From assembly GCA_018823885.1 (NCBI GenBank), contig JAHJHG010000009.1, forward strand, positions 783-64,782: a DNA stretch of 64,000 nucleotides. Direction: 5' to 3'. Shown here one piece after another: positions 1 to 64,000 of this stretch. The DNA comes from Patescibacteria group bacterium (GTDB lineage Bacteria > Patescibacteriota > Microgenomatia > UBA8517). How positions within the stretch are numbered: the stretch's first letter is position 1; each line of letters starts with the position of its first letter. The notes beneath the pieces are model-generated. The model saw only the letters and a program-made list of their open reading frames with translations. It had not been told where the DNA came from and searched no databases. The translations under genes and the position numbers were made by a program.

Positions 1-10
1 TTTCAAGAAC

Positions 11-679
11 TCAAGAAGTTAGGGTTAAGCAATTTACCCTCTTTACTCCCGCCTCCTTCAATACCCTGGTAGCTTCTCTAACCGTAGATCCCGTGGTCCA
101 AACATCATCAAATAATATTATTGGCATATTGTTATCTGGGCGCCTAGTTAAACTAAAAACTCCTTCAATGTTTGTTTTTCTTTCTTCTATTTTCAGACTT
201 GCTTGTGGTTTTTTTGAAGCTTTTCTCACTAAAAGATCTTTATCGAAGTCCCACCCTATTTTTTCAGCTATTAATTTACCTATTTCTTCCGATTGGTTAA
301 AACCCCTCCAGTTTTGTCTGTGCCAGTAAAGAGGAATTGGTACCAATACTGAATTTTTTGGAAAAGCTAATTTCTTTTTCCTTAACTCCTTAACCGCATA
401 TTCCGCCAGCTCTTTCGCAATTTCAAGGGCAAATTTATATTTCATTCCGGTAATCGCTTTCCTAATCCCTTTTGAATATCTCCATAAAGACAAGCGTCCA
501 TCCAAACCCAAAGGATCCCTACATCTAATATGGGTTACACCGTAAGGAGAAATACTGTTACAGATTGGGCAAGTCAATATTGGTGGTCTTATTTTTCTTA
601 CACACTCCGGGCATAAATAATAACCGTTTAGACCGCAACCAAAACATTTTCGAGGAAAGAAGATATCAATGATATTCAT
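11..679 (-). CDS. comFC: ComF-family protein (ComFC-like; N-terminal Cys4 zinc ribbon plus phosphoribosyltransferase domain). Likely start at internal Met MNIIDIFF, since the longer ORF would overlap tmRNA.
   Basis: CFGCG..CPEC..CPIC zinc-ribbon cysteines. C-terminal PRTase motif ILFDDVWTTGSTV. Confidence 0.7.
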   Translation of the reverse strand: MNIIDIFFPRKCFGCGLNGYYLCPECVRKIRPPILTCPICNSISPYGVTHIRCRDPLGLDGRLSLWRYSKGIRKAITGMKYKFALEIAKELAEYAVKELRKKKLAFPKNSVLVPIPLYWHRQNWRGFNQSEEIGKLIAEKIGWDFDKDLLVRKASKKPQASLKIEERKTNIEGVFSLTRRPDNNMPIILFDDVWTTGSTVREATRVLKEAGVKRVNCLTLTS

Positions 680-726
680 TTCATCACTAAAAAAGCAGCG
701 AATTAACGCTGCTTTAATATTATCAT

Positions 727-1099
727 TGGTGGAGACGGAGGGAATTGAACCCTCGTCCAAGAAGCAAAATCAAAAACGTCTACAAGCTTAATCAGTTTTT
801 TTAATGTCCTCTAAATCTTACCTACTGATAGGACGATTTAAAGTAAGACTCATAAGTCTTGACTCCATTTCTTAAGTCAAGGAAATGGGCTGCATTTCGA
901 CTGGTTTATGCCTTATTAACGCGGTCGAAAAACGCAATTAACAGACACTGGCTTAAGCGAATGCGAAATTATAATCGGACACGCCGGCCAGACCAACGTT
1001 TTTGTTGGCATGTAAAATGTTGACCGTTAATTAACGAGTGACAGTCCCACTCGGCTTGCAGTTTTTAAAAGTACAACTTGTCGAAACCTTTACGTCCCC
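727..1099 (-). ncRNA. ssrA: tmRNA (ssrA)
   Basis: Minus-strand 5' end GGGGACGUAAAGGUUUCGAC and 3' end tRNA-like T-arm GGGUUCAAUUCCCUCCGUCUCCACCA. Internal frame after a UAA reads GCC AAC AAA AAC GUU GGU CUG GCC GGC GUG UCC GAU UAU AAU UUC GCA UUC GCU UAA, giving candidate tag ANKNVGLAGVSDYNFAFA. Lies directly upstream of smpB. Confidence 0.8.
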
Positions 1100-1103
1100 T
1101 AAA

Positions 1104-1529
1104 TTATCTTTTGAGCTCTCTTTCTATATCTCTTTCAATGTCTTTTTTCTTCTTGAGCTCCTTTTTTTGAAATTTACGTTTGCTCTTAGCCAAGGCTATT
1201 TCAACCTTGATTAAGCGGTTTTTAGTATACATCTTTGTAGGCACAAGCGTCAATTTTTTAGCTTGCATTTTGGTCTTCAGAGAAATAATTTGATCTCTGT
1301 GTAAAAGCAGCTTTCTTGATCTGGTGGGATTGTGGTCACCAGAAATATCAGAGGCAATGTTCGCATTGACGAGATAGGCCTCATCTCCAATAATCTTTGC
1401 ATACGCTGTCGCCAAATCAACACGGCCGTTCTTTACCGCTCTTACCTCATGTCCTGCCAAGACAATACCTGCCTCAATGCGTTCTATTAACCGATAGTTA
1501 AACTGTGCCTTTCTATTTACAATTTTCAT
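1104..1529 (-). CDS. smpB: SsrA-binding protein SmpB
   Basis: Full-length similarity to SmpB (MKIVNRKAQFNY...GHEVRAVKNG...), with a lysine-rich C-terminal tail. Confidence 0.9.
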   Translation of the reverse strand: MKIVNRKAQFNYRLIERIEAGIVLAGHEVRAVKNGRVDLATAYAKIIGDEAYLVNANIASDISGDHNPTRSRKLLLHRDQIISLKTKMQAKKLTLVPTKMYTKNRLIKVEIALAKSKRKFQKKELKKKKDIERDIERELKR

Positions 1530-1551
1530 GGAAGTTTTAGGTAGGGAAAAG

Positions 1552-3498
1552 TTATTCTAACTTGTGGCTGATATTAATTGAGTAGAGTCTTTCTTCTGTA
1601 ACAATTATTATTTTACCAACTTCTTCAGATACAACCATTCCTCTTGCTTCTTTTATTTTATCCGAAAAGTACTGAGCTTGGTAATTACCCTCCTTGTCGA
1701 CGACAACAATTCTTCCTGTTTCTTTCTCCATCAAGTAAACAAACTTAAGTTCCTCGTTTGTATAAATGGCCGTCGGTCGGGATAGTTGGGGTATGATGTC
1801 CGCAAAGCTTAAAGTATCTTGATTTCCCTTGGTAAATTTAAATACTTTTCCTGTTTCTGAAAGAAACCAGATAGAACCATCAATTGTCCAGTCAAAAATA
1901 TTACTCAAGTCCGGCTCTGTTCCAGCCGTTAGCCAGTCTTGTTTTGAGCCAAAACCACCATCTGCACCTGCGTACCGATAAACCTTGGATGTTCCCCGAT
2001 CCAGCACATAGAAATTGCCGGCATAAGCGGAGATAAGAACGTCTCCTTCCCATTCGCCCTCGACTGCTAACTCTCTTTCGTCAGCAACTTCATAGATATT
2101 TCCATCTGATAACACAAATACTCTGTCAGAATAGGCCGCCACCCCTTTTGCCTCTTTTACTTGGTCGGGTCCAGCCACAATCTCGGTCTTTTTTGTTTCG
2201 ATTTCTATCTCGACTACCTTTTTCCCATCTCTGTCTAAAACATATAGCTTTCCGTCTGAAGCAACCACATCGTCCGCCTTAAAACCATCCGTTAAAATTG
2301 ATAAGTCTAAGAAAAGATCTGATTCAATTGTATATTCACCTAAAACTTGTCCTTCCGATTCTTCAAGAAGGGCAATTAAGTTGTCAAGTTCAGAATCTTC
2401 AACCCCTTCATCTTTAATTTGATAAACAAGTCTTTCTGCATTTCTGAAAAGCTCCCTCGCTCTTTCGGGGTCAAGTGTATAAAGGCCTTGCGCCTCTTCA
2501 AATTCATGTTGGGCTTGCTTAAGTCGATCTTCATAGCGGGCGCGTTCATCACGAACCATCTTTTGTCTTACCCCAAAACCGATGCTTACAACAAGTAAGA
2601 CAACAAGAATTGAACCAATTGAAACCGTAACTTTCCTTTTTTGAACATTAAATTCATCTTCTCCTCGCTGTCGAACATATATTTTCTTTTCTCCTGTCCT
2701 TTTACTAAAAATAGAGGTTAATTTATTCGCCTGTTTTTGGAAAAAAGAGGCCGGTCGATCTTTAGTTTCCTTATCAAAAATCTCTTTGCGTTCTAGTGTG
2801 GTTTTTTCTTCTGGTTCAAATTCCTTATCCGGTCGTGCAAAAATTGCCTGCGTCTTTGAAAACTCGACTAAGACAAGTCCAAAATTTCCCGCCTCTTCTC
2901 TTGAATGAACAGCTGGAGCCAAAGACTCAACCGCTTCATTTATTCCCGAACTTTCAAGGGCTGCTTTTATCACACCTTCGCTCAAAGAACTAAAAACCTT
3001 TTTTGTCCCAAGTAAAAATATGTCTCCTTCTTTGGGATGGCCGGAAGCAGATACCGGTCCATTATCTTTGCTTACCAATATTTTAGCCAACATACCATTT
3101 CTAAAAACAGCTGCCTGTCCGCCACCACCGCAAGCAGTGTAGATAACTCCATTAACTATTGAGGCGGCCGCTATCTCAACATCACCCCAGGTTTCCGAAA
3201 ATTCGCTTATTACCCTCTCTACGGAATCATTGAGAGCATTAAAGGCCGTTTTTTCTGTGCTACCGAAGTATTCCTCATGAAATCTTGTTAAAAGTTCTCT
3301 TCCAGCAACAACATTATCGAGACCTTCAGGGTCAGGGGGTGCTTCACTTTTTTGAGAGGTCGTTGCAATAACAGCCACTAATCTTCCACGAAGCTTTAAT
3401 TTTTCTTCATCGTCTGGGGCAAATTCATGAACTTGGGCCCAACTGGCTTTTCCCGGACTCCCGGTTAATTTAGCTAAATTGATATCTAATTCTGCCAC
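1552..3498 (-). CDS. Hypothetical bitopic membrane protein. Cytoplasmic N-domain, one TM, coiled-coil, then extracytoplasmic repeated YVLD(R) beta-propeller-like repeats.
   Basis: 648 aa ORF. Central hydrophobic segment VTVSIGSILVVLLVVSIGFGV. Recurring YVLDRDG/YVLDRGT repeats in the C-terminal half. Confidence 0.45.
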   Translation of the reverse strand: MAELDINLAKLTGSPGKASWAQVHEFAPDDEEKLKLRGRLVAVIATTSQKSEAPPDPEGLDNVVAGRELLTRFHEEYFGSTEKTAFNALNDSVERVISEFSETWGDVEIAAASIVNGVIYTACGGGGQAAVFRNGMLAKILVSKDNGPVSASGHPKEGDIFLLGTKKVFSSLSEGVIKAALESSGINEAVESLAPAVHSREEAGNFGLVLVEFSKTQAIFARPDKEFEPEEKTTLERKEIFDKETKDRPASFFQKQANKLTSIFSKRTGEKKIYVRQRGEDEFNVQKRKVTVSIGSILVVLLVVSIGFGVRQKMVRDERARYEDRLKQAQHEFEEAQGLYTLDPERARELFRNAERLVYQIKDEGVEDSELDNLIALLEESEGQVLGEYTIESDLFLDLSILTDGFKADDVVASDGKLYVLDRDGKKVVEIEIETKKTEIVAGPDQVKEAKGVAAYSDRVFVLSDGNIYEVADERELAVEGEWEGDVLISAYAGNFYVLDRGTSKVYRYAGADGGFGSKQDWLTAGTEPDLSNIFDWTIDGSIWFLSETGKVFKFTKGNQDTLSFADIIPQLSRPTAIYTNEELKFVYLMEKETGRIVVVDKEGNYQAQYFSDKIKEARGMVVSEEVGKIIIVTEERLYSINISHKLE

Positions 3499-3500
3499 TT

Positions 3501-3728
3501 TTATAAAATAATTAGGGCAAGAACGAATATTACCAAAGAAAATACCAAATGAGAAATACCCAGCATTCTAATCGGTCCTTCAAAGCCTACTTCTAGAGTA
3601 TCGGTCATGAGCTGTATTTGCCTTAATACTACAAAAGCGAAAATACCATAAATTACTAGAGCAAAAAGAACCAACACTTTGGCTATTAGCCAAATTGATA
3701 CTCCAATAATCGGTAATACTTGGTTCAT
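3501..3728 (-). CDS. Small two-TM membrane protein (hypothetical)
   Basis: 75 aa, two hydrophobic helices, 4-nt overlap with the upstream gene. Confidence 0.35.
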   Translation of the reverse strand: MNQVLPIIGVSIWLIAKVLVLFALVIYGIFAFVVLRQIQLMTDTLEVGFEGPIRMLGISHLVFSLVIFVLALIIL

Positions 3729-4423
3729 CTAACTCTCCCTTCTAGTTTCTCTATCTCTTCCTCAATCCTCAGATCTTGTAATATCTTGGCTACCTTATCA
3801 GGATTAGGTACGGCCAAAAAATCAAAGTTGGGCACCTCCGCCGCAGTTTGAACAAATACGTCACCATAATTAAATAACGTTCTAGCTACTCCTCCCATTG
3901 TGTAAGTAACATCCTGGATTTTATCAATATTGGTATCTGATACTTGTTTATATATCAGATTGAAAAAATCGATATCAATAATTCTTTCATCCGTAATAAT
4001 GTTTACATTGAAAAACCAAGTAAGGAAATTCTCCATAAAAAAAGCGGTTGTTATAAGATACCAGCCCAGAATGGCAATTAGTTGAAACTCATCGGGTAAA
4101 AAAGAGAGTAAAGGAAAAATACTTAAAACTGCCGGAGCAACAATCATCAACGCCCCAATAACAATCCAGGAAAAATTAGTCACGGGATGCCTGCGCAACA
4201 AAAGGACAACTTTTTCTTCTTTATCTCTTGTTTCAAAATTAACCTTTTTCGGAAGATAACTAAAAGCCGACAATCTACCTTGAGCTTTCTGTTCAAGTTT
4301 ATACTTTGGACGCCTATGTTTTCCCTCTCTTTTTGCTTTCGAGGCAGACTTTTTCTTAATAGGTTCTTTCTTAGAAGTTAGCTTTTCTTTTTTTGTGTCG
4401 TTAGAAATAAAGATATCCGGCAT
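3725..4423 (-). CDS. Membrane protein with lysine-rich N-terminus, possibly a bPH_2 (membrane-flanked PH domain)-like protein
   Basis: K-rich N-terminal 60 aa, then two TM helices (RRHPVTNFSWIVIGALMIVAPAVL...) followed by a soluble domain. Confidence 0.4.
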   Translation of the reverse strand: MPDIFISNDTKKEKLTSKKEPIKKKSASKAKREGKHRRPKYKLEQKAQGRLSAFSYLPKKVNFETRDKEEKVVLLLRRHPVTNFSWIVIGALMIVAPAVLSIFPLLSFLPDEFQLIAILGWYLITTAFFMENFLTWFFNVNIITDERIIDIDFFNLIYKQVSDTNIDKIQDVTYTMGGVARTLFNYGDVFVQTAAEVPNFDFLAVPNPDKVAKILQDLRIEEEIEKLEGRVR

Positions 4424-4467
4424 TGCGGCCTGATTATATCACTTTATAGGCCTGTTTCATACAAAAA

Positions 4468-6204
4468 TTATTTCTTCTCTATATTGAAAAGTGGACCAAC
4501 TATTTGGATATTAGCAGGGGCTCTTAAGTTGAAAAAATCTTTGAATTGGTTGGCATCAAAACTGTCACCGCCAGCATCACCGCTGACAGCAATTGTGGTT
4601 GATTTTCCTGTTCCCCAATCAACGCCCGGCATTGAAACACTGGAAATACTGTTGTAAGGGGTAACTCCTCGATTGCTTAGTTCCTGTTTTACTCTTCCCG
4701 AATCCCATGTGTCTGTACCGGCAGGATTCGGCTTATCAGTTTGATATAAGTGTTCACTTACCGAAGGATCCTTTTGGGCCAACATTAAAACATTAACTAT
4801 ATCCGCTACTTCCTCTGATTTGAGCCAAGCGGAATTACCGTATTCACTGCGCCAACCCTGGGCCGCATAGAAACAAGGCGAATCTTTATCATAAGCTTGT
4901 GATTGAAGGTCAGAAAAACTACCAACATCGCCGGTTGTGTCTCTTAATCTTTTTGTCCATGGCGTTCCACTCCAACCAACATCAGATGAAGCGAACGTAT
5001 ACCCTCCAGATGTTGAAGCATACCAGGCCGTAATCACTTGACCACTATTGATGGCAACCTCTCCTTCAGTGGCACGAACGGCCGCTTCCCAATTTCCTCC
5101 TTTGTTTCCTCCCTTATAAACTTGGCAACTTTGGGTTGTGCAAATCTCTTTTGTGCCATTATTCGTATAAGACACCGCATAAGAGCGAGCCGCTACTGCT
5201 TGGGCTTTAAGAGCCTCAATTGGCCAGCTTTCCGGCATTTCATAAATCCCAAGAAGATAGGTTTCGAGCGACATAGAGCCATATCCTTGAACACTAATAT
5301 TAATATCTGGTCTTTTTTCAATGGTAATACCCTGATAGTAAGCATTTAGAATCTGTTGATATGATTGGCCCGCATTGGCCCTGCCATATGCACCGTATTG
5401 ATTTATACCCACCCTGTGAGGAATGCCGTAGGTATAAAAGGCAAAAGCAGGGCTGAAACCTGGATTGAGGTTTCTGTCATCGGTACAAAAAAGCGGTCCA
5501 GCTCCCAAACTAGTTGGTAAATTTAAACTACCTAACTTTTGAGCAATGAAACTCTGTTGTTTAGAACTTAAACTGGCAATATAGCTTTCAACCTTGGCCA
5601 CTTCTCCTGAAAGAAAGGTCGCTCTTTCATCCACTTTCATTTTTATGGCAGCCAGTCTCGTGTTATTTCTTTCTAAACTCTCTTTGTCTTCTTTGAGTTT
5701 CAATAAATCTTCTGCGTAGGCCTCCATTGTTCTTCTATCTTCATCAGCTGCTTTTTGACGAAAACTTATTTCCCTAAAAGCTTCTGAAGCGTCGTTAGAG
5801 GAAAGGAATGGCAAGATGGGATCGTAAAGTCTCAAAAATTTATAATGGCTATTGGCCTTGGCTTCAAAAATTTCCTGAGTAAAGGCGAGGTCTTCTTCTC
5901 TTTGTCCAATATTTTTTTCAACAATATTTAGTTGTGCAGAAATACCATTAATTTGCTTATTTAAACTATTAAGTTCCGTTCTTAAGTTTGCCAATTCTTG
6001 TTTGTTGTACTCATGGGCCGGCTTTAATGCATCAATTTCCCGCTGAATTTTATCAATACAGAAGGTTAGATCCCCTTGCTCAGGATTATCACAATTTGGC
6101 TCAGCAGAAATCAGAGAGGTTTTGTTTATAAATATTGTTGAAATAAATAGCAACACTAAGACCAAAAAAAGAGAAAAGTGTTTTGTTAGCTTGGAGGTTG
6201 TCAT
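4468..6204 (-). CDS. Secreted SpoIID/LytB-domain protein with N-terminal coiled-coil
   Basis: Signal peptide. Long coiled-coil. C-terminal SpoIID-like motif EALKAQAVAARSYAVSY...ICTTQSCQVYKGG. Confidence 0.7.
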   Translation of the reverse strand: MTTSKLTKHFSLFLVLVLLFISTIFINKTSLISAEPNCDNPEQGDLTFCIDKIQREIDALKPAHEYNKQELANLRTELNSLNKQINGISAQLNIVEKNIGQREEDLAFTQEIFEAKANSHYKFLRLYDPILPFLSSNDASEAFREISFRQKAADEDRRTMEAYAEDLLKLKEDKESLERNNTRLAAIKMKVDERATFLSGEVAKVESYIASLSSKQQSFIAQKLGSLNLPTSLGAGPLFCTDDRNLNPGFSPAFAFYTYGIPHRVGINQYGAYGRANAGQSYQQILNAYYQGITIEKRPDINISVQGYGSMSLETYLLGIYEMPESWPIEALKAQAVAARSYAVSYTNNGTKEICTTQSCQVYKGGNKGGNWEAAVRATEGEVAINSGQVITAWYASTSGGYTFASSDVGWSGTPWTKRLRDTTGDVGSFSDLQSQAYDKDSPCFYAAQGWRSEYGNSAWLKSEEVADIVNVLMLAQKDPSVSEHLYQTDKPNPAGTDTWDSGRVKQELSNRGVTPYNSISSVSMPGVDWGTGKSTTIAVSGDAGGDSFDANQFKDFFNLRAPANIQIVGPLFNIEKK

Positions 6205-6277
6205 TGGTAATAATTATAGCAACTTTGTTTCAGTCTTTTACTCTCTCTTTATTTTGCTTTAAAATAATCATACATCT

Positions 6278-6988
6278 ATGAAAAAAATAACCATTACACT
6301 CGCCCTATTTTTGTTGATATTAATCTTTGTTCCAAAAAACATTTTTGCACAAGGAACATTTTCCTGCTACCAGCCAACGGCCAGCGTTCCCTGTGTTCCA
6401 GCAAATGTATATTGTGAAGAAGGGTATATCCCCGACACTAGTTATTGTAGTGCAAGGACAAACTCTAATTGCAACAATGTCCCTGCGACAACATGCATAG
6501 AAATACAGGGGCCAGAAACACAAACTGGCTGCTCTTCTGTCAGCACGGGCAGAACATATTGCACAACACAAGCTGCCCCTGGATATGGAGATATAGAAAT
6601 ATACTGTTCTACCAGTGATGAGTGTGAGAGCTATAAAGCAGAGCATCCATTAGAATCATCGGATAGTGAGTTTCCAACCTGTTTTACCGACGGCAAAAAA
6701 GGAATAAATACAGCTATCGGTTGTATCCCGATAGAAGACTCGAATTTGCTGATTGGTTTTATCTTAAAATGGGCCATTGGTGTTGGTGGAGGTATTGCTT
6801 TCCTATTAATCGTCCTTGCAGGTTTTCAAATAATGACCTCATCCGGCAACCCGGATAGATTAAAAGCAGGCCAAGAATTAATGACCTCGGCTATTGCAGG
6901 ATTAATACTTTTGATATTCTCTGTTTTTATATTAAAAATTATTGGAGTTGATATACTAGAATTACCAGGCTTTGGAGGAACACCATGA
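6278..6988 (+). CDS. T4SS pilin-like protein (VirB2/TrbC-type two-TM core) with about 120 aa Cys-rich N-terminal extracellular extension. First member of the paralog array.
   Basis: Signal peptide. At least 11 Cys in residues 30-130. C-terminal TM-SSGNPDRLKAGQEL-TM core shared with downstream paralogs. Stop overlaps the next start (ATGA). Confidence 0.6.
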   Translation: MKKITITLALFLLILIFVPKNIFAQGTFSCYQPTASVPCVPANVYCEEGYIPDTSYCSARTNSNCNNVPATTCIEIQGPETQTGCSSVSTGRTYCTTQAAPGYGDIEIYCSTSDECESYKAEHPLESSDSEFPTCFTDGKKGINTAIGCIPIEDSNLLIGFILKWAIGVGGGIAFLLIVLAGFQIMTSSGNPDRLKAGQELMTSAIAGLILLIFSVFILKIIGVDILELPGFGGTP

Positions 6989-7311
6989 AACTTGCACAAG
7001 ATTTAGAAGAAATTCAAAGTAAGGCATTACCTCAGTTTGAATTCTCGGGAGAACAAGGAGATATTGGAAATGTTGTCTCCAGTCTTATTAATTATCTTTT
7101 TCCATTGGCTGGAATCTTACTTCTTCTCTATCTTATCTATGGCGGATTTAGTCTAATGACCTCGGGTGGAGATCCAAAAGCGGTTCAAGGCGCAAAAAGT
7201 AAAATTACTAGTGCTCTAATTGGTTTCATAATCATTTTTGCGGCCTATTGGATAGTACAAATAGTTGCGTCAATTTTAGGAATCGAGGCAATAACAAATA
7301 TCTTCGGATAG
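6985..7311 (+). CDS. T4SS pilin-like small two-TM protein (paralog 2)
   Basis: Core LMTSGGDPKAVQGAKSKITSALIGFIIIFAAYWIVQ...GI. Confidence 0.65.
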   Translation: MKLAQDLEEIQSKALPQFEFSGEQGDIGNVVSSLINYLFPLAGILLLLYLIYGGFSLMTSGGDPKAVQGAKSKITSALIGFIIIFAAYWIVQIVASILGIEAITNIFG

Positions 7312-7349
7312 ATTTGCACCCTACCTCTTTTGCCTGCTAAACTTAAACC

Positions 7350-7670
7350 GTGAATAAATTAGCTGTTGAGATAGGAGAAAAGTTTTTTGGGGAAGGTTCC
7401 AATACACCATTAGCCGAAATCAGTGGGATTGGAACTCTTGTCTCCATTATCGTCAACGCCGCATTTGTTTTGGCAGGTATTATTTTGCTCTTCTTCTTTA
7501 TCTTCGGGGGAATTTCTATGATTGCAGGCGCCGGAAAAGATAATCCAGATCAAGCGGCAAAGGGAAAGCAGGCAATAACTTCTGCTCTTCTTGGTTTTAT
7601 TGTTGTTTTTGCCTCCTATTGGATAGTACAATTAATCGAACTTGTCACAGGAATCATTATTTTAGGATGA
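7350..7670 (+). CDS. T4SS pilin-like small two-TM protein (paralog 3, GTG start)
   Basis: Starts GTGAATAAATTAGC (MNKLA). Core AGKDNPDQAAKGKQAITSALLGFIVVFASYWIVQ. Confidence 0.6.
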   Translation: MNKLAVEIGEKFFGEGSNTPLAEISGIGTLVSIIVNAAFVLAGIILLFFFIFGGISMIAGAGKDNPDQAAKGKQAITSALLGFIVVFASYWIVQLIELVTGIIILG

Positions 7671-8023
7671 ATAAATTAGCAGAAAACAGTCCTTTTGGAT
7701 CCATAAATTTACCAGAAACTATAGAGAATAAATATCCCGGTGGAGTAGAAGGTGGGGCAATAGGAATCTTTCTAAACTGGACTATCAAGGCCCTTATTAT
7801 TGGTGCCGGGGTATATGCTCTCTTTAATCTTGTTCTTGCCGGATATGCTTTCATGTCTGCTGGAGATGATCCCAAAAAAATGGCTGGTGCCTGGGCAAAG
7901 ATATGGCAAACTCTTTTGGGGCTTGCTTTTGCCGCTGGCGCCTTCGTCTTAGCCGCTATATTTGGACAACTGATATTTGGAGATCCAACTTTTATACTTA
8001 ACCCAACAATACCGACACCATGA
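7667..8023 (+). CDS. T4SS pilin-like small two-TM protein (paralog 4)
   Basis: Starts ATGAATAAATTAGC (MNKLA), overlapping the previous stop (ATGA). Core SAGDDPKKMAGAWAKIWQTLLGLAF. Confidence 0.6.
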   Translation: MNKLAENSPFGSINLPETIENKYPGGVEGGAIGIFLNWTIKALIIGAGVYALFNLVLAGYAFMSAGDDPKKMAGAWAKIWQTLLGLAFAAGAFVLAAIFGQLIFGDPTFILNPTIPTP

Positions 8024-8385
8024 ATAAATTAGCTGATATAAACCTGGCGCCCGAGGGAGGATTTAAAGGATTTGGTGCCCTGGGGTTAGAAGAAGGACAG
8101 AGCGCTCCAGCAGTATTTACAAAATTCATCTCCAGCGTTATTGGACTAATGACAATTATCGCCATTATCTGGTTTGTTCTTCTGATGATAATGGGGGCCA
8201 TTGGCATTATTAGTTCGGGGGGAGACAAAGCGGCGTTGGAATCTGCTAAAAAACGAATTACAACCGGAATTCTTGGCTTCGTCGTCGTTATTGCCGCTAT
8301 TTTTATTGTCCAATTAATAGGAAAACTGATAGGAATACCGAATATATTAGATCTGCCTGTCTTGTTAGAAGGAATTCAACAATAG
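8020..8385 (+). CDS. T4SS pilin-like small two-TM protein (paralog 5)
   Basis: Starts ATGAATAAATTAGC (MNKLA), ATGA overlap. Core SSGGDKAALESAKKRITTGILGFVVVIAAIFIVQ. Confidence 0.65.
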   Translation: MNKLADINLAPEGGFKGFGALGLEEGQSAPAVFTKFISSVIGLMTIIAIIWFVLLMIMGAIGIISSGGDKAALESAKKRITTGILGFVVVIAAIFIVQLIGKLIGIPNILDLPVLLEGIQQ

Positions 8386-8726
8386 TGAATTATCTTGCTC
8401 AAGATTCAATAGAAAATCCCGTCTTAGGCCCCTCTTTGCAAACAAAAACCGGTGTTGGGTTTTTCCAAGATCTTTTACCCAGAATGGTCGGTCTGGCTTT
8501 CCTTGTAGGTGTGCTTATCTTTTTCTTTGTCATGATAATGGGGGCGATTCAATGGATCACTTCTGGAGGAGATAAAGCAGGGATCGAGTTAGCCAGAGGA
8601 AAAATAACAAATGCTATTGTCGGAGTGGTTATTCTTCTCTCCCTTTTTGCTCTACTTAAAGTCCTTGAGGACTTTTTTGGAATAAACATACTTGCCCTTG
8701 ACATAGGGCCGCTTATGATTCAATAA
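8385..8726 (+). CDS. T4SS pilin-like small two-TM protein (paralog 6, GTG start overlapping previous stop)
   Basis: Core TSGGDKAGIELARGKITNAIVGVVILLSLF...FGI. Confidence 0.6.
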   Translation: MNYLAQDSIENPVLGPSLQTKTGVGFFQDLLPRMVGLAFLVGVLIFFFVMIMGAIQWITSGGDKAGIELARGKITNAIVGVVILLSLFALLKVLEDFFGINILALDIGPLMIQ

Positions 8727-8736
8727 TATACGCAGA

Positions 8737-9087
8737 ATGCTTAACTTTTTGTATTCAACCGCCGTTCTCGCAGCCGACGACATAAATCTTAGCCCCACAG
8801 GGGAATTTTCGGCTCTTGGTGACTTAACAATTGGCGGAATTGTTTCAGCTTTTATCCGATTAATTCTAGTTGTTGCCGCCTTGGTATTTTTCTTCATTCT
8901 TGTTATCGGAGGAATCAGGTGGATTGCCTCAGGTGGAGATAAGGCTCAAACCGAAACAGCCAGAAATCAAATTACGGCCGCACTTGTTGGATTGGTTATC
9001 GTTTTTGCCGCTTGGGCCATTGTTCAACTAATAAATACCTTCTTCGGTATTGACATTTTCAGTCTTACCCTCCCAACGGCACAATAA
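8737..9087 (+). CDS. T4SS pilin-like small two-TM protein (paralog 7)
   Basis: Core ASGGDKAQTETARNQITAALVGLVIVFAAWAIVQ...FGI. Confidence 0.65.
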   Translation: MLNFLYSTAVLAADDINLSPTGEFSALGDLTIGGIVSAFIRLILVVAALVFFFILVIGGIRWIASGGDKAQTETARNQITAALVGLVIVFAAWAIVQLINTFFGIDIFSLTLPTAQ

Positions 9088-9156
9088 AACAGGCTTGCTC
9101 CAATTACTTCATTAAGTTAAACTTTAAGTCGAAAAGTATTGGTATCTTTTTGCATC

Positions 9157-9486
9157 ATGAATAAAATTATTAGTACTGTATTGGCTGCTGAAATTGAAAC
9201 AGTGGATGATGTTGCCACACTTCAAGGCTTTGAAGGAGTTTTTGAAAACATAGTAACCATCGTCCTAGGATTTGGAGGTATTATTCTTTTCATCATGCTT
9301 ATAATGGGAGGGTTTCGATTTATAACCGCTGGTGGAGACCCCAAGGCAATCGAAGGTGCAAAAAAAACCTTAACTTATGCTATCGGAGGCATTGTTCTTG
9401 TTGCTCTTTCATTTCTAATCCTCAGATTTATTTCCACCTTTACCGGAGTCGATGTCACTCAATTTAAAATATTTCAAGGAAATTAA
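9157..9486 (+). CDS. T4SS pilin-like small two-TM protein (paralog 8). Likely start at MNKIIS.
   Basis: Core TAGGDPKAIEGAKKTLTYAIGGIVLVALSFLIL...TGV. Confidence 0.6.
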   Translation: MNKIISTVLAAEIETVDDVATLQGFEGVFENIVTIVLGFGGIILFIMLIMGGFRFITAGGDPKAIEGAKKTLTYAIGGIVLVALSFLILRFISTFTGVDVTQFKIFQGN

Positions 9487-9499
9487 CTTCAAAACAAAA

Positions 9500-11869
9500 A
9501 TGCACAAGCTGCCCAAGAAGCCTGTTAATAAAGAATGTTTTTCCCTGATTCTATTGTTTATATTTTTCTTTCTTGCTCTTGGGTTCTTTGTATCGAAAGC
9601 AAAAGCCCAAATCCCAAATCCTCCGGTTCCCTGCGATGAAACACGAAATGATGAGTTTCATTCTTTGAGGCCCTATCAAGCCAGCCCCTGTGATGACAAA
9701 GCGGACACCGCTCTTTTTTGTGGAAATGATTTAATTGTTGCCGATACGATCACTGTTACTAAAAATCAAGCAACATCATGCGAATCTCTATCTAGTGGAA
9801 AGGAAAAGTGTAGTTTTACAACAAGTAACTCAAAAAATATTAGGATTGATTTATCAAGTGCCGATTTTCCTATTCTAGGTAATACCGAAAGTGTCGTAAA
9901 TATTGACAAAGATGCTGATGATTCTGGATTTGATGATGTAGGAAAAACAAATGAATACGTTAGCTGGTATCTAAACGGCACCATAAATCGCGCCGAGTAT
10001 GAGTTTCTAAACCCAAGCGAAAAACAAGACATCAGCAAGCTTATAGATTTTTCTGGCCCCATCAACAAACTTCTTCCATGGGAACAACAAGTAGCATACA
10101 GAATAAACACAATCAAACAAACTGGCGCAACGCGTCATGATCAAATAATTGCTTGTACTGTTGCGGGTGTTCCCGTTCCTTGCTATCACCAAGGACTACT
10201 CGAAATAATCGATACAAAACACCGACTTTCTGACTGGGAAGGGAAAATCACAAATTTACCAACACTGCCTGGTACTTGGAACGAAAGGGTACCTCCTCAA
10301 AGAAAAGATTTTGAAAATTTTCTAAACTACTGGGAAGCTTACAGGGAGTGGAGGGGCAATAGTTGTGGCCAATTTACAATTCCAATAATAAACAAACGTG
10401 TTCTTCTCTGCTCTCCTATTGACAATCCACTTAGGCCAAATTACTGGGCGGATCTATTTCCCTATGTTCCTTTTTCTTCAACGGAAGACCAGCTTGGGTT
10501 TGTTGAAACACAAACCTTGACCGCTTATTCTCCATCGGAAGATGTTACTTTAAAAGAAGTTTTATTTGATAATCAGGAACCAGCGGAACTCTTCTTTGCT
10601 CACACAGAAGAAGTTGCAGAGTTGGCTAGTATTTTGCAAAAAACGTTCGCTCCACAAGGTGCGGAAAACAATCTGTCATTTTCAGGTGTTTCTCCTACTG
10701 AATACTGTGATCTTGTAAATGTCCGTACAAACGAAGGGGATGATCTTTTTGCCGGAGAAATAGGTGGAGTACTTTCATACACCGCTGAATTTACGTGCGA
10801 ACTTGAACCAGGAGCAAGCAATGCTTGCGAAAGCGCAGGAGGAGAATGCATAAATACTCCCAGTTGTATCCGTGTCGGCAAAGGAACTGTGAATGGAGGC
10901 TCTGGGTGCAATACAGTAAACGAGACCTGCTGTGCACGAGAAGAGCCATTGTCTGGACAGGAGTGCACAAAAGAAATATACGCTAATTTGTCTGTTATAA
11001 CAAAAACCCCTAAGGTGAATGAAATTTGGGCAAGAACCGTAGCTGGACCATCATCAATTTTTAAAAGAATATTTCCCAAGATAGGAGAGGGTGGGGCTAT
11101 CTTGGGATTATTAGATATTCCCGGCGCAACAAACGTTACCTATTCAGGTGATGGCCTTGTCTACGCTGGCAATCCAGGAAACGAACGTTCTGGAGAATCT
11201 GCTGAACTATACTTCCCGCACGTTGGAGGGGTATCTGAATATTTCTTGAAAGGAATTCAAACTATTCTTCGACCAAAAGGCTTTGGGGAACAAATTCTTT
11301 CTGGTCAACCAGGAACAGAGTCGCCCGTACAAGAATGTAATCAAGATATTTCTAATTCGGCAATCCCCTCAAAATATCTGGGAGCATTCAAAGAAAACTT
11401 CATTCGCATGGCGAGAGATTGGAGTGAGAAGACTGAATGCCAGGGGCTTGAAAATACGATGGCGGATGAATGTTATAACGACGTTGTTAAGCGCTCTGTT
11501 GATAAAGGAGTAAATCCTGCCTTCACCTTAACCATCTGGCTTAATGAAACTGGTGCCAGTAATTATTGCGAGAGTGGGTCAACGGCTCAGGACTTTGGTA
11601 TTAGAATTCCATCTATCTTCCAAAACTTTGGAGAACAACTTGATCATTTTTTGGGTTTGCCTTTCAGTGGTACTTATGTCTCTTGCTCCAATGAAGCTGG
11701 TTGGGATAATAGAATACATGCTTTTCTCAGTAGATTTCGATCAGGCGGTTGTGATCCAACGGACAGTGAAGGAAATATCTATTACAACCACATTAAAGAA
11801 ACAACTTGGCCTTGGGTATCAAATTGTTCAAATCTCCCTAGTTGGCCAACAGACACGAGTTGTCCTTAA
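9500..11869 (+). CDS. Large secreted Cys-rich protein of unknown function (about 790 aa). Candidate pilus-associated adhesin or tip protein.
   Basis: Signal peptide MHKLPKKPVNKECFSLILLFIFFFLALGFFVSKAKAQ. More than 30 Cys including a dense cluster CESAGGECINTPSCIRVGKGTVNGGSGCNTVNETCCA. No TM after the signal peptide. Sits between the pilin array and the VirB6-like gene. Confidence 0.55.
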   Translation: MHKLPKKPVNKECFSLILLFIFFFLALGFFVSKAKAQIPNPPVPCDETRNDEFHSLRPYQASPCDDKADTALFCGNDLIVADTITVTKNQATSCESLSSGKEKCSFTTSNSKNIRIDLSSADFPILGNTESVVNIDKDADDSGFDDVGKTNEYVSWYLNGTINRAEYEFLNPSEKQDISKLIDFSGPINKLLPWEQQVAYRINTIKQTGATRHDQIIACTVAGVPVPCYHQGLLEIIDTKHRLSDWEGKITNLPTLPGTWNERVPPQRKDFENFLNYWEAYREWRGNSCGQFTIPIINKRVLLCSPIDNPLRPNYWADLFPYVPFSSTEDQLGFVETQTLTAYSPSEDVTLKEVLFDNQEPAELFFAHTEEVAELASILQKTFAPQGAENNLSFSGVSPTEYCDLVNVRTNEGDDLFAGEIGGVLSYTAEFTCELEPGASNACESAGGECINTPSCIRVGKGTVNGGSGCNTVNETCCAREEPLSGQECTKEIYANLSVITKTPKVNEIWARTVAGPSSIFKRIFPKIGEGGAILGLLDIPGATNVTYSGDGLVYAGNPGNERSGESAELYFPHVGGVSEYFLKGIQTILRPKGFGEQILSGQPGTESPVQECNQDISNSAIPSKYLGAFKENFIRMARDWSEKTECQGLENTMADECYNDVVKRSVDKGVNPAFTLTIWLNETGASNYCESGSTAQDFGIRIPSIFQNFGEQLDHFLGLPFSGTYVSCSNEAGWDNRIHAFLSRFRSGGCDPTDSEGNIYYNHIKETTWPWVSNCSNLPSWPTDTSCP

Positions 11870-11919
11870 ATGGTGTGTTGTTGACCCTACATTCGTATTG
11901 TATGATTAAAATAATAAGT

Positions 11920-13488
11920 ATGTTCAAGAAAGTTATTGTCTCGTTTATATTAGTCTTCTTGCTTTTTGCTGCATTAGTAACTCCCAATGCAAAAGCTCAG
12001 GGAGGAGGAAATTGGTATAATCAATCTTTTGAAGAGTGGTCTGCAAAGGTTTTTGATGACAGTAACCCTCAAGAAATATTTGGGGAAAGATATACCTATG
12101 CGCAGGTAACTTGGATCTTACACTCTCTACAGGCTTTTGCGTATGGAGACGATTTGATTAATTGTGTTAATGTTTCAAACGGAGATTTAAATGAAATTAA
12201 AGATTGTGTGAAAGGACTTCAAGAATCAAGTTCATTTATTAATAGCCCCGTATTGGCGATTGGTGCTTTTGGAGATTCTGTTCTTTCTCTTCATCCGGCG
12301 TCAGGTGTTGAATATGTCGCGGACACTGCTTCCAGGCTAAAAATAATTCCAAGTGCTTATGCGCAAGGAATTGGATTTGAAGGATTACAGCCGGCCCTAA
12401 AAGCGTGGAAGGTAACACGCAATATGACCTATGCTCTTTCTATTCTCGCCGTGATCGTTATGTCTTTTATGATTATGTTTAGGGTAAAAATTTCACCACA
12501 AGTAGTAATCACTGTTCAATCTGCACTCCCTAAAATTATTATTGCTTTAATACTTATCACTTTTTCTTATGCCATTGCTGGCTTTATTATTGATATTTCC
12601 TATCTTCTTCTGGGAATCATTGCTGCATTAGTTACATCCTCCGGGGTGGATATTTCTAGTTTGAACATGATACCGTTTTTCAACACATTCGTAATGGGTT
12701 CCGGCCTTTTTTGGTCTCTCATACTAACGCAGTTGTTATTTTTATTATTGTTCGGGATAACTGGAGCGCTAGTAGGAGCTCTTTTCGCCGTTCCCACTGG
12801 AGGATTGTCAATTGCCATTGGGGGTGGTATTGGAGCTATTCTTTTTCTCCTACTCATTGTTCTGATGATTTTTGCCAGCATAAAAATTCTCTGGCTTTTG
12901 GTAAAAACCACCATCAACATCCTTCTTCTTATTATCGCTGCTCCAATAATGATTTTAGCAGGAACGTTTTCGTCAGGAATAGGGTTTGGACCTTGGTTAA
13001 GACAACTTGTAGCCAATGTTGCCGTATTTCCAATGGTTCGAATCATGTTGTTCTTAGCCCATTATTTCTTTTGGGGAATGCGCATGACACAAGAGGTCGA
13101 TCTTGCCGGGTGGACTGCCGTCAATCCTTTGGGAATTCTTCCTTCTGGAGGAGAAATGGCTGTCCTGCCCGGCTATCTTCCTTTTAGCGTCGGAACCGGA
13201 CTTTTAGGTTGGATTCTCTCTTTCGGCGTGTTTTTCTTAACACCTAAGATCGGTGATATAATCAAGTCCATGATTGAAGGCAAACCATTCGCTTATGGAA
13301 CGGCTATCGGAGAGGCTGTTGGACCAATAGGCGCCGCTTGGGGATCAACCCCTGCACGTCTTGGCAAAGAAGCTGTTATTAGAGGGGGTGGTACAGAAAT
13401 TGCAAGCAGACTGAGAACAAAAGGGAAACTAGCAACTCAAATAGGAGACCAGCTTGACAATATTCTTAATTCAAAAAGGGGTTCTTAG
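11920..13488 (+). CDS. VirB6/TrbL-like polytopic membrane protein (T4SS inner-membrane channel component)
   Basis: Signal peptide, about 160 aa extracytoplasmic domain, then at least 6 TM helices and a Gly-rich C-terminal tail. Position and topology typical of VirB6/TcpH. Confidence 0.55.
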   Translation: MFKKVIVSFILVFLLFAALVTPNAKAQGGGNWYNQSFEEWSAKVFDDSNPQEIFGERYTYAQVTWILHSLQAFAYGDDLINCVNVSNGDLNEIKDCVKGLQESSSFINSPVLAIGAFGDSVLSLHPASGVEYVADTASRLKIIPSAYAQGIGFEGLQPALKAWKVTRNMTYALSILAVIVMSFMIMFRVKISPQVVITVQSALPKIIIALILITFSYAIAGFIIDISYLLLGIIAALVTSSGVDISSLNMIPFFNTFVMGSGLFWSLILTQLLFLLLFGITGALVGALFAVPTGGLSIAIGGGIGAILFLLLIVLMIFASIKILWLLVKTTINILLLIIAAPIMILAGTFSSGIGFGPWLRQLVANVAVFPMVRIMLFLAHYFFWGMRMTQEVDLAGWTAVNPLGILPSGGEMAVLPGYLPFSVGTGLLGWILSFGVFFLTPKIGDIIKSMIEGKPFAYGTAIGEAVGPIGAAWGSTPARLGKEAVIRGGGTEIASRLRTKGKLATQIGDQLDNILNSKRGS

Positions 13489-15809
13489 CGCCTTTCTTCT
13501 TCGTATCTTCGCTTTGGAGGAGGTTTGACAACAGCCGGCCCTATACTGACTCCCATATTTCCAACATCTTTTCTCGTCTCATTGTAACCAAGCTGCAAGT
13601 TACTAACTTCTTCCTTGCCAGCAATTTCTGCTAGTCTGGCAAATATTTTTGTATAAAATCGAAGTAAATGTACCATTCCTTGAGAATATCCTTTTACTCC
13701 CCCATACTCATCTGGCATACTAGAAAGCTTTGTTTTCCACCAAGACATTTCTACCGCCCATTTTTGCTTCTCTCCTTTTTCAAAACCACGGGCGCCGACA
13801 ATGTCATATTTGTCCGCAACTTTTAACGATATCAGCAATGGCACCAAGCCCATTGTCAACACTGCTTTAGATTGTTTCTCGTCCCTGGTTCCCAAGTCTG
13901 CCCTTTTTAAAAGCTCTCTTATATTATCTACGTCTCCAAAGAAATCCTTAAATTGCCCTTCGTTCGCTGCAGACTCTGGATCCACCATTACTGTCACATA
14001 CCTTACTATTTGGCCTATTGTTATCATCCAACGGTATAGCGCTTGGTCTCCCATTTTGACCCACTTAAACTCAGACTTCGCCTTACCTGCGCACAATTCA
14101 TCCCAAGCACTTGGATCTCCCTCTTCAATGTCGCGCTTTCCTGAAAAGGAAATTGTATTCAGAAAGTTCAGAGAAGCTATTTCAGGAGGGAAAAAAATAG
14201 GTATAACTATCGGATTGCCAGTTTCGTCTTTGTAGGATGTTTCCCAATACCAAAGTAGCTCCCTTAAACCCTCTTTTGCCTCTTGATCCCAACCACTCTC
14301 TTCCCACAACTCTTTAAAGGCGCGTTGAAGCTTTTGGTCCTTTTCAGCAACTGCCTCTAAATATTCCGGTATCCAATCAGGGCGTTCACTAAGCAGTTTC
14401 TTTCTAAATTCGTCGCTCATTGGAAGAAACATTCCTATTGTTCGCGGTTTTCCTTCATTGTCAGCAATAAAATCTCTCCAATAAGCCACACTAATGGCGT
14501 CTGTCGCTACTGTTGTTGCTCCACCAACCCGCCTCCTAGCTACCTTAAGACTTTTCTTTCCATTTTCTTCTACTTCCCTTAGTGCGTACTTCCATCCCCA
14601 TCCTAAGCGAGTACTTACAAAGTGTCCCCAATCCTCTACTATTTCAGCTCTAACAACCTCCCTCGCAAGTGCCTGATTCAAGTTTGCGTTCATACTACGC
14701 CACATTTTTACTCCTTGCTCCGCCCAACCCCTTACTCCTTCCGCTAGTGCTTTTGCTTTGGCCACGTCGCCAGTGGCAATATAGTCCTGCAGTGCTTCTT
14801 TTACGGTTCGTTTTTTGTGTCGATCAGTAGGCATCACTAATAAAGTCTCCATTGCAGCGATGTATAAACGTTTCTTTTCTTCTATGCTGCCCATTGCGTA
14901 CCAGTTTAGAAGAGCTCTGGGCACTACCCCATCCTGCTCGTGAATTAACCAACCATCTTCATTTCTGAGTTTTTTATTTTCATTTGGATATTTTTTCTCT
15001 AATTCTCTTTCTTTTTCCTCAACAAACTCACGTTGCTCTTTGTCTTCAAATACCGTACGTATAAATTGAATTTCTATATCGCTGAGCGTCCTTTGCCCTT
15101 CGGCATCCTTCATAAATGAAGATTCTTTCTTGCTCATTTGGCTTACTTCTGCTACTGCCATTATCCAGAAAGTGCACTCGTCTTGATATTTGACAGCCTT
15201 TTCTCTTGTTTCTTCTCTCCCTTCTTCTAACAACGATGTTTCTTCTTGCTTAGCAACACTCATCCCTGGGAGCTCTTTCTGAAAAGACCCTTCATAAAAG
15301 GAAGCAGTCGGGTCACTGCGCATTCTCTCCCTAACCCAATAAAGCATATTGTGCCAATCATAAAACTTATCTAGAACTCCGCCCATCCCCTCTAATACTT
15401 TTTGGGTGTTCTCTCCCCACGTCAAATCAACCGCCAATCTATCTAGCCACCGCTTAGCCTCGCCTTCTGCCCAATCCTCATCCCGTGCTGTTCTTACTGC
15501 ATTGATAGCCGTGCTGAACCACATTTCTTGAGTCCTAGAATCATAAGGGTAAGGATTCTTGAACCTCATCTCAAGGTCAAGTGTTTTTTCCAGTTCCCTC
15601 ACCTGAGCCTTCATTAGTCTTTCGTGCGTGGAATACAGTTTTTCTTGTGTTTTCTCCTTGTCTATAAACCCAATTTCTTTCCACTTTTTGAGTTCATCTA
15701 TCATATCCAAAAGGTTTGAGTTAGCAAAACCATACCGCTCGCGAGTTTCTCCTCGCCTCAACGACTCACTTCTTGGATCTAACATCAGGTCTTGATTTTT
15801 CTCTGTCAT
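13485..15809 (-). CDS. Large soluble Trp/Glu-rich hypothetical protein (774 aa), encoded on the opposite strand inside the T4SS locus
   Basis: Long uninterrupted ORF. No TM or signal peptide. No recognisable catalytic motif. Confidence 0.45.
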   Translation of the reverse strand: MTEKNQDLMLDPRSESLRRGETRERYGFANSNLLDMIDELKKWKEIGFIDKEKTQEKLYSTHERLMKAQVRELEKTLDLEMRFKNPYPYDSRTQEMWFSTAINAVRTARDEDWAEGEAKRWLDRLAVDLTWGENTQKVLEGMGGVLDKFYDWHNMLYWVRERMRSDPTASFYEGSFQKELPGMSVAKQEETSLLEEGREETREKAVKYQDECTFWIMAVAEVSQMSKKESSFMKDAEGQRTLSDIEIQFIRTVFEDKEQREFVEEKERELEKKYPNENKKLRNEDGWLIHEQDGVVPRALLNWYAMGSIEEKKRLYIAAMETLLVMPTDRHKKRTVKEALQDYIATGDVAKAKALAEGVRGWAEQGVKMWRSMNANLNQALAREVVRAEIVEDWGHFVSTRLGWGWKYALREVEENGKKSLKVARRRVGGATTVATDAISVAYWRDFIADNEGKPRTIGMFLPMSDEFRKKLLSERPDWIPEYLEAVAEKDQKLQRAFKELWEESGWDQEAKEGLRELLWYWETSYKDETGNPIVIPIFFPPEIASLNFLNTISFSGKRDIEEGDPSAWDELCAGKAKSEFKWVKMGDQALYRWMITIGQIVRYVTVMVDPESAANEGQFKDFFGDVDNIRELLKRADLGTRDEKQSKAVLTMGLVPLLISLKVADKYDIVGARGFEKGEKQKWAVEMSWWKTKLSSMPDEYGGVKGYSQGMVHLLRFYTKIFARLAEIAGKEEVSNLQLGYNETRKDVGNMGVSIGPAVVKPPPKRRYEEERR

Positions 15810-15859
15810 AATAGGAATATTTTAGCATCCTCTATTCCAACTTACAATTCCTTGACTTT

Positions 15860-16606
15860 GTGTATTATGGGCTGTACAATCGCAAGCAAATGAGTTTTGA
15901 GCAAGAAATATCTTGGCTGAAAAAAACCAAAGAAGCCAAAGATGCGTTAGAAGGACAACGAAAAATCAAAGCCGAGACAGCGGAATTGAAACGCTTAAGA
16001 TGGATAGAAGAAAGAACTGCACAGTTTGCGCCCCATAAATCAACTGCGTTGCGTTTTCTCAAAAGATGGAATGAACTAGAAATCGATAAACTTATCGAGG
16101 ATCTTCACAGTTTTAGTACTAGCACTAATAATTATGGCAAACCCACTAATACTTTTGTTGTATTCCAAAATCTAAACGTCGATCGACATTCTAAGGAGAA
16201 GAAAACACAATTTTTGAACTTGAAACAGTATGAAAAAGGCTGGTGTGTCGAACAAGAAGATAATTGTTTTCCAACAATCAGTGAGGTTTTAGCCAACAGC
16301 AAACTCATCAGAAACTTGGAACCAAACAAAATAATATTTTCTCATATCTACAAAGCGTGTCATACATTTATAGAAGAACGTGATTGTCTCGATGACACCT
16401 ATTCTAGCTACGCAAGAATTGACTTTAGCATAAAAATGTCTCCTTATGAAATTATTGTCTTCCACCCAAGAATTTCTCATAAAAGGAGCTTGGTATCGTT
16501 AGAAGAACTACAAAATAGCGGAGATCTGGCCCAAAGATTGGATAGATTTTTAGCAGAACAGTACAGTAAGCAGGCCCCGGCAGAGACAGAAAATAAGATT
16601 CAATAA
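15860..16606 (+). CDS. Hypothetical cytoplasmic protein (248 aa)
   Basis: ORF with no recognisable motifs. Lies between the 774-aa gene and the VirB3-like gene. Confidence 0.4.
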   Translation: MYYGLYNRKQMSFEQEISWLKKTKEAKDALEGQRKIKAETAELKRLRWIEERTAQFAPHKSTALRFLKRWNELEIDKLIEDLHSFSTSTNNYGKPTNTFVVFQNLNVDRHSKEKKTQFLNLKQYEKGWCVEQEDNCFPTISEVLANSKLIRNLEPNKIIFSHIYKACHTFIEERDCLDDTYSSYARIDFSIKMSPYEIIVFHPRISHKRSLVSLEELQNSGDLAQRLDRFLAEQYSKQAPAETENKIQ

Positions 16607-16742
16607 TATTACTTCAAATTTCAGTACTTAATTCGCCCAAGCACTTTGCTACATCATTTGTGTGAAAAGCTGGTCTACTTGAAATAGCTTCTTCACGCAG
16701 TACTCTTAATTAAGGGTTAAAACTATATAACTCACCCTATCT

Positions 16743-17786
16743 ATGGATCAACAACACCCTATACCGCAACAAATATCTTCCTACCAGTTTAAGTTGGTAG
16801 GAAATATGACTTTAAAGCAATTTTTCCAAATAGCGGGAGGAGCTCTGTTTTCTCTTCTTTTCTATGCATCAAATCTTCACCCCGTTATCAAATGGCCTCT
16901 TGTAATATTTTTTGCTCTTTTTGGAGCCGCTCTTGCTTTTCTTCCCTTTGAAGAAAGACCTCTTGAGCAATGGGTTATTTCATTTTTCAAAGCAGTCTAT
17001 ACTCCTACTACCTATTTTTGGGGGAAAACGACCAAGCCTCCTGTGTTTTTTAAAGAAGAAGCGTCTGTGCCCCAAGAGCATGTTGTTGCCCCACATGGAG
17101 AGAAAGAATTGGAAAAATACTTGCAGAGTCTTCCAGGGCGAGGCACTTCCGTATTTTCCAAACTCGAAGAGGCTGAAAATACTTTCCTTTCAAAACTTAC
17201 TAGGCTTTTCGGAAGTGGCGGAACAAGAGCGATTGAAACCCCCTCTTCAGCCGCTATGGCTCAACATACCCCGCAAGAGAAACAGCAAGAAATGACTGTG
17301 CCGCAAAACATACCAACTGTTATTCCGCAAGGATATAAGCCCAGGGTTGTGGTTGAAGAAAAAAAACCACTACTTCAAAATCAACAGCCAGCAGAAGCAA
17401 AAACTTCCACCGTTGCCAAGACGTTCACTGCTCAAGAAGTGATATCGGGACAAGCCGCCCAGTTCTCCGTCAATGCAGCTCCTCCACTTCCCCCTGAGAA
17501 GCCTAATACACTAACTGGTCAGGTTGTCGATGCTGGTGGCAAAATCATTGAAAGTGCAATACTCGAAATCAGAGATGTTGCCGGCCGACCTGTTAGAGCC
17601 GTCAAAACAAACAAAGTGGGGCACTTCATAATTGTTACCCCATTACAAGATGGGCGATACGAAATTATAAGCGAGAAGGAAGGGCTTAATTTTGAGCCAT
17701 TAACCTTTGAAGCAACCGGGAGCATTATTCCACCAATTGCGATAAGGTCTAAAAATAAAATTCCCACACCAATAATAATTAATTAA
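16743..17786 (+). CDS. Membrane protein with VirB3/PrgI-like N-terminal two-TM hairpin, Pro/Gln-rich linker and C-terminal carboxypeptidase-regulatory-like (Ig-like) domain
   Basis: N-terminus MTLKQFFQIAGGALFSLLFY...VIFFALFGAALAFLPFEERPLEQW. C-terminus GQVVDAGGKIIESAILEIRDVAGRPVRAVKTNKVGHFIIVTPLQDGRYEI. Directly upstream of the VirB4 ORFs. Confidence 0.45.
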   Translation: MDQQHPIPQQISSYQFKLVGNMTLKQFFQIAGGALFSLLFYASNLHPVIKWPLVIFFALFGAALAFLPFEERPLEQWVISFFKAVYTPTTYFWGKTTKPPVFFKEEASVPQEHVVAPHGEKELEKYLQSLPGRGTSVFSKLEEAENTFLSKLTRLFGSGGTRAIETPSSAAMAQHTPQEKQQEMTVPQNIPTVIPQGYKPRVVVEEKKPLLQNQQPAEAKTSTVAKTFTAQEVISGQAAQFSVNAAPPLPPEKPNTLTGQVVDAGGKIIESAILEIRDVAGRPVRAVKTNKVGHFIIVTPLQDGRYEIISEKEGLNFEPLTFEATGSIIPPIAIRSKNKIPTPIIIN

Positions 17787-17787
17787 T

Positions 17788-18447
17788 ATGAAAATTCCTT
17801 TTATTAGCATACCAGATAAGCCAATATCAGCAATTTCTCAAAAACATTTGCCGATTGCCGATATTGTTGATGACCTGGTTTTGTACAAAGATGGAGGTGC
17901 GGCAATTATCTTGGAAACTACCTCCCTTAACTTTGGTCTTTTGTCCGAAAAGGAGCAACAAGCTGTTATTGCCGCCTATGCTGCTCTTCTCAACTCTCTT
18001 TCTTTTGCTATCCAAATAGTTATTCGCTCTCAAAGAAAAGATATCTCGAGCTATATGAAATATCTTGATGAGGCTTCAAACAAAATTCAAAACCCAAAGC
18101 TTATTGAAATCATGACGGGTTACAAAAACTTTGTTTCTGAAACGATAAAGAAAAAAAATGTTCTGGGAAAAAGATTTTTTATTGTCATTCCGTTTAGCGC
18201 TTTAGAGCTTGGTGTAACGAAATCTGTTCTTTCGATTGCAAAAAAAGGCCCACTTCCATACCCCAAAACCTACGCAATTAAAAAAGCCAAAGTTTCTCTC
18301 TATCCAAAAAGAGACCATCTTATCAGACAAGCCGGGAGATTAAGTATAAAACTAAAACAACTCTCCACTGCGGAATTAATAGAGCTTTTCTATGACATTT
18401 ATAACCCAGAAATGCCAGCAGTTAAAAGCAAGGAGGACACCGTATAG
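17788..18447 (+). CDS. VirB4/TrbE N-terminal-domain-like protein (219 aa). Either a separately encoded N-domain or the 5' part of a split virB4.
   Basis: LPIADIVDDLVLYKDGGAAIILE..NFGLLSEKEQQAVIAAYAALLNSL..IQIVIRSQRKD aligns with the VirB4 N-terminal block (LPY.GHLSDHIVLLEDGS...FELEE.E.RN....NTLLRN...VSIYAHLVRH). Stop lies 1 nt before the ATG of the ATPase ORF. Confidence 0.45.
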   Translation: MKIPFISIPDKPISAISQKHLPIADIVDDLVLYKDGGAAIILETTSLNFGLLSEKEQQAVIAAYAALLNSLSFAIQIVIRSQRKDISSYMKYLDEASNKIQNPKLIEIMTGYKNFVSETIKKKNVLGKRFFIVIPFSALELGVTKSVLSIAKKGPLPYPKTYAIKKAKVSLYPKRDHLIRQAGRLSIKLKQLSTAELIELFYDIYNPEMPAVKSKEDTV

Positions 18448-18448
18448 T

Positions 18449-20410
18449 ATGGACGTACCAGGTTTTTTGAAAAAGAAACAGACAATCCAAGAGGACGCAG
18501 CACAAACAAGTGCCAGTGTGTCTTTACCTCAATCTCAAAATGTTGACAACACACCACCCCCCAATGGTGAGGTTGCTCAAAACAATACTCCAACAAAAAA
18601 ACCACCCATTCCTTCTCCCACCATTGCCTTTAGTCAAAAACAAATGCCCCTTATAGACATTCTTGCTCCTCAATCAATGGAAGTTGATTTTGGCTTTATT
18701 AAAATAAACAATGTCTATTTTAGAACTCTCTTCATCGCCGGATATCCAAGATTTGTTTCCCCTGGGTGGTTAGAACCAATCGTCAATTTTGATAATTCTT
18801 TAGATATTTCATTTAACATTTATCCTGTTGCCGGGAAAACAGTTCTCGACGATTTGAGACGAAAAATTGCCGAGATGGAGGCTGAAATAGCCACTGACCT
18901 CGAAAGGGGAAAAATCGTTGATCCTTCAACCCAAGCAAAACTAGAAGATGCAAGAACGTTGCAAGAACAATTGGTAAAAGGATCTGAGCGCTATTTTGAA
19001 TTTTCTCTCTATATAACCATCCCCGCTCCCTCTCTGGAAGAATTAAACCAAATTACCCGCCAAATCGAATCAACTCTTGGTTCTCTTTTGATCGTTGGCA
19101 AAAGAGCCACTCTTGATATGGAAAAAGGATTTCTTTCGTCAGCCCCTTTTGGAAGAGATGTCCTCTCAATTACAAGAAATATGGATACCACTTCTTTGGC
19201 AACCACTTTTCCGTTAACTTCTGCTGAATTATCCTCCGACAAAGGCGTACTTTATGGCATTAATTCACAAAATGATTCTTTCATTATCTTCGACAGATTT
19301 TCGCTGGAAAACAGCAACATGACTATCTTTGCTACCTCGGGTGCCGGAAAAAGTTATTTTGTTAAATTAGAAGCCTTAAGATCTTTAATGCTCGGAACGG
19401 AGGTTATTGTCATCGACCCTGAAAGCGAATACGAAGCATTGGCTGGTGCAGTTGGTGGACAATTTGTCTCTTTTTCATTTAACTCTCCGTCTAAAATTAA
19501 TCCTTTTGACCTAACTCAAATCTACGAAGAGGGAGAAAATCAGCTAGGATTAAAAATCCTAACTCTTCATTCTCTTTTTAAGGTCATCATGGGGCAATTG
19601 AATGCTACCCAAGAAGCCCTTCTTGATCGAGCCTTGGTGGCAACATACAGAGCAAAAGGAATAACTCAAGACCCAGCAACCCAAAAAAGAGAACCTCCTT
19701 TAATGGAAGATCTTTACAAAATTTTAATGGGTATGGAGACCGCGGAAGCAAAAGACTTGGCAGCAAGAATTGAAAAGTTTGTAAAAGGAAGTTTTGTCGG
19801 CATGTTTGATCAGCAAACAAGCGTCGAGATAAAAAACCCTTTTGTTGTTTTCTCTGTTAAAGATCTGCAAGAAGCACTCAGACCAATTGCCATGTTTATC
19901 ATCTTGGATTTCATTTGGACAAGAGTAAGAAGAGATATTAAAAGAAGGTTGCTGATCGTCGATGAGGCTTGGCACATGATGCGATATGAAGACTCTGCTC
20001 AATTCCTCTGGAGCGTTGTTAAAAGAGCAAGGAAATACTTTCTAGGATTGACCACTATAACGCAAGATGTAGAAGATTTCTTGAGTCAAGACATCGGTAA
20101 AGCTATCGTTACAAACTCGGCTCTTAGGCTTCTCCTTAAGCAGTCTCCTGCGGCAATAGACAAGATCGGCGAAGTCTTTTATTTATCTCAGGGAGAAAAA
20201 CAACTCTTAATGGGGGCGAACATTGGGGAAGGAATCTTTTTTGCTGGACCCCACCATGCACCAATAAGTGTCGTCGCATCCAAAGAAGAACATAAATTGA
20301 TCGATTCAAGGCCTCAGGAAAAGACATTCAATGAAAATGTTGATTCAAGACCTTTTGCAACAACAGAACAAGTTACTCAAAGGAATCAATATGACAGAAA
20401 CCCTCAATAA
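18449..20410 (+). CDS. virB4: T4SS ATPase VirB4/TrbE/CagE family
   Basis: Walker A FATSGAGKSYF. Walker B RLLIVDEAWHMM. RBS AAGGAGGA about 12 nt upstream of ATG 18449. N-terminal Pro/Thr/Gln-rich low-complexity stretch, then a GYPRFVSPGWLEP block. Confidence 0.8.
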   Translation: MDVPGFLKKKQTIQEDAAQTSASVSLPQSQNVDNTPPPNGEVAQNNTPTKKPPIPSPTIAFSQKQMPLIDILAPQSMEVDFGFIKINNVYFRTLFIAGYPRFVSPGWLEPIVNFDNSLDISFNIYPVAGKTVLDDLRRKIAEMEAEIATDLERGKIVDPSTQAKLEDARTLQEQLVKGSERYFEFSLYITIPAPSLEELNQITRQIESTLGSLLIVGKRATLDMEKGFLSSAPFGRDVLSITRNMDTTSLATTFPLTSAELSSDKGVLYGINSQNDSFIIFDRFSLENSNMTIFATSGAGKSYFVKLEALRSLMLGTEVIVIDPESEYEALAGAVGGQFVSFSFNSPSKINPFDLTQIYEEGENQLGLKILTLHSLFKVIMGQLNATQEALLDRALVATYRAKGITQDPATQKREPPLMEDLYKILMGMETAEAKDLAARIEKFVKGSFVGMFDQQTSVEIKNPFVVFSVKDLQEALRPIAMFIILDFIWTRVRRDIKRRLLIVDEAWHMMRYEDSAQFLWSVVKRARKYFLGLTTITQDVEDFLSQDIGKAIVTNSALRLLLKQSPAAIDKIGEVFYLSQGEKQLLMGANIGEGIFFAGPHHAPISVVASKEEHKLIDSRPQEKTFNENVDSRPFATTEQVTQRNQYDRNPQ

Positions 20411-22391
20411 AATACTGGTCCCGGTAAGCAAAAGAACCGTTAACTTCCTTCATCGGGGTCTTAAGGTTTTTTACCCAGAGATTGTTTTTGGAAGGAAGGA
20501 TGGTAAAAAAATAACTGTTCCTAATTTTTGGCCCGAGGGCGGATATATAAAATCAGATTTTGCCGAACTTCTAAAGAAAACGACGAAAAAAAATGATATT
20601 GATCAAGCTATAAAGATTGTTCTTGAATGGAAAAACCTGTGGGATGAAGGTACACAGCCTGACGATACTATTCCGGAAATTCTTGACGATCTGGTTTCCT
20701 CCATGGATGAAAATGCGACCGGGGAGAAGAAGTTAAGTTCCTACGACAAGCAAGCCCTGGCCAAAAAAACACTACTGGAAAGCCAAAAACAGATTGAAAA
20801 ATCCATATCTATACCAGAACCTATACCTGCTACCTCATCTTCCACAGTCGTATCAAGAACCGCTGGTCGATTTCTATCGGCACCCTATAGAGCCGCCACC
20901 TATCTTTCAGGTCCTACAACCTATTCGAGTTCTGCAAAAGAGGAAGGTCCAGGTACTGCAACGGCGAGATATATGATGAGCCACGGAATATCAAGCGCTT
21001 CGATTCGATCGCTTGGGAATAAAGCTCAACAACTAGGAATTACACCAAGTCAGTTAAATAACCTCGCGAACTTAATTAAGACAGAACAAGAAGCACATCC
21101 TTTTAGTCATAAATGGATTTCTAGAATCTACAGCAGACAAGCTGGTCTGTCTGAATCTCAAGTCGCCTCCTTCCTTATACCATCTGCTGATGGTTCAACC
21201 GCTGTGTTGCCAAGAAAATCGTTTGTGGGAAATGTTATTGGACGGATTGGACAACAACTCTTTGGAAAAGTTTCTTCAAAAGCATTTAAAGCAGTGGGCA
21301 AAAAAGTTGCCGCAAAGGTGACAACAACCGCTGCCGCACAAGCTATCGGAGCGGTAGTGGCTCCAGGACTAGCAAATATTGCCCTTCTTGTTGTAGGAAA
21401 AATAAAAGATTTTATTTCCAGTCTTAAGACAAAGGAGGGCAAAGAAAGGATCCTTGCATTAATTTCTGGGGCGATGTTTCTTGGCGGCATTACCCTTGGC
21501 GGACTTTTAGGAGCCGCCCTTGTTGTTGGTGGTTTTATTTCAGGAGTCGGCTTATTAGCAGCAAAAGCAGGGGGCTTTGGTCTTTTAGGAGCAAGTATTG
21601 GAAGTTTTGGACAAGCGTTTATGGCTGGCCTAACTGGTGTTGTTTTTCCTTCTATTGCAGCCCCACTTATAATCTCTTTTATTTCTATCCCTGTCATGAT
21701 TGCTATCATTCTATTTATTATTAATTCCGGTGCATACATTGTTCCTCCTAGTCCTTTTTCTGAGTCTTCGTTTGCCGGCTTCCCAATAGAATGCACTACA
21801 GAAAAATTACCGGTTTCGCTTCCAAAACCGACAACTTCACTAATTACCGTAAGGGCTTGGGAAATAACGTCGGATCTTTACCAAGGCTTTTGGTGCTACT
21901 GGAATCGTTCTCCAGGAGATTTCCCCGAAGATGTCACTCTTTATCCACCAAGCTACCCTGATTTATTTAATGAAGTATATTTTGAGAAAGACCCTTTTCC
22001 ATCACCGACAGAGGCCTCAAAATGTGGAAATTGTTTGTTTTGGTGTACTTATCTCGTACAAAAAGCCTATCGAGAAACTGGAAACACAGATATTATGATC
22101 ACTCTTTGGTCACCAACAATGTACGAAGATTTTTTAAGGAGGGGAAAAATTATTGTGTCCTCTGAAGCTACTCCTGAAAATGTTGTTTCGGGTAGTGTTA
22201 TTTTCTTTCAGGTTCTTTCAGGGCAAAATAGAATTAATCACGTAGGTATCGTTCATTCAACTACTAAGGACAGTATTCAATATATCCAATCGAACGCGCC
22301 AACTAAAGATGGTTCTCTTACTTTTAGTTTGTCAGGAATAGGAATTCAAGATCTACCTGGTATCAAAATTGTTGGAATCGGATTACCTTAA
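20391..22391 (+). CDS. T4SS-associated cell-wall hydrolase. N-terminal soluble region, Gly/Ala-rich multi-TM region and C-terminal CHAP (Cys-His amidase/peptidase) domain. Likely a PrgK/TraG/VirB1 functional analog.
   Basis: Start ATG 20391 with AGGA RBS, overlapping the virB4 stop. CHAP catalytic Cys in KCGNCLFWCTYLVQKAY and His in INHVGIVHS. Long GxxxG-rich hydrophobic stretch in residues about 320-470. Confidence 0.6.
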   Translation: MTETLNKILVPVSKRTVNFLHRGLKVFYPEIVFGRKDGKKITVPNFWPEGGYIKSDFAELLKKTTKKNDIDQAIKIVLEWKNLWDEGTQPDDTIPEILDDLVSSMDENATGEKKLSSYDKQALAKKTLLESQKQIEKSISIPEPIPATSSSTVVSRTAGRFLSAPYRAATYLSGPTTYSSSAKEEGPGTATARYMMSHGISSASIRSLGNKAQQLGITPSQLNNLANLIKTEQEAHPFSHKWISRIYSRQAGLSESQVASFLIPSADGSTAVLPRKSFVGNVIGRIGQQLFGKVSSKAFKAVGKKVAAKVTTTAAAQAIGAVVAPGLANIALLVVGKIKDFISSLKTKEGKERILALISGAMFLGGITLGGLLGAALVVGGFISGVGLLAAKAGGFGLLGASIGSFGQAFMAGLTGVVFPSIAAPLIISFISIPVMIAIILFIINSGAYIVPPSPFSESSFAGFPIECTTEKLPVSLPKPTTSLITVRAWEITSDLYQGFWCYWNRSPGDFPEDVTLYPPSYPDLFNEVYFEKDPFPSPTEASKCGNCLFWCTYLVQKAYRETGNTDIMITLWSPTMYEDFLRRGKIIVSSEATPENVVSGSVIFFQVLSGQNRINHVGIVHSTTKDSIQYIQSNAPTKDGSLTFSLSGIGIQDLPGIKIVGIGLP

Positions 22392-23035
22392 TGTTTAAGA
22401 AAAAAAATGCCATCATTATTGTTTTTGTTATCTTGATTATTGTTTTTGTTTTCCTTCAAATAAAAACTCAGTCTCCCAAAGTGATAGCGACTCAACCTGA
22501 AGATGGCTCTATCCATGTCTCTCAAGAAACTGATCTTTCTATTCTTTTTGATAAAGCATTAAATGATAAAAACATTAAAAAAATTAGTCTTGAGATCACA
22601 CCAAAAGAGGACTTTGGGCTTGTTTTTTCAGAAAAAGCAATGATTGTTTCTTTTATAAACAATCTTCAACCCGACACTCTTTACTCTATTGTTGTTAAGT
22701 ATAATAGCAAACCTATTTACAATTTTTCTTTTGAAACAACACCATTTACCGACGAAATTATTTCTAAAGAAGGGGCACTTCAATCTATTGACGATTCAAT
22801 CTTTGGCGAGGCTTTTGAAAATTTCATCGAAAATTATCCTTGGTATGTTCATCTTCCGATTGAAAATAGTCAATATCGTATTGTTTACGATTTTGAACGA
22901 AAATCTTTTAGAATAAGAGTTCTCGTTCCCGACTTAGATCCAGAACAAGAAGAAGTGTTTATTGAAAATGCTATTGAAAATCTAAAAACAATTGGTTTAA
23001 TTGAACCTATTAATTACTACGTTATAAAAGAGTAA
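22391..23035 (+). CDS. Bitopic membrane protein with extracytoplasmic Ig-like domain. Possible VirB8-position T4SS component.
   Basis: N-terminal TM IIIVFVILIIVFVFL, then IATQPEDGSIHVSQETDLSILFDKAL Ig-like block. Start overlaps the stop of the hydrolase gene. Confidence 0.4.
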   Translation: MFKKKNAIIIVFVILIIVFVFLQIKTQSPKVIATQPEDGSIHVSQETDLSILFDKALNDKNIKKISLEITPKEDFGLVFSEKAMIVSFINNLQPDTLYSIVVKYNSKPIYNFSFETTPFTDEIISKEGALQSIDDSIFGEAFENFIENYPWYVHLPIENSQYRIVYDFERKSFRIRVLVPDLDPEQEEVFIENAIENLKTIGLIEPINYYVIKE

Positions 23036-24151
23036 CTAGCTTTGAATCTTCACAGGCATTATTAAATGAAGGTAATCGGGATCTTTAGGGTCTCTGAAAA
23101 TTCCTGGTGCGTTTGTAGCTGAAAGTTCAATTTGTATTTCATCCTCCTTCACTACCCCTAAGAAGTCCTCTAAGAATCTATAGTTAAACGCTATCTTAAA
23201 ACCTTTTTTGTCTATTGATCCTACCACTTTAGCATCAACCTTCGTTTCCTGTGAACCTGAAGATTGACTTTCTGCGGAAAGTTCAACTGTGTCTTTCCTA
23301 ACAGTGAAATTAATAACATTTGCGGAATCTCGGGCAAAAACGGAAGCCAACTTAACGGCTCGAAGTAATTCTTCTTTATCTAAACTTATTTTTATCTTTG
23401 AATCTTTAGGAATAATCCTCTCAAAATCAGGGAATTCCCCTTCTAATATTCTTGAGGCGAGAATCGTTCCTCCTAGTCCAAAAACAACTTGATTGTCTGA
23501 TTTTCTTAAAGAGAAACCTATTTTCTCTTCTTCAGAGGAAAGTCTTGATAGTTCACTGAGCGCCGTTTTTGGTAATATGACGCTCTGTTTCTTTTGTATT
23601 GTCTTCATTGAAATCTCCTTTTGAGACAATCTAAAACCATCTGTGGCTACTAATATCAATTTCCCTTTTTTATATATGAATAATATTCCTGTTAAAATCG
23701 GCCGTGTTTCATCCACTGAGGCTGCAAAAGAAACTTGAGATAAAGCAGTTAAGAAGCTTTCTCTTTCTAAAATAATCGACTCCTTCCCGACTGATTGAGG
23801 TATTGTGGGAAAATCAGCCGCATTCATTCCAGAAACACTAGATTCAAAATTCTGTGCAGATATTTTTACTTGTTCATTAATAGATGACAAATTAATAGAG
23901 CCAGAAGGTAGATTAGATACAATATCGGTAATCACTCGTGCCGGTACTGTTATTTCTCCTTCTTTGTCTATTTGAGCCCCAACCGATATTGAAACTGACG
24001 TTTCAAGATTTGTTGCAGATACTAAAAGTTTTGCTTTTTTACCAGAAATAAGAATATTACCTAAAACCGGAAGTTGCGCTCTTGCGCTTGTAAATCTGGA
24101 TGCGGTAACGAGAGCTTTAGAAAGATTTTCTTGTAAAACCTGTAATTTCAT
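23036..24151 (-). CDS. dnaN: DNA polymerase III beta subunit (sliding clamp)
   Basis: Full-length DnaN similarity (MKLQVLQENLSKAL...LPVLGNILI...). Located downstream of dnaA. Confidence 0.9.
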   Translation of the reverse strand: MKLQVLQENLSKALVTASRFTSARAQLPVLGNILISGKKAKLLVSATNLETSVSISVGAQIDKEGEITVPARVITDIVSNLPSGSINLSSINEQVKISAQNFESSVSGMNAADFPTIPQSVGKESIILERESFLTALSQVSFAASVDETRPILTGILFIYKKGKLILVATDGFRLSQKEISMKTIQKKQSVILPKTALSELSRLSSEEEKIGFSLRKSDNQVVFGLGGTILASRILEGEFPDFERIIPKDSKIKISLDKEELLRAVKLASVFARDSANVINFTVRKDTVELSAESQSSGSQETKVDAKVVGSIDKKGFKIAFNYRFLEDFLGVVKEDEIQIELSATNAPGIFRDPKDPDYLHLIMPVKIQS

Positions 24152-24416
24152 TTTGTTTATCTTTCTTTCGCATTATATGAACAATAAATAATAAAGGCAA
24201 GATGTTTCCAAAATGTATTTTATTAGTTTTTATTATATGCTGTTCTTTCTTTATATAAATTAGTAGTAATAGTAGTAGGGTTTGTTGATAAGTGGAAAAG
24301 TACGCCTACGTAGGCTGGTGATTGATTGTTTATATTAAACATAGTTAATTGTGGATATAAATGTGGATAAAATTACGATTATTGTTGATAAGTGGAGAAA
24401 CTTGATGGGTTTATCC
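24152..24416. promoter_or_regulatory. Candidate oriC: DnaA-box cluster plus AT-rich unwinding element in the dnaA-dnaN spacer
   Basis: Consensus DnaA box TGTGGATAA at 24362-24370. One-mismatch boxes TGTGGATAT (24350-24358) and TTATCCTCA (about 24408). Exact 15-mer TTGTTGATAAGTGGA duplicated at 24282-24296 and 24383-24397. AT-rich stretch with (TAG)n-like repeats at 24217-24278. Confidence 0.55.
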
Positions 24417-25853
24417 TCAAAGACTATTTTTTATCCCCAGGATATCCTGACGAGTTTGCACATCCCTACTGGCTAAATGAGTTATCTTTTCCACAGCATG
24501 CATGACAGTTGTGTGATCTCTTCCACCGACAAGCCTTCCAACTTCCTGTAGTGGCAAATTAAGCTGGGTTCTTAATAAATACATCAGAATTTGTCTTGGT
24601 AAGGAAACAGGCCTTGCTCGTGAAGTACCAAGGAGAGCTCTTTTACCAAGAGAAAAGTATCGAGAAACAGCTGTAATAACCTCATTGGGAGTTGCTTTTA
24701 TTTTTTTATCGTTTGATTCAATGCCTTTCCCCAAAAGAGATTGAATTAACTCTTCTGTTATCTCGGTATTTTTTAGTTTTGCTTCAGAAGAAAGTCTAAT
24801 TAGAAAACCTTCCATTTTTCTTGCAGAGTTTATGTTTCCGGCAATAAGTTGGACAAGGTCCATAGGAATTTCGATTCCCCTCTCCTTTGTTTTGATTTGA
24901 ACAATAGCGCATCTAAGTTCAAAGTCAGGCGGAGAAATATCTACAATTAAACCCGCTTCAAACCGACTTCGTAATCGTTCTTCCAACTTCGAGATTTCAT
25001 GCGGGGGCCGATCAGAAGCCAAGATTACTTGTCCTCCTTCTGCAACGAGGGCATTGAATGTGTGGAAAAATTCTTCTTGAACAGCATCTTTTCCAGCGAT
25101 AAATTGGATATCATCAATGATTAAAGTTTTTAGTTTTCTGTACTTATTTCTGAAGTCCACTGTTGTCTTTTTTCTGATTCCCTCGACTATTTCGTTCGTA
25201 AATTCTTCTCCAGTGCAAAAAAGAATTTTGTCATCGACTCGTTCTCCTATTAGGTAGTGACCGACAGCGTTCATTAAATGAGTTTTTCCAACCCCCACTC
25301 CACCCCAAAGAAAGAGAGGGTTATATGAAGTACCTGGATTTTTGGAAACGGCTTCTGCTGCGGCCCAAGCCATTTGGTTGGAAGAGGACACGGCATAGTT
25401 TTCAAAGGTAAATCCCGGTCGAATTCTTGCTTTTGATAGACTAACCCCGATTTCTTCTTGGAGCCTTTCTTCCTGTTCGAAAAGCGGCGCCGGCGCATTT
25501 GTTTTGGTGACCCCTTCTTTCTTTGGATGCTCTTTTACAATAAATATCAAATCGCACTCGGTATCAAGGATCTTTTTTAAAGAATCTTGTATCAGACCAA
25601 AATAGCGCCCTTCGATTGTCGACTTAACAAAACTGGAAGAGCATCCAATTTTGGCAATATATCTCCCCTCTTTTTTACTAAGATTTGAGAGATGAGTTTG
25701 TGAGAACCACGTTGAAAATATCGCCGGTGAGACAGACACCTTTATACTTTCCATGGAATCATTCCATATTTGATTTTTATTAATACTAGACACAGTGATT
25801 AGATTTACGGGACAGTCGGACAGGAGCAAATGCATAGTAGTGAAGTTATCCAC
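24417..25853 (-). CDS. dnaA: Chromosomal replication initiator DnaA (start may be the internal Met at 25754)
   Basis: AAA+ Walker A GGVGVGKTHL. C-terminal DnaA DNA-binding signature (HTTVMHAVEKI). Confidence 0.9.
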   Translation of the reverse strand: MDNFTTMHLLLSDCPVNLITVSSINKNQIWNDSMESIKVSVSPAIFSTWFSQTHLSNLSKKEGRYIAKIGCSSSFVKSTIEGRYFGLIQDSLKKILDTECDLIFIVKEHPKKEGVTKTNAPAPLFEQEERLQEEIGVSLSKARIRPGFTFENYAVSSSNQMAWAAAEAVSKNPGTSYNPLFLWGGVGVGKTHLMNAVGHYLIGERVDDKILFCTGEEFTNEIVEGIRKKTTVDFRNKYRKLKTLIIDDIQFIAGKDAVQEEFFHTFNALVAEGGQVILASDRPPHEISKLEERLRSRFEAGLIVDISPPDFELRCAIVQIKTKERGIEIPMDLVQLIAGNINSARKMEGFLIRLSSEAKLKNTEITEELIQSLLGKGIESNDKKIKATPNEVITAVSRYFSLGKRALLGTSRARPVSLPRQILMYLLRTQLNLPLQEVGRLVGGRDHTTVMHAVEKITHLASRDVQTRQDILGIKNSL

Positions 25854-25978
25854 AATTCGTCAACCCCCAAAAAGACCGAAAATTGAAAACTTTGTCCCAC
25901 TCGAGTGCTTTTTGTTGTTGTGGTTCTTTTCTTGCACTTGTCGTAAAATATTAGTAGACTAAACCTTGTTTTAGAGTT

Positions 25979-26116
25979 ATGCCAAAAAGAACATACAGTC
26001 CAAGCAAGAAAAAAAGAGCACGTAAGTTCGGCTTTCGAGTCAGAATGAAGACGAAAGACGGACGAAAGGTTATTTCTAGCAGGAGAAAAAAGGGTAGAAA
26101 GAAACTTTCTTCTTAA
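25979..26116 (+). CDS. rpmH: 50S ribosomal protein L34 (45 aa, too short for the ORF track)
   Basis: Translates to [45 protein letters not shown]. Canonical rpmH-rnpA linkage. Confidence 0.85.
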
Positions 26117-26126
26117 ACGTTATCCA

Positions 26127-26471
26127 ATGCTTGCAAAAAAACACAGACTAACAGGAAGAAGTATCTTGGAAGAAGTAAAGAAAAAAGGATCTCTTTACCA
26201 AGCTGATTCTTTCGGGATATTAGTAAGCAAAAGAACAGACGACGAACCTTCGAGGTTCGCTTTTATAGTTTCAACCAAAATATCAAAGACAGCAGTAGAT
26301 AGAAATAAAGCAAAACGCAAGTTGAGAGAAGCTGTTAATCAGAAGATAGGCAAAGTGGCAAATGGGCATGATGTCGTTTTTCTAGCAAAGAAAATGACTC
26401 TTGAGAGAAAAAGTGAAGATTTAACAAGAGAAGTCGAAAAAGTATTTAAAGAATCAGGTTTAATAAAATGA
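26127..26471 (+). CDS. rnpA: RNase P protein component
   Basis: Basic about 114 aa protein with RnpA-like K/R-rich core, following rpmH. Confidence 0.8.
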   Translation: MLAKKHRLTGRSILEEVKKKGSLYQADSFGILVSKRTDDEPSRFAFIVSTKISKTAVDRNKAKRKLREAVNQKIGKVANGHDVVFLAKKMTLERKSEDLTREVEKVFKESGLIK

Positions 26472-26698
26472 AAAAATTACAAAATACATTGTTTAATATT
26501 TATAAGAATATATTTTCAAAGCCGTTAAAGTTTCTTTTTGGAGGAGGATGTAGATATTACCCTACATGCTCTGATTATTCTCGAAAAGCATTAGCAGAAT
26601 ATGGTTTATATAGAGGAACTTGGGTTTCAATAAAGAGATTATTTCGCTGTCATCCTTTTTCAAAAACGGGATTTTATGATCCTCTTCTAAGCAAATAA
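26468..26698 (+). CDS. yidD: Membrane protein insertion efficiency factor YidD
   Basis: YYPTCSDYSRKALAEYGLYRG...CHPFSKTGFYDPL motif. Confidence 0.8.
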   Translation: MKKLQNTLFNIYKNIFSKPLKFLFGGGCRYYPTCSDYSRKALAEYGLYRGTWVSIKRLFRCHPFSKTGFYDPLLSK

Positions 26699-26701
26699 AT
26701 A

Positions 26702-27550
26702 ATGAATATTTTTACCACAGCTTTAATTCAACCACTTGCAAACGGCTTAATCGTTGCTTACCGAATACTTGGGGAAAACATGGGGTTGGCAATTCTAGGC
26801 TTCGGCCTTTTCTTGAGGGTAGTACTAAATCCTCTTACAAAGCCATATATGGAATCAATGAAGAAAATGAAAGATTTTGCTCCTCAGTTGGAGAAGCTTA
26901 AGAAAAAACATGGCGGAGATAAAATAAAATTGGCTCAAGCGCAATCAGAGTTTTACAAACAAAAGGGGATTAATCCTGGAGCAGGATGCTTGCCTTATCT
27001 ATTACAGATAGTTGTCTTAATAGCTTTCTTTAATGTATTTTCTCGTGTTTTAACCCCGAATGGTGATATAGTTGCCCGGTTTAATGAGCTTCTCTATGAG
27101 CCCTTGAAATTTGGTGCACAGGAAATTATAAATACAAGATTTTTATACCTTGATGTAACAAAACCTGATGTTATAAATCTTGCTTCTTTGCCAATCCCGC
27201 TACCGGGACCAGTTCTATTGCTTGCCGCCCTTGTTCAGTTTATCTCTGCGAAGATAATGGCTCCTTATGTTAAAGCGGAAGAGAAGGCTGCGAAGAAGAC
27301 AAAAGAAAAGTCAGACGATATCCAAGTAGCAATGCAGCAATCAATGATATACACCTTTCCCCTGATGACCATCGTGATCGGAATGCGTTTTGCTTCCGGT
27401 CTGGCTCTGTATTGGTTCCTTTTTTCAGTTTACCAAGCAATCCAACAATATAATTCACAGGGGTGGGGAGGTTTGACTCCTTGGATTGAGAAAATAGGTC
27501 TGTTACAATCGGATGCTAGGAGTAATAAAAATGGCCGTAAAAAAAACTAA
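26702..27550 (+). CDS. yidC: Membrane protein insertase YidC (short Oxa1-like form)
   Basis: Multi-TM protein with GAGCLPYLLQIVVLIAFF motif, in the rnpA-yidD-yidC-jag order. Confidence 0.8.
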   Translation: MNIFTTALIQPLANGLIVAYRILGENMGLAILGFGLFLRVVLNPLTKPYMESMKKMKDFAPQLEKLKKKHGGDKIKLAQAQSEFYKQKGINPGAGCLPYLLQIVVLIAFFNVFSRVLTPNGDIVARFNELLYEPLKFGAQEIINTRFLYLDVTKPDVINLASLPIPLPGPVLLLAALVQFISAKIMAPYVKAEEKAAKKTKEKSDDIQVAMQQSMIYTFPLMTIVIGMRFASGLALYWFLFSVYQAIQQYNSQGWGGLTPWIEKIGLLQSDARSNKNGRKKN

Positions 27551-28046
27551 AACAAAAACAGAAATCAAAATCAAAGAAACACCTCTTAAGGAAAAAGTGC
27601 CTTCTGTACAAAAATTGGCAGACAAATTACTTGAGCTTATGGGAACAAAAGCAAAGGCTGTAGCGACAGAAGACAAAAAGAACGAGGCTATAAGGGTGGA
27701 TATCGAAGCAGATGCGGAGACTGGACTATTGATTGGAAGACATGGGGAAACATTGGATGCACTACAAGTTATTCTAGGAATGATGATTTATCAGGAGAGT
27801 AAAGAGTGGGCGAGAATTATTGTGAATGTGGGGGACTGGAGAGAAAAACAAGAAGACCAACTAAAAAGCCTTGCGCTACAGGCAGCAGAAAGAGCTCGGG
27901 AGACAGGAGAGCCACAGACATTATTCAATTTAAATGCTGCACAAAGAAGAATTGTTCACCTTGTGCTAACCGAAGAGAAGGACATTGAAACAGAATCGAG
28001 TGGAGAAGGAAAAGAGCGCTATCTGGTAATTCAACATAAAAAATAG
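27531..28046 (+). CDS. jag: Jag/KhpB-like RNA-binding protein (KH plus R3H domains)
   Basis: GRHGETLDALQ KH-like motif and C-terminal R3H (AAQRRIVHLVL). AGGAG RBS upstream of ATG 27531. Confidence 0.75.
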   Translation: MAVKKTKTKTEIKIKETPLKEKVPSVQKLADKLLELMGTKAKAVATEDKKNEAIRVDIEADAETGLLIGRHGETLDALQVILGMMIYQESKEWARIIVNVGDWREKQEDQLKSLALQAAERARETGEPQTLFNLNAAQRRIVHLVLTEEKDIETESSGEGKERYLVIQHKK

Positions 28047-28053
28047 AGGATTA

Positions 28054-29370
28054 ATGATCGCTTTGATAAAATCCTTGCTAACAAGGTTAATTTCAGCTGA
28101 CCTGTTGAAAAGACTTATTAAATTCACTTTCCAACTTCTTATACTACTTCTTCCGACTCAATTAGCATTGCATTTTTGGCCAGACTGGGCCTATGTGTAT
28201 GGATTTAAAATAGATTATTTTTCGCCCACTATATATTTAACTGATATTTTGGCGATTCTGTTATTTGTCTTTTGGACTATTCAAGGTTTTCTTAGAAGAA
28301 CGAGCCAAAAGCGCCCATATGATAAATATATATATTTATCAGCAATAACTATCCTAGTCGTTTTTGTGGGAATTAATATCTATCTTGCGAAAAGCCCGTG
28401 GGTGGCTATTTACAAATGGGCTAAAGTAATTGAATTTCTATTAATCGGGCTATTTGTAGCGCGTGCCAAAGACTTTGATTTTGGTAGTTGGATAGCCAAG
28501 CCCTTATCTTTCTCGCTAATTGCTGTTTCTATCCTTGCCTTTGTCCAATTCAGTCTTCAAGAAACAGTTGGAGGATTATTCTTCCTCTTTGGAGAAAGAA
28601 GCTTTACTGCCACAACACCGGGAATAGCTACCTTTACTATGTTTGGAAGGGAGTTATTAAGGCCTTATTCTGTATTTCCTCATCCTAATGTTATGGCAGG
28701 GTTTTTGGGAGTAGGATTTTTCCTTTTGTTGCGCAACTTGAGCAGAAAATCGAAAACACCTATTTATTACATATTATCGTTGGTGGTTACTTCTTTAGCA
28801 CTCGTATTAAGTGTTTCCCGCGGGGCTTGGATTGCGTTTGTTTTGGTTGGCTTGTCTCTTATTGCTGCGAAATTCAATGTAGATATATTTAAAAGACTAT
28901 ATCTTTTAATCGTTGTTTCAATAATCGCCATGAGCCTTCTTCTTCCTATCGTATCGGACAGGTTGCTATTTTCACTAGGTCATATTGAGACAGTGAATCA
29001 CAGATTGCATCTTGCGAAAGAGGCGGGGACCTTAATTGCTGAGAATCCAATTGTGGGAGTAGGTATAGGAAATTATATTTTAGGACTTGTTGAAAGCTCA
29101 GACTTTCCGAAGGTTACTTGGTGGTTACAGCCGGCTCACAATATATTTTTACTCACATTTTCAGAAACCGGATTCGTTGGCTTTTATACTTTTGTTTTAT
29201 TGTTGTTGACCGTTATAACCAAAGCAATCTTAAGAAAAGAGAACATATTGTTGGCGGCGCTTCTGTTCGTAGTCCTAACTGGCTTCCTTGATCATTACTG
29301 GGTTACCTTACAACAAACACAAATCCTTTTTGCGGTTTTGGTGGGTCTAATGTTCAGAAAAAAGGGATAA
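28054..29370 (+). CDS. O-antigen ligase (Wzy_C) family polytopic membrane protein
   Basis: At least 10 TM helices. Periplasmic loop with the H/R pattern of Wzy_C (PAHNIFLLTFSETGFVGF). Confidence 0.55.
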   Translation: MIALIKSLLTRLISADLLKRLIKFTFQLLILLLPTQLALHFWPDWAYVYGFKIDYFSPTIYLTDILAILLFVFWTIQGFLRRTSQKRPYDKYIYLSAITILVVFVGINIYLAKSPWVAIYKWAKVIEFLLIGLFVARAKDFDFGSWIAKPLSFSLIAVSILAFVQFSLQETVGGLFFLFGERSFTATTPGIATFTMFGRELLRPYSVFPHPNVMAGFLGVGFFLLLRNLSRKSKTPIYYILSLVVTSLALVLSVSRGAWIAFVLVGLSLIAAKFNVDIFKRLYLLIVVSIIAMSLLLPIVSDRLLFSLGHIETVNHRLHLAKEAGTLIAENPIVGVGIGNYILGLVESSDFPKVTWWLQPAHNIFLLTFSETGFVGFYTFVLLLLTVITKAILRKENILLAALLFVVLTGFLDHYWVTLQQTQILFAVLVGLMFRKKG

Positions 29371-29403
29371 ACACTTTATCTACTTCGTGTTAAACTGACA
29401 AAC

Positions 29404-29823
29404 ATGGAAGACAAAATAATTATATATTGCGATGGAGGAGCAAGAGGTAATCCAGGCCCTGCTGCTTCAGCCTTTGTCGCTATTCAAGACGGCAAGATTA
29501 CCCATAGGGGTTCAAAATACATAGGGATAGCCACAAATAACGTGGCCGAATATGGATCAGTGCTACTGGCTTTGTCCTGGCTATTTAAAAACTACAAAGA
29601 CGACACAGATTTAGAGATAATTATTAATCTTGATTCAGAATTGGTTACAAAACAGATGTCGGGACTTTACAAAGTTAAGAACCCAAAATTAAAGGAGATG
29701 TTTGTAAAAGGAAAAGGGATCGAGTCAAAGTTGTCTTCCAAAGTTATATATAAATGGACACCAAGAGACAAAAATAGACTGGCCGATTTTTTAGTAAACA
29801 AAGAGCTGGATAAACGCATATAG
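29404..29823 (+). CDS. rnhA: Ribonuclease H (RNase HI-like)
   Basis: IYCDGGARGNPGPAASAFV... catalytic DEDD-type core. Confidence 0.7.
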   Translation: MEDKIIIYCDGGARGNPGPAASAFVAIQDGKITHRGSKYIGIATNNVAEYGSVLLALSWLFKNYKDDTDLEIIINLDSELVTKQMSGLYKVKNPKLKEMFVKGKGIESKLSSKVIYKWTPRDKNRLADFLVNKELDKRI

Positions 29824-29964
29824 AATTACATATTAGAAGCACTTCTTAATACACGTGGCAAACAGCTGGCACTTGAAAACAAATCTTTTTCCCGTGACGA
29901 ATACACTTTTATTGATTGAACTAGATTGAAAAGTTGCGTTAATTGACTTAGCATATTAAATACT

Positions 29965-32712
29965 ATGACTGATTCCTCAATGCTTCCATTTGACCAAAGA
30001 CCTGTTGTGATTATCTATGCTGACCCATCGGCCTTAGCAGTAGCGTTTGTTGAATCTCTCGTTGCAGGACTATCGAGGGTTCGCATTATAAGCAATGAAG
30101 GTGCAAAGTGGCGTAAACAAATTAATCACTTGGCTCAAAATACGTCAGTTGAAGTGGTTAGCGGGTTGCAAAAAAGTAATTTGGGGAATTCGAACTATCT
30201 AGTTTTTATACACTGTGACGAAAATACAATTTCGGATCAGAAGACTTTAAAGGAAAAAAAGAAGTATTTAGAGCAAGTTGCAGCATTGGCAATGGAACTA
30301 CAAGCGAAGGTCTTAGTGGTATTGCCTTATTATCAAGACTCGTATGAAAATATATTGTTTGATCAATCAGCGGCAATTCTGACAAATAAGGATTTAATTG
30401 TAGGGTTAGTTTGTCTTGGGGAATTGTTTGGACCACGAATGTCGTTTTCGAGCAACGGAATTGTGACGACAACAATCAAAGATGCAATAGGTAAGTCAGC
30501 ACTTAAAGAATATAGATACATAGAGCTGTATCCTACATATATTCCTGATGCTGCGCGAGGCCTTGTAAAAAGTCTTTTTTCCTTCGGTTCTATGGGGACA
30601 ACGTCTCTAATGTATTCAAAAAAAATATCCGCAAGTAAGTTTACATCACTGCTGAAAGATATAGTTTCTCGCGAAGTTCACGCAGAAGTGTATGCCCCAG
30701 AGAGTAAAATTTCACCCAAATTAAATACAACCATTAACTTAAAGACAGATTTAAAACAAGCTTTAACAGAGACATTAGACTGGTTTAAACAATATGGTCA
30801 AGTGCCCTTACCTGTGATTAAGAAAAAACAGGTTGTGAAACCAATAAAGCCTGCAAAACCTAAACGCTCTTTTCAAATAGACTTACCAAAACTGGAAAAA
30901 AAGAGACTAGGTAAAACAAGCAAGGCGTGGGCTTGGGGGACAATTCTTGTAATTATGCTTTTGATTTTCAGTCCGGCCTTTTTAGTATTAAGCTCATCGT
31001 CTTTGTGGGTGGCCATGAATCAAGCTCTTTCAGGAAGGGAGGCCCTGGCTCAAACGGCCCTGACTTTTTCATCAGTTACTTCAGGAATAGCACGCAGGCA
31101 AGCCGGGGTTTATGCAAAAATTCCTGTTGTGGGTAAATTATATGAACCAGTTGTGTTTCTTTCCTCCTTCGTACAGCGATTATCCCTTTTGGGGGAAAAA
31201 GGATTAGTTGTTTTTCATTCATCTAGTCAAATTGTTCAAAAATCATTAGCAGGAGAGTCCTACGATATACAAGCCTATTCTGAAAACATAGCTCTCGAAC
31301 TCGACTTGCTATATAGAGAAATGGGCTTTCTACAATCAGAGGTTGAGGATGGAAATAAGACAGGGAAAAAGTATGCGGAGAAGATTCTTGACAAACTAGA
31401 CTTTGGTGCATTAAGAGGAAAGATTTTATCAGCCAAGCAAATTGCGGAATCTTTACCAGTGATATTGGGGAGTGACGCTTCAGTAAAATATTTAATTTTG
31501 TTTCAGAACAATATGGAATTAAGACCAACCGGAGGTTTTATAGGCTCATTTGCCCTAATTAGTTTTAAAGAAGGCAAGATAATCGACCTAAATGTGTCAG
31601 ACGTTTACACAGCTGATGGTCAATTGAAAGGACACATAGAACCTCCCACACCTATTAAAAATTACCTTGGCGAGGCCAACTGGTTTTTAAGAGATTCTAA
31701 TTGGGATCCTGATTTCCCTTCTTCGGCCACTACAGTCGAGTGGTTTTTAGAAAAGGAAATAGGAGAAAGTGTCGATGGGGTCATCGCTGTAGATTTAGAA
31801 TTTGCCAGGGAGCTTATAAACGAAATGGGCCCTGTATATTTAGCAGACTTTGGTAAGGAAATAGATAGCGACAATTTATATGAAATTACTCAATACGAAG
31901 TAGAAAAGGATTTTTTCCCTGGCTCTCAAAAAAAGGCGACATTTTTGACGGCCTTAGCGAGAGAATTAATGGATGATTTGATAAACATGCCTTCAAATAA
32001 ATATATTGACATCGGCAAGGCAATATCGAAATCTTTAGACGAAAAACATATACAGCTATTTTTACATAACAAAAACACTCAAAGGGCCATTGCTGACATG
32101 GGTTGGGATGGGGGAGTATATCAACCAACCTGCTCAGGTAATTGCTATGCTGATTGGTTAGGGATAATTGACGCCAACGTGGGTGTTAATAAGGCAAACT
32201 ATTTTATAGAAAGAAGTTCTACTCTTAATGTTACAATGAGTGAAGGGGAAATAATCAAGGATTTGACAATTCTTATAGAGAATAGTGCAAGTCCGGCTCT
32301 TGGAAATGATGCGATATATAAGAATTACCTGAGAGTATTAGCTCCTCAAAAAGCATATTTCTCGGATATAGAAATATTGGATATGGCAGAAAAAGAATTA
32401 GTCGCACCTGAAGTTAGGGAAGTAAGGGGCAGGAAAGAAGCTGGCGTTTATGTTGAAGTTGGGCCAGGGCATTCAAAAAGCATTACCTTTTCTTGGAAAG
32501 AAAAAATTGATTTATCTTTTAATACTCCTGGGGAATATCGTTTGTACTGGCGCAAACAAGCAGGAACGATATCAGACAAAATAAGCACGAATTTCATACT
32601 ACCGAGCACAATCACTCCGTACGGGCAAGAATCTCTTTCCTTGACCGATGAAGGGATTCTTGTTTATAATACGAATCTAGCGAGAGATCACTCCTCTCGT
32701 ATTTTTTGGTAA
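29965..32712 (+). CDS. Large membrane-anchored extracytoplasmic protein (DUF4012-like). Cytoplasmic N-domain, one TM, large external domain.
   Basis: 915 aa. TM WAWGTILVIMLLIFSPAFLVL. Conserved block LRPTGGFIGSFALISFKEGKIIDLNVSDVYTADGQL. Confidence 0.4.
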   Translation: MTDSSMLPFDQRPVVIIYADPSALAVAFVESLVAGLSRVRIISNEGAKWRKQINHLAQNTSVEVVSGLQKSNLGNSNYLVFIHCDENTISDQKTLKEKKKYLEQVAALAMELQAKVLVVLPYYQDSYENILFDQSAAILTNKDLIVGLVCLGELFGPRMSFSSNGIVTTTIKDAIGKSALKEYRYIELYPTYIPDAARGLVKSLFSFGSMGTTSLMYSKKISASKFTSLLKDIVSREVHAEVYAPESKISPKLNTTINLKTDLKQALTETLDWFKQYGQVPLPVIKKKQVVKPIKPAKPKRSFQIDLPKLEKKRLGKTSKAWAWGTILVIMLLIFSPAFLVLSSSSLWVAMNQALSGREALAQTALTFSSVTSGIARRQAGVYAKIPVVGKLYEPVVFLSSFVQRLSLLGEKGLVVFHSSSQIVQKSLAGESYDIQAYSENIALELDLLYREMGFLQSEVEDGNKTGKKYAEKILDKLDFGALRGKILSAKQIAESLPVILGSDASVKYLILFQNNMELRPTGGFIGSFALISFKEGKIIDLNVSDVYTADGQLKGHIEPPTPIKNYLGEANWFLRDSNWDPDFPSSATTVEWFLEKEIGESVDGVIAVDLEFARELINEMGPVYLADFGKEIDSDNLYEITQYEVEKDFFPGSQKKATFLTALARELMDDLINMPSNKYIDIGKAISKSLDEKHIQLFLHNKNTQRAIADMGWDGGVYQPTCSGNCYADWLGIIDANVGVNKANYFIERSSTLNVTMSEGEIIKDLTILIENSASPALGNDAIYKNYLRVLAPQKAYFSDIEILDMAEKELVAPEVREVRGRKEAGVYVEVGPGHSKSITFSWKEKIDLSFNTPGEYRLYWRKQAGTISDKISTNFILPSTITPYGQESLSLTDEGILVYNTNLARDHSSRIFW

Positions 32713-33431
32713 GAATGGATAAACATACACTAAAAGCAACCAAGAGAAAGATTTTAGGTCAAAAAGTAAAGACTCTTCGAAAAGAAGGTATTTTGCCAGC
32801 TAACATTTATGGTAAGAAAGTTAAGTCTTTAGCAATTCAAATACCCTTAAGTGAATTTGAGAAGGTATATAAGGAAGCTGGAGAAACGGGTATCGTTGAA
32901 ATCGCTGTCGATAGCACAAAAAGACCAGTTCTAATTAACAACATACAGCGACATCCTGTTTCTGATTTTCCCCTACACGTAGATTTTCTTCAAATTGACC
33001 TCAAAGAAAAGGTTACAGCCGATGTTCCTATTGACCTTATTGGAGAATCTCCTGCGGAAAAGAGCGGCTTGGGGACAGTTGTTCAATATATAAATGAAAT
33101 TGAAGTAGAGGCTTTACCAGCTAACTTACCAGAAAAGTTTGAAATAGACCTATCTAAACTTACGGAAGTGGATAAAGCGGTATTAGTGAAAGACCTTACT
33201 GTAGATACAAAAAAGGTAGAAATAAAATCAGACCTAGAACAAGTTCTTGTTAAGGTAGAACCTCCTCGAAAAGAAGAGGAAATTATAGCTCCAGTTGAGA
33301 CAGAAGTAGAGGGAGAGGAAGTAGAAGAAGGCGAAGAGCCATTAGAGGGGGATAAGGCCCCTGTAGAGGGAGAGGAAGTAGAAAAGAAAGAAGAGAAAAC
33401 AGAAGACAAGACAGAAAAGAAAGTAAAATAA
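32706..33431 (+). CDS. rplY: 50S ribosomal protein L25 / general stress protein Ctc, with acidic C-terminal extension
   Basis: KRKILGQKVKTLRKEGILPANIYGK...IQRHPVSDFPLHVDFLQIDL. Confidence 0.8.
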   Translation: MVRMDKHTLKATKRKILGQKVKTLRKEGILPANIYGKKVKSLAIQIPLSEFEKVYKEAGETGIVEIAVDSTKRPVLINNIQRHPVSDFPLHVDFLQIDLKEKVTADVPIDLIGESPAEKSGLGTVVQYINEIEVEALPANLPEKFEIDLSKLTEVDKAVLVKDLTVDTKKVEIKSDLEQVLVKVEPPRKEEEIIAPVETEVEGEEVEEGEEPLEGDKAPVEGEEVEKKEEKTEDKTEKKVK

Positions 33432-33434
33432 CAG

Positions 33435-33797
33435 TTACAGTAATTTTTTTAGTCTTGTTAATTCCTCTAAGTTAGGATTAATTTCTTCAATCTTAATCAA
33501 AGCCTCTCTTGCTCCAGCAATGTCCCCGTCACTCATTTTAAGTTTTGCAAGTTCAAACCATCCCTCAATGTAATTTTCGTTTTCATTCAGAAAGCTTTCC
33601 CAAAACACAGTCTCATCGTGGGAGCTTGGTGTTACATCGGCCGAACTCAGTACTTTTTGTTTTTCTAGGTAATGATCAAGATTGAAGGTGGTAAGTAGAA
33701 GTAAGATGATAGTGCCCAAGACGACAAGCAAATAGGTGGCTTCATTTATAATGGCTAGATTTTTCTTCTTATCCGCTTTGGCAGGTTGTTTGGGCAT
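33435..33797 (-). CDS. Small N-terminally anchored membrane protein (hypothetical, TPR-like C-terminus)
   Basis: 120 aa, one TM after a K-rich N-terminus. Confidence 0.35.
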   Translation of the reverse strand: MPKQPAKADKKKNLAIINEATYLLVVLGTIILLLLTTFNLDHYLEKQKVLSSADVTPSSHDETVFWESFLNENENYIEGWFELAKLKMSDGDIAGAREALIKIEEINPNLEELTRLKKLL

Positions 33798-34109
33798 GAA
33801 GATTTGTTATATAGTGAAATAAGTATGGACGAAGACAATCAAGTTAATCAAGGGTCTCTTGATAAACAAAAACTAGAACAGCTTGAAAATGAGCTAGGGA
33901 ATATTGAAAATAAGGCAACACAAGAAATACAATCGCAGCCTAACCAACCTGTTCAACAACCAAACGCTCCGCAACCAATAACGCCAGCATTATCAGCAGA
34001 TACCAAACCTCAAGGACTTGGCAAGTCAAAAGGGATTTTATGGATAGGAATAGCTCTTTTAATGCTGGCTATAGTTGGGATTGGGGCTTATTATCTTGGC
34101 TCTCACTAG
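33786..34109 (+). CDS. Small tail-anchored membrane protein, Gln/Pro-rich (hypothetical)
   Basis: 107 aa, C-terminal TM GILWIGIALLMLAIVGIGAYYL. Confidence 0.35.
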   Translation: MFGHEDLLYSEISMDEDNQVNQGSLDKQKLEQLENELGNIENKATQEIQSQPNQPVQQPNAPQPITPALSADTKPQGLGKSKGILWIGIALLMLAIVGIGAYYLGSH

Positions 34110-34145
34110 ATTATATTCACTCCAGAGATGATAGTCTCTTTTTTG

Positions 34146-36278
34146 TTAACCTTTTGGCCAAGACGCAGTAATTAGAATAGGGGAGTCAAAACGCTCTTTG
34201 CCTGTTTGCCAAATGGCTTCAGTAACAAATGGCATGAAAGGGTGGAGAAGTTTCAAGGATTCTTGTAATACCAGCTCTAACGTTTTTTGTGCTTCTTCGC
34301 GTCTGTTTTTGGTCTTTTCTAAATAGTCATTTGCGAACCTTTTCCAAATAAAATCGTATATTTCTTCAGCCGCCTCACTTAATCGATATTTTTCCATTAG
34401 GCGAGTTACTCGTTTTGAGGTTTTTCGTAAATCTTTAATAACTTCATTGTCGTCTTCGTTTCTTTTTGTTCTTTTACCAGAAGGATTGGCTAATACAAAT
34501 CTTGCAATATTCCAGATTTTATTAGCAAAGTTTCTTTGTCCTCGAACATTATCTTCCGAGAGGGACATGTCGTTTTCGATTAGAGCTCCCCAAACAACAG
34601 CCATACGTAAAGCATCGGCCCCGTATTTTTTAGTCATTTCAATAGGGTCAATGACATTTCCTTTTGATTTACTTATTTTTTGCCCTTCCTTATCCCTAAC
34701 CAGGCCGTGAATTAATACATCTTTGAATGGAACATCTCCTGCTACATAAATTCCCAGCATAATCATGCGTATGACCCAAAAGGGGAGTATGTCGTAGGCT
34801 GTTTCCATAACACTGGTTGGATAAAAACGTTCAAAATCTCCGGCCTTTCCCGTTTGAAGTGTGGCAAAAGGCCATTGTCCTGAAGAGAACCAGGTATCAA
34901 AAGTGTCTGTGTCTTGAATAAGTTTTGTATGGGAGCAAGAGATGCATTTATCTGGTGTCTTTCCATCCGTTATTGTCCATTCAAGACATTTTTGGCATCG
35001 ATAAGCTGGAATTCTGATTCCCCAAACAATCTGACGACTTACGTTCCAATCATACAGGTTTTTAAGCCAATGTTTGGCTATTTTTTCATATCGCTTTGCC
35101 GCAAATTTAACTTGTCCCTTTTTTATCGCTGCAAACGCTTTTTTAGATAATGATTCAACTTTAATGAACCATTGTTTGGAAAGCATTGGTTCAATTAAGC
35201 TTTGATCTCTGTAGCAGACACCAATTGTATGATGAATTTTTTCTATCTTCTTCATCTTTCCGGCTTCTTTTAAATCATTGACAACAACCTCTCTCGCTTT
35301 CTTGGTCCTCATACCGATGTACTTTTTCGGGGTATTAATCATTTTTCCACTTTCATCAATAACAGCAATCCTTGGAAGATTGTGCTTTTGGCCTATTTCG
35401 AAATCTGTCGCGTCATGGCCCGGAGTGACTTTTAAGGCACCAGTTCCGAATTCGGGATCGACAAGTGTGTCAGCAATTATTGGAAGTTCACGGTTTACTA
35501 AAGGAAGGATGGCGGATTTTCCAATTAGTTTTTGATAACGGGTGTCTTTAGGATTAACAGCGATAGCAACATCAGCAAATATTGTTTCGGGTCTCGTAGT
35601 AGCGATAGTTATACTACCGTAATTAAGATAATAAAACTCGTCATCTTGCTCAACGTGTTTCACCTCAAGCTGGGAGAAAGCCGTTCCACAGCGAGGGCAA
35701 TAATTGATAATTCGTTCCCCTCTGTAAACTAATCCATCATCATAGAGTTTTTTAAAGGTGTTGTGAACAATTTTTGTAATGTTAGGATCAAGAGTGAACT
35801 TGTTGCGACTCCAATCACATGATGCTCCCAATGCCCGAAGCTGGTTTTCCATATTTCCCTTATATTTCATTACATGAGCCCAAATCATCTTATAAAGGGT
35901 GTCTTGGTCATAGTCAAAGCGACTTTTACCCTCCTTGGCGAGTTTTTTTTCGAAAACATATTGCGTTTCAATACCGGCATGATCTGCGCCTGGGAGCCAA
36001 AGGGTGGGTTCGCCCTTCATTCTGTGATAACGAACCAGAATGTCTTCGATGGCTACAAATCTGGCATGTCCGATATGAAGATCATCATTGGCGTTTGGAG
36101 GTGGCATAATGACAGTGAAGGGTTTCTTTTCTTGTTTTCCAGACGAGCTCTTCCTTTCTTGAGGCATAAAAGCCTTAGATTTTTCCCAAAGCTTGTATAT
36201 CTTTTCTTCGAATTGTTCGTGATTATAGCTTTTATCCATTTGTATATTCGGGCCAGACTGCTTTGAATTATACAACAA
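34146..36278 (-). CDS. valS: Valyl-tRNA synthetase (compact form)
   Basis: PPPNANDDLHIGHA...RYHRMKGEPTLWLPGADHAGIETQ and KISKSKGNVIDP (KMSKS). Confidence 0.8.
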   Translation of the reverse strand: MLYNSKQSGPNIQMDKSYNHEQFEEKIYKLWEKSKAFMPQERKSSSGKQEKKPFTVIMPPPNANDDLHIGHARFVAIEDILVRYHRMKGEPTLWLPGADHAGIETQYVFEKKLAKEGKSRFDYDQDTLYKMIWAHVMKYKGNMENQLRALGASCDWSRNKFTLDPNITKIVHNTFKKLYDDGLVYRGERIINYCPRCGTAFSQLEVKHVEQDDEFYYLNYGSITIATTRPETIFADVAIAVNPKDTRYQKLIGKSAILPLVNRELPIIADTLVDPEFGTGALKVTPGHDATDFEIGQKHNLPRIAVIDESGKMINTPKKYIGMRTKKAREVVVNDLKEAGKMKKIEKIHHTIGVCYRDQSLIEPMLSKQWFIKVESLSKKAFAAIKKGQVKFAAKRYEKIAKHWLKNLYDWNVSRQIVWGIRIPAYRCQKCLEWTITDGKTPDKCISCSHTKLIQDTDTFDTWFSSGQWPFATLQTGKAGDFERFYPTSVMETAYDILPFWVIRMIMLGIYVAGDVPFKDVLIHGLVRDKEGQKISKSKGNVIDPIEMTKKYGADALRMAVVWGALIENDMSLSEDNVRGQRNFANKIWNIARFVLANPSGKRTKRNEDDNEVIKDLRKTSKRVTRLMEKYRLSEAAEEIYDFIWKRFANDYLEKTKNRREEAQKTLELVLQESLKLLHPFMPFVTEAIWQTGKERFDSPILITASWPKG

Positions 36279-36298
36279 AGCTTATTATAGGAAGAGAC

Positions 36299-37324
36299 CT
36301 AAACTTGACCAGTAATCGTTAATTGTGGATTAGCATTAATTTTTTGCCAAGGGACGGGGGAGTGATTGAAATAGGCAAATGAAGCAATATAGGCAGCATT
36401 ATCAGTACATAGTTTTATTGGCGGTACAAAGAGGTTGATTTTGCCCACATGTTCACTAATGGCAGATTCGAATTTTTCTTTTAACCGTATATTGGCGGCA
36501 ACACCACCGGCAAGAAGTAGAGATTTGGGTTTATATTCCTGAACAGCCCGAAGTGTTTTCTTTATTAACACATCAACAATGGCTTCTTGAACTTCTGCAG
36601 CAATCTTTTGTTTTTCTTCATTGTTTAGCTCTCTATCCTTGACTTCATTTAAAACAGCGGTTTTTAAACCGGAGAAACTCCAATCATAATTTTTTTCGTT
36701 AATGATTGGTCTGGGGAAAAAAGACAGTTTTGTTTTAGGGTTTTTTGTCATGTACTTTTCCGCTTCTATAGAAATTGCCGGCCCACCGGGATAGGGGAGT
36801 CCCAAAAGTCTTGCCGTTTTGTCAAAAGCTTCCCCTGCGGCGTCATCTCTTGTTCCGCCAATCCATTCCAGTTTTCCGTGATCTTTCATTAAAACAATGT
36901 CTGTGTGGCCACCGGAAACGACTAATGCCAGAGCTGGAAACTCAGGGCTTTTTTTATCAGACAGCCAGTTGGCGTAAATATGAGCAGACAAGTGATTAAC
37001 GGGAATGATGGGTTTATTCCAGAGAAGGGAAAGAGTCTTTGCAGTTTCAATCCCTACAAGAAGTGAGCCAATTAATCCCGGACCAGAAGTGACGGCAATA
37101 GCTTCTATCTTCTCGTTATTAATTTTTGCTTTTTCCAAAGCAGAGGTTATTACTGGAATAATACTTTTTATTTGCTGTCGGGCTGCGTTTTCGGGAATAA
37201 TGCCGCCGGATTCAGCATGCATATCAGCGGAACTGGCAACAATGTTTGAAAGAATTTTTGTTCCGTTTTCAACCACAGCCGCCGCTGTTTCATCGCAACT
37301 ACTTTCAATTCCTAATATATTCAT
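36299..37324 (-). CDS. tsaD: tRNA N6-adenosine threonylcarbamoyltransferase TsaD/Kae1
   Basis: MNILGIESSCDETAAAV... Kae1/TsaD signature. Confidence 0.85.
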   Translation of the reverse strand: MNILGIESSCDETAAAVVENGTKILSNIVASSADMHAESGGIIPENAARQQIKSIIPVITSALEKAKINNEKIEAIAVTSGPGLIGSLLVGIETAKTLSLLWNKPIIPVNHLSAHIYANWLSDKKSPEFPALALVVSGGHTDIVLMKDHGKLEWIGGTRDDAAGEAFDKTARLLGLPYPGGPAISIEAEKYMTKNPKTKLSFFPRPIINEKNYDWSFSGLKTAVLNEVKDRELNNEEKQKIAAEVQEAIVDVLIKKTLRAVQEYKPKSLLLAGGVAANIRLKEKFESAISEHVGKINLFVPPIKLCTDNAAYIASFAYFNHSPVPWQKINANPQLTITGQV

Positions 37325-37446
37325 ACGATTAACTATAAGAACACGTGAGAAAAATAGCCTCCGAACAAAATGTGAATTGGGAAATATCAGTGTTCATTGC
37401 GTCTAATTATATAACGTGGCGAGAAAAAAATGATTGATTTGTCGGA

Positions 37447-39231
37447 CTAAATAACTGGACCGGTACCCCTTAAGAAAATCGCTTGCCAGGGGCGGTAATT
37501 AGAATAGAATGTTTTCTCATATATTGTTTCTCCGCCTCTTTGAACTTTGTAAGTAAATCTACTTTTGGCTCCCCATGCTTTCCAGTCTATTTGCTTTATT
37601 GTTCCCTCTGGAAGAGTTGGGTCGTCGGTATAAAGATCTTCTGGTGGGGGAGTAACGTCTGTAGTGATGGGTTTGGTTGTTGTAGCGACTCTTCCGTCAG
37701 AAGTTCCGTAAATTTCAAAAACCAAACTCGCTGCCGCCGTATTTGTGTAAGTTTGAATAAGCAAGTGCCCTGGAGTATCGTTTTTGAACTTGAGGTCTGT
37801 GGTTGGACTATAGACAGTTGCATCAAATCCGACAGCGGAGTCTTGCTCATAATAACCAACCCGATATGCATGAGCCCTTCGTTCAATTACAGGGAGTCCG
37901 GCATCAAGTATGGCTCTGAAAAAAGTTGTTGAGACTTGGCAAACACCGCCACCATCACCTAACACCGTTTTACCATCTTTAATTATGTATGCTTGTTGGT
38001 AGCCGGTATACAAAGACACATCCCCCAATGTGTTATTAAAAGAAACGGTTTCACCCGGAGAAATAAGAACACCATTAAACTTTGAAGCGGCAAGAGAAAG
38101 ATTGTGAATTCTTGAAGAAATAGACCCCCGATAGCGGGAGGATCCTCTGCCGATAAGTTCTTTTATTCCAAGATTATTGACATCTCCAGTTTTTACGTCG
38201 GGCGCTGTTGTTTCGTAAGGAATTTCAAAAGAGACGGTTTTATTTTCAGTGGTCTCAAGAGTTCTTAAGTTTCCTGTAACCATGTTGACGAGAGAGTCTA
38301 TCTTTAAACTAACACCGTCCTTGGCCGGAGAGAATTCATTTACCCTTCCGCCATCGAAAACAAAAGTAGAGTTTTGAGGTTCGCGGTTAATACTGGAGGC
38401 AAGATCGGTGACGAGACTGAGAATTTCTTCCTCACTGTATTCACCTTTTGGGTCTAAGAGCGCAAAGACATCATCGTTCTTATATGTATAAGTTTGATAC
38501 TCGAAAGTTAAATAAAGACTCTTGTTAATGAGATTTTCTGCTCGTGCTCTAAAGCCCTCAACTTCTTCGTCTGTTAGGGTCGGATCAACATTTACTAGCG
38601 GGAGAGGAACTGGGGAAGTTTTAGAAAAAGCCAGAGTTTGACCAATTTCACTCCGAAGCGATTCTATATCAACCGCCTGACCTTTAACTCCTTTTTCTAC
38701 GACAACGAGGTTATTAACTAGCTTTGCCGAAGGGTAGATTGGCTCAACAGAAGCTTGCTCTGCAATAATTGAAAGAGACTCAAACAATTGGTCTTCATTT
38801 AGAGATAATCTTAAGCCTAAGTTGGCTGTTTTGAATGGTAGAACTAGTTTTTGCCATATGTCGTAAGCAAAGTTTCCTGTTTTATCCAATGTATATGCAG
38901 CTTGTGCTGATTTTTGAAAATCGTAGGAAAAATCAATTATTTCAAGTTCGATATCAAAAACCTGTTCGTTGCTAGTGAGGGAGATTTTTTCTGGAGAAGT
39001 AATCGTTGTTGAAAGAAGTTCTATTGCTTCTTCTGGTGTTTTGCCTCCCAGGGATATTCCAGCGACCATAACTCCTGGGGAAATTCTACCTAACAACAGG
39101 ATAAAGTAGAAAATATTTAAAAAGAAGACAGACAAAAACACCTTGAACCAGATATTAAAAGTTTTGTCTTTTCTTAAATTATCTAGCTTAATTTTTATTT
39201 TTTTCTTAAATTCCTTGTTGAACATCCTCAC
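37447..39231 (-). CDS. VanW-family protein (membrane-anchored, with PG-binding-like region)
   Basis: N-terminal TM. C-terminal VanW block GDGGGVCQVSTTFFRAILDAGLPVIERRAH. Confidence 0.65.
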   Translation of the reverse strand: MRMFNKEFKKKIKIKLDNLRKDKTFNIWFKVFLSVFFLNIFYFILLLGRISPGVMVAGISLGGKTPEEAIELLSTTITSPEKISLTSNEQVFDIELEIIDFSYDFQKSAQAAYTLDKTGNFAYDIWQKLVLPFKTANLGLRLSLNEDQLFESLSIIAEQASVEPIYPSAKLVNNLVVVEKGVKGQAVDIESLRSEIGQTLAFSKTSPVPLPLVNVDPTLTDEEVEGFRARAENLINKSLYLTFEYQTYTYKNDDVFALLDPKGEYSEEEILSLVTDLASSINREPQNSTFVFDGGRVNEFSPAKDGVSLKIDSLVNMVTGNLRTLETTENKTVSFEIPYETTAPDVKTGDVNNLGIKELIGRGSSRYRGSISSRIHNLSLAASKFNGVLISPGETVSFNNTLGDVSLYTGYQQAYIIKDGKTVLGDGGGVCQVSTTFFRAILDAGLPVIERRAHAYRVGYYEQDSAVGFDATVYSPTTDLKFKNDTPGHLLIQTYTNTAAASLVFEIYGTSDGRVATTTKPITTDVTPPPEDLYTDDPTLPEGTIKQIDWKAWGAKSRFTYKVQRGGETIYEKTFYSNYRPWQAIFLRGTGPVI

Positions 39232-39275
39232 AAATAGTATGATAACATCTAGGTAGGATTAAGGGTAAATTTAAT

Positions 39276-40736
39276 ATGTCTGCTCTAGATAATTCCTCAC
39301 CAGCTCAGGTCAATTCAGCACAACCGCAACCTCAAGGAGCGAGTTCGGTGCCAACAGCGCCAGTGGGACTAAGCCCTATTCTTGAGCCCAGTAGTACGAC
39401 GGGGCCCGAAACACCACCGCCACCAAAAAAAGGTTTTCCAAAAATCGTGGCCATACTAGGAGCAGTAATCCTGGTTTTTGTTTTGTTTTTCGTTGTTTGG
39501 AAATTGGTTCTACCAATGTTAAGCAAAAACAAAGAAATAACTCTTACCTGGTGGGGCTTATGGGAAGATTCCTCTGCCGTTGCCCCTCTTATCGCCGAGT
39601 ATGAGCAACAAAACCCAAATATAAAGATTAGTTATGTAAAACAATCACATCAGGACTATAGAGAAAGATTGACCAATGCCTTAGCCCAAGGAAGTGGGCC
39701 GGATATTTTCAGATTTCACAATACTTGGGTGCCCATGTTTAAGGGTGAACTCGATAGTGTACCAGCTTCAGTTATGAGTGCTGCTGAATACGCGGAAAGT
39801 TATTATTCGATAGTCTCGTCCGATTTAACTAATGCCACAGGGCTTGCTGGTATTCCTTTAGGTTATGATGCTTTAACACTTTATATAAATGAGGACATTT
39901 TTGAAGCAGCTGGTAAAAGCGTACCAGCAACATGGGATGACTTGAGACAATTGGCAATAGAGTTAACAACAAAAGATGAACAAGGAACGATAACTCAAGC
40001 GGGGGTTGCTTTGGGGAGAACAGAAAACGTTGACCATTGGCCGGAAATATTAGGACTAATGATGCTCCAAAATGGGGCAAATCCAGCAAAACCAACAGAC
40101 AAGAGGGCCGAAGACGCTTTGACTTATTTCACTATTTTTTCCTCATCAGATGGGGTGTGGGATGAAACTTTGCCCGCCTCAACCGTATCTTTTGCGGCAG
40201 GCAAGCTCGCTATGTATTTTGGTCCGTCATGGCGTGCCTTTGAGATAAGCCAACAGAATCCTGGACTTAGGTTTAAAACAGTACCTTTACCTCAATTACC
40301 CAAAGATACCCCAAGTCAGCCTGATATTTCTTATGCAACTTATTGGGTGGAAGGAGTGTGGACAAGGAGTCCAAATAAAGAGGCTGCATGGGATTTTATG
40401 AAGTTTATTTCAAGCAGCGCTTCTTTAGAAAAAATGTACCAAAATGCTAGCCAAACACGGGCTTTTGGAGAACCTTATCCAAGAACAGATATGGCAGAGC
40501 TACTAACAAGTCATCCTATTATCGGTTCAGTAGTTGCGCAAGCACCTGATGCTCAAAGTTGGTATTTAGCTTCAAGAACTCACGATGGTCCAACAGGGAT
40601 AAATACGCAAGTTATTAAATATTATAAAGATGCAATAAATGCGGTGAATTTAGGAGAACGATCAGATAAAGCGCTAGAGACAGTTACTGCAGGAGTTGCA
40701 CAAGTTCTTTCTCAATACGGACTAATTAGCCAATGA
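39276..40736 (+). CDS. Extracellular solute-binding protein (ABC-type, family 1), orphan
   Basis: Pro-rich N-terminus plus TM anchor, then SBP_bac_1-like TWWGLWEDS...YVKQSHQDYRERL. No permease or ATPase genes adjacent. Confidence 0.55.
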   Translation: MSALDNSSPAQVNSAQPQPQGASSVPTAPVGLSPILEPSSTTGPETPPPPKKGFPKIVAILGAVILVFVLFFVVWKLVLPMLSKNKEITLTWWGLWEDSSAVAPLIAEYEQQNPNIKISYVKQSHQDYRERLTNALAQGSGPDIFRFHNTWVPMFKGELDSVPASVMSAAEYAESYYSIVSSDLTNATGLAGIPLGYDALTLYINEDIFEAAGKSVPATWDDLRQLAIELTTKDEQGTITQAGVALGRTENVDHWPEILGLMMLQNGANPAKPTDKRAEDALTYFTIFSSSDGVWDETLPASTVSFAAGKLAMYFGPSWRAFEISQQNPGLRFKTVPLPQLPKDTPSQPDISYATYWVEGVWTRSPNKEAAWDFMKFISSSASLEKMYQNASQTRAFGEPYPRTDMAELLTSHPIIGSVVAQAPDAQSWYLASRTHDGPTGINTQVIKYYKDAINAVNLGERSDKALETVTAGVAQVLSQYGLISQ

Positions 40737-41629
40737 GCTTAATTACAGAAACCAATAGAAGTAAAGATAAACACGCCATATCTCCCCAAATGATACTTTT
40801 GGGAGAGAAAGAGATATCTAGCCTTATTTATCATGATATTTTCGATTATCCGCTAACTCCACTAGAACTTATTAATTGGACGGCTGGAGAAAAAATATAT
40901 TTTAAGAATCTCGAAAACGTAAAAATATCAACCAAAAATGGTTTTCTCTTTCTTAGTGGTAAGGAAGGGTCTACCTTGAAACGTTTAATGAGAGAAAGAA
41001 TTTCAAAAAGAAAGATTGAGAAAGCAAAAAAAGCTGCCAAGATACTATCTTTCTTGCCAACAATAAAGATGATTGCTATCACTGGTGCTTTGGCAATGAA
41101 AAATGTGAATGAAGAATCCGATATTGATTTTCTAGTGATAACCAAAAAGGGGAGCCTTTGGACAACAAGGCTTCTTGCTATGGCATTATTGAAAATATTC
41201 GGGGTTCCCAGGAGGAGATATGGAGACAAGAGAACAAAAGACAAACTTTGTTTAAACATCTGGCTTGATGAGAGTGATTTGGTCTGGAGTAACAATAGTA
41301 GAGATATCTTTACCTCTCACGAGATATCTCAAATAATTCCCTTAATAAACAAAGACCAGGCTTATGAGAGGTTTCTCTCGAAAAATATCTGGATCACCGA
41401 TTATTGGCCTAACGCTACGAGTGCAAGGGTTGGAAAAGAAAAAAAAAGAAGTAAAACAAAAAAAAGAGGGGTTGCATTAAGGTTTGTGGAATTTTTGGCT
41501 AGGAAAGCTCAATATCGGTATATGAAAGATAAAATTACACGCGAGACGGTTACTCCCACTCGCGCCCTTTTCCATCCAGTAGATTGGGCAAGTCTTATTT
41601 CTTCAAAGCTGGAGTTGTATAAAAGTTGA
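40733..41629 (+). CDS. Nucleotidyltransferase (Pol-beta superfamily) domain protein
   Basis: GS...D.D motif TGALAMKNVNEESDIDFLVI. ATGA overlap with the SBP gene. Confidence 0.5.
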   Translation: MSLITETNRSKDKHAISPQMILLGEKEISSLIYHDIFDYPLTPLELINWTAGEKIYFKNLENVKISTKNGFLFLSGKEGSTLKRLMRERISKRKIEKAKKAAKILSFLPTIKMIAITGALAMKNVNEESDIDFLVITKKGSLWTTRLLAMALLKIFGVPRRRYGDKRTKDKLCLNIWLDESDLVWSNNSRDIFTSHEISQIIPLINKDQAYERFLSKNIWITDYWPNATSARVGKEKKRSKTKKRGVALRFVEFLARKAQYRYMKDKITRETVTPTRALFHPVDWASLISSKLELYKS

Positions 41630-41656
41630 AATTTACTCTCAAAAACCAATTAGGTC

Positions 41657-41711
41657 TTGACAAGGCGAGGAGTACTTTACTAAAATAGCACTCGCTGTTA
41701 GGAATTGCTAA
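41657..41711 (+). promoter_or_regulatory. sigma70-like promoter (TTGACA-18-TAAAAT) with overlapping degenerate CIRCE-like inverted repeat upstream of groES
   Basis: TTGACA at 41657-41662, TAAAAT at 41681-41686. ATAGCACTC-N9-AATTGCTAA at 41685-41711 (15/18 match to TTAGCACTC-N9-GAGTGCTAA). Confidence 0.5.
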
Positions 41712-41731
41712 CAGTTTTTATATTTAGACAT

Positions 41732-42052
41732 ATGGGCGCAAAAATTAAAGCAGCAATAAAAAGCGACATTAAACCTACGGCAGGCCACATCCTCGTTGAG
41801 CCGGTGGAAGCCGAGAAAAAAACCGCCTCCGGGATATATCTTCCTGATTCTTCTGAAGAAAAGCCAATGAAGGGAAAAGTTTTAGCAGTAGGCCCCGATG
41901 AGGTAATGGAAAATGGCACAAAGAAAAAATCTCCCGTAAAAGTAGGCGATTATATTATTTATAAAAAGTGGGGGGGTAGTGAGGTCAAAATTGATGGTCA
42001 AGAATATCTTTTTGCGAAATTTGAAGATATATTGGCGATTCTAAAAAAATAA
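41732..42052 (+). CDS. groES: Co-chaperonin GroES
   Basis: GHILVEP...[19 protein letters not shown]. Confidence 0.9.
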
Positions 42053-42053
42053 C

Positions 42054-43682
42054 ATGGCAAAACAATTAAAATTTGCTGAAGAAGCAAGACAAGCACTATT
42101 GGCAGGTATTGATATTGTTGCCAAGGCTGTCGTCACAACCCTTGGGCCAAAAGGGAGAAATATTGCCTTAGATAAGAAATGGGGAGCCCCAAATGTTGTT
42201 CATGACGGTGTAACGGTTGCGAAAGAAATAGAGCTGAAAGATCCGTTTGAGAATATGGGAGCACAACTTGTTAAAGAGGCAGCGGATAAGACAAATGATG
42301 TAGCAGGAGATGGAACAACCACAGCTACTCTTTTGGCCCGAGAGATGAGCGCCGCTGGAATGAAATATATTACCGCTGGTGCAAACCCAATGATTGTCAA
42401 GAAGGGGATGGAAAAAGCAGTAGAAACAGCCATAAAAGAACTAAAAAAGATAGCTAAGCCTATTAAGAATAAAGAGGAAATTTCCCAGGTTGCAATAATT
42501 TCGGCTGGGGACGAGAAAATCGGTCGCAAAATCGCTGAAGCTCTTGGTGAAAGAGATAGAGTGGTAACAGTTGAAGAGGGAAGAGGTTTCGAGATCGAAA
42601 TAGAATACAAAGAAGGGATGGAGTTTGATAAGGGGTATTTGTCTCCTTATTTTGTAACAAATCCTGAGAAAATGGAGGCCGAAATCGAGAAGGCGCACAT
42701 TCTTCTTACCGATAAAAAAATATCGTCTGTTCAAGAACTTCTTCCTTTCTTAGAGAAATTGGTTAAAGTAAATAAAAATATAGTTATTATTGCCGATGAT
42801 ATTGAGGGCGAAGCGCTAGCAACGTTAGTGGTTAACAAAATAAAGGGAACATTTAACATGTTGGCTATCAAAGCGCCTGGATTTGGCGATAGCAGAAAAG
42901 AAATACTCGAGGATATTGCCATACTTACTGGTGGAACAGTCATTAGCGAAGAAGCCGGTCGTACTTTTGAGTCAGTCGAGATTGAAGACTTGGGGCAAGC
43001 AGATAAAGTATGGGCAGATAAAGAAAGCGCAAGGATTATCGGTGGAAAAGGCGGTGCAAAAGCAATAAAAGAGAGAGTAATTTCATTAAGATCGCAGATA
43101 GAGGAGTCAGAGTCAGATTTTGACAAAGAAAAACTAGAAGAGCGCTTGGCAAAGCTTACGGGAGGAGTTGCTCAAATTAATGTTGGGGCGGCTACAGAGG
43201 TTGAGCTTAATGAGAAAAAAGAAAGAGTTAAAGATGCAGTTGGGGCTACAAAAGCAGCCATTGAAGAAGGAATATTGCCAGGTGGAGGAGTGGCCTATCT
43301 TCGAGCAAGAAAATCACTTTCCAATATAAAAACAGAAAATGACGATGAAAAAGTTGGAGTTGATATTGTTTATCATGCTCTTGAGCAACCGGTCCGCTGG
43401 CTTGCCAAAAACGCAGGTGAAGATGATGGTTACGTTCTAAAGAAAATTGAGGAACAAAAAGACAGCGACTATGGATACAATGCTCTCACCAACAAGTTTG
43501 AATTAATGACAAAGAATGGTATCTTGGATCCTCTTAAAGTAACTCGTTCAGCTCTTCAAAACGCAGCCTCAGTGGCCATGATGGTCTTGACAACAGAAGG
43601 ATTAATAACGGATATCCCAGAAGAAGAAAAATCTCCGGTTGGTGGACCCCAGCAGCCTCCTGGTATGGGAATGGGATATTAA
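42054..43682 (+). CDS. groEL: Chaperonin GroEL
   Basis: [13 protein letters not shown]...[11 protein letters not shown]...C-terminal GMGMGY. Confidence 0.95.
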
Positions 43683-43757
43683 AATAAGAGATATTTAGAA
43701 TTATTAACCTCAGTTAGTGGCTTATCTATTTTCGGTATATAATTCACCCAATTATAT

Positions 43758-44129
43758 ATGTCACACATTGAAAGAAAAGATTTGATTGGGCTACTACCAG
43801 AAGAGTGGCGTCGGTATGTGGTTTCAATTCATAGGGCAGCAAGAGAAATATTGCCCTTATTAGGAAAAGATCCAAGTAATGAAAATATTATCTCATTTAT
43901 TGAGGATGCGAGAATATCATATGTTAAAAACATATTTTTGGCAGAAGAAGCGGCAAAGATAAGATGCAGGGAAGAATTGGAATTAGAAGAAAAATACAAA
44001 GAAATTAATTTATCAAAAAAACAAATAGAGAATAGAGTAAAAAAGGAGATTGAAGAAAGATATAAAGAAATTGATATTGATCCTGAAAGAAACTGCTCCT
44101 TTTTAGATGAATTTCTTTTTATAGAATAA
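43758..44129 (+). CDS. Hypothetical protein (123 aa, E/K-rich)
   Basis: ORF only. Confidence 0.35.
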   Translation: MSHIERKDLIGLLPEEWRRYVVSIHRAAREILPLLGKDPSNENIISFIEDARISYVKNIFLAEEAAKIRCREELELEEKYKEINLSKKQIENRVKKEIEERYKEIDIDPERNCSFLDEFLFIE

Positions 44130-44168
44130 ACATTGTCTTTTTTGTCTTTCAAGCTTAGAATCAACGTT

Positions 44169-44696
44169 ATGACAGCTTCTGAGTTTAAAGAAAGAAACCC
44201 GACAGAAATCCAACAAGCAACTCTTGTTTTCTTAATAAGAGGAAGAGGAAAAGATAAAGAAATACTTCTTGCTATGAAGAAGAGGGGTTTTGGTGAAGGC
44301 TGGTGGAATGGAATAGGGGGAAAGATTGAACCAGGGGAGACTCCAACGCTGGCCGCATTTAGAGAAGGATTTGAGGAAGCGGGAGTACATTTAAGCGAGA
44401 TAAGAAAAGTAGCATTGCTTCACTTTTATTTCCCTGAAGATCCTGACAAACGGGATTGGAATCAAGATGTACATGTTTATATTGCAACTAACTGGCTAGG
44501 GGAGCCAAAAGAAACAGAAGAAATGAAGCCTAAATGGTTTAGAGTTGCTAATATTCCGTATGAGAATATGTGGGACGGTGACCCGCTTTGGCTTTCCCGA
44601 ATCCTTCAAGAGGAGAAAATAGAAGCGTGGTTTAACTTTGATGACAGAAATAAAGTTTTAGATTACAAAATAGGAAAATTTAGTGAGGAAGAATAG
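44169..44696 (+). CDS. NUDIX hydrolase
   Basis: Nudix box GGKIEPGETPTLAAFREGFEEAGV. Confidence 0.7.
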   Translation: MTASEFKERNPTEIQQATLVFLIRGRGKDKEILLAMKKRGFGEGWWNGIGGKIEPGETPTLAAFREGFEEAGVHLSEIRKVALLHFYFPEDPDKRDWNQDVHVYIATNWLGEPKETEEMKPKWFRVANIPYENMWDGDPLWLSRILQEEKIEAWFNFDDRNKVLDYKIGKFSEEE

Positions 44697-45387
44697 AAAG
44701 AGGATTAATTGCTCTTCCATGATCACGAACTTCCAAATGTAAATGGTCCCCAAAAGAGCGTCCTGTAGCACCCATTTCACCCAACTTTGTGTCCATGGTA
44801 ACTTCTTGTCCCTCTTTAGCCTCGATTTCAGAAAGATGAGCATAGAGAGAAGTGATCCCGTTTCCGTGGTTAATTATCACAGCGTTTCCATAGGCGAAGC
44901 GTGAATAAGAAACATCTTCAATGACACCAGTCATAATAGGGTAAATAGCTTCACCAGTAAGGCCGTCGAAATCAATTCCTGGGTGATAAAGCTTGTAGGT
45001 TTGTGTTATCAAGATTTCCTTAACAGGGTATTGAATTCCATGCTCAGTCGTGAGTGGCGTAGTTTCTTGAGTAATAATTGATAAATCAGGCTCTGTATCA
45101 AAATTTGCCGCTACAGGCATAAAAGAGCTGACAAGGATCATAATTGCGAGGTTGGTTCCTAAGATTCTCTTTATTTTTTCGTGCTCAAATATGTGCCTGA
45201 AGTAGCGTGAAATTTTACTTCCTTTTCTGGCACGCAAAATCCCGCCCAGGTCAGGAATTAGTGGGGTTTTATTTGAAGATTTTCGCCCTTTTACGAAACG
45301 TAAATCAAGGCGGCGCCCTTTAGGCATATTTATAGATAGTCGTATCATATTGTTCCGACTAACGTGCGGAACAGACGTTACTATCAA
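44680..45387 (-). CDS. M23-family metallopeptidase (membrane-anchored)
   Basis: HPGIDFDG and HLHLEVRDHGRAINP motifs. N-terminal TM. Confidence 0.7.
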   Translation of the reverse strand: MIVTSVPHVSRNNMIRLSINMPKGRRLDLRFVKGRKSSNKTPLIPDLGGILRARKGSKISRYFRHIFEHEKIKRILGTNLAIMILVSSFMPVAANFDTEPDLSIITQETTPLTTEHGIQYPVKEILITQTYKLYHPGIDFDGLTGEAIYPIMTGVIEDVSYSRFAYGNAVIINHGNGITSLYAHLSEIEAKEGQEVTMDTKLGEMGATGRSFGDHLHLEVRDHGRAINPLSILPH

Positions 45388-45412
45388 AAAACCAGAGCTG
45401 TAGCCCTGGGCA

Positions 45413-45440
45413 TAAAAAAATCTCGCCTGAAATTGCGAGA
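45413..45440 (-). terminator. Rho-independent terminator after the LAGLIDADG endonuclease gene / tRNA-Cys transcript
   Basis: Hairpin TCTCGC-ctgaaatt-GCGAGA, followed on the minus strand by T7. Confidence 0.5.
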
Positions 45441-45503
45441 TGTCGCTATTTTAGCCTATGAAATCCTAAAAATCAAGTTTTGAGGTTTAGAAAGAGACCC
45501 GTT

Positions 45504-46175
45504 TTAAATTTCAGATAAATATACAGCTTTTCTTTTTAGTGAAATTATGTGGTTCGGGTAATACATGTATCTCAGTAGTTTATAAGTGTCTTTTTGCCCA
45601 TAACCAAGTTTATATTGGTGTGGACCATATTGTCCTATTGCTCTTTTAGCCAAAATTAGCTTTTCAGTCAATATTTGTCTTAGCGCTACTAAGAATAGTT
45701 TACTTCCGCTAGTAAAGTTGCTTCTTGTCTCAGTGTATAGCTTTCCATTTTTGCTTGCCCGATAAGTAATATTATGAACACTGCCGTCTCCGTCGAAAAA
45801 GCCTCTGATAAAATCATGGAGATATTTATTGGGCACATATGGGAATTTGAGAGTCGTTGAGTTACTTCTTGTGCCGCCCAATTTTTTTAAGTCATGATAA
45901 AGCTTTTTGGAGTGGAGAGTAAGGTAATGTGAGCCTTGAAGCACTCCATTGTTAAAAAATCTATATATTTTAGCATTTGAACCAGCCACCTGTTTTATAA
46001 GCTCGAGGTGTTTATAGTCTTTGGAGGAAAAGCTTACTCGATAAGATCGTTCATGCTTCATGTCTCCATCTGCAAACCAAAAGCCAAGAACATATGCCAT
46101 TTTTGGAGACCAGGCAGAGAAGAAGCTTTCATTTAAGGTATATTTTCTGGAGTGATGAGGAAGGGTCATAAACAA
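45504..46175 (-). CDS. LAGLIDADG homing endonuclease (double-motif, single-chain)
   Basis: Two LAGLIDADG motifs: VLGFWFADGD and IRGFFDGDGSV. Free-standing gene 43 nt downstream of tRNA-Cys. Confidence 0.75.
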   Translation of the reverse strand: MFMTLPHHSRKYTLNESFFSAWSPKMAYVLGFWFADGDMKHERSYRVSFSSKDYKHLELIKQVAGSNAKIYRFFNNGVLQGSHYLTLHSKKLYHDLKKLGGTRSNSTTLKFPYVPNKYLHDFIRGFFDGDGSVHNITYRASKNGKLYTETRSNFTSGSKLFLVALRQILTEKLILAKRAIGQYGPHQYKLGYGQKDTYKLLRYMYYPNHIISLKRKAVYLSEI

Positions 46176-46218
46176 TTATAATCCGAAGGAAATGTGAAGT
46201 TAAGGATCAAAGTAAGGG

Positions 46219-46289
46219 AGATCGCGGCGGGATTCGAACCCGCGTAATCTGTTTTGCAGACAGATCTCTAGCCTCTCGAGCACGCGATC
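46219..46289 (-). tRNA. tRNA-Cys (anticodon GCA)
   Basis: Manually folded: 7-bp acceptor GATCGCG/CGCGATC, anticodon stem TCTGT/ACAGA with loop CTGCAAA, T-arm GCGGG-TTCGAAT-CCCGC, discriminator U73 (the Cys identity element). CCA not encoded. Confidence 0.7.
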
Positions 46290-46341
46290 GCGAAGTCTAT
46301 TTTACCTTAAACTACACAGGAAAACAAAACCCTCAGCCTAC

Positions 46342-46368
46342 TTTAGCGCTCCGACCTCCTGAGTGCTA
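46342..46368 (+). promoter_or_regulatory. CIRCE (HrcA operator) element, near-consensus
   Basis: TTAGCGCTC-N9-GAGTGCTAA, a 17/18 match to the CIRCE consensus TTAGCACTC-N9-GAGTGCTAA. Lies about 95 nt upstream of the PEGA/SH3 gene start. Confidence 0.6.
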
Positions 46369-46464
46369 AGTATATAACAGTAGGGGAGTGGGTTGTTAAA
46401 AATTAGGCTTTATGATAAAAAAGGTTGTCACCTGTTTTACATCGTGATAAACTGCTTTCCGCAA

Positions 46465-47364
46465 ATGAAAAAATTAAGAGCAATATCAATTGTTTTAGTC
46501 GTAGCAGGATTTATTCTCGGAATTGTTTTTTTTGTAGTAGGAAGTTTTAAGCCGAAATCAGCAGGTATCACAATCGAGACAGTACCCGCTGCGAGCATTA
46601 TCATTGATGGTGAACAAGTTGGGAGAACCCCTTATAGCGGAACAAGAAAACCTGGAGAAATTACGATAAAACTTATTCCGGAATCTTTCGAAGCCCCCCT
46701 TGCGCCATTTGAAACGAAGGTTACTCTTGTTGCCGGAATAGAAACCATCGTGAAAAGGGAATTCGGCGAATCGGATGAAACATCCTCAGGTGAAATTATC
46801 TCTTTTGAGAAGATAGGTGGAAAAGAAGCCAGCCTTGCTGTGGTTTCAATTCCTGATGCGGCACAAATATCAATTGACGGATCAATCAGAGGATTCGCGC
46901 CTTATAAAACAAGTTCTATTGTTCCTGGTGAACATCAAGTAATAGTTTATGCTCCAGGTTTCTCCGAAAAGAGTTTTTCTTTAAGGACGACCGAGGGATA
47001 CAAATTAACGGCGGTGGTTAAGCTAAAACCGAACGGGGAAGAAGTTTTATCCGATGAAGATGAGACGCCAGAAGAACCAAAACAAGAAGAGGTGGAGATA
47101 TTGTCAACACCAACAGGGTTCTTAAGAGTTAGAAGCGAGCCCTCCACGGCAGGGGAAGAAGTTGCCCAAGTTGAGCCTGGTGAGCGCTATCCTTATTTAG
47201 ACACGGATGAGGATACGGGTTGGTTTAAAATCGAATATGAAGATGGAGAAGAAGGTTGGGTTTCGAACCAATACGCTAAAATAATTGAACCTGGCGTAGA
47301 TAATGAGGAAGAAGAACCTTCACCTACTCCTACCGCCAGTCCTGAACCATCGCCTGCTCCTTAA
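46465..47364 (+). CDS. Membrane-anchored protein with two PEGA domains, SH3b domain and Pro-rich C-terminal tail
   Basis: PEGA-like ITIETVPAASIIIDGEQVGRTPY and VVSIPDAAQISIDGSIRGFAPY. SH3_3-like GFLRVRSEPSTAGEEVAQVEPGERYPY...GWVSNQY. Confidence 0.55.
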   Translation: MKKLRAISIVLVVAGFILGIVFFVVGSFKPKSAGITIETVPAASIIIDGEQVGRTPYSGTRKPGEITIKLIPESFEAPLAPFETKVTLVAGIETIVKREFGESDETSSGEIISFEKIGGKEASLAVVSIPDAAQISIDGSIRGFAPYKTSSIVPGEHQVIVYAPGFSEKSFSLRTTEGYKLTAVVKLKPNGEEVLSDEDETPEEPKQEEVEILSTPTGFLRVRSEPSTAGEEVAQVEPGERYPYLDTDEDTGWFKIEYEDGEEGWVSNQYAKIIEPGVDNEEEEPSPTPTASPEPSPAP

Positions 47365-47375
47365 ATAGAAGATTA

Positions 47376-48311
47376 TTAGGCAATAACCGACACGCCTCCG
47401 TATAGGATCCAAATTACAAGTGCTCCATAGAGAAAAACAGAAATAATAAGAGGCCGATCTGTCAATAAAAGCTTTTCAGGCGCTTCCGTTCTGCCTTCAA
47501 ATATAAGCGACTGATATCGCATGATTCCAAAAATAACAATAGGGATAGTAATCATCAACATTTTACTTATTGTTGTTGTGCGAGAAAGTTCCGCTAAGAA
47601 AAGCCAAACAGGGACAGTTGCTTTAGGAGATTCAAAAAAACTGTAAAGTGCCCAACTCATCCAAGCGGCGTTGCCAAACATGGTTACATAAGAGTTTAGG
47701 AGTTCTCTTTGATATATGTTTAGGCTTTTTCTGGTTACTTCCGAAGTTTTTTTGATGAGGTTTAGCTCGGCGCGCCTTTTTCCTGATGCCAGAAATAGGG
47801 CAACCGAGATTACGCAAAGTAAAAACCAAACGGAGAGGTGGGCATTGATAACAAAGGCTCCAGCATACACTCTGATGATAAAGCCAGCGGCGATAATAAG
47901 GATGTCGATAATAGCGATATTTTTAAGACCTAAACTGTAGGCTATTTGAAAGATAATGTAGGTCAAAACCAAAAAGAAAAATAATGAATTTAGACAAGCA
48001 GACAAATAAAGAGCAACCACAGCGAAAGAAAAGGCTACAGATAAAGCAATAGGAATAGCCAGTTTTCCAGAAGCGATTGGTCGATTCTTCTTTATGGGGT
48101 GAAGTCTGTCCAGTTTAACATCGAGAACGTCATTGAAAATATAAGCAGCTGAACAGGCAAAATTAAAAGCAATAAAAGCCCAAAGGACTCTTGTAAAAGG
48201 AACGCTTAAGAATAGCTGGCGACTAAAAATAAGGGCGGCAAAAAGCGCCAAGTTTTTGACCCAATGAATTGGCCTTGATACTTTAATTATTTGGGTCGGT
48301 AGGTTAGCCAT
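47376..48311 (-). CDS. UbiA-family prenyltransferase (decaprenyl-phosphate phosphoribosyltransferase-like)
   Basis: NDVLDVKLDR (NDxxDxxxD) motif. 8-9 TM helices. Confidence 0.6.
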   Translation of the reverse strand: MANLPTQIIKVSRPIHWVKNLALFAALIFSRQLFLSVPFTRVLWAFIAFNFACSAAYIFNDVLDVKLDRLHPIKKNRPIASGKLAIPIALSVAFSFAVVALYLSACLNSLFFFLVLTYIIFQIAYSLGLKNIAIIDILIIAAGFIIRVYAGAFVINAHLSVWFLLCVISVALFLASGKRRAELNLIKKTSEVTRKSLNIYQRELLNSYVTMFGNAAWMSWALYSFFESPKATVPVWLFLAELSRTTTISKMLMITIPIVIFGIMRYQSLIFEGRTEAPEKLLLTDRPLIISVFLYGALVIWILYGGVSVIA

Positions 48312-49354
48312 AATAGTAAGCCTCCAATCAGAATTGCTACTCCGATAATTGTATAGAACTTAGTGGAGGTGTTCAAATATAGGGCCAGGACACCAAGGAG
48401 GGCGGTTGAGGTCCAATAGAGATAAACGACCTGTTTTTTGGAAAGGCCGGTATCCAGAAGTTTATGATGAAGGTGTTTGCGATCGCCCCACACAGGTGAC
48501 TTCCCGGCCATTATTCGTCGCACAATAGTGTAGCCAGTATCAACCAATGGTATTCCAAGTACCACCACTAAAGTTCCTACCTTGGTAGTTGACAGAATTG
48601 ATAATATGGCCAATAAATACCCTGCCAAAATAGAACCACTATATCCAGGCATTATTTTTTGAGGGTAGAAATTCCAGGGTAAAAAACCCAGGAAGGCTCC
48701 TGCTGTAATTGCTGCCAAAATAATTACTGGCCATTGGGTAATATCGGCGGAGAATTTTAGAGAAAGAGCTGCTATTGTAATTGCAGCGATGGCGGCTACC
48801 CCAGGAAGTTGTCCATCTATCCCTTTTGCTCCCATATTAAGGATATTCATCATAAATACAATCCAGAATAGGGCAAAAATATCAGAAATAACCCAAATTG
48901 TTCGAGTCCCCCCAAAAAGTTCAAAGGCTATTTGGGGGTGAGATAAATCAATGATGCCATTAATTGGACTGGAGATAAAGGAAATTCCAATGCCTGCAAT
49001 TATCGGCAGTCCTGCCGCAAAAAAGCTGACCCCCAACCTTAAATAGGGATTAATATCATATTTATCGTCCAAAACTCCCATTATTGTTAAGACAATCGCT
49101 CCGGCCAGTATTCCCTTGAGATGTTTATCGAGCGGAAGAAAAGCAATACTTGCAACAAAAACGGCAATAAATATGGCCAACCCCCCTACCCGAGGTACAG
49201 GGTATGTGTGAATTTTTTTGGGATGTTTTGATTTCTTAGGGTCATCTATCATCCCGAATTTGTTAGCAAGTTTAATTACAAAAGGAGTGATGAAATAGGC
49301 TATAACAAGAGATGTTAGACCCGACAATATTGCTAGCGTAGAAATATTAAACAT
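48287..49354 (-). CDS. Polyprenol-phosphate sugar-1-phosphate transferase (MraY/WecA family, GT4)
   Basis: VLDDKYDINPYLRLG and NMGAKGIDGQLPG motifs. About 10 TM helices. Confidence 0.6.
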   Translation of the reverse strand: MFNISTLAILSGLTSLVIAYFITPFVIKLANKFGMIDDPKKSKHPKKIHTYPVPRVGGLAIFIAVFVASIAFLPLDKHLKGILAGAIVLTIMGVLDDKYDINPYLRLGVSFFAAGLPIIAGIGISFISSPINGIIDLSHPQIAFELFGGTRTIWVISDIFALFWIVFMMNILNMGAKGIDGQLPGVAAIAAITIAALSLKFSADITQWPVIILAAITAGAFLGFLPWNFYPQKIMPGYSGSILAGYLLAILSILSTTKVGTLVVVLGIPLVDTGYTIVRRIMAGKSPVWGDRKHLHHKLLDTGLSKKQVVYLYWTSTALLGVLALYLNTSTKFYTIIGVAILIGGLLLWLTYRPK

Positions 49355-49357
49355 AAA

Positions 49358-49810
49358 CTAAAAACCAATCATTAGCAGCGCGATTTTAATTGTGGTAGTG
49401 GCTGAGAAAATTGTTAATCCTACGGCCGTTATGATAAGGACTTTTTTGAAAAACTCCTCTTTCAATAAATATGAAATAAAAATATTGAGGACGATTACCA
49501 ATAGAGAGATAAGACTGGGTATGGTCAAAGACAGGGATGAAACAAGTTGGGACTCTCCTTCCGGAAGCCCGTAAAGAAGAGGAACTTGTGGAGGGAAAAA
49601 ACCTTGCAATAAAAGAATGATTAGGATGATTAATATGTTGGCGGCAACGGCGATGATTAGAGGATTTTTAAAAGGAATGTTCTCGATCAATGCATCTTTG
49701 TTTTTGGCGATTTTTTCGTCCCAAAGCTTTTTAACCCTTTTACTTGGAAAATAGATTTTTTCAGCCTTTTTTTGTTTTTTCTTCATCTTCAGGGCTAAAT
49801 AGTAAATCAA
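49358..49810 (-). CDS. Small polytopic membrane protein (hypothetical)
   Basis: 150 aa, 3-4 TM helices, coupled to flanking glycosyltransferase genes. Confidence 0.35.
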   Translation of the reverse strand: MIYYLALKMKKKQKKAEKIYFPSKRVKKLWDEKIAKNKDALIENIPFKNPLIIAVAANILIILIILLLQGFFPPQVPLLYGLPEGESQLVSSLSLTIPSLISLLVIVLNIFISYLLKEEFFKKVLIITAVGLTIFSATTTIKIALLMIGF

Positions 49811-51333
49811 AAGTAACTTGGAGGCAATGATGCTTTTATTTCAGGAGAGATTTGATTCCAGACTTCCGCCCCCTTGATTGTAGAAACAAGAATATAATTT
49901 TCTCTCAGTAGAATAGCAAGTTCTGGAAAAGGCGAGGATATTGGCAGTATAACGATTTGCTTCGGAGGATTCATTTTTAAAGCAATGATAGTTTCTTCCG
50001 GACTTGAAAAATCCTTTATGTGATAACTTGCTACGTATTTCATGGGTGGAAGCCTGCGAGATAGCGCATAGACCATTGAACTGTTCTCGCCCCAGACAAA
50101 TACCTTATCCGACTTTGTCGTTGATTGGGCAAGGAGTGTGGCTATTTCATAATTTCTTATTATGTGTCCACCAAAACTATTGAGATATTCTTCCTGAGTT
50201 GTGTTGCCTGTTGCGAATTTAGCAAACCGGACATAATAGGCGGTGGTTGAATAGTGCCAGTTATTAAGATAAACAGGAACAAGTAAGGCAACGGTTAGCG
50301 GAATTATTGAAAAAGACTGCTCTACTGTTTTTTGGGTAAATAAAATTCCAATCAAAAGTGAAACTGCTGGAACAGCCTGTAGAAGATAGTGGGGGTATGG
50401 GCGCTCAGACAAACTTGCCGCAAAAAGATTCAATAGCAACCAGGCCGTGACAAATATAAATTGATTTGAAAGCTTTTTTCTTTTCCAATATAGAATAACC
50501 ATTCCTATTGCAACTATCCCTGCCCGAATTAAAAGTGGGCCGTTTTTTACTAAAAAGGGATCGACCGCGTCATCGGGCCTCCAGCTACTTAAGTAGCCAA
50601 AGTTTTGCAAGAAAGCGGCAATGAGATATTCACTAAAGGCTCCTCTGGCAAAGAACCAAACAAAAGTTGCTGCAATTGGGGCAATAAAGCCAATAGAGAG
50701 ATAAAGAGTGTTTCTAGCAATGACTTTTAGTTTTTTTGTTTTTAGGCCGGCTACTGCTATCCAAAGAAAGATTATTGCAGGAATATCAAAAGCAGCAGGA
50801 ACTTTGAAAAGAGTGGCTATCGAAAAGAGAACGCCAGCGGTAAAAAGATTTTTGAAATTAAGCCTTTTACTTAAAAGAATTAGAAAGGCGGCAATAATCG
50901 GACCAATCATGAAATTTTCTGCGTTTGCAATATGTCCCTCTAGAAGAGGAATTGTTGTTAATAAAGCGAAAACTCCTGTTGATACCTTTTGGAGTTTTAT
51001 TGACTTAGGGAAAAGAGCCTTACTGAGTTTCCAGAAAAGGACGACCGTTATTAAGCTCCAGGCAGCCAGAATTACTTTAAACCAAAAAAGATTTCCGGCA
51101 ACGGCGGCTGTTAGATATAAAAGGGGAGGTTTATTATCATGAATTCCGCCATAGAGAGGTATTCCTTGTCTTACCGCTTCTCCTAATGAAAGATATATCA
51201 TTTCATCGCCATACGAGTAAGGTTCTATGAAGTTGGGGATTCTAAATAACAACACAAGAGCGAGGAGGATGGTTAACCACAGCGGGAGATGAATTTTGTC
51301 TAGAAACTTATTTATGGACTTTTTTGATACCAT
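49807..51333 (-). CDS. GT-C fold glycosyltransferase (ArnT/PMT family, GT39/83-like)
   Basis: First extracytoplasmic loop YSYGDEMIY (DE motif). At least 11 TM helices. Confidence 0.55.
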   Translation of the reverse strand: MVSKKSINKFLDKIHLPLWLTILLALVLLFRIPNFIEPYSYGDEMIYLSLGEAVRQGIPLYGGIHDNKPPLLYLTAAVAGNLFWFKVILAAWSLITVVLFWKLSKALFPKSIKLQKVSTGVFALLTTIPLLEGHIANAENFMIGPIIAAFLILLSKRLNFKNLFTAGVLFSIATLFKVPAAFDIPAIIFLWIAVAGLKTKKLKVIARNTLYLSIGFIAPIAATFVWFFARGAFSEYLIAAFLQNFGYLSSWRPDDAVDPFLVKNGPLLIRAGIVAIGMVILYWKRKKLSNQFIFVTAWLLLNLFAASLSERPYPHYLLQAVPAVSLLIGILFTQKTVEQSFSIIPLTVALLVPVYLNNWHYSTTAYYVRFAKFATGNTTQEEYLNSFGGHIIRNYEIATLLAQSTTKSDKVFVWGENSSMVYALSRRLPPMKYVASYHIKDFSSPEETIIALKMNPPKQIVILPISSPFPELAILLRENYILVSTIKGAEVWNQISPEIKASLPPSYF

Positions 51334-52631
51334 ACAAATTTAAGTTCGCCGAAGGTAGCAGGTTCACTTTCAGTATAGTTGGGCAGATCAATTTCATCAA
51401 CCGAGCCACTTGTCACAACACCGATTCTTTCTGCCTCCTTGGGAATTTCGCGCAATATATCCTTCTCTACCATTTGAGCAGTGCCGACATAAAAAGGCAA
51501 TTCTCCCTCAGGTACATATATCGGTGCAGGAATTTCGTAATATATTGTTTCCCACAAATGATGAGCACCTGAGTTCCAGTTAATTAAGAAATCTCCTTCT
51601 TGTTGTGTTTCTTTTACATAACTGGAGAGTGCCTTAAAAGGCCTTTTTGCGGGGTGTGTGAAGTAGTTATAATCAATGACCATAAAGAGAATAAGCAATG
51701 CAGCGATCAAGACATTTGAGACAGGCTTTCTCCAGTTTGAGGCCAAGAGCAACATTGCTCCTGGGATAGCGTATAAAAGATATCGATTAAAGAATATCGA
51801 CTGGAATTTTTGAGAAACAATCCAGGCTAAGGCTATTGGCAACAGAAACCAAAAGATAAGAAAAAGACTTTTTTGAAAACTTTTTGTCCAACGTCTTGTA
51901 ACGAGGATGACATAAGTGATATAAAGCGCCGGTATAGCAAAAGCGTGCTTGATGCCAATTGCCAAATATTCATTAATTACTCCCCCAAAGTCTTTCAGAG
52001 TTGGAGTCCCCAACCAAAATCCACCCCCGACTCTGTTAACTTGGTTGTAAAGCGGAATTATCCAAGGAAGGTAAAGGATACCAACGACAACAAATGATTT
52101 AAACATACTTACAGCAACCTTCCGTTTTCCGAAAAAATATTCGTACAAAAACCAAAGCCCCTGTACAAAAAGAGCAAAGATGGCAAAATGGTGAGAATAC
52201 AGTGCCCAAGCAGTTGCAATAACATATCCGACCCAGTTTCGTTTCAAGAAAAAGTACATGGAGGCAGCAACTCCGAGAGCCATAATGGAATACATCCTTC
52301 CTTCAAAGGCATAAATGAAAAAGAAAGGGTTTAAGAAGGAAAGGGTAGCTGCAACAAGTCCTGTTTTTTTATTCCAGAGAAAACTGCCAATTTTATAAAC
52401 GAAAAATATTGTTAAAACGTAAAACAAAAATGATAGAGAGCGAATGGCTATTTCACTTGAGCCAAAAAGATTAAACCAAAGATGCTCAATAATATTGTAG
52501 AGCGGTGGATAAGTGTCTCGGGCGGAGACATCAATTATTCTTAAAAGAGAAGCTTTTGAAAGAACGGCACTAAAAGCTTCATCGCCCCAAAGGCTGGCAG
52601 TGAACTGATTAGGCATTAATTCAGTATACAA
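51312..52631 (-). CDS. GT-C fold glycosyltransferase (ArnT/PMT family), paralog
   Basis: SLWGDEAFS DE motif after TM1. Polytopic. Confidence 0.55.
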   Translation of the reverse strand: MYTELMPNQFTASLWGDEAFSAVLSKASLLRIIDVSARDTYPPLYNIIEHLWFNLFGSSEIAIRSLSFLFYVLTIFFVYKIGSFLWNKKTGLVAATLSFLNPFFFIYAFEGRMYSIMALGVAASMYFFLKRNWVGYVIATAWALYSHHFAIFALFVQGLWFLYEYFFGKRKVAVSMFKSFVVVGILYLPWIIPLYNQVNRVGGGFWLGTPTLKDFGGVINEYLAIGIKHAFAIPALYITYVILVTRRWTKSFQKSLFLIFWFLLPIALAWIVSQKFQSIFFNRYLLYAIPGAMLLLASNWRKPVSNVLIAALLILFMVIDYNYFTHPAKRPFKALSSYVKETQQEGDFLINWNSGAHHLWETIYYEIPAPIYVPEGELPFYVGTAQMVEKDILREIPKEAERIGVVTSGSVDEIDLPNYTESEPATFGELKFVWYQKSP

Positions 52632-52638
52632 TATCTAT

Positions 52639-53070
52639 ATGGACCATTTGGCGATAATGAAGAAGAGTTGGGGTTTTACTCAAAAGATTTTGGATGGCGA
52701 AAAAACACTCGAGAGTAGATGGTATAAAACAAGGAGAGTTCCCTGGGGAAAAATAAAAAAGGACGATGCAGTGTATTTCAAAAATTCGGGAGAACTGACA
52801 ACAGCTAAAGCCATTGTCTCAAAGGTGATTGAATTTGAAGAATTAACTCCAAGAAAAGTTAAAGGAATTTTAGATAGACATTGGAAAGATCTTGGAATTT
52901 CAAAAGAGGAGCTTCCCGATTTTTATAAGAGATTTAAGAATAAAAAATATTGTATTTTAATTTTTCTTAAAAACCCAAGAAAAGTGACGCCATTTAAAAT
53001 TAGTAAAAAAGGTTTTGGCGCAATGGCTTCTTGGATTTGTATCGAGGATATTAAAAGACTTAAATCTTAA
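52639..53070 (+). CDS. ASCH (PUA-like) domain protein
   Basis: ILDGEKTLESRWYK block typical of ASCH. Confidence 0.4.
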   Translation: MDHLAIMKKSWGFTQKILDGEKTLESRWYKTRRVPWGKIKKDDAVYFKNSGELTTAKAIVSKVIEFEELTPRKVKGILDRHWKDLGISKEELPDFYKRFKNKKYCILIFLKNPRKVTPFKISKKGFGAMASWICIEDIKRLKS

Positions 53071-54575
53071 ACTTTCTCAGTTACCCTGTATTCTAGTCTT
53101 TTTCCCAACATTAACATCGTTTGAGCATGGAGACCAGGAAGGACAGATAAAGGAAGTGTCACAATTGGTAAAGTAACCCATTGGACTATTTCTTTTAAAA
53201 CATCAAAAACTGTTTTTGGTCTCGCTTCTTTGGGTCTAAGAGAAAGGTCCACCATGACCATAACGACAAGAGCGACAAGACAAACGGTTAAAACTGTTTG
53301 AGCAACTCTTGGAAGGCTGAAGCCAAGCGAAGTTCTTGAAAATGCAGGGTTAATAATAGTAGGCAAAGTTGCACCGAGGGTTAAAAGGAACCAGTTGGTA
53401 GACCAAATAACATGGGTTTCAACAATTTTATAGATTCTAAAAGCCCTAGTAAGAAGCGGAATTTCAGTATGCTTCATTGACTCTTTTATTGCGAAGGGTA
53501 AGTCGGTTGCGCCCCAAGCATGTCTCTTGCATTGTTCGTATCTATTTTTCAGTGAACCAAACCAGCTTTTTGCTTCAGGTGCGTCGATGCTTGTTGGTAA
53601 ATATATTGGTTCAACTTGAATTAGTCCTTTATTTTCAAAAAAGGTTTGAAGGAAAAGATGCCAGTCTTCGGGGATGATATCTGTGTGCCAATAACCAACA
53701 CCGTGCAAAAGCTTAAAAGATAAAGAATAACAGGAATAATTAAAGATTAGTCTGCTTGGCTCCTGTAGGTCAGATAAGTGAATTGCATGACCAATGATTC
53801 CAATCATCTTAATTGGGAAAGGCACGCGATGTAAATTGTTGTACCAAAAAATTGGTGATTGCCAGAATTTAAGATAACGATCGGAATCCATCGCGAAATG
53901 ATAGGTTAGGCTGGCAAAATATTTGGAGTGGAATTTTGCATCAGCGTCACAAGATGTGACTGTTACATGTCCTAGGGGAATTCCTTTTTTGTCTAGTACT
54001 TTTTTGGCTTCTTTGGCCGCCCAGGCCTCATTTGATGCTTTTCCTCTCACTTCGCCTGAAATATTGTCGGGGTGATAAGTTGCGGTAAGAAAACCAAATT
54101 GATCTTTGTATTTTTTAATAAGATTTGCTGCTCTCTCTTTTGCGCCTGGAGCTCTTGCTTCCATTGCTAAAAAAACGAACATGGAGTTTTTATCAATTTG
54201 TTTTTGCCCGGCAAATGCTTGAAGTGATTTTGAAAGAACCTCTTCCGACTCATTATAGTTGGGAACGATTACAACGTGTTTTATCTCGTTCCAGTCAAGG
54301 GAGTTGACTGTTTTTTCCTTTTTCCACCTTCTTGGCCAACTTATGGTTTCCCAGTCTTTTAGAATGAAGTACCCCTTAAAACTGAAGAATGCCGATTTAA
54401 ATGATTTATAAAACCAGAAAGCTAAAAAAGCAATGATTCCGTAGGCAATGACATTAGGCGCAATTAAGCCTCCTATTGCAGGAGCTAAAATTATTGACCA
54501 AGCGACAAAGCCTGGAAGAATTTCCAGAAATCTATGAAATCTTTTTTCGTATTTACCCAAGAGTAGTTTTTTCAT
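53067..54575 (-). CDS. Membrane-embedded family 2 glycosyltransferase (synthase-like)
   Basis: VVIVPNYNESEEV and SCDADAKF (DxD) motifs. TM helices at both N- and C-termini. Confidence 0.55.
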   Translation of the reverse strand: MKKLLLGKYEKRFHRFLEILPGFVAWSIILAPAIGGLIAPNVIAYGIIAFLAFWFYKSFKSAFFSFKGYFILKDWETISWPRRWKKEKTVNSLDWNEIKHVVIVPNYNESEEVLSKSLQAFAGQKQIDKNSMFVFLAMEARAPGAKERAANLIKKYKDQFGFLTATYHPDNISGEVRGKASNEAWAAKEAKKVLDKKGIPLGHVTVTSCDADAKFHSKYFASLTYHFAMDSDRYLKFWQSPIFWYNNLHRVPFPIKMIGIIGHAIHLSDLQEPSRLIFNYSCYSLSFKLLHGVGYWHTDIIPEDWHLFLQTFFENKGLIQVEPIYLPTSIDAPEAKSWFGSLKNRYEQCKRHAWGATDLPFAIKESMKHTEIPLLTRAFRIYKIVETHVIWSTNWFLLTLGATLPTIINPAFSRTSLGFSLPRVAQTVLTVCLVALVVMVMVDLSLRPKEARPKTVFDVLKEIVQWVTLPIVTLPLSVLPGLHAQTMLMLGKRLEYRVTEKV

Positions 54576-54658
54576 AATAATTTAAGCTAGAAAGGATTAG
54601 CTTGAAACAGCTATTTATGCCCAAAGTATTTTACACTACAGGCTGGTTTGCTACAAAT

Positions 54659-56083
54659 TCAGGTAAGGCGAGGGAAAAGCGGCTTCCCCGCATTTATTTT
54701 AGGTCCGGCGAATTGTTTTTCAATTTTTTCTGCAGTTTCTGGCAAGAAAGGTTTTAGGTTGTAGGCGATATCCCTAATAGTCGATACGGCATTTTCAAGA
54801 TTTTCTTTAAGTTTGCTCCCCTCCAATTCCCATGGACGGGCTTTTTCTATCTTTTGGTCTAGTTTTTTAATATCGGTCCAAATTTTCTCGAGCGCGCGGT
54901 CAAACCTGTAGTTGTCAAAAGCTTTTTTGACCCCTGTGCTTATTTGGATTTCTATGTTTTCGAAAGACCCTTCCGATTTTTCGCATAATTTGGCAACTCT
55001 GGCGATTAAGTTTCCAAGACCATTTGCCAAATCGGAATTATATACATGTCTTAGTTTTTTTTCTGAAAAGTCACCATCAGTGAAAGGATTAAATTTTGCC
55101 AGAAAGTAATATCGAAGCGCATCTGCACCATAAGTTTTTATTAAATATAGAGGATCAATTACATTTCCGATGCTTTTAGATATTTTTTGTCCGTCAACAG
55201 TAAAATATCCGTGAACAAAAATAGTTTTTGGTATCTCTAGTCCTGCAGACAAAAGGAAAGCTGGCCAATAAATGGCATGGAAACGAGTAATGCCTTTGCC
55301 GATTACATGTACGTCCGCAGGCCACCACTTTTTGTATTCCTTTTCGTCCCAGCCAAATCCAATACCTGACTGATATATGTTTAAGGCATCGAACCAAACA
55401 TATATTTTTTGGGTTGGGTCGTTTGGTACTGGAACGCCCCAATTTTTAGCTCTTTCGTTGGTTCTGGAAATGCTGATATCTTTAAGGCCTCCTTTAAGGA
55501 AAGACAAAACTTCGTTTTTTCTTGTTGTGGGGATTATTTTAAGTTCATCGCTTTCAATAAGCTTTATTAGTTGATCCTCGTACTTTGATAATTTGAAGAA
55601 GTAGTTTTCTTCCGCCACTTTTTGGAGTTTTTTCCCAGGATGTTCATGGCATTCTCCTTTTTCGTCCAGCTCTTCTGTGGAGTAAAAAGTTTCACAACCA
55701 ACACAATAAAGGCCTTCATATTTCTTTTTATATATGTCGCCGGCAGTTTCGCAAAGTTTCCATAATTTTTGACTTGAAGCGAAATGTTTTTCTTTATTAG
55801 ATCCTTTTTGCCACACATTAAATTCGGTGTTAAGTTCTTTTGTCAATTTATGAAAAATTTCTGTGTTTTTGTCGACGAATTTTTGAACTGGAATACCTGC
55901 AGTTTCAGCTGCTTGAACATTTTTTAATGCGTTTTCATCTCCTCCTGAAAGCATTAATGTACTCTCGCCCATGAGCTTGTGGAATCTTGCAATAACATCT
56001 GTTTGTACAAATTCCAACGCATGGCCGATGTGAGGCGCTGCGTTGACGTAAGGTATAGCTGCGGTGATATAGAATTTCTTCAT
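54659..56083 (-). CDS. metG: Methionyl-tRNA synthetase (compact form)
   Basis: AIPYVNAAPHIGHALEFVQTDVIARFHKLMG and KISKSIGNVIDP. CxxC...CxxH zinc knuckle. Confidence 0.8.
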   Translation of the reverse strand: MKKFYITAAIPYVNAAPHIGHALEFVQTDVIARFHKLMGESTLMLSGGDENALKNVQAAETAGIPVQKFVDKNTEIFHKLTKELNTEFNVWQKGSNKEKHFASSQKLWKLCETAGDIYKKKYEGLYCVGCETFYSTEELDEKGECHEHPGKKLQKVAEENYFFKLSKYEDQLIKLIESDELKIIPTTRKNEVLSFLKGGLKDISISRTNERAKNWGVPVPNDPTQKIYVWFDALNIYQSGIGFGWDEKEYKKWWPADVHVIGKGITRFHAIYWPAFLLSAGLEIPKTIFVHGYFTVDGQKISKSIGNVIDPLYLIKTYGADALRYYFLAKFNPFTDGDFSEKKLRHVYNSDLANGLGNLIARVAKLCEKSEGSFENIEIQISTGVKKAFDNYRFDRALEKIWTDIKKLDQKIEKARPWELEGSKLKENLENAVSTIRDIAYNLKPFLPETAEKIEKQFAGPKINAGKPLFPRLT

Positions 56084-56148
56084 GATATTAATAGTGTACA
56101 GAAAAACTTCTTACTTGAGGAGGTTGAATGCGATATTAAAAAGGGTTT

Positions 56149-56502
56149 TTATTCTCCTATAAATTTCTTAATTTTGTCAGCCCATTGATTGGCCCATTCT
56201 TCCGCCTCGATCTTTTTGATTGCCAGGCTAAAGCCGGGATTATTCAACAAAGATGAGACATCGGCTATTGTTGCGCTTGACACCTTTAGGTTTTCCCTAA
56301 TATTCGAGTAACTTCTCCCTTTCTTTAGCCAGTAGGCGATGGCTAATCGTTTCGCGAAAGTTTCTATTTCAGCATCCGTGAAGAAATTGTTTAAAAAAGT
56401 TTCTCCTTCATTTAAATTTTTGAAATCGGCCAAGGTTTGAGCAAGAGTTTTAATGATTTGTCGTTTTAAAGAGGGATTTAGTTTTCTGTCAGATGTTCTC
56501 AT
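56149..56502 (-). CDS. TrpR/YerC-like small DNA-binding protein (putative)
   Basis: 117 aa, helix-turn-helix-like RSYSNIRENLKVSSATIADV. Confidence 0.35.
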   Translation of the reverse strand: MRTSDRKLNPSLKRQIIKTLAQTLADFKNLNEGETFLNNFFTDAEIETFAKRLAIAYWLKKGRSYSNIRENLKVSSATIADVSSLLNNPGFSLAIKKIEAEEWANQWADKIKKFIGE

Positions 56503-56600
56503 TGCTGTTTAATTAATCAAAGAAGTAACTATTATTTTCAATATAGGCAGGAGCTAAACTGCAGTATAACAAGTTTTATTTACGAGTCAAGAAGCCGGGG

Positions 56601-56975
56601 CTAATGGGACCTGGAAAGATATAAGTCTGTAGTTATTCCAAGGCCAATTATTAGTAAAAAGTTTATTATGTTTCCAACTCCTAAATATCGTAACAATAAA
56701 AAGAGTGTTGCAGTGGAAGCAATAACTAAACCTCTTTTGGAATTTGCCAGAAGGGTGGAAAAAGTAAAAAGGAGGGCGATGAAGAATACTGAGAAAAACA
56801 AAGGAACAATACCGAGCGTGGACGGATTAATGAAGTAGATAATCGCTGCGATACCAAGCCAGGAAATAAAAGTAACAATTAAGGTTGGAAAGAAATTTTT
56901 TCTTCTCCTTATTTTTTTCCTTCTTCCATCAACAACATATGCAGTGTAGCGTTTGCTGGCAGGTTTTTTCTTCAT
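56601..56975 (-). CDS. Small polytopic membrane protein (hypothetical)
   Basis: 124 aa, K/R-rich N-terminus, 3 TM helices. Confidence 0.35.
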   Translation of the reverse strand: MKKKPASKRYTAYVVDGRRKKIRRRKNFFPTLIVTFISWLGIAAIIYFINPSTLGIVPLFFSVFFIALLFTFSTLLANSKRGLVIASTATLFLLLRYLGVGNIINFLLIIGLGITTDLYLSRSH

Positions 56976-57034
56976 AGTTATATTTTACCCGATAGTTGAA
57001 ATTTTCGTGAAGAGGTTGTGATAGAATTGGGCAT

Positions 57035-58033
57035 ATGGATCCGGTAATAGTGTTGGTAATTATTCTGGGGGGGCTTATTATTCTTGGTTTCCTGATTAAC
57101 AAACGACTAGTTGATTTAGCGGAAGGACAGAAGCCTTCAGATGAACTTTTGGAGATTATAAAGATGCTTCAGGAAGGTTCCAAAGAAGATAGGAAGGTGT
57201 TACTCTCCTCACTCCAGAAAAATACACAGTCGCTGAATGAGCGTCTTGACGCGGCCTCAAGGGTGATTGGACAGGTGCAAAGAAATGTTGGGGAAATGAG
57301 CGAGATAGGTCGCGGGATGAAAGATTTACAAGAATTTTTGAGAAGTCCAAAGATTCGTGGAAATGTTGGGGAGCAGGTTTTAAAAGAATTGCTTTCTCAA
57401 ATTCTTCCGAAGAAATCCTTTAACTTACAACATACTTTTAAATCTGGCGAGAAAGTTGATGCCGCCATAATAACTTCGGCAGGTATAATTCCCGTTGACT
57501 CTAAATTTCCGATGGAGAATTTCAGAAAGATGACGTCGGCAGAATCGGAGACGGAAAAGAAAACCCACAGTAAGCAATTTGAAAGGGATGTTAAAAGGCA
57601 TATTGACGTGATTTCAAAAAAATACATATTGACGGAAGAAGGAACAATTGATTATGCACTGATGTACATACCGGCAGAAAGTGTATATTACGAAGTTGTT
57701 AATAGTCCGACACTTTTTGATTACGGGGCCGCCAAAAGAGTGCTCCCTGTTTCTCCGACCACTTTTTATGCATACCTGAGGGCAATATTAATGAGTTTCG
57801 AAGGGCAAAAGATCGAGCAGAAAGCACGAGAAATACTGGCGGCGATTAGGGCGATTCAAAAAGATTATAATAAAGTAGAAGACAATATTTCTAAGCTCCA
57901 AAGGCATTTGAACAATGCTTATAATATGATGAGCAACGTGTTGACGTCCTTTACTCAATTGGGTCAGAAAATTACGTCAACGCAGAGTTTAGGCCATGGA
58001 GTTAAGGAGGAGGTTAAAAAACTAAAGGAATGA
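57035..58033 (+). CDS. rmuC: DNA recombination protein RmuC
   Basis: N-terminal TM plus coiled-coil. RmuC block IPVDSKFPMENF. Confidence 0.65.
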   Translation: MDPVIVLVIILGGLIILGFLINKRLVDLAEGQKPSDELLEIIKMLQEGSKEDRKVLLSSLQKNTQSLNERLDAASRVIGQVQRNVGEMSEIGRGMKDLQEFLRSPKIRGNVGEQVLKELLSQILPKKSFNLQHTFKSGEKVDAAIITSAGIIPVDSKFPMENFRKMTSAESETEKKTHSKQFERDVKRHIDVISKKYILTEEGTIDYALMYIPAESVYYEVVNSPTLFDYGAAKRVLPVSPTTFYAYLRAILMSFEGQKIEQKAREILAAIRAIQKDYNKVEDNISKLQRHLNNAYNMMSNVLTSFTQLGQKITSTQSLGHGVKEEVKKLKE

Positions 58034-58491
58034 AAATACAAAAAGGGTTTACTTTAGTTGAAATACTGGTTGTTATTGTTCTTCTTGCAATTATTGCGGT
58101 TATTGTCATTGCAACCATTAATCCTCTTGAGCAATTACGGCGCGCCAAAGATTCCGCCCGCGAACAAAATGCGGAAACCTTGCTCAGTGCGATAAATAGA
58201 TATCAGGTGACACGCGAAGAGAACCCTGAAGTACTTGACTCGACAGATTCTATTTCCTGCGAAGAGATTGCTCAGGGGGCTCCTGTTTACGAAGCGGATT
58301 CTTTAGAGAGTGAGCTATCATCTTGGTTCTTAAAACACATTACACAGACGGGTTCGGAGATTTATGTAGGTTTTAATGAAGAAGGAAATGTCAAAATTTG
58401 CTATCAAGTCGAGTCTTCTGTTAGTAAATCCAAAATTTCCGATGGAGGATGTAGTGTTTCTCCTTTTTTCTACATGTGTCTTCCAAGATAG
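58030..58491 (+). CDS. Type IV pilin / pseudopilin (prepilin N-terminal methylation motif)
   Basis: MKIQKGFTLVEILVVIVLLAIIAVI (G|FTLVE cleavage/methylation site). Start overlaps the rmuC stop. Confidence 0.75.
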   Translation: MKIQKGFTLVEILVVIVLLAIIAVIVIATINPLEQLRRAKDSAREQNAETLLSAINRYQVTREENPEVLDSTDSISCEEIAQGAPVYEADSLESELSSWFLKHITQTGSEIYVGFNEEGNVKICYQVESSVSKSKISDGGCSVSPFFYMCLPR

Positions 58492-58530
58492 AGTTCACAC
58501 TCTAAGAAAAGCTGATATAATTTTTAGCGC

Positions 58531-61467
58531 ATGACGAAGTCTGTTGGAACAAAAAAGTTAAATAAAGAACAACTAGAGGCCATTAAATACAAAGGCGGAC
58601 CGCTTTTGATTATAGCCGGAGCAGGAACTGGGAAAACCACAGTAATAACAGAAAGAATAAAATATTTACTTCTTTCAAAGAAAGTTAAACCTTCAGAGAT
58701 ATTGGCACTAACTTTCACTGAAAAGGCTTCTCGTGAAATGGAAGAGAGAGTGGATGTGGTGATGCCCTATGGGTATACACAGATGTGGATATCTACCTTT
58801 CACTCATTTTGTGATCGGATTTTAAGGAAAGAAGCTTTGCATATTGGGCTTGATCCGAAATTCAGATTAATGACCCAAATATCATCTATTCAATTTGTTC
58901 GTAAAAATTTATTTGCTTTTGATTTAAAATATTTTAGGCCGCTAGGGAATCCCACAAAGTTTGTTTCTGGAATGTTACAGCACTTTTCTAGATTGCAAGA
59001 TGAGGACATAACTCCACAGGAGTACCTAAGATATGCAAAAAAAATTGCCAAGAAAAAGATGACAAGTGATGAGAAGATGGAGGCAAAAAAAATAATGGAG
59101 TTGGCCAAAGCATATATGGCTTATAACGAGTTGAAAATAAAGGAGGGGTTGATGGACTTTGGTGACCTGATTGTAAAGACACTAGTACTTTTCAGACAAA
59201 GACAAAATATATTGGCTAATTACCAAAAACAATTTAAACATATATTAGTAGATGAATTTCAAGACACAAATCATGCTCAAAATGAATTAGCGATACTTCT
59301 TGCTGGGAAAAGCAAAAATATAACAGTAACGGGAGACGATGACCAAAGTATTTATCGATTTCGGGGCGCTGCCGTTTCAAACATTATTCATTTTAAAAAA
59401 GCTTATCCAAAAGCAAAGGTTGTTGTCTTAACAAAAAATTATCGCTCAACCCAAGAAATACTTGATAAGGCATACGTCATGATCCAACACAATAACCCTG
59501 ATAGGCTTGAAGCGGTTGAAAAAATTGATAAGCGGCTGATTTCCCAGCGAAAACTAAGAGGAGACGATATTCGATTTATTCATGCGGATAGAGTGGAAAA
59601 TGAAGCAGACCAGGTTGTAAAAGAAATTATTGAATTAACAGAAGAAGGAAAATATGATTACAAAGACTTTGCAATTTTAGTTCGTGCAAACAACCATTCG
59701 GAGCCTTTTATGCATGCACTTTCAAGACAGGGATTGCCCTATCAATTTTTAGGCCCCGGTAGGCTTTTTAAGCAACCCGAAGTAATTGATCTTATTTCAT
59801 ATCTTAAAGTTCTCTATAATTTCGAAGATTCTGTTGCTTTTTATAGATTGTTATCGATTGACTACTTTGATATTTTTCCTCGGGATTTAATAAAAATCGG
59901 TAATTATGCGAGAAGATTTAATCTTTCCATTTTTGAAACATGCGAGAAGATTGATAGTATTTTTGTCACACCAGAAACTAAACGAAAGATTAAAAAACTC
60001 ACAGCAATAGTGAATAAGCATTTAAAATTGGCGGGAAGCGAAACAGCTGGTCAACTTGTTTACTATTTCTTGGAAGAGACGGGTCTCTTACAAAGACTTC
60101 TTAAAACAGATACGCTTGGGATTGAAAAAAAAGCGCGAAATATATCCAAGTTTTTCGATAAATTAAAAACATATGAAACAGATAACGAAGACGCATCGGT
60201 GAGAGCTGTAGTTGACTGGATTGATTTATCAAGCGAGCTAGGAGAATCTCCTTTAGCGACGGATGTCGATTGGGGTGAGGTAGATGCAATTAATATTCTT
60301 ACCGTTCATTCTAGTAAGGGACTGGAATTTCCAGTTGTTTTCTTGGTTAATTTAGTCGGTCAGAGATTTCCGACTGTTGAGAGGCGCGAGCAAATTCCTA
60401 TACCAGATACACTAATAAAGGAGATATTACCGGTCGGTGATTATCACATTGAAGAAGAGAGAAGGCTTTTTTATGTTGGTATGACAAGGGCAAAAGATTT
60501 GATTTTCTTTACAGCGGCTGATTATTATGGTGAAGGAAAGAGAGGGAAAAAGCTTTCCCCCTTTATTTTTGAGGCACTTGGGGATTCTGCTGTTTCGGCA
60601 GAGCTAGCGACAGAAAAACACGAACAACTTTCGTTTATAGACTACAAATCTATTGACAACCAGGAGTCAGACTCAAAAATTATCAAGGACAAACAGGAGA
60701 AAATTCATGTTGATTATCTTTCTTATTCTCAAATTGAAACATTTAGGATTTGTCCACTTCATTACAAGTTAAAATATCTTTATAAAATTCCAACACCCTT
60801 TAGTGCTCCTTTGAGTTTCGGGATTTCGATGCACGCTGCTCTCAAGGACTTTTATATTGGTATTAAAAGGGGACAAAGACAAAACGAAAAGCTAATACTC
60901 TCCGCGCTCAAAGATAACTGGATGAGTGAGGGCTATAGAAGCAAATTACATGAGAAGAAGATGTTAGACAAAGGGATAAAATTTCTTTCAGATTATTATA
61001 AAAAGGAATTTAACTCCAAAATAATACCAGCGTCATTGGAAGAATCTTTCGTTGTTCCACTACGTGTACCCAAAGGAGAAAGGCCACTGAAAATTGGAGG
61101 CAAGATGGATAGAGTAGACATTCTTTCTGGTGGGAAGATTGAAATTGTGGATTACAAAACTGGCGCTAAAGCTCTAAATCAAAAAGAAGTGGATCGTGAT
61201 CCTCAGCTTACCTTCTATGCTCTTGCAGCGGCAAATATTAACGAAGAACCTTTTGGCAAAGGTCCCGACAAGATAATGTTAACTCTCTACTATTTGGATG
61301 GCCAGAAAAAGATTTCCACAACGAGAACGAGAAAACAATTAGAAGATGCAAAAAAGGAGATATTTATTTGGCGAGATAAAATAGAAAAATCAGATTTTGA
61401 GTGCTCAGGTCACATATTTTGTCAGACTTGTGAATATGCGCTACTTTGCAGGGCGGACAGTAGATAG
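58531..61467 (+). CDS. UvrD/PcrA-type superfamily 1 helicase fused to C-terminal PD-(D/E)XK Cas4/AddB-like Fe-S nuclease domain (AddA-like)
   Basis: Walker A GAGTGKTTV. DEFQD Walker B. C-terminal nuclease with Cys cluster CPLHYK...CSGHIFCQTCEYALLC. Confidence 0.75.
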   Translation: MTKSVGTKKLNKEQLEAIKYKGGPLLIIAGAGTGKTTVITERIKYLLLSKKVKPSEILALTFTEKASREMEERVDVVMPYGYTQMWISTFHSFCDRILRKEALHIGLDPKFRLMTQISSIQFVRKNLFAFDLKYFRPLGNPTKFVSGMLQHFSRLQDEDITPQEYLRYAKKIAKKKMTSDEKMEAKKIMELAKAYMAYNELKIKEGLMDFGDLIVKTLVLFRQRQNILANYQKQFKHILVDEFQDTNHAQNELAILLAGKSKNITVTGDDDQSIYRFRGAAVSNIIHFKKAYPKAKVVVLTKNYRSTQEILDKAYVMIQHNNPDRLEAVEKIDKRLISQRKLRGDDIRFIHADRVENEADQVVKEIIELTEEGKYDYKDFAILVRANNHSEPFMHALSRQGLPYQFLGPGRLFKQPEVIDLISYLKVLYNFEDSVAFYRLLSIDYFDIFPRDLIKIGNYARRFNLSIFETCEKIDSIFVTPETKRKIKKLTAIVNKHLKLAGSETAGQLVYYFLEETGLLQRLLKTDTLGIEKKARNISKFFDKLKTYETDNEDASVRAVVDWIDLSSELGESPLATDVDWGEVDAINILTVHSSKGLEFPVVFLVNLVGQRFPTVERREQIPIPDTLIKEILPVGDYHIEEERRLFYVGMTRAKDLIFFTAADYYGEGKRGKKLSPFIFEALGDSAVSAELATEKHEQLSFIDYKSIDNQESDSKIIKDKQEKIHVDYLSYSQIETFRICPLHYKLKYLYKIPTPFSAPLSFGISMHAALKDFYIGIKRGQRQNEKLILSALKDNWMSEGYRSKLHEKKMLDKGIKFLSDYYKKEFNSKIIPASLEESFVVPLRVPKGERPLKIGGKMDRVDILSGGKIEIVDYKTGAKALNQKEVDRDPQLTFYALAAANINEEPFGKGPDKIMLTLYYLDGQKKISTTRTRKQLEDAKKEIFIWRDKIEKSDFECSGHIFCQTCEYALLCRADSR

Positions 61468-62136
61468 TCTTTTTCGGACGGCATCACTTCTTAGTTCTCG
61501 GAGAGCATCGTTTGCGATCCAGCGGGCGGATTTGGACTCCCTTTTTTGTATTACCGACGCTATCTTGATTGCCTCTTTATTTAAATTCTTATTTCTTTTT
61601 CCAATTTGCCTTAAGGCCCAGTTAACAGCCTTTTTTACGTAATTTCTTTCATCCGTTGACTCTCTCTTTATGGAGGGAAAGAATTTAATAAATTTATTAT
61701 TATTTGCCTCTTTATCGTGCCACGCAAGACATGCCATTAATGCAAATCCGGCTCGTTTTTCAAATTCCTCTTTTCGCTTGGTCCACTCAATAGCTTTTTT
61801 AAAAGCATAAGGTGTTTTGTCAAATAAATTCGCGCAGACTTGGTCACAAACATCCCAAGAATCAAATCCTTTTATCCAGGAATCCATTTGTTTTTGAGTT
61901 ACCTTGTCCACCTCGTCAATCATACCAGCCAGTATTCGCGCTTCGTGAATTTCGGATTTCCAAAGCTGAAGAGCCAACTTATGGTTTTTACCAATATTTT
62001 TTGCTAATTCTCGCAGGTTGGGTATAGAAATACCCAGGGCTTTATCTGGCCTAATTCCAAACCTTGCCATTCCTTTGATGCTTTTGGGATTAGATAGCTT
62101 TTTTAGTTTTTTTAAGACCTCTTCGATTTTTTCCAT
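61441..62136 (-). CDS. DNA alkylation repair protein (AlkC/AlkD-like HEAT-repeat glycosylase family)
   Basis: HEAT-like helical repeats. Conserved W/R-rich blocks (WKSEIHEARILAG...WALRQIGKRN). Confidence 0.5.
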   Translation of the reverse strand: MEKIEEVLKKLKKLSNPKSIKGMARFGIRPDKALGISIPNLRELAKNIGKNHKLALQLWKSEIHEARILAGMIDEVDKVTQKQMDSWIKGFDSWDVCDQVCANLFDKTPYAFKKAIEWTKRKEEFEKRAGFALMACLAWHDKEANNNKFIKFFPSIKRESTDERNYVKKAVNWALRQIGKRNKNLNKEAIKIASVIQKRESKSARWIANDALRELRSDAVRKRLSTVRPAK

Positions 62137-62957
62137 TTTTTAAACACTTCTATTAAGTGTATTTTAGTGAAAACTCCCGGATATTCAACTTCGTGTCCGC
62201 CGAAAGATTTTTTGAAATGACTAAAACCTTGCCAGCTTTTATTAGGAAATCTTTCGTCATAGATTCCTTCAAAATCAAGAATTTTTGATCCTTTGGCTTT
62301 TGACTTCAATATTCCTTCCCAAATTATTTTGTATTGAGCCAGGTTTTTCCTACCTTCTTTATTCGAAAAGGCTTGCCAATAGTAGGCAATTCTATCTCCA
62401 ATAAGAAATATTGCTCCAGCGGAATTGTCTTTTGTTATTAGGAATAACGCCTTGTCACCAAAAGTATTTTTAAGCGCCATTAGATGTGGAAGAGGGGGAA
62501 CATAGCGCTTTTTATTGACAGCCTTTTTCCAAGCATTTCTAAATCTCTCAATATCTTTTAACTGGAGTTCCGATATAGATGGCTGGTTATTTTTACGGAT
62601 AGCAAGCCTTGCGTCCTTTTTTAATCCTTGTTTTAATTCCTCATTTGTTTTTGTCAAATCAAGGTGCAATGTTTTTGTTGGAAGGAATGGGCTTTTTGAT
62701 TCTTTATATTTGTTTGCTGTTAGAAATTTGACATCAAGCTTGTTTTTAGGCTCAATTATTATTTGAAAGGCGTTGTGTTCCATTGCCAGTTTCTCTATTT
62801 TTTTGAGGGGGATTGTTTCTGGTCTCTGGACTTTAATAATAGAACCAATCACAGGAATGTTTTTGATAAAACAACTTACGTGGTTTAGTTGAACCACTTG
62901 CCAGCCAGTTTTGCGCAAGTACTTTGCGTACTTGGGAGTTTGTCTTATATCGATCAT
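62112..62957 (-). CDS. FemAB-family (peptidoglycan cross-bridge aminoacyltransferase-like) protein
   Basis: QTPKYAKYLRKTGWQVV start typical of FemAB/FemX. GNAT-like length. Confidence 0.45.
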   Translation of the reverse strand: MIDIRQTPKYAKYLRKTGWQVVQLNHVSCFIKNIPVIGSIIKVQRPETIPLKKIEKLAMEHNAFQIIIEPKNKLDVKFLTANKYKESKSPFLPTKTLHLDLTKTNEELKQGLKKDARLAIRKNNQPSISELQLKDIERFRNAWKKAVNKKRYVPPLPHLMALKNTFGDKALFLITKDNSAGAIFLIGDRIAYYWQAFSNKEGRKNLAQYKIIWEGILKSKAKGSKILDFEGIYDERFPNKSWQGFSHFKKSFGGHEVEYPGVFTKIHLIEVFKKWKKSKRS

Positions 62958-62960
62958 GAT

Positions 62961-63947
62961 TTAGAATTTTGGGCGGGTGAATGAGAGTTTTGTCTTGGAA
63001 CGAAGAAGCATCCACCTAAGTATTTCGGCGGCGCGGTATAGATAATAGAAGGAGCTAGTGACCAAATCCCAGGTGCCCAAAAATTCAATAACTTTTGGAT
63101 TATATCCTTCCTTGAAGCGTGTAAATCCTTTTCCTGGTTCTCTTCCCCATAGATCAAAAGTTTTAAGGCCTAATTTTTTCCCGTATCTTATTGCTTCCCA
63201 CATAACTAGATTGTTTGCCATTACGTTTTTATGTTTGTTGGCAGAGGCTCCATAAGGGTAATAAAGAAAATCTTTCCAGACGAAGACGATCCATGTTGTT
63301 ATAATTTCTCCTTTATAATGGGCGGTAAGAAGTCTGGCTATAGGTTTTTCACCTTTGTTGACCATATCTTTATGCAATGTTTTCCACATAAGACGATGAT
63401 ATTTCTCGCTATGTGCGTAGAATCCTTGTCGCTTAACTGTTTCTTTGGTTAGTTTTATATATTTTTCAAAAGCCTTATCTGAATTGTCTTCACGAACCAC
63501 AACTCCTTTTCGTTGAGCCAGGCGAATGTTATATCGAGTTTTGGATTGAAAGCTTCTCATGAGAGCTTCTTCATTTTTTGTCAGGTCGATCCAAAAACTT
63601 GTGGGAGTAAAAAGAGTTTTTCCGTGGACGGCGCCATTTTGCTTCAAGAGCTTTACTGATTTTTGGTTTTTTGATGCATTGGGCTCTAACTTAATAAATA
63701 TTAGCTTTTCCTTTTTGCTTAACATCTTAAGGTCGTCGAGAATCTTTTTGGTGGGGACAGGACCTTTAATAAACATACCAATTTTGTATGGGATAAGAGG
63801 CAACTTATGAATCGTTAGTTGCCCGTAATCCGTTCGAATGATTTCATTTCCCCATTTCTTTCGAAACCCCCCCCATTCCCAAGCTTGCAAGGGGTGTGAG
63901 GCGGACTTATTGAAAGATTCTTTTTTATCGGGTTTCTTTTTTATCAT
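62961..63947 (-). CDS. FemAB-family protein, tandem paralog
   Basis: HPLQAWEWGGFRKKWGNEI N-terminal block characteristic of FemAB. Confidence 0.45.
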   Translation of the reverse strand: MIKKKPDKKESFNKSASHPLQAWEWGGFRKKWGNEIIRTDYGQLTIHKLPLIPYKIGMFIKGPVPTKKILDDLKMLSKKEKLIFIKLEPNASKNQKSVKLLKQNGAVHGKTLFTPTSFWIDLTKNEEALMRSFQSKTRYNIRLAQRKGVVVREDNSDKAFEKYIKLTKETVKRQGFYAHSEKYHRLMWKTLHKDMVNKGEKPIARLLTAHYKGEIITTWIVFVWKDFLYYPYGASANKHKNVMANNLVMWEAIRYGKKLGLKTFDLWGREPGKGFTRFKEGYNPKVIEFLGTWDLVTSSFYYLYRAAEILRWMLLRSKTKLSFTRPKF

Positions 63948-63959
63948 ATTCGACCTAAT

Positions 63960-64000
63960 TGTTGATATTGTAACATGTCAGACTCATGGTATAATGCGGG
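63960..64000 (+). promoter_or_regulatory. Possible extended -10 promoter reading out of the window
   Basis: TGgTATAAT at 63987-63995 with TTGTAA 16 nt upstream. Confidence 0.3.

Follow-up and report, generated by a model that had tools for sequence, protein, structure and literature searches.

The locus described here raises the question of what a large, cysteine-rich secreted protein does when its gene stands among those of a type IV secretion system (T4SS) in a patescibacterial genome. The gene is a complete CDS at positions 9500-11869 (+) of the 64-kb stretch of DNA that was analyzed (the window), and an ORF check supports it as real; it encodes 789 aa plus a stop codon, in agreement with the length of about 790 aa given in an earlier note on this DNA. 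An alternative upstream ATG at 9452 would give a product of 805 aa with an unchanged mature protein, and both versions occur in the NCBI annotation. The same 789-aa sequence is found under NCBI MBU0572654.1 ([quoted passage not shown]), and every named database record encountered for its family is likewise a "hypothetical protein". It has no match in Pfam, NCBIfam or PHROG, and PDB sequence and profile searches with it were also empty. The explanation we tentatively favor, at a little under an even chance, is that of a secreted T4SS- or pilus-associated muralytic enzyme that joins a scaffold for docking to an exchangeable warhead, with the wall of a partner cell as the favored substrate.

The gene is embedded in a T4SS locus. 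Directly upstream are eight VirB2-like T4SS pilin genes (6278-9486, +), two with a match to Pfam T4SS_pilin and the rest with the same architecture, the last of which stops 13 nt ahead of the ATG. After a gap of about 30 nt downstream follows a polytopic membrane protein with a signal peptide and six to seven TM-like segments (11902-13488, +), which has no Pfam match and is a VirB6/PrgH-like candidate; the position between a pilin array and VirB6 proposed in the earlier note was thus borne out. Further downstream are PrgI (VirB3-like), a TraC-like protein and the VirB4 ATPase (16743-20410, +; Pfam PrgI, P-loop_TraG and CagE_TrbE_VirB). After VirB4 comes a membrane protein (20331-22391, +) with three TM-like segments and a weak C-terminal CHAP match that is below the cut-off (E 0.0057); by position it is a candidate PrgK/TraG-like wall hydrolase, and its counterparts in other loci have Peptidase_M23. 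A promoter and terminator scan of positions 6100-13600 found nothing beyond shuffled expectation, with no terminator-like site at either end of the gene.

This arrangement extends well beyond the window. At E<=1e-3 the family of the protein, which has no name, has 779 cluster representatives, each of them labeled Woesebacteria, Microgenomates or Patescibacteria. Synteny was assessed in 5 looked-up loci and 79 GTDB loci, with informative genomes as the denominators. Pilin genes are directly upstream of the family gene in 61/63 genomes, a SpoIID gene is upstream in 51/54, a VirB6-like gene is directly downstream in 59/69, and PrgI, TraC-like and VirB4 genes follow within 10 kb in 48/56. The family gene is present in nearly every sampled Woesebacteria T4SS locus, and its association with the T4SS is strong. 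Coincidental placement of a generic CPR surface or wall-remodeling protein beside a T4SS, the outcome that the earlier note had named as fatal to its proposal, appears very improbable. Housekeeping genes (smpB, dnaN and dnaA) are also found in the neighborhood, and gene order in small CPR genomes may be conserved for many reasons. Against coincidence stand the conservation of the synteny in about 85-97% of informative genomes, including the position between pilin array and VirB6-like gene (59-61 of 63-69 genomes), the short same-strand gaps in the window, and the fact that the family was not encountered outside T4SS loci, except for two divergent copies (L082 and L083) that are themselves beside VirB4 or dnaN.

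Residues 1-36 (9500-9607, +) have the features of a signal peptide, starting with a basic n-region, continuing into a hydrophobic core (about residues 13-33) and ending at the cleavage site A-K-A|Q. The only hydrophobic stretch of the protein, residues 8-38, runs into this site, and the site is conserved among 174 relatives, with A, S or G at position -1 in 168 (97%) and V, A, I, T, L or S at position -3 in 158 (91%). Judged by hydropathy and the -3/-1 rule, which are heuristics, the protein fits a cleavable signal peptide with no further TM segment, as the earlier note had described it, and together with the conserved synteny this upholds the view of an extracytoplasmic, T4SS-tied protein. 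The cysteines are fewer than the more than 30 reported there, as 27 are present, 26 after cleavage. The description as disulfide-rich nevertheless holds: Cys content is 3.4%, against a median of 0.2% among long ORFs of the window, and cysteines are gained and lost in pairs across relatives (phi 0.91 for 45-64, 1.0 for 289-304, 0.98 for 450-456 and 0.76 for 443-470), which is what disulfides predict. No DsbB homologue was found in the window.

The mature protein appears to be made of two modules. The first is a conserved N-module of 570 aa (residues 37-606; 9608-11317, +). In an AF2 domain model of high confidence (pLDDT 91.5, pTM 0.88) it has three long beta-hairpins and helices; about eight Cys pairs of the disulfide type are conserved in it, and many of its polar residues are invariant. 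Within it, H368-x-x-E371 and H574 might conceivably form a metal site. In Foldseek searches of the PDB with this module alone the best match has an E of 0.78 and a TM below 0.15, indicating no similar solved structure, and a search of BFVD with the whole-protein model gave no match. Maturation proteins of ssRNA phages, which are pilus binders, recurred at E 0.2-3 and were dismissed as noise given TM below 0.1 and rmsd above 25 A. The combination of a confident model and no resemblance to any solved structure makes the N-module worth structure determination.

The third long hairpin bears at its tip a hypervariable Cys-rich insertion (residues 434-488; 10799-10963, +), which is flanked by the invariant C433 and C489. 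Among 235 relatives this insertion ranges from 7 to 163 aa with 0-20 Cys, and neighboring segments are constant in length. The earlier note had placed a knot-like cluster at about residues 450-500; a cluster does exist, with eight cysteines in residues 433-489, but the variability of the insertion rules out a conserved knot for the cysteines at 443-478.

The second module, residues 612-789 (11333-11866, +), is all-helical and, on the combined evidence of Foldseek, a profile of the tail and positional orthologues, probably a lysozyme-like domain of the GH23 type. The AF2 model of the whole protein (pLDDT 88.5) has one notable PDB match, also its top one in Foldseek, to a peptidoglycan glucosaminidase domain (8yxk_A; prob 0.98, E 0.02, TM 0.46 to the target). 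A profile of the type-1 tails, the type found in the window protein, has as its best PDB match the goose-type lysozyme 3gxk_A at a borderline E of 0.066, pairing IWLnES with IISRES, DFG with GFGLMQ and YrtG with AYNTG. In this alignment Glu683 (codon 11546-11548, +; motif IWLNETGASNY) falls on the catalytic Glu of g-type lysozymes, and it is the putative catalytic acid. It stands at the C terminus of helix 673-684; all 43/43 type-1 tails have it, as do at least 90% of the 101 relatives of full length. W680, S687 and D698 are also invariant in type-1 tails; Asp698 (codon 11591-11593, +), 15 residues past Glu683 in a DFG motif, may serve as a second carboxylate. Both codons were checked. The earlier note had seen no recognizable catalytic motif in this protein, a claim that these C-terminal 178 residues contradict; it had also described many conserved C-terminal Trp and Cys, of which type-1 tails keep W680 alone as invariant, with near-invariance limited to C729 and C751.

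The assignment is to a divergent member of the fold, at borderline statistics. The motifs appear to follow the GH23 order (E683-T; DFGI; F-R-S-G), but this alignment has an E of 0.066, and two of the three motifs are degenerate. Neither the window protein nor its tail matched Pfam SLT (PF01464) or SLT_3 (PF18896) even at E<=1-10, so that the gathering threshold is missed; the 43 type-1 tails searched one by one against Pfam at E<=10 returned scattered noise and no family of the lysozyme clan; and hhalign comparisons of the window's tail type with the SLT and SLT_3 tail types were not significant. Compared with goose-type lysozymes and the SLT and SLT_3 families, the tail shares an all-helical build and seems to share a helix-terminal Glu within an E-S/T motif, with FG and Y-x-x-G coming after it. 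In contrast, it has DFGI in place of GLMQ, (F/Y)RxG in place of AYNxG, the additional invariant Asp698 and several domain-internal Cys, and its scores remain under the family thresholds.

Evidence for a muralytic function also comes from the positional orthologues, in which the place of the window's tail may be taken by a Pfam SLT (5e-5), an SLT_3 (2e-9) or an HxH M23-like tail. At least seven tail types are carried by the one N-module family, and differing, unrelated types are found on N-modules that are 80-90% identical. The swapped wall hydrolase tails retain their own catalytic Glu or HxH motifs. Only orthologues with tail types t3 and t4 reach the Pfam SLT/SLT_3 threshold, and by hhalign types t2, t3 and t5 connect to one another. 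Long relatives have extra domains: NAGPA (1e-26) and, weakly, GDSL and BNR. Taken together, fold, motif and tail swaps suggest that the C-terminal domain is a muralytic enzyme.

An alternative is that the protein is an adhesin or a structural component of pilus or wall, in which the lysozyme-like domain binds glycan without cleaving it and the N-module and its loop mediate attachment. In favor of this are the large size of the secreted protein, its richness in Cys and its exposed, hypervariable loop; in addition, the N-module has no recognizable enzyme fold, and the gene is beside pilin genes, as are those of VirB5 and other minor or tip pilins, although this last point is only an analogy. Like the pilus-tip minor pilins VirB5 and TraC it is secreted and encoded between pilin and VirB6-type genes, and it may be pilus-associated. 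However, VirB5 proteins are helical bundles of about 220 aa with a three-helix-bundle fold, whereas the window protein has 789 aa, a beta-rich N-module and a predicted enzyme domain, and Foldseek searches of the PDB returned nothing that matches VirB5/TraC or PrgB-type adhesins in structure. The invariance of Glu683 and adjacent motif residues, and the substitution of other catalytic wall hydrolase domains in orthologues, also argue against a binding role, leaving this alternative improbable. The earlier note had listed adhesin, wall-spanning component and secreted effector on equal terms; the effector option is compatible with our analysis, but the enzyme had been missed, and the evidence for a peptidoglycan-cleaving domain makes a pure adhesin unlikely and favors a muralytic accessory enzyme or effector.

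In the mechanism we propose, the protein would serve the type IV secretion or pilus system of Woesebacteria as an accessory enzyme, exported by Sec, stabilized by disulfides and built of two modules. The signal peptide would be cut at A36|Q37. The N-module, acting as a scaffold, might dock the protein onto the pilus or the channel, a role that is pure conjecture on our part, and would expose the hypervariable Cys-rich loop. The GH23-like domain would then cleave peptidoglycan in its glycan strands, Glu683 serving as acid catalyst. Its main substrate is perhaps the partner (host) wall where the two cells touch, in preference to the wall of the producer.

This lean toward the partner wall has to be weighed against a self-directed, VirB1-like role, in which the enzyme opens the producer's peptidoglycan locally for assembly of the VirB2-like pilus and channel and the N-module holds it at the site. 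The placement of the gene in a T4SS operon beside the pilins is in keeping with such a role, VirB1 is required for pilus biogenesis in classical systems, and the window's own tail type has no immunity-like partner. Classical VirB1 profiles seldom match near virB4 in Patescibacteria (PMC12102498), which would leave the role vacant. In contrast, the membrane-anchored M23/CHAP protein right after VirB4 is a better positional analogue of PrgK/TraG, and the SpoIID gene is likewise conserved in the locus. Rapid exchange of tails on nearly identical N-modules, an ORF specific to SLT_3 tails, and NAGPA, GDSL and BNR domains would be unexpected in a housekeeping enzyme of the self wall. We consider the self-directed role possible and, on balance, unlikely. 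It is because a PrgK-like hydrolase is already present after VirB4, and because warheads are exchanged, in one case together with an immunity-like gene, that we lean to the partner wall. The hypervariable loop is a further point in favor of a host-directed role.

The immunity-like gene is a small membrane-anchored ORF of 150 aa (for example L004:12091-12573) that accompanies the SLT_3 tail (t4) in 16/16 cases, against 0/60 for other tails (raw counts), an arrangement resembling a cassette of enzyme and immunity protein. In the window, no ORF lies in the gap before the VirB6-like gene, and the t4-linked ORF has no homologue in the window; the effector-immunity argument is for this reason restricted to the SLT_3 subtype. 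Hydrolases of Gram-positive T4SSs vary in domain make-up too, so that tail swapping is no proof of a foreign substrate. A bolder extension of the partner-wall reading, which we regard as doubtful, is that the 570-aa N-module represents a new fold carrying interchangeable warheads on the CPR T4SS pilus, a Woesebacteria device for breaching the host wall, against which a cognate immunity protein would protect the producer at least in the SLT_3 subtype. Lysozyme-like, SLT, SLT_3, M23, NAGPA, SGNH and BNR are counted here as warheads or added domains. If true, episymbiotic bacteria would possess a polymorphic, T4SS-linked effector system that breaches host walls.

A comparison with known T4SS hydrolases (VirB1, PrgK, TraG of pIP501 and TcpG) shows both shared features and differences. 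Like these, the window protein is encoded in a T4SS cluster, exported, and equipped with a predicted lysozyme-like glycan-cleaving domain with a catalytic-type Glu, and it belongs to a modular set in which hydrolase domains differ among systems. Unlike these, it has no detectable match to SLT, VirB1, TrsG or CD419-type profiles, and about 70% of its length is a conserved Cys-rich module of 570 aa that is absent from all described T4SS hydrolases. Where PrgK and TraG have an N-terminal membrane anchor, it has a cleavable signal peptide, and it lacks a CHAP, NlpC or LytM domain. Its gene follows the pilin array, whereas the separate PrgK-like protein (20331-22391) follows VirB4 and fits the PrgK/TraG description. 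The best reading is a T4SS hydrolase of the VirB1/PrgK functional class with a distinct architecture.

A T4SS with a pilin array is essential for epibiotic growth of the one genetically tractable CPR bacterium (PMC10633639). In a survey of Patescibacteria, VirB1-type hydrolases were few near virB4, and its authors suggested that pilus biogenesis may not require one (PMC12102498); the accessions of the window protein do not occur in the supplementary text of that survey, which may not cover its full tables. The family described here would provide a candidate muralytic enzyme at the pilin array of nearly all sampled Woesebacteria loci, one that is missed by current profiles, and its swappable warheads and SLT_3-linked ORF offer a way into the question of how ultrasmall episymbionts break through cell walls or reshape them.

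Parallels also exist outside the T4SS, with no sequence or fold similarity in either case. In phage tail-associated lysins such as T4 gp5, a wall-degrading domain is likewise borne by a structural part of a machine that crosses the envelope. Polymorphic toxins (CdiA-CT/CdiI, Rhs and LXG) differ in that the tails seen here are solely wall hydrolases, with no nucleases or pore-formers, in that most tail types, including the window's, have no adjacent immunity-like gene, and in that delivery by the system here is hypothetical. They resemble it in joining a conserved delivery or scaffold part to interchangeable C-terminal enzymatic domains and, for the SLT_3 tail type, in the small downstream ORF that is always present.

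The protein encoded at 9500-11869 (+) is an exported, disulfide-type protein that is tied to a pilin array and a T4SS and has a lysozyme-like domain, with an invariant glutamate, at its C-terminus. Its frame is open without interruption from 9452/9500 to 11869; started at the ATG at 9500 it yields 789 aa, the exact sequence of NCBI MBU0572654.1 ([quoted passage not shown]), and an 805-aa form starting at the ATG at 9452 is likewise deposited at NCBI. The sole hydrophobic stretch spans residues 8-38, with A-K-A|Q directly after it. Among 174 aligned relatives, the -1 position is A, S, or G in 168 and the -3 position is a small or aliphatic residue in 158, a classical signal-peptidase-I pattern from which a signal peptide is predicted. 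Cysteines number 27 (3.4%, compared to a median of 0.2% among the 40 long ORFs of the window) rather than the more than 30 counted in the earlier note. Across 120 relatives, variable cysteines are gained and lost in pairs (45-64, phi 0.91; 289-304, phi 1.0; 450-456, phi 0.98; 443-470, phi 0.76), as expected of disulfide partners. Hydropathy, cysteine content, and gene context thus largely agree with that note's description of a secreted-type, Cys-rich protein in a T4SS gene cluster, and its view that the protein is not cytoplasmic is upheld.

Eight small genes of T4SS_pilin/VirB2 architecture (6278-9486, +) lie upstream on the same strand, the last ending 13 nt before the ATG at 9500. Directly downstream is a VirB6/PrgH-like candidate (11902-13488, +) with a signal peptide, six to seven TM-like segments, and no Pfam match, followed within the T4SS cluster by a 774-aa cytoplasmic protein (13485-15809, -) in which neither a TM segment nor a Pfam match was found. 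Beyond this are PrgI (VirB3-like), a TraC-like protein, and VirB4 (18392-20410), all on the plus strand, followed by a membrane protein (20331-22391, +), whose C-terminus carries a weak CHAP domain (E 0.0057) and which has three TM-like segments, and by a Big_5 protein. The adjoining dnaN and dnaA (23036-25853, -) place the locus at the replication origin. This arrangement agrees with the published picture of Patescibacteria T4SS loci, which are MPF-FATA-like, carry VirB2 arrays, and are often close to dnaA (PMC12102498). In loci looked up by protein, the position and strand of the 774-aa gene are taken by a gene of 600-820 aa; tblastn similarity to the 774-aa protein is weak and present in some genomes only. 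Atypical within the pilin array is its opening gene (6278-6988, +; 236 aa), encoding a signal peptide, a 150-aa N-terminal extension with 12 cysteines, and a C-terminal T4SS_pilin domain; at 5.1% its cysteine content is the window maximum, and it may be a specialized or tip pilin.

Relatives of the protein number 544 by word-indexed search and 779 among 50%-identity representatives by exhaustive search (405 with E <1e-30), and those that are named are all "hypothetical proteins" of Woesebacteria, Microgenomates, or Patescibacteria. Gene order in the window is repeated in all five loci retrieved by protein look-up, one of them in the closed 842-kb genome CP129472. Synteny was scored by tblastn with the window proteins in 79 loci obtained by scanning a single genome from each GTDB species, with loci having enough flanking sequence as denominators. 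Pilin matches occur within 4.5 kb upstream of the orthologue in 61/63 loci, a VirB6-like homologue directly downstream in 59/69, and PrgI/TraC-like/VirB4 within 10 kb downstream in 48/56; in the remaining eight of these 56 (L035, L042, L043, L045, L047, L058, L063, and L071), several ORFs making up a 3-7 kb insertion separate the orthologue from the VirB6-like gene. Given pilins in 61 and a VirB6-like gene in 59 of these loci, we regard it as very improbable that the gene is a coincidental neighbor of T4SS genes. The T4SS linkage proposed earlier is borne out, and a generic surface protein unlinked to T4SS loci, the alternative that the earlier note set against its own reading, was not seen among the GTDB loci. 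SpoIID is found upstream of the orthologue in 51/54 loci. In the window, the SpoIID-domain gene (4468-6204, -) begins a block divergent from the pilin array that continues with genes for a 232-aa protein (3725-4423, -), DUF5657 (3501-3728, -), and a 648-aa protein (1552-3498, -); because its order upstream of the array is kept in 51/54 genomes, this four-gene block probably belongs to the same system.

AlphaFold2 modeling of the whole protein with an alignment of 101 relatives (pLDDT 88.5) gave a mixed N-module (residues 37-606) with three long beta-hairpins of 13-18-residue strands, a low-confidence linker (606-611), and an all-helical C-terminal domain, or tail (612-789). Across the 101 relatives, conservation is strong in a core of residues 45-600, where 38 columns are invariant, and lower in the C-terminus. 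Modeled alone, the N-module reached pLDDT 91.5 and pTM 0.88. Its invariant polar residues include R57, Q215, D330, H368, R409, D414, D539, H574, and Q587; the HxxE motif (368-371) and H574 each sit at a strand-to-helix junction in the model and could represent a conserved interface or bind a metal. What had been read as a cysteine knot around residues 450-500 is a hypervariable insertion between the invariant C433 and C489, ranging from 7 to 163 aa and from 0 to 20 cysteines between flanking segments of fixed length.

The lysozyme-like assignment of the tail rests on converging lines of evidence, each borderline individually, as the window protein has no Pfam match of its own, falling below the thresholds of both SLT and SLT_3, and its tail type (t1) has no significant hhalign link to other tail types. 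In the PDB, the whole model had one notable match, 8yxk_A, a C. difficile endolysin glucosaminidase domain (prob 0.98, E 0.02, TM 0.46 on the target), with lytic transglycosylases lower in the same list. A profile of 43 t1 tails best matched goose-type lysozyme 3gxk_A (E 0.066, 126/178 positions), aligning "iWlnESgASNy" with "IISRESRAGNV", which holds the catalytic Glu, "DFGi" with "GFGLMQ", and "vYrtG" with "AYNTG"; by sequence, these would be the three GH23 signature motifs in correct order. W680, E683, S687, D698, and Q713 are invariant in these 43 tails. Lysozyme-like folds carry the catalytic Glu at the C-terminal end of a helix, and in the model E683 lies at that end of helix 673-684. 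We therefore replace the earlier view of a protein lacking any recognizable catalytic motif: the protein is probably an enzyme carrier rather than a motif-less adhesin. With E683 invariant, a non-catalytic adhesin or structural protein appears improbable.

Tails begin after a conserved "LRPKGFGEQ" motif and fall into at least seven unrelated types among relatives. The window's type, t1, has 135 members; t2 (26 members) is linked to t3 by hhalign at 92% probability; t3 (22) matches Pfam SLT above threshold (5e-5); t4 (22) matches SLT_3 (2e-9); t5 (6) gave no Pfam family; t6 (3) has long tails with weak BNR matches; and the single t7 tail carries an HxH motif of the kind seen in M23 peptidases. 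Certain long relatives also have a NAGPA phosphodiester glycosidase domain at the N-terminus (1e-26), or else weakly matching GDSL or BNR domains. SLT and SLT_3 versions share exactly the same syntenic slot, which adds to the case for a lysozyme-like tail in the window protein. In relatives, differing tails are found on N-modules 80-90% identical: P0012 and P0026 (t1/t3, 90.3% over 607 aa), P0026 and P0028 (t3/t2, 88%), P0050 and P0064 (t1/t4, 86%), P0069 and P0105 (t1/t5, 86%), and P0066 and P0143 (t1/M23-like, 79%). Among 76 classified loci, an extra ORF of 142-173 aa lies directly downstream in 16/16 with SLT_3 tails versus 0/60 others (Fisher p 9e-17, uncorrected for phylogeny), for example at L004:12091-12573, L011:12336-12803, L018:12338-12859, and L028:5477-5968. 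Its product has an N-terminal membrane anchor, a conserved C-terminal "ACKL.V.ITTP..NP..AG..Y.LSFCE" motif with two cysteines, and no Pfam match, and could be an immunity protein or inhibitor; the window contains no homologue.

The N-module would dock the protein to the T4SS machine and the lysozyme-like tail would cleave peptidoglycan glycan strands. It is probable that this is a T4SS muralytic enzyme, whether host- or self-directed. Tail swapping, the immunity-like ORF linked to SLT_3, and the hypervariable loop fit an outward-facing enzyme acting on a partner wall better than a housekeeping one, and a pilus-associated, host-directed enzyme is our tentative reading, at slightly less than an even chance. 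The more elaborate version, a polymorphic, pilus-borne effector that breaches the host wall and is paired with immunity, is doubtful. Two points speak against a host-directed role: no immunity-like partner accompanies the tail type of the window protein, and modularity is also seen in Gram-positive T4SS hydrolases. A self-directed, VirB1-like enzyme is the less likely reading. The membrane protein right after VirB4, with its M23- or CHAP-like C-terminus, matches the gene position and architecture of Gram-positive PrgK and TraG (PMC12857230) and so offers another candidate for the classical VirB1 role. In L001, L004, and L005 the corresponding protein has a C-terminal Peptidase_M23 in place of CHAP, and exchange of the wall-hydrolase domain seems to occur here as well. 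A survey of Patescibacteria T4SS found few VirB1 homologues near virB4 and suggested that other glycosidases may substitute (PMC12102498).

By function, the protein groups with the T4SS-associated wall hydrolases VirB1, PrgK, TraG, and TcpG. Lacking the anchor and CHAP domain and differing in operon position, it falls outside the PrgK/TraG family. The enzyme class and its association with T4SS are already known; new are the large N-module, the secreted two-module design beside a pilin array, and the swapping of warheads with a linked small ORF. A full-text literature search found no paper describing the family.

Divergent family copies (E 1e-40) at L082:10001-11557 and L083:854-2359 are arranged differently, adjoining dnaN/dnaA with no pilin array upstream; L082 has VirB4 upstream of the family gene, and L083 has an SLT_3 tail and the small ORF. 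No DsbB homologue was found in the 64-kb window; in closed genome CP129472, a gene of the DsbB family (L003:898-1407) is found roughly 9 kb upstream of the orthologue, consistent with disulfide formation outside the cytoplasm of these bacteria. Many loci with this Woesebacteria-type T4SS cluster (L006, L010-L012, and L014, among others) belong to MAGs deposited as "uncultured Gammaproteobacteria bacterium", and one 2.8-kb contig (L081) from an "Ignavibacteria" bin; these names look like placeholders or mis-binning rather than real taxonomy.

Follow-up and report, generated by a model that had tools for sequence, protein, structure and literature searches.

[quoted passage not shown] The larger, a 774-aa protein encoded on the minus strand and called X below, is a fixed, vertically inherited and lineage-specific core gene of the locus, while the smaller plus-strand ORF, called Y, is a strain-specific orphan, a cargo ORF occupying a hypervariable slot outside the T4SS machine. 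The functional dedication of X to the T4SS is quite probable. The best explanation as a whole, with X as a T4SS-dedicated core gene acting as a cytoplasmic accessory and Y as cargo, is proposed with a confidence a little short of even. The X family is new and unannotated; the type of T4SS locus in which it lies is already known. A preliminary description of this DNA had presented both genes as interruptions of the T4SS locus, which holds for Y, a strain-specific insertion, and not for X, a fixed and vertically inherited member.

The window, meaning the whole stretch of 64,000 nucleotides that was analysed, is chromosomal DNA of a Patescibacteria organism (Microgenomates-type) with a monoderm-type T4SS locus adjoining dnaN/dnaA. 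A VirB2-like pilin array of nine genes, identified by T4SS_pilin Pfam matches, and the gene p805 occupy 6278..11869 on the plus strand; p805 encodes an 805-aa Cys-rich protein (27 Cys) with a single N-terminal hydrophobic segment and is labelled exported. It is followed at 11842..13488 (plus strand) by a 548-aa polytopic membrane protein with about 9-10 hydrophobic segments, whose VirB6-like name rests on topology and position, since Pfam, NCBIfam and PDB sequence searches returned no match for it. VirB6 in Microgenomatia is hard to detect according to a 2025 survey (PMC12102498). On the far side of X and Y, a PrgI/VirB3-like gene with a CarboxypepD_reg domain (16743..17786, plus strand; Pfam PrgI E 1.8e-06) is divergent from X and opens the downstream T4SS operon in the order PrgI-TrsD-VirB4-CHAP hydrolase, this VirB4 being a member of the CD1110 family (E 1.9e-113; 380 bits, cutoff 325). 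No gene of the T4SS locus was recognised as encoding a relaxase, a coupling protein or a VirB8-like protein, and Rfam and repeat scans of 13000-17200 returned nothing meaningful.

The coordinates of both ORFs were confirmed, and the same genes are annotated by NCBI. X (13485..15809, minus strand, ATG start; KKH23_03045, 774 aa) is rich in Trp, Glu and Lys, as described before: Trp makes up 3.5% of its residues (0-2.4% in 14 further genes from the window), Glu 11.6% and Lys 8.8%. Neither a signal peptide nor a transmembrane segment was found in X, its top 19-residue Kyte-Doolittle window reaching 1.55, and its neighbours carry clear transmembrane segments. Searches against Pfam, NCBIfam, PHROG and PADLOC gave no significant match, in agreement with the earlier statement that neither protein has transmembrane segments or known motifs; hits to DUF5618 (E 0.076) and a PHROG terminase small subunit (E 0.019) in the X and Y searches were regarded as sub-threshold noise. 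Pfam and NCBIfam gave no shared hit among the 54 X-family members examined, and no HTH or other DNA-binding domain in any of them. PDB sequence and profile searches with two X-family alignments (A1 and A2) yielded no match, the best hit (E 0.013), to a designed coiled coil, being dismissed. Paralogy of X to p805 or to the CHAP protein was likewise rejected (hhalign probability <1%).

The mildly higher GC content noticed earlier for X is real but minor, at 0.430 versus 0.390 for the window (98.5th percentile of equal-length windows; GC3 0.391). The excess is confined to the window, L001 and L005 and absent in six more distant loci, so it belongs to one subclade and is no evidence of foreign origin, which was dismissed since the orthologs are syntenic across deep divergence.

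The X family comprises 6 clusters at 90% identity and 106 clusters or representatives at 50% identity, with proteins of 774-1070 aa that are conserved over their full length (occupancy ~1) and share a set of near-invariant polar residues. Related loci were retrieved with a 17-sequence alignment, and a word-indexed homolog search with a 74-sequence alignment added at least one further protein. X is single-copy and strictly 1:1 per T4SS locus. The slot and the reversed orientation of X are identical in the window, L001, L005-L010, L013, L014 and L019. In 18 of 19 loci X runs directly into a convergent VirB6-like gene, and of the 13 loci that extend upstream, 12 have PrgI next to X in divergent orientation. 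Linkage to the T4SS persists even in family members at the detection limit (P0111, P0101, P0087 and P0076), so that X belongs to the Patescibacteria T4SS cluster up to its most remote members. Every retrieved context of an X homolog is a T4SS locus, and homologs with no such linkage, to which the preliminary description had pointed as counter-evidence, did not appear.

All of these loci come from related organisms, with dnaA 63-90% identical and a common gene order from dnaA to SpoIID, for which reason synteny alone is weak evidence of X function; within one CPR lineage with conserved gene order near oriC, part of the synteny could be inheritance. X might accordingly be read as a lineage-specific protein unrelated to secretion, kept in position through origin-proximal gene-order conservation. 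This reading is improbable in view of the two rearranged cases, L011 and L012, the only ones among the sampled loci. In the split locus L011, a PyrB-like gene stands in place of the upstream PrgI/VirB4 half, and X is still found together with VirB6-like, p805 and the pilins. L012, in which the contig covers the X-PrgI side only, carries foreign genes beside X, as do L005, L003 and the window, and none of these insertions has parted X from the locus. Moreover, no copy of X was found in any other context, including plasmids, phages and IMG/VR.

The preliminary description had suggested that genes in this position might supply coupling, relaxase or regulatory functions and had named primase and nucleotidyltransferase folds as candidates. 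None of the enzymatic assignments was borne out. X contains no Walker A, HUH (HxH) or HExxH motif, and without a P-loop or HUH motif it is neither a coupling ATPase nor a relaxase. For a conjugative relaxase (MOB, HUH), a profile match among the 54 members and a Foldseek match were also missing; for a coupling protein of the VirD4/TcpA type, there was no transmembrane segment, no AAA, TraG or T4SS-DNA_transf match and no fold match. No Toprim, AEP or Pol-beta-like fold was detected that would make X a primase or nucleotidyltransferase. Nor is X a VirB8-like (NTF2-like) protein, as it has no transmembrane segment, a model made up mostly of helices with two long beta-hairpins, and no NTF2-like Foldseek match.

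An initial AF2 model on a 6-sequence alignment (pLDDT 43.6) was unusable and was superseded by a run on the 74-sequence alignment, which gave a single-domain-like model with pLDDT 92.5 and pTM 0.92. The predicted fold is compact and mostly helical with two long beta-hairpins, and the model shows a disordered C-terminal tail that lacks conservation across the family. Foldseek revealed nothing similar in PDB or BFVD (best E 0.83 and 0.042, TM-scores <=0.12), and long helical matches to Bro1, ABC transporters and tape-measure proteins were dismissed as noise. The fold of X, as predicted, thus has no detectable relative among solved structures.

Several promoter-like elements frame X and the slot beside it. 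An extended -10-like element, TGCTAAAAT, lies at 15819..15827 on the minus strand, 9 nt 5' of the X start codon, and in at least 10 loci the X start is preceded, at a distance of 6-12 nt, by TGnTAAAAT or TATATAAT. We infer that this element is X's own promoter, which would give a leaderless mRNA or one with a very short leader. Upstream of PrgI, the non-coding motif TGTGAAAA..CTTGAAA..TTCAC (16661..16696, plus strand) contains a -35-like box flanked by the inverted repeat GTGAA/TTCAC. The motif occurs once in the window and has invariant columns in 11/11 loci, very distant ones included; it may serve the PrgI-TrsD-VirB4-CHAP operon as promoter and operator.

This arrangement raises the idea that X regulates or senses T4SS expression, either as a protein acting on the operator-like motif upstream of PrgI, from whose operon X is divergent, or through interfering convergent transcription. 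The latter would draw on the 4-bp overlap of the X and VirB6-like stop codons (in the window, at 13485-13488, and in L019), on the gaps of 12-62 bp in the other loci, and on the fact that no terminator-like site was found between the two convergent genes. However, the HTH and DNA-binding domains sought among the 54 members were absent and Foldseek matched no regulator to the X model. A conserved protein of 774-1070 aa far exceeds the need of an antisense device, and a dN/dS of 0.12 indicates that the protein itself is under selection, which argues against such a device as well. A role of X in regulation is highly improbable, and nothing supports the regulatory role suggested earlier for X or Y.

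Y was listed as a 248-aa ORF with a GTG start (15860..16606, plus strand), and the NCBI gene KKH23_03050 begins at ATG 15890 and encodes 238 aa, which is probably the true start. It has no transmembrane segment (top 19-residue Kyte-Doolittle window 0.50) and no significant match in Pfam, NCBIfam, PHROG or PADLOC. Among 5.8e9 proteins only the self match was recovered, and tblastn found nothing in any related locus, plasmid or phage; Y occurs in this genome only and does not belong to the Patescibacteria T4SS cluster. Its codon statistics are weak, with a log-likelihood of 0.125-0.14 per codon, compared with 0.259 +/- 0.05 for long genes and ~0 off-frame. Hidden homology to the same-slot genes of L003 and L002 was considered and rejected (shuffle z-scores <=1.6).

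The sequence 15901..16655 is a variable cassette with no counterpart in any relative, bordered by conserved sequence on both sides: in blastn of the intergenic regions, similarity ends at ~15900 and returns at ~16656-16661. Flanking repeats, IS hallmarks and IS-like boundaries were not found around Y. In relatives the X-PrgI slot is empty in most loci or filled with unrelated genes, the occupants being Y in the window and, elsewhere, a 251-aa gene, a DUF4177 gene and a YcaO cluster. A sigma-70-like promoter, TTGACT-17-TACAAT, lies at 15852..15880 (plus strand; 10/12 matches in the scan) and ends 9 nt before ATG 15890. The promoter is conserved in relatives, with unrelated ORFs behind it: the surrounding sequence 15843-15894 shares 80-87% identity with L003 and L005, and there it leads into the 251-aa gene and the DUF4177 gene.

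X evolves under purifying selection (dN/dS 0.12-0.14), like PrgI (0.12) and the VirB6-like gene (0.10). Mean pairwise identity is 0.43 for X, 0.45 for VirB6-like, 0.49 for p805, 0.70 for TrsD and 0.81 for VirB4; X diverges ~4.5 times faster than VirB4, and only the CHAP hydrolase evolves faster among the genes of the locus. BLAST does not detect X in L009, and in L019 the alignment of X is partial, at ~25% identity; VirB4 is still 74-78% identical in these two loci. After control for dnaA/dnaN, the divergence of X tracks that of p805 best (partial r 0.78), a mirror-tree style correlation that is weak evidence as it comes from 6 taxa and 15 non-independent pairs. Outpacing VirB4 to this degree is unusual for a cytoplasmic machine subunit and counts against the accessory reading, as does an arrangement in which X would share no transcript with a machine gene.

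These rates group X with p805 and VirB6-like, which are envelope or exposed proteins, and they bring in another possibility, that X is the T4SS's own locus-encoded substrate, an effector translocated to a host bacterium or exported to the cell surface. By analogy with CagA of the cag island, X would be synthesised as a cytoplasmic protein lacking a Sec signal and would then pass through the channel. CagA-type substrates are large, soluble and clade-restricted, have their own promoter inside the locus, evolve fast and carry a basic disordered C-terminus. X resembles them in those traits, as an analogy and not a homology: it is soluble without signal peptide or transmembrane segment, appears to form its own transcription unit on the opposite strand, and has a disordered tail whose last 30 residues are net positive in 49/74 members (mean +1.5, a weak signal; whole proteins mean -15). 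In addition, the Patescibacteria T4SS is suspected of protein export with no substrate known (PMC10633639). Nevertheless, X differs from CagA in its conservation across much deeper divergence and its strictly fixed position, and a 1:1, single-copy gene held in place in this way is more typical of machine parts. No toxin or enzyme domain is recognised in X, no conserved immunity or chaperone gene adjoins it, the slot being mostly empty, the charge signal lies in an unconserved tail, and the rate argument is indirect. On balance, export of X as a substrate is doubtful.

Patescibacteria T4SSs are known to lie near dnaA with pilin arrays and without relaxase (PMC12102498, PMC10633639), and in S. 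epibionticum the system is essential, the first T4SS shown to be so for its bearer (PMC10633639). The present locus agrees with the chromosomal T4SS of that organism (SEML1_0006-0019; PMC10633639; PMC12102498) in its place beside dnaA/dnaN, its MPF-FATA-type VirB4, TrsD-like and PrgI/VirB3-like proteins, cell-wall hydrolase, VirB6-like polytopic protein and divergent VirB2-like pilin array, as well as in the absence of a relaxase and a nearby coupling protein. The Saccharibacteria cluster encodes an NTF2-like protein and two 'extended' VirB6-like proteins of ~1000-1090 aa that carry ARM-like hydrophilic domains (PMC10633639; PMC12102498). It has no large soluble opposite-strand gene, and its T4SS works without an X homolog, whereas the window has a short VirB6-like protein (548 aa) with the soluble X (774 aa) and the Cys-rich, exported p805 in addition. 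The X family is undescribed in Wang et al. 2023 (PMC10633639) and Quinonero-Coronel et al. 2025 (PMC12102498). Compared with the monoderm conjugative MPF-FATA systems (pCF10 Prg/Pcf, pGO1 Trs and CTn2 CD1110), the CD1110-family VirB4, PrgI, TrsD and CHAP are common, while in the window relaxase, coupling protein and VirB8-like protein are undetected and there are pilins; neither by profile nor by fold does X have a counterpart in those systems.

A descriptive parallel lies in the hydrophilic domains of 'extended VirB6' proteins (PMC12857230), which are likewise large, hydrophilic, mainly helical and tied to a VirB6-type membrane protein. X, likened to them by description only, is ~three times larger and encoded by a separate gene beside a short VirB6-like protein, and Foldseek found no ARM- or HEAT-type match for it. 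That X is a separate-gene counterpart of such a domain is a functional conjecture.

In the accessory reading, a strong -10 promoter would drive transcription of X by itself, away from the PrgI-TrsD-VirB4-hydrolase operon (divergent) and towards the pilin-p805-VirB6-like operon (convergent). The soluble product would act at the cytoplasmic face of the envelope module formed by VirB6-like, p805 and the pilins, possibly as a docking, gating or assembly factor, with a conserved basic patch (K635, R636 and R642, with R202 and Q224) that may bind a partner or substrate. Y would be driven by the conserved promoter and be no part of the machine. The accessory mechanism itself is tentative. It is unlikely, though conceivable, that X represents a component class unseen in characterised T4SSs, either the long-sought protein substrate of the Patescibacteria T4SS or a new-fold cytoplasmic gate or receptor replacing a locus-encoded coupling protein, in one large CPR lineage; in that case the promoter with its swappable ORFs would provide a site where strain-specific genes for host interaction are carried as cargo and expressed along with the T4SS.

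X bears on the question of what the Patescibacteria T4SS transports, and of how it recognises substrates when neither a coupling protein nor a relaxase is linked to it. Soluble, strictly tied to the locus, of unmatched fold and present in every member of one large lineage, X is a concrete candidate for a substrate or a substrate-handling step, and its profile and high-confidence model offer a handle for structural and interaction studies. X also demonstrates that annotation-based surveys of Patescibacteria T4SS loci overlook conserved components, and the X-PrgI slot is an example of new genes being inserted downstream of a promoter that stays in place.

The locus is a chromosomal, origin-proximal, relaxase-less type IV secretion system (T4SS) of Patescibacteria, a kind of which Wang et al. 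2023 (PMC10633639) gave a description and Quinonero-Coronel et al. 2025 (PMC12102498) a survey. On the plus strand lie nine VirB2-like pilin genes (6278-9486; T4SS_pilin), the gene of p805, an exported, Cys-rich 805-aa protein (9452-11869), and that of a 548-aa polytopic protein termed VirB6-like from topology and position only (11842-13488). Past the 774-aa gene X (13485-15809, minus strand) and the 248-aa ORF Y (15860-16606, plus strand), the plus strand continues with PrgI/VirB3-like (16743-17786), TrsD-like (17788-18447), CD1110-family VirB4 (18392-20410; E 1.9e-113), a membrane protein with a CHAP domain (20331-22391) and a Big_5 protein (22391-23035), followed by dnaN and dnaA on the minus strand. 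Housekeeping genes make up the remainder of the window (YidC, LeuRS, GroEL, AddA-like helicase). The VirB4 ORF shares 56 bp with the end of TrsD (18392-18447) and the CHAP-protein ORF 80 bp with that of VirB4 (20331-20410), as in the annotation of the related locus L001; possibly both truly start further downstream than listed, or their translation is coupled.

The ORF listing places X and Y where the preliminary description had them, X starting with ATG and Y with GTG, and the properties noted for X were confirmed: it is rich in Trp (3.5%), Glu (11.6%) and Lys (8.8%), neither protein has a transmembrane segment (X reaches 1.55 and Y 0.50 in maximal 19-residue hydropathy, below the usual threshold), and X is mildly GC-rich (0.430 vs 0.390 for the window; 98.5th percentile among equal-length windows), an excess confined to the window's own subclade. 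Public databases list X as hypothetical protein KKH23_03045 of 'Patescibacteria group bacterium'. A word-indexed search returned only six 90%-identity clusters. When 1.84 billion representatives were searched exhaustively with an HMMER profile, 106 clusters reached E <= 1e-3 and 63 reached E <= 1e-30; lengths are mostly 750-1070 aa. No Pfam or NCBIfam domain was shared among 54 members scanned, the family profiles matched no PDB sequence, and PLSDB plasmids, INPHARED phages and IMG/VR contained no relative.

Exact-protein look-ups and scans of GTDB genomes and JGI metagenomes gave 19 related loci (L numbers), mapped by tblastn with the window's proteins; near-duplicates (L002/L005; L006/L013/L015) reduce them to ~15 distinct lineages. 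L006 (CAYMZX010000003.1) and L008 (CAZTVZ010000003.1) are GTDB species-representative MAGs titled 'uncultured Gammaproteobacteria bacterium' that carry a CPR-type locus with 65-66% identity to the window in dnaA and 81-82% in VirB4, and these bins are probably mislabelled. The order dnaA-dnaN-...-hydrolase-VirB4-TrsD-PrgI, X on the opposite strand, VirB6-like-p805-pilin array recurs in the window, L001, L005-L009 and L019. VirB6-like follows X directly and convergently in 18 of the 19 loci reaching downstream, the exception, L018, having only a 71-aa fragment there, and 12 of the 13 loci that extend far enough upstream have PrgI there as the divergent neighbour. T4SS linkage is kept even for family members at the detection limit (P0111, P0101 with E 3e-11, P0087 and P0076). 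In L011 a PyrB-like gene replaces the upstream half and X still stands with VirB6-like, p805 and seven pilins, indicating that X belongs to the envelope module. X is shown to be a gene conserved in, and specific to, loci of this T4SS type and to be under selection, and its predicted fold is unmatched; that it is an unrelated passenger of this synteny is improbable.

p805 matches no family; it contains 27 cysteines and, at the N-terminus, a single hydrophobic segment. Conserved in all loci at its place between VirB6-like and the pilins, it represents another undescribed conserved component. A SpoIID-domain gene adjoins the pilin array in the window (4468-6204, minus strand) and in the distant loci L009 (20241-22022) and L019 (17773-18556), and may be a conserved partner of the locus in cell-wall remodelling.

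Selection on X is purifying, with dN/dS of 0.12 against L003 and 0.14 against L001, compared with 0.12 for PrgI, 0.10 for VirB6-like, 0.08 for VirB4 and 0.04 for dnaN. Its mean pairwise identity is 0.43 in six complete loci; values in seven complete loci are 0.81 for VirB4, 0.71 for dnaA, 0.70 for TrsD, 0.60 for dnaN, 0.58 for PrgI, 0.49 for p805, 0.45 for VirB6-like and 0.39 for the CHAP protein, and X diverges ~4.5 times as fast as VirB4. BLAST does not find X in L009, and in L019 it aligns over a partial stretch only at ~25% identity, VirB4 there still being 74-78% identical. After dnaA/dnaN divergence was regressed out, the divergence of X followed most closely that of p805, at a partial r of 0.78, then that of VirB6-like (0.47), and showed no correlation with VirB4/TrsD (0.13-0.14), a weak result from 15 non-independent pairs. 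The very rapid evolution of X, of the kind seen in exposed proteins, and its covariation with p805 both speak for X being the system's own translocated substrate, a reading that is possible if rather doubtful.

AlphaFold prediction of X from six sequences reached a pLDDT of 43.6, and from 74 diverse members 92.5 (pTM 0.92; all five models >91). The model comprises an N-terminal helical region (residues ~12-225), a mixed middle part in which residues 404-429 and 519-539 form two long beta-hairpins, a C-terminal bundle of helices (590-751), one of them 44 residues long, and a disordered C-terminal tail. In 49 of the 74 members the last 30 residues carry a net positive charge, whole proteins being acidic, and this basic, disordered tail also counts for a translocated substrate. 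R642 (100%), L639, Q224, K635, W691, R636, R202, G430, P541 and P537 are near-invariant, D437, D491, E117, E203, N548, S579 and T524 are also conserved, and the strongest motif is KR..LG.R (635-642), a pattern suggestive of a specific site for binding or catalysis. Foldseek gave a best E of 0.83 (TM <= 0.12) against 350,542 PDB chains and 0.042 against BFVD, and X contains no Walker A, HUH or HExxH motif; the coupling ATPase, relaxase, primase and nucleotidyltransferase roles proposed earlier are therefore not borne out. By motif, profile and fold comparison X is not a relaxase, coupling protein (T4CP), VirB8-like protein or primase.

In at least 10 loci the start codon of X is preceded, at 6-12 nt, by an extended -10 (TGnTAAAAT) or by TATATAAT, which predicts an independent transcript, leaderless or with a short leader; such a separate transcription unit again fits a translocated substrate. 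The X and VirB6-like stop codons overlap by 4 bp in the window (13485-13488) and L019 (10553-10556), gaps elsewhere are 12-62 bp, and no terminator-like site was found between the two genes; read-through across these convergent ends would yield mutual antisense RNA. That X itself is a regulator is very improbable. All 11 loci aligned carry, upstream of PrgI, the invariant motif TGTGAAAA-N9-CTTGAAA-N11-TTCAC..TA..CT, which occurs once in the window (non-coding block 16657-16742, core 16661-16696), with an inverted repeat GTGAA/TTCAC flanking a -35-like TTGAAA; it is probably a promoter and operator of the VirB4 operon. The block is kept even in loci whose X is <25% identical.

Both ORFs are indeed embedded between VirB6-like and PrgI/VirB4, as first described, but Y is not a T4SS component. 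Databases annotate it from ATG 15890 (hypothetical protein KKH23_03050, 238 aa); it matched only itself among 5.8 billion clusters, had no family match, and tblastn found it in no related locus, plasmid or phage. Its 248-codon open frame sits in otherwise gene-free DNA and scores 0.125-0.14 per codon in codon log-likelihood (other frames ~0), under every long gene of the window (mean 0.259 +/- 0.05, minimum 0.159), and Y is probably a genuine gene, though of recent or foreign origin. The X-PrgI slot measures merely ~100-330 bp in L001, L006-L010, L013, L014 and L019; in L003, where X shares 82% identity with that of the window, it holds a gene of 251 aa, in L002 and L005 a DUF4177 gene and a 228-aa gene, and in the distant relative L012 a cluster of four genes (3456-6636), among them those of a YcaO cyclodehydratase and a nitroreductase-family protein, which resembles a cassette for the biosynthesis of a RiPP (azole-modified peptide) inserted within the T4SS locus. 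Y has no detectable homology to these slot genes. DNA similarity to relatives ends at ~15900 and restarts at ~16656, no repeats or IS hallmarks flank Y, and the 50 bp ahead of ATG 15890, holding a promoter-like TTGACT-17-TACAAT, are kept in L003 and L005 before different ORFs. The TTGACT-17-TAcAAT element (window 15843-15894, L003 ~939-990, L005 9621-9672) ends 7-9 nt before the ATG of ORFs completely unrelated across the three genomes, and makes a fixed expression site, probably leaderless, for swappable genes. The conserved promoter, the unrelated ORFs and the lack of Y homologs identify Y as a strain-specific cargo ORF.

X is likely to work with the secretion system. Strict 1:1 presence and fixed position favour, tentatively, a cytoplasmic factor that would serve docking, gating or assembly of the VirB6-like/p805/pilin module, and this reading and that of a translocated substrate stay close. 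The Saccharibacteria model cluster has no X equivalent and has instead a pair of extended VirB6-like proteins whose hydrophilic domains are ARM-like. The locus type is already known, and the X family is absent from the locus descriptions in PMC10633639 and PMC12102498 and from a 2025 T4SS review; the family is thus a previously undescribed, lineage-wide component of a known T4SS class.

What the first reader, a model, noticed from the sequence alone, without database searches (positions are those of the whole stretch)
17788..20410. VirB4 encoded as two ORFs: N-domain-like ORF stops 1 nt before ATG of the ATPase ORF, which has its own strong RBS
ORF 17788-18447 aligns with the conserved N-terminal block of VirB4/TrbE (LP..D.VLL.DGS...FEL..E.E......LLR). 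The downstream ORF (ATG 18449, preceded by AAGGAGGA) carries a Pro/Thr/Gln-rich linker-like stretch, then the VirB4 membrane-proximal block and the Walker A/B ATPase. The two are in different frames. This could be a genuinely split VirB4 (two-subunit), a frameshift or pseudogenization, or programmed frameshifting. The six-frame track makes it look like a 56-nt overlap, but the RBS plus ATG at 18449 gives a clean 1-nt spacing.
Basis: partly seen in the sequence, partly recalled or inferred. Interest (0 to 1): 0.6.

Follow-up and report, generated by a model that had tools for sequence, protein, structure and literature searches.

The report
Two-gene VirB4 ATPase (TrsD plus VirB4)
The motor ATPase (VirB4) of this ultrasmall bacterium's type IV secretion system really is encoded as two back-to-back genes, but the arrangement is conserved across Patescibacteria, also occurs in staphylococcal plasmids, and has been published as "TrsD + VirB4", so it is real but ordinary.

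Summary
ORF1 (17788-18447, 219 aa) ends at TAG 18445-18447. One base later, ATG 18449 opens a 653-aa VirB4-type ATPase, with AAGGAGGA 12 nt upstream.

It is not an assembly error, a pseudogene or a programmed frameshift.
- Of 82 related loci, 78 are split, 2 fused and 2 unresolved. Junctions vary (ATGA overlap, +1, +5 and others), and all three relative frames occur.
- Both ORFs are under strong purifying selection.

The two ORFs are complementary, not redundant.
- ORF1 covers the first ~180-230 positions of full-length VirB4 profiles, and ORF2 starts where ORF1 stops.
- Their concatenation, and rare natural fusions, align to VirB4 models in one stretch.
- A confident AlphaFold model of ORF1 finds R388 TrwK/VirB4 as its best PDB matches.
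- ORF1 is a homologue of TrsD of pSK41/pGO1 (hhalign 95.7%). There trsD-trsE break at the same point.

Quinonero-Coronel et al. 2025 already reported TrsD as the commonest T4SS component next to virB4 in Patescibacteria and as a remote homologue of the VirB4 N-terminus.

What is new here is small: explicit complementarity, natural re-fusions, and a hypervariable disordered spacer (6 to ~546 residues) that holds the break. Interest is low to moderate.

The parts
16743..17786 (+). VirB3-like (PrgI family) membrane protein with a C-terminal CarboxypepD_reg-like domain. First of three tightly coupled cistrons: TAA 17784-17786, 1 nt, then ATG 17788.
   Evidence: Pfam PrgI 28.8 bits (cutoff 27) and CarboxypepD_reg E 3.5e-5. 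Weak hit to positions 4-160 of the fused VirB3-VirB4 model VirB4_plasma. Same gene in the same position in L001, L002 and L084.
17788..18447 (+). ORF1, a 219-aa TrsD-like protein: the detached N-terminal subdomain of VirB4.
   Evidence: NCBIfam VirB4_plasma positions 106-283, E 1.8e-8, and TrsD E 1.1e-7. hhalign of the family profile against pSK41 TrsD: 95.7%, E 8.8e-9, full length. AlphaFold2 model pLDDT 89; best PDB matches are TrwK/VirB4 chains, probability 0.96-1.0. Precomputed Pfam PF26593 TraC-like. dN/dS about 0.04.
18430..18437 (+). Shine-Dalgarno-like AAGGAGGA inside the 3' end of ORF1 (codons Lys-Glu-Asp), 12 nt before ATG 18449.
   Evidence: Sequence. The same AAGGAGG lies upstream of the downstream start in L002, L004, L005, L006, L008 and L040.
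18445..18451 (+). Junction TAG-T-ATG: ORF1 stop, one base, ORF2 start. The frame changes by +1.
   Evidence: Junction classes in orthologues: -4 (ATGA) 26 loci, +5 6 loci, +1 5 loci, -1 4 loci, others fewer. Relative frames: +2 in 41 loci, +1 in 28, 0 in 9.
18449..20410 (+). ORF2, a 653-aa VirB4-type ATPase that lacks the first ~180-230 residues of full-length VirB4.
   Evidence: NCBIfam conju_CD1110 380 bits (cutoff 325), profile 180-734/752. VirB4_plasma 289-893/894. TIGR00929 238-726/792. Pfam P-loop_TraG, AAA_10, DUF87 and CagE_TrbE_VirB. 26% identity to pSK41 TrsE from the equivalent residue and to pCF10 PrgJ from PrgJ residue 238.
18449..18646 (+). N-terminal low-complexity Pro/Gln/Thr/Ser-rich spacer of ORF2 (residues 1-66). 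It is part of the hypervariable linker that contains the gene break.
   Evidence: Composition. The spacer between the conserved blocks is 6 to 546 residues in 84 loci, median 61, and 78 here. In other lineages the low-complexity stretch is a C-terminal tail of the TrsD-like protein.
18704..19147 (+). CagE_TrbE_VirB (PF03135) block, the second half of the VirB4 N-terminal region, retained in ORF2 (residues 86-233).
   Evidence: Pfam 25.7 bits (cutoff 21), profile positions 61-196/204.
19331..19354 (+). Walker A motif, ATSGAGKS (residues 295-302).
19949..19966 (+). Walker B motif, LLIVDE (residues 501-506).
20331..22391 (+). Next cistron: a 686-aa protein with a hydrophobic central region and a weak C-terminal CHAP-like domain, a candidate VirB1-like wall hydrolase. 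Its true start may be the ATG at 20391.
   Evidence: Pfam CHAP E 0.0057, below cutoff. The syntenic gene is 857-1029 aa in L001 and L002, and 890 aa with Peptidase_M23 in L084.
6278..9486 (+). Array of eight VirB2-like T4SS pilin genes belonging to the same locus.
   Evidence: Pfam T4SS_pilin (PF18895) hits in 8 consecutive ORFs: five at or above the 26.6-bit cutoff, two just below it, one faint.
23036..25853 (-). dnaN (23036-24151) and dnaA (24417-25853), the conserved chromosomal neighbours of the T4SS locus.
   Evidence: ORF translations. dnaN and dnaA Pfam families in the syntenic loci L001, L002, L084 and L086.

Best explanation
This is a genuine, evolutionarily stable two-gene VirB4. ORF1 (TrsD-like, 219 aa) is the N-terminal subdomain of VirB4. 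ORF2 (653 aa) is the remainder: the second half of the N-terminal region plus the Walker A/B ATPase domain. The gene break lies in a disordered, hypervariable inter-subdomain spacer. The three cistrons virB3-like, trsD-like and virB4 are each separated by stop + 1 nt + ATG. They are therefore most likely co-transcribed and translationally coupled, which would give matched amounts (inferred). The two polypeptides are inferred to assemble non-covalently with the VirB3-like protein at the membrane. Together they would reconstitute the unit that is one chain in PrgJ-type VirB4 and one chain including VirB3 in Mycoplasma ICE proteins. The locus is the chromosomal, origin-proximal T4SS typical of Patescibacteria. 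Shown here: the split is real, conserved, under selection, complementary in coverage, and homologous to TrsD/TrsE. Inferred: physical reassembly of the two proteins, translational coupling, and 1:1 stoichiometry.
For: Conservation. The top 120 of 2303 ORF1 homologues are stand-alone proteins of 208-287 aa down to 67% identity. 78 of 82 genome loci are split, with diverse junctions and all three frame relations. Synteny PrgI - TrsD-like - ATPase - large protein - dnaN holds in Saccharimonadales and other lineages.

Selection. dN is 0.075-0.1 with saturated dS, so dN/dS is about 0.04 for both ORFs, and both are 87% identical in protein to L004.

Complementarity. On VirB4_plasma, ORF1 covers 106-283 and ORF2 covers 289-893. 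ORF2 begins at 180/752 (CD1110) and 238/792 (TIGR00929). The ORF1+ORF2 concatenation aligns in one stretch, 107-893, with an additive score: 293 bits against 258 + 33. The natural fused relative P0145 covers CD1110 positions 3-735 in one stretch at 388 bits, above the cutoff. It occurs on 3 contigs from at least 2 samples in the same synteny. The fused L014 covers TIGR00929 positions 7-724.

Structure. The AlphaFold2 model has pLDDT 89 and pTM 0.78. Thirteen of the top 14 Foldseek PDB hits are TrwK/VirB4 chains of the R388 T4SS.

Precedent. In pSK41, trsC-trsD-trsE have the same order and sizes. TrsE starts at the same profile positions as ORF2: 240 against 238, and 183 against 180. hhalign of ORF1 against TrsD gives 95.7%.

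Literature. TrsD is the most abundant T4SS component near virB4 in Patescibacteria. It is a remote homologue of the VirB4 N-terminus and is essential in S. epibionticum ML1 (PMC12102498).
Against: The Foldseek matches are modest (E 4e-3 to 9e-2, TM 0.39-0.49 normalised to the query), and the tool does not report which part of TrwK is aligned. The ORF1 family profile against a single PrgJ sequence was not significant. ORF1 scores far below the curated cutoffs of the TrsD and VirB4_plasma models. The 12-nt spacing between the Shine-Dalgarno sequence and the ATG is on the long side. Of the fused orthologues, L059 shows signs of local frameshift errors, and L014 rests on a single assembly.
Confidence: 0.8

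Rival explanations
1. Assembly or sequencing indel, or a recent pseudogenising frameshift, has broken a single virB4 gene.
For: The two ORFs are in different frames with an apparent 56-nt overlap. A few relatives encode one continuous ORF: L014, L059 and P0145.
Against: The identical ORF1 protein is found on 6 contigs from several sources, and homologues 89-94% identical are all 219 aa. 78 of 82 species-level loci are split, with many junction types including in-frame stops. dN/dS is about 0.04 in both parts. The downstream gene has its own conserved start, N-terminus and Shine-Dalgarno sequence. The same split exists in pSK41.
Confidence: 0.02
2. Programmed +1 ribosomal frameshifting, or stop-codon read-through, produces a full-length fused VirB4 from the two ORFs. 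The Shine-Dalgarno-like AAGGAGG just upstream of the stop would act as a stimulator, as in prfB.
For: An internal Shine-Dalgarno-like element lies 8 nt before the TAG stop. The ORF2 frame is +1 and is open from 65 nt before the end of the ORF1 stop codon. Nine orthologues have the two ORFs in the same frame, separated only by a stop.
Against: There is no slippery codon at the stop (ACC GTA TAG T). The relative frame is not conserved among orthologues (+2 in 41 loci, +1 in 28, 0 in 9), and junctions range from overlaps to gaps of tens of nucleotides. This is incompatible with a conserved recoding site. Each downstream ORF has its own start codon placed next to the stop, the signature of ordinary coupled cistrons.
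Confidence: 0.03
3. ORF1 is a diverged paralogue of the VirB4 N-terminus that works as a separate accessory or regulatory factor, for example an adaptor or assembly chaperone. It would not be an integral subunit, and ORF2 would function alone as an N-terminally truncated VirB4.
For: The literature assigns no function to TrsD (PMC12102498). In many lineages the TrsD-like protein carries very long disordered tails of up to ~500 aa. In Gracilibacteria the TrsD homologues are reported not to sit next to virB4.
Against: ORF2 lacks the region that ORF1 supplies, so coverage is complementary and not duplicated. Natural fusions place the TrsD-like domain exactly where the VirB4 N-terminus belongs, with only a 6-residue spacer in P0145. 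Gene order is strictly VirB3 - TrsD - ATPase with tight coupling.
Confidence: 0.15

Closest known systems
TrsD + TrsE of Staphylococcus aureus plasmids pSK41/pGO1 (TraD + TraE of pIP501), MPF-FATA class T4SS
   Same: The gene order is the same: VirB3-like (trsC), then a ~220-aa protein (trsD, 227 aa), then a ~670-aa VirB4 ATPase (trsE, 672 aa). ORF2 is 26% identical to TrsE over 619 residues, starting at the equivalent residue. The ORF1 family profile matches TrsD over its full length (hhalign 95.7%, E 8.8e-9). TrsE and ORF2 begin at the same positions of full-length VirB4 profiles.
   Different: That system is plasmid-borne and conjugative, with a relaxase and a VirD4 coupling protein. Here the locus is chromosomal and next to dnaN/dnaA, and no relaxase or coupling protein was found in the flanking genes that were scanned. 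ORF1 scores only 31.9 bits against the 200-bit cutoff of the TrsD model. ORF2 carries a ~60-aa low-complexity N-terminal spacer that TrsE lacks.
Patescibacterial chromosomal T4SS (Quinonero-Coronel et al. 2025, PMC12102498; Wang et al. 2023 as cited there)
   Same: VirB4, a TrsD homologue, PrgI/VirB3, an array of VirB2-like pilins and proximity to dnaA are all present here. The identical ORF1 protein is deposited from a Patescibacteria MAG.
   Different: Nothing essential differs; this locus is a typical member. The paper calls TrsD a protein of unassigned function with remote homology to the VirB4 N-terminus. It does not mention truncation of the partner VirB4 or TrsD-VirB4 fusions.
Single-chain monoderm VirB4 (PrgJ of pCF10, CD1110 family) and VirB3-VirB4 fusion proteins (Mycoplasma ICE Mbov_0397 family)
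   Same: ORF1 + ORF2 together tile these proteins. The concatenation matches Mbov_0397 model positions 107-893 in one stretch. The natural fusion P0145 matches CD1110 model positions 3-735. ORF2 residue 87 aligns with PrgJ residue 238.
   Different: Those proteins are one polypeptide. Here the unit is two polypeptides, or three counting VirB3.
TrwK/VirB4 of plasmid R388 (cryo-EM structures 7O41, 7O42, 7O43, 8RTB, 8RTD)
   Same: It is the best structural match of the ORF1 model in the PDB, with probability 0.96-1.0. The ATPase domain of the fused orthologue matches it by sequence.
   Different: It comes from a diderm MPF-T system, is a single 823-aa chain, and is only 10-15% identical to ORF1 over the aligned region.

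Membership tests
VirB4/TrbE/CagE T4SS ATPase | C-terminal P-loop ATPase domain with Walker A and B motifs, homologous to VirB4 | tested here: met
   ORF2 hits P-loop_TraG at 104 bits, plus AAA_10 and DUF87. It hits conju_CD1110 at 380 bits, above the 325-bit cutoff. Walker A is at residues 295-302 and Walker B at 501-506.
VirB4/TrbE/CagE T4SS ATPase | Complete N-terminal region in the same polypeptide (profile coverage from about position 1) | tested here: not met
   ORF2 starts at 180/752 (CD1110), 238/792 (TIGR00929) and 289/894 (VirB4_plasma). The missing part is encoded by ORF1.
VirB4/TrbE/CagE T4SS ATPase | Adjacent virB3-like gene and other T4SS genes | tested here: met
   A PrgI-family protein is encoded immediately upstream, and a T4SS_pilin array lies at 6278-9486.
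VirB4/TrbE/CagE T4SS ATPase | ATP hydrolysis, and oligomerisation at the base of the secretion channel | not testable with these tools
   This needs biochemistry or cryo-EM.
TrsD/TraD family (NCBIfam NF041427) | Score above the curated model cutoff (200 bits) | tested here: not met
   31.9 bits, E 1.1e-7, covering profile positions 21-142 of 201. ORF1 is a remote homologue, not a member of that subfamily as NCBI delimits it.
TrsD/TraD family (NCBIfam NF041427) | Full-length homology to TrsD, and a position directly upstream of an N-terminally short VirB4 | tested here: met
   hhalign gives 95.7%, E 8.8e-9, aligning TrsD 31-218 with ORF1 14-208. The gene order is identical to pSK41.
Pfam PF26593 TraC-like | Match to the family HMM | tested here: inconclusive
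   The precomputed annotation of the identical protein P0001 and of most homologues lists PF26593. The local Pfam copy returned no family for ORF1, presumably because it does not hold that model.
Patescibacterial T4SS (PMC12102498) | virB4 with trsD and prgI neighbours, VirB2-like pilins, chromosomal location near dnaA, and no relaxase in the cluster | tested here: met
   No relaxase or VirD4 family was found in the ORFs scanned between 1552 and 32712. The phylogenetic placement of this VirB4 in the Patescibacteria clade was not computed.
Programmed ribosomal frameshift genes (prfB / dnaX type) | A conserved slippery site and a conserved frame relation among orthologues | tested here: not met
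   There is no slippery motif at ACC GTA TAG T. Relative frames among orthologues are +2 in 41 loci, +1 in 28 and 0 in 9, with variable gaps and overlaps.

The most novel reading that the evidence does not exclude
TrsD-like proteins are not accessory factors of unknown function. They are an obligatory detached subunit of VirB4, so the patescibacterial and pGO1-type VirB4 is a heteromeric motor. The break sits in an intrinsically disordered, hypervariable spacer (6 to more than 500 residues) that can lie on either side of the break. Lineages occasionally re-fuse the two genes. If so, the covalent link is dispensable, and the spacer itself may be under diversifying or length selection in these epibionts. 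This gives a testable function to the most abundant 'unknown' T4SS component of Patescibacteria.
Probability: 0.55. Interest if true: 0.4.

Novelty: already known. Interest (0 to 1): 0.2.

Why it matters
The T4SS is one of the few systems shown to be essential for the epibiotic growth of a cultivated Patescibacterium, and TrsD is its most widespread component with no assigned function. Reading TrsD as the missing N-terminal piece of VirB4 gives it a concrete structural role: it is the part that contacts VirB3 and the membrane complex in solved T4SS structures. It also means that annotation pipelines and phylogenies treating the ~650-aa protein as 'the' VirB4 are looking at an incomplete motor. 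For this window specifically, the split is not an error and needs no correction. It is a typical instance of a published arrangement.

Tried and rejected
- The first AlphaFold2 run used a shallow alignment (28 sequences at 67% identity or more). It gave an unusable model (pLDDT 44), so no fold search was done on it. A 96-sequence alignment fixed this.
- Pairwise BLASTP of ORF1 against pSK41 TrsD was not significant. The shallow profile gave only 69% hhalign probability. The deeper profile was needed.
- hhalign of the ORF1 family against a single PrgJ sequence was not significant (E 0.2). Homology to the PrgJ-type N-terminus rests instead on the natural fusion P0145 covering the CD1110 model from position 3.
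- Sequence searches of the PDB with ORF1 profiles found nothing relevant. The fused orthologue matched solved VirB4 structures only in the ATPase domain.
- The local Pfam copy gave no hit for ORF1.
- The promoter and terminator scan was no better than shuffled sequence and was not used.
- The main text of Guglielmini 2014 does not name TrsD. The statement of remote homology is therefore taken from the 2025 paper that cites it.
- The alternative start at ATG 18392 was rejected, because the extension is not conserved and cannot exist in L005.
Full report
**1. The observation**

ORF1 occupies 17788-18447 (219 aa) and ends with TAG at 18445-18447. The mechanical ORF list gives the next ORF as 18392-20410, which makes an apparent 56-nt overlap. 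In the same frame there is an ATG at 18449, one base after the stop, and AAGGAGGA lies at 18430-18437, 12 nt upstream.

The upstream cistron (16743-17786) ends with TAA, one base before ORF1's ATG. Three consecutive genes are therefore joined as stop + 1 nt + ATG.

ORF2, counted from 18449, is 653 aa. Its first ~66 residues are low-complexity: residues 16-62 are 72% P/T/Q/S/N/A. Next come the conserved IDILAPQS block, Walker A ATSGAGKS (residues 295-302) and Walker B LLIVDE (residues 501-506).

**2. What the genes are**

- *ORF2.* Pfam places ORF2 in P-loop_TraG, AAA_10 and DUF87, with a CagE_TrbE_VirB block at residues 86-233.
- *Upstream ORF.* It is a PrgI (VirB3-like) protein with an extra CarboxypepD_reg-like domain.
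- *ORF2 against NCBIfam.* It is a CD1110-family VirB4 (380 bits, cutoff 325), but it covers only profile positions 180-734 of 752. It covers 238-726 of 792 in TIGR00929 and 289-893 of 894 in the Mycoplasma VirB3-VirB4 fusion model.
- *ORF1.* It hits that same fusion model at positions 106-283 (E 1.8e-8) and the TrsD/TraD model (E 1.1e-7). Coverage is therefore complementary, not redundant.
- *Direct test of complementarity.* I concatenated ORF1 and ORF2 in silico. The product aligns to the Mycoplasma model in one stretch (107-893) at 293 bits, which is the sum of the two separate scores.

**3. It is not an error, a pseudogene or a recoding site**

- *Homologue sizes.* ORF1 has 2303 database homologues. 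The best 120, down to 67% identity, are all stand-alone proteins of 208-287 aa. The identical protein occurs on six contigs from several sources.
- *Junctions in related genomes.* I fetched 80 loci from species-representative genomes (Woesebacteria/Microgenomates, 60-88% identity) and reconstructed every junction.
  - With the other fetched loci and the window itself, that makes 82 loci: 78 split, 2 unresolved by my start-finding heuristic, and 2 fused.
  - The commonest geometry is a 4-nt ATGA overlap (26 loci), then +5 (6), +1 (5) and -1 (4), with many rarer ones.
  - The downstream frame relative to ORF1 is +2 in 41 loci, +1 in 28 and 0 in 9.
  - A conserved recoding signal cannot coexist with that variety, and the window's junction (ACC GTA TAG T) has no slippery codon.
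- *The closest relative.* L004 (88% identity) keeps the +1 junction and the AAGGAGG at 12 nt although the surrounding bases differ. The ORF2 N-terminus MDVPxFLKK is conserved in L004 and L005.
- *Selection.* Both ORFs evolve under strong constraint: dN is 0.075-0.1 with saturated dS, so dN/dS is about 0.04 where computable.
- *Synteny.* The order PrgI - TrsD-like - ATPase - large protein - dnaN is kept in a Saccharimonadales contig and others.

**4. Natural fusions**

A library-wide HMMER search found 1804 representatives with E at or below 0.001. In the best 150 the domain almost always sits at or near the N-terminus. Only one of those 150, P0145 (787 aa), continues into the ATPase.

P0145 occurs on three contigs from at least two independent samples, in the same synteny next to dnaN and dnaA. 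It covers the CD1110 VirB4 model from position 3 to 735 in one stretch, above the curated cutoff.

Two of the 82 genome loci (L014 and L059) also encode a continuous protein. L014 aligns to TIGR00929 positions 7-724 in a single stretch. L059 contains a locally garbled segment that suggests sequencing frameshifts, so I give it little weight.

These fusions show where the TrsD-like domain belongs: at the very N-terminus of VirB4.

**5. Structure**

With a 96-sequence alignment, AlphaFold2 gave a confident model of ORF1 (pLDDT 89, pTM 0.78). In a Foldseek search of the PDB, 13 of the top 14 matches are TrwK/VirB4 chains from the R388 T4SS cryo-EM structures. Probabilities are 0.96-1.0, E-values 4e-3 to 9e-2, and TM-scores 0.39-0.49 normalised to the query.

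The tool does not report which residues of TrwK align. The N-terminal placement therefore rests on the profile evidence above.

**6. The spacer**

The distance between the last conserved block of the TrsD-like domain and the first conserved block of the ATPase part ranges from 6 residues (fused P0145) to 546 (L086). The median is 61 and the value here is 78.

In 118 of 150 representatives the TrsD-like protein itself carries a P/Q/T/S/A-rich tail, up to ~500 aa. An example is P0222, which is followed 15 nt later by a separate 693-aa ATPase. In this window's clade the low-complexity stretch sits instead at the N-terminus of the ATPase. The gene break thus lies anywhere within a disordered, hypervariable linker.

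**7. Comparison with what is known**

- *pSK41.* This plasmid has trsC (VirB3-like), trsD (227 aa) and trsE (672 aa) in the same order.
  - ORF2 is 26% identical to TrsE from the equivalent residue.
  - TrsE starts at the same profile positions as ORF2.
  - The ORF1 family profile matches TrsD over its full length (hhalign 95.7%, E 8.8e-9).
- *PrgJ of pCF10.* PrgJ is a single-chain VirB4. ORF2 residue 87 aligns with PrgJ residue 238.
- *Literature.* Quinonero-Coronel et al. 2025 (PMC12102498) report the following:
[quoted passage not shown] - It has no assigned function.
  - Its homologue is essential in S. epibionticum ML1.
  - The locus often lies near dnaA.
- *What the literature leaves open.* That paper does not discuss truncation of the partner VirB4 or TrsD-VirB4 fusions. 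A 2025 review of T4SS nomenclature does not mention TrsD at all.

**8. Mechanism**

*Shown:* the arrangement is two genes, conserved, complementary, and homologous to the halves of a single-chain VirB4.

*Inferred:* the three cistrons are co-transcribed and translationally coupled. The TrsD-like protein, the ATPase and the VirB3-like protein assemble non-covalently into the equivalent of a VirB3-VirB4 unit at the cytoplasmic face of the channel.

The main rival is that TrsD is a separate accessory or regulatory paralogue. It is weakened by the complementarity and by the fusions, but it is not excluded without interaction data.

**9. Verdict**

However, this locus is a typical instance of an arrangement already catalogued (Pfam PF26593, NCBIfam TrsD) and published for Patescibacteria and for pGO1/pSK41-type plasmids. 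The new increments are modest: explicit complementarity, rare natural re-fusions, junction diversity and the hypervariable spacer. Interest is 0.2.

Noticed in passing
window 6278-9486 (+): There are eight consecutive small ORFs (106-236 aa) that hit Pfam T4SS_pilin (PF18895). Five are at or above the cutoff, two just below it and one is faint. They form an array of VirB2-like pilin paralogues upstream of the VirB4 cluster, like the pilin array reported for Southlakia epibionticum.
   Followed up: partly
representatives P0121-P0270; L086 725-2842: 118 of 150 TrsD-like representatives carry long Pro/Gln/Thr/Ser/Asn-rich low-complexity C-terminal tails, up to ~500 aa. The spacer between the two conserved VirB4 parts varies from 6 to 546 residues. 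It is unexplained why a cytoplasmic motor would tolerate or need such a disordered region.
   Followed up: partly
window 16743-17786 (+): The VirB3-like PrgI protein is 347 aa, about three times the usual size. It has a Pro/Gln-rich middle and a C-terminal CarboxypepD_reg-like beta-sandwich domain. The same architecture is seen in L001 and L002.
   Followed up: no
window 9452-15809 and 15860-16606: Four sizeable ORFs lie between the pilin array and prgI: 805 aa (+), 548 aa (+), 774 aa (-) and 248 aa (+). None has a Pfam family. Large unannotated genes sit in the same place in L001 and L002, so these are candidate lineage-specific T4SS components such as VirB6 or VirB8 analogues.
   Followed up: no
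window 20331-22391 (+): The gene after virB4 encodes a 686-aa protein with a strongly hydrophobic, Gly/Ala-rich central region and a weak C-terminal CHAP-like domain (E 0.0057). Its syntenic counterparts are 857-1029 aa, or 890 aa with Peptidase_M23. It is possibly a membrane-anchored VirB1-like hydrolase. Its annotated start overlaps virB4 by 80 nt, and the ATG at 20391 would reduce the overlap to 20 nt.
   Followed up: no
window 22391-24151: The Big_5-domain ORF (+) ends at 23035, and the convergent dnaN (-) has its stop at 23036. The two convergent genes therefore abut with no intergenic base and no terminator-like structure between them.
   Followed up: no
loci L004, L008, L009, L016, L017 and others: Many TPA metagenome-assembled genomes that carry this typical patescibacterial locus are titled 'uncultured Gammaproteobacteria bacterium'. 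These are almost certainly mislabelled taxonomy in the records.
   Followed up: no
L059 4959-7706: The fused VirB4 of Woesebacteria RBG_16_42_24 contains a locally aberrant segment: AIRRRYAS where relatives have AGYPRFVS. This suggests compensating frameshift errors, so the fusion in this assembly may be an artefact.
   Followed up: partly

Follow-up and report, generated by a model that had tools for sequence, protein, structure and literature searches.

In the window, i.e., the whole analyzed DNA stretch of 64,000 nt, a LAGLIDADG homing endonuclease (HE) ORF was located downstream of a tRNA-Cys(GCA) gene and on the same strand (Table 1). ARAGORN, Rfam, and the ORF coordinates agreed on this arrangement, which had already been recognized in the preliminary description. 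The gap between the two genes had been given there as 43 nt, and this figure is approximate; the ATG was measured to lie 47 nt, and the alternative TTG 41 nt, from the tRNA. The 47-nt distance from the tRNA to the ATG was also found in three related loci, i.e., L088, L007, and L089. The exact HE protein was found among the database records, annotated as hypothetical and assigned to 'Patescibacteria group bacterium'.

Table 1. Positions of the HE ORF, the tRNA-Cys gene, and the associated features in the window.
Feature	Position	Strand	Evidence
tRNA-Cys(GCA), anchor of the insertion site	46217/46219-46289	minus	ARAGORN; Rfam RF00005, 60.7 bits
Promoter-like TTAACT-17 nt-TATAAT, 5 nt before ATG	46175-46203	minus	consensus scan, 10/12 matches
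LAGLIDADG HE ORF, 221 aa from ATG	45504-46169	minus	ORF list, Pfam, homologs
Alternative TTG start of the HE ORF	46175 (ORF 45504-46175)	minus	
LAGLIDADG motif 1, VLGFWFADG	46065-46091	minus	translation checked directly
LAGLIDADG motif 2, IRGFFDGDG	45783-45809	minus	translation checked directly
Segment found only with the HE (47-nt spacer, ORF, and approximately 15 nt after the stop)	45489-46217	minus	blastn against loci without the HE
Host region 3' of the insert	45392-45476	minus	kept in alleles without the HE
Promoter-like TTGATT-17-TAAAAT in the downstream host region	45476-45448	minus	
Two terminator hairpins with T-runs	45441-45420 and 45409-45392	minus	fold z = -2.85

The genes around the locus were ordinary host genes. 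One flank carried GroES/EL, a 123-aa protein, NUDIX, and M23 peptidase genes, and the other flank carried PEGA/SH3, UbiA, and glycosyltransferase genes. The relatives of the PEGA neighbor were labelled Woesebacteria. No integrase was found among the flanking genes by domain annotation, and the window contained no Rfam intron model match and no rRNA. An att-like direct repeat of the tRNA-Cys 3' end was searched for and none was found, and the HE gene occurs once in the window, without further copies or fragments. The HE ORF has its own start and stop codons, contains no Hint or intein domains, and is not placed in frame within a host protein. The earlier view that the gene lies outside any intron or intein and has no flanking integrase is thus supported by Rfam, Pfam, and the neighbor genes.

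The two LAGLIDADG motifs noted in the preliminary description were confirmed by translation. The Asp residues at the ends of the motifs, i.e., Asp34 of motif 1 and Asp128 of motif 2, were invariant in an alignment of 44 homologs. In Pfam, the protein was assigned to LAGLIDADG_3 (PF14528) with 33.4 bits against a cut-off of 22.5 bits, and the second half of the HE was the only one that matched by itself. The PHROGs search gave phrog_4645, 'endonuclease' (E = 2.6e-37), and no meaningful family for the protein was found in NCBIfam. The AF2 model, built from the 44-sequence alignment, had a pLDDT of 93.5 and predicted two alpha-beta-beta-alpha-beta-beta-alpha halves. In this model, the motif helices (residues 22-34 and 114-128) end exactly at D34 and D128 and are followed by beta hairpins. 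The best Foldseek match in the PDB was I-Tsp061I (2DCH, TM 0.67-0.72), followed by I-AniI, I-OnuI, and I-DmoI. The top 50 matches consisted only of LAGLIDADG enzymes, inteins, or maturases, the bI3 maturase being among them. I-Tsp061I was also the best PDB match by sequence (E = 0.003, identity of approximately 21%). Because more than 400 homologs were found and the AF2 model is confident, a chance ORF is excluded. By its motifs, profile, and predicted fold, the HE is a double-motif monomeric LAGLIDADG endonuclease. A profile search of 1.84 billion representatives returned 27,914 proteins at E ≤ 1e-3, of which 643 reached E ≤ 1e-30, and the clade of the window forms a handful of 50%-identity clusters within this large superfamily.

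The closest relatives of the window were grouped as sub-clade A1, in which the same synteny is kept across hosts, i.e., glycosyltransferase-UbiA-PEGA, tRNA-Cys followed by the HE, and M23. The loci carrying the gene (HE-plus) were L088, whose endonuclease is 90% identical to that of the window, L007 (74%), L089 (72%), and L090, L091, and L092 (63%). Relatives without the gene (HE-minus) were located by using the PEGA neighbor as an anchor. At least five close relatives had no HE at the syntenic locus. These comprise L093, with GroEL 91% and PEGA 90% identical to those of the window, and L177, L178, L179/L180, and L181/L182, with PEGA 86-88% identical. The HE-minus sequence of L182 is identical to that of L181. 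The HE was also missing in the more distant L096 (PEGA 67%, GroEL 82%), and in L095 an unrelated 499-aa gene was placed where the HE would be. The comparison of relatives proposed in the preliminary description thus showed that the gene is not universal.

By blastn of the window and L088 against L093, L177, and L181, homology to the HE-minus loci stops at window position 45488 and resumes at 46218. Between these points, 729 nt in the window (45489-46217) stand against approximately 58 nt of different sequence in the HE-minus alleles. The indel is composed of the spacer, the ORF, and approximately 15 nt after the stop, and both of its flanks, i.e., tRNA-Cys and the terminator region, are conserved. 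These boundaries were taken from blastn. Global alignments of HE-plus and HE-minus loci were reliable only in the tRNA and post-stop blocks, and their internal blocks were rejected as spurious. The tRNA-Cys sequence was identical or differed by 1 nt between HE-plus and HE-minus relatives, and no systematic sequence difference between the two sets of tRNA-Cys genes was found. Position 27 (A/G) of the tRNA-Cys was considered as a marker of HE status and rejected, because L181 and L182 are HE-minus with A. The interpretation of L093 as a deletion scar was also dropped, as five HE-minus relatives share its layout, which is therefore regarded as a stable empty allele.

The tRNA-Cys of sub-clade A1 stands alone, without tRNA-Leu, in HE-plus and HE-minus loci. 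A tRNA-Leu remnant was sought 3' of the HE in the window and nothing convincing was found. Because tRNA-Leu is also absent there in the HE-minus relatives, its absence is a lineage trait unlinked to the HE. The two terminator hairpins were present in the HE-minus alleles L093, L096, and L177-L182, and also in L049. Therefore, these are host sequence outside the insert. The preliminary description was right that an intrinsic terminator follows the HE, but this terminator belongs to the host and not to the inserted gene. The downstream host region serves either tRNA-Cys as its native terminator or the M23 peptidase gene as its leader, and the HE transcript probably also ends in this region.

The history of the site was examined in individual loci. 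L088 (HE-plus) and L181 (HE-minus) were both found in the assembly SDBS01 (GCA_004196295.1), and their sequences immediately 3' of the indel share 95% identity. The flanks of L088 match those of the HE-minus L177 at 90-93% and those of the HE-plus window at only 87%. In L049, whose GroEL is 74% identical to that of the window, an endonuclease of another clade, 37% identical, was placed 45 nt after the same tRNA-Cys, with a window-like spacer layout ahead of it and the same host terminator region after it. In L008 (Amesbacteria), the synteny is the same, and the HE was found on the other side of the tRNA-Cys, pointing the opposite way. As read from these alleles, repeated gain, loss, or replacement at the tRNA-Cys flank is evident.

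Selection on the gene was estimated between the window and L088. The HE showed a dN/dS of 0.23 (dN 0.050, dS 0.219), and the flanking genes showed 0.12-0.21. The HE of L007 is 74% identical to that of the window, against 78% for GroEL and 57% for PEGA, and the HE of L090 and L092 is 63% identical, against 48-53% for UbiA. HE identity was equal to or above that of the flanking proteins and ranked with host divergence within A1, where the HE stays at one syntenic locus though the host UbiA is only approximately 50% identical. Because the identity ranking follows the hosts, much of the A1 HE history is considered vertical, with the gene kept intact. The word remnant, used in the preliminary description, does not suit a gene that is intact, has both Asp residues invariant, and shows this dN/dS. 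The retention of an intact HE fits continued homing into HE-minus alleles, which coexist with the HE-plus ones. Alternatively, purifying selection on a long-resident HE could reflect a host function.

The family was scanned with an alignment-based query in one genome per species, and 80 loci were obtained. The alignment query was needed, since a scan of genome contigs with the single HE protein gave no matches; the metagenome scan gave one locus only, i.e., L088. The tRNA genes at the family loci were called by ARAGORN, and Rfam was added where no tRNA was called. A tRNA was found within 600 nt of the HE in 67 of the 73 loci of CPR-type clades. The distance was mostly within approximately 120 nt and the strand was nearly always the same, with divergent arrangements in L008 and L019. 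As a control, a tRNA neighbor was found in 3 of 80 phage relatives (≤ 39% identity). A free-standing HE at a tRNA had been called unusual, whereas it is the common condition among these CPR-type relatives.

In a simple neighbor-joining (NJ) tree of tblastn-matched segments, three groups were split by tRNA context. Clade A, which includes the window, has at least 46% identity to the window HE and the order tRNA-Cys(GCA), HE, tRNA-Leu(TAA). Clade B (34-42% identity) has the HE before tRNA-Asp(GTC), in some cases with tRNA-Met ahead of the HE, and clade C (34-39% identity) has the order HE, tRNA-Cys, tRNA-Leu. All close relatives (≥ 46% identity) adjoin tRNA-Cys, none lies in or beside rRNA, and no rRNA genes were present in the loci of 15 relatives scanned. 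The preliminary description had proposed a search for similar HEs in CPR rRNA introns; the nearest kin were located elsewhere, at tRNA-Cys. A Bacilli clade whose proteins have an additional N-terminal helix-turn-helix was located away from tRNAs, as was an outgroup in which one gene adjoins a group I intron. The unoccupied form of the clade A site can be seen in clade C, where 0-37 nt separate tRNA-Cys and tRNA-Leu(TAA). The clade A2 gene fits closely between its tRNAs, with 1-6 nt from tRNA-Cys to the ATG and 7-11 nt from the stop to tRNA-Leu. Overlap of the HE ORF with the tRNA that follows it was found in clades C (12 of 15 loci) and B (15 of 27 loci), where the ORF extends into the first 10-24 nt of this tRNA. 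The ORF stop is the conserved U8-A9-G10 (TAG) of the tRNA in 10 of these clade B loci and in a single clade C locus, and the remaining tRNA-overlapping ORFs stop at a D-loop TAG or TAA. Two different LAGLIDADG genes surround a single tRNA-Cys in L035, and decayed HE copies were found in L017, L033, and L019. Judged by gene order, the tRNA-flank habit is the defining trait of the three clades across CPR.

Promoter-like sequences were searched before the HE start. The layout of -35, 17 nt, -10, 5-7 nt, and start was kept in L088, L007, L089, L090, L092, L008, L019, L049, and L069. The A1 spacers are 45-49 nt long, their -10 box ends 5-7 nt ahead of the start, and L008 and L019 keep the layout though the tRNA is on the opposite strand. 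In clade C, the well-conserved TTGCAG...TTACCACYTATAAT was found, with ATG or GTG 6-7 nt on, and many clade B loci are similar. A TATAAT match of at least 5/6 ending 4-8 nt before the start was found in 24 of 47 family loci, compared with 10.4% of 814 control ORFs taken from the same loci; these promoter calls are predictions on the E. coli-type consensus. In six further family loci, no more than 15 nt separate the upstream tRNA from the start. Of the 44 ORFs in the window, only 12 are preceded by a Shine-Dalgarno motif, so its absence before the HE ATG is uninformative. No terminator was found between tRNA-Cys and the HE ORF, and read-through from tRNA-Cys is therefore possible in the window. 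A start codon that follows the upstream tRNA by 1-6 nt, as in clade A2 and part of the clade B loci, cannot have a promoter in the gap, and these genes must be co-transcribed with the tRNA. The layouts suggest that the HE mRNA is leaderless, beginning either at a cassette promoter or at a tRNA 3' end.

Taken from sequence comparison, the locus is quite probably an intact, mobile, free-standing HE cassette of approximately 730 bp, placed between tRNA-Cys(GCA) and its native terminator and belonging to a CPR-wide family of tRNA flanks. The HE itself is probably active. Mobility is indicated by presence and absence at one homologous site, with an indel that corresponds to the gene. Repeated invasion and discordance with the host are indicated by L049 and by the flanks of L088, though the ranking within A1 follows host divergence. 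The free-standing state is indicated by the lack of an intron match in the window, the ORF's own start and stop, and the lack of Hint domains. The two-domain monomer would cut an HE-less tRNA flank, either at the intergenic insertion point or within the adjacent conserved tRNA gene. The break would be repaired from an HE-bearing copy, and the cassette would be copied in. By residing in a tRNA spacer, the gene would need no intron or intein, and tRNA genes would provide a target conserved across distant hosts. In the window, a leaderless mRNA would be made from the cassette's own promoter, whose -10 box ends 5 nt before the ATG. In the sister clades, the leaderless 5' end would come from the upstream tRNA 3' end, as the start codon follows 1-6 nt after it.

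Several other explanations were weighed against the mobile cassette. The HE might be expressed mainly within the tRNA-Cys transcript, its mRNA being freed by tRNA 3' processing. The preliminary description had raised co-transcription with the tRNA, which is indeed possible, as no terminator separates the tRNA and the ORF, and which is obligatory in A2 and some clade B loci. However, a promoter-like pair stands before the start, and its -35/17/-10 layout is kept in the window and all A1 relatives. It is also kept in L008 and L019, where the opposite-strand tRNA cannot supply transcription. In addition, the processed RNA would have a 47-nt leader without Shine-Dalgarno motif, and this route as the main one is thus considered doubtful. 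Descent from a decayed intron or intein endonuclease, or from a gene carried by an integrase-type island at a tRNA 3' end, seems extremely improbable. I-Tsp061I, the nearest solved relative, is intron-encoded, the distant relative L020 adjoins a group I intron, and tRNA 3' ends are common integrase targets. However, the tRNA-Cys is intact and no intron was matched in the window, the ORF carries start and stop codons of its own and lacks Hint or intein domains, and the whole indel of approximately 730 bp consists of the ORF and its spacer. The preliminary description had called tRNA 3' ends classic invasion sites. That analogy belongs to integrase islands, and neither an integrase nor an att-like repeat was found at this locus.

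A domesticated LAGLIDADG protein, useful at or for tRNA loci, e.g., by binding the tRNA gene or pre-tRNA or by protecting the flank, is quite unlikely, although several points agree with it. LAGLIDADG proteins have been domesticated before, as WhiA and the maturases. The bI3 maturase appeared among the fold matches, the dN/dS of the HE is like that of its neighbors, the HE equals or exceeds the flanking host proteins in conservation in L007, L090, and L092, and the synteny is stable across a deep lineage. A housekeeping gene, however, does not match the absence from at least five close relatives and L096, the 37%-identical paralog in the same site in L049, the pseudogenes in L017, L033, and L019, or the pair of copies that surrounds a single tRNA in L035. 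Neither catalytic Asp varies, in contrast to WhiA or pure maturases, and three site-specific clades fit target specificity and not a single housekeeping role. A different extension of the cassette reading is more tentative than the cassette itself and is unlikely, i.e., that the family is woven into tRNA expression. The HE would recognize the tRNA gene, cassette promoters would drive the downstream tRNAs of clades B and C, and tRNA processing would define the HE mRNA. tRNA-Cys and tRNA-Asp would then be landing pads common to CPR phyla, and the upstream tRNA 3' end would create the leaderless HE 5' end. The RNase P cut at the downstream tRNA would remove the U8-A9-G10 stop, so that non-stop rescue would throttle the HE. 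If true, this would be a new link between a selfish gene and tRNA maturation.

The mobile cassette was compared with known systems. LAGLIDADG homing endonucleases are usually seen as passengers of introns or inteins, and double-motif monomers of this class are characterized by Mg2+-dependent cutting of a specific DNA site of approximately 14-40 bp. The HE is like the I-Tsp061I and I-DmoI type in being a single chain of approximately 200 aa with two motifs, each ending in a catalytic Asp. However, those enzymes belong to archaeal rRNA introns, whereas the HE of the window is free-standing, bacterial, and tRNA-flanking. An integrase-type island at a tRNA 3' end carries an integrase and a direct repeat, and the HE locus showed neither. 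The nearest working analog is SegB of phage T4, a free-standing GIY-YIG homing endonuclease in the phage tRNA gene cluster (PMC2330249). Both genes stand among tRNA genes without an intron, and by analogy the same logic likely applies, i.e., the HE-less tRNA region is cut and the gene is copied in during repair. The window HE is not a SegB member; it is a LAGLIDADG protein on CPR chromosomes instead of a GIY-YIG protein in a phage, and its lineages are tied to Cys/Leu and Asp tRNA genes.

In CPR, LAGLIDADG genes were reported in 16S/23S rRNA insertions and rRNA-operon spacers (PMC11809585, PMC7143001, PMC8172020). These share the phylum and the superfamily with the window HE, and the spacer genes are likewise free-standing near stable-RNA genes. 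The insertion genes differ in lying in 16S/23S, whereas the kin of the window HE (≥ 46%) lie at tRNA-Cys. Free-standing LAGLIDADG ORFs near tRNA genes were also reported in fungal mitochondria (e.g., PMC5626475, PMC6506933). These are alike as intron-less LAGLIDADG genes in tRNA-rich intergenic regions, but they are organellar and gave no evidence of tRNA-junction clades or of ORFs ending inside a tRNA. No account of CPR tRNA-flank LAGLIDADG genes was found in the literature, the coverage of which was incomplete, so that this is absence of evidence only. A large family living in specific tRNA flanks and not in introns is apparently undescribed.

The existence of this family has meaning for annotation and application as well as for CPR biology. 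CPR ORFs that overlap the 5' end of tRNA-Cys or tRNA-Asp can be real genes, which is a warning for genome annotation. The compact monomers of approximately 220 aa presumably have distinct long targets and are possible new meganuclease scaffolds, and the pairs of HE-plus and HE-minus alleles are ready-made for target finding. A broad set of CPR genes does without introns or inteins by using the spacers of specific tRNA genes. It is reasonable to consider this set as a natural example of how, in very small genomes, a selfish nuclease can settle at a strongly conserved site where it does no harm.

The G+C content of the homing endonuclease (HE) gene in the window was 36.5%; the window average was 39.0%, and the neighbouring genes showed 41-43%. 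The NUDIX and 123-aa genes of the GroEL-M23 interval were absent from several close relatives (L093, L178 and L179 were compared), and in L177 the 123-aa gene alone was retained. At the position that the HE gene takes in the window, 3' of tRNA-Cys, the L095 locus encoded a 499-aa membrane glycosyltransferase-like protein, with weak matches to PMT_2 and Glyco_transf_22. A 23S_rRNA_IVP-family (PF05635) gene lay between UbiA and PEGA in L090 and L091. The surroundings of tRNA-Cys are generally fluid.

Coordinates of the HE gene, its neighbourhood and related loci
Locus	Coordinates	Strand	Feature	Basis or position
Window	727-1099	-	tmRNA gene, tag peptide ANKNVGLAGVSDYNFAFA	ARAGORN; Rfam 160 bits
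Window	43758-44696		NUDIX and 123-aa genes
Window	45392-45476	-	promoter-like TTGATT-17-TAAAAT, then directly two terminator hairpins	5' of M23 peptidase gene
Window	45504-46169	-	HE gene
L008	4849-5654		HE gene	Amesbacteria
L015	3971-4115		spacer	HE stop to tRNA-Leu
L019	4835-5462		HE gene	WWE3
L020	4821-6263		distant relative	Bacilli MAG
L028	1078-1087		HE ORF extending into tRNA
L035	4992-6484		tRNA-Cys with two LAGLIDADG ORFs
L090	1227-1613		PF05635 gene
L091	904-1290		PF05635 gene
L095	1679-3178	-	499-aa gene
L108	3001-3863		endonuclease gene	phage contig
L127	2873-3768		endonuclease gene	phage contig

Ahead of the M23 peptidase gene, the layout of promoter-like motif and double hairpin was kept in the HE-minus relatives (L093, L096 and L177-L182), and also in L049, the host of a 37%-identical HE from another clade. 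This region could serve to terminate tRNA-Cys transcription, could encode a short RNA, or could act as a leader of attenuator type for the M23 gene.

Other arrangements around tRNA-Cys and tRNA-Leu were found in relatives. In L035, a MAG labelled as Omnitrophota, a single tRNA-Cys was flanked on each side by a different LAGLIDADG ORF; one overlapped the 5' end of tRNA-Cys, and the other spanned the whole gap to tRNA-Leu, ending exactly at its start. The L015 spacer contained sequence similar to the 5' half of tRNA-Leu (GGGCGAGTGGCGGAATCGGCATACGCGG...), which may be a recombination leftover. In L008 and L019, the HE gene was placed on the 5' side of tRNA-Cys with divergent transcription, in L008 within the same host synteny. 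Therefore, the linkage to tRNA-Cys outlasts a switch of side and orientation.

Among the loci L021-L087, HE ORFs of clade B (HE upstream of tRNA-Asp) and clade C (HE upstream of tRNA-Cys), e.g., L028, extended into the downstream tRNA. Their stop codon was the universally conserved U8-A9-G10 (TAG), or a TAG/TAA of the D-loop. Because the stop lies inside the tRNA, a transcript that spans both genes would lose this codon when RNase P cuts it.

Related LAGLIDADG proteins of about 280-340 aa, with an N-terminal helix-turn-helix, formed a Bacilli clade (L047, L056, L063, L067, L070, L073 and L082). The helix-turn-helix was based in L063 on weak HTH_28, HTH_23 and WhiA-like matches. No tRNA adjoined the genes at these seven loci, and a group II intron fragment was close by in L070. 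On the two phage contigs, related endonuclease genes were found within tRNA clusters, with orders such as His>HE>Val and HE>Trp>Ala. In L020, a group I intron (85 bits with Rfam) followed the distant relative (38% identity) at a distance of about 400 nt, and therefore intron-associated members also belong to the wider family.
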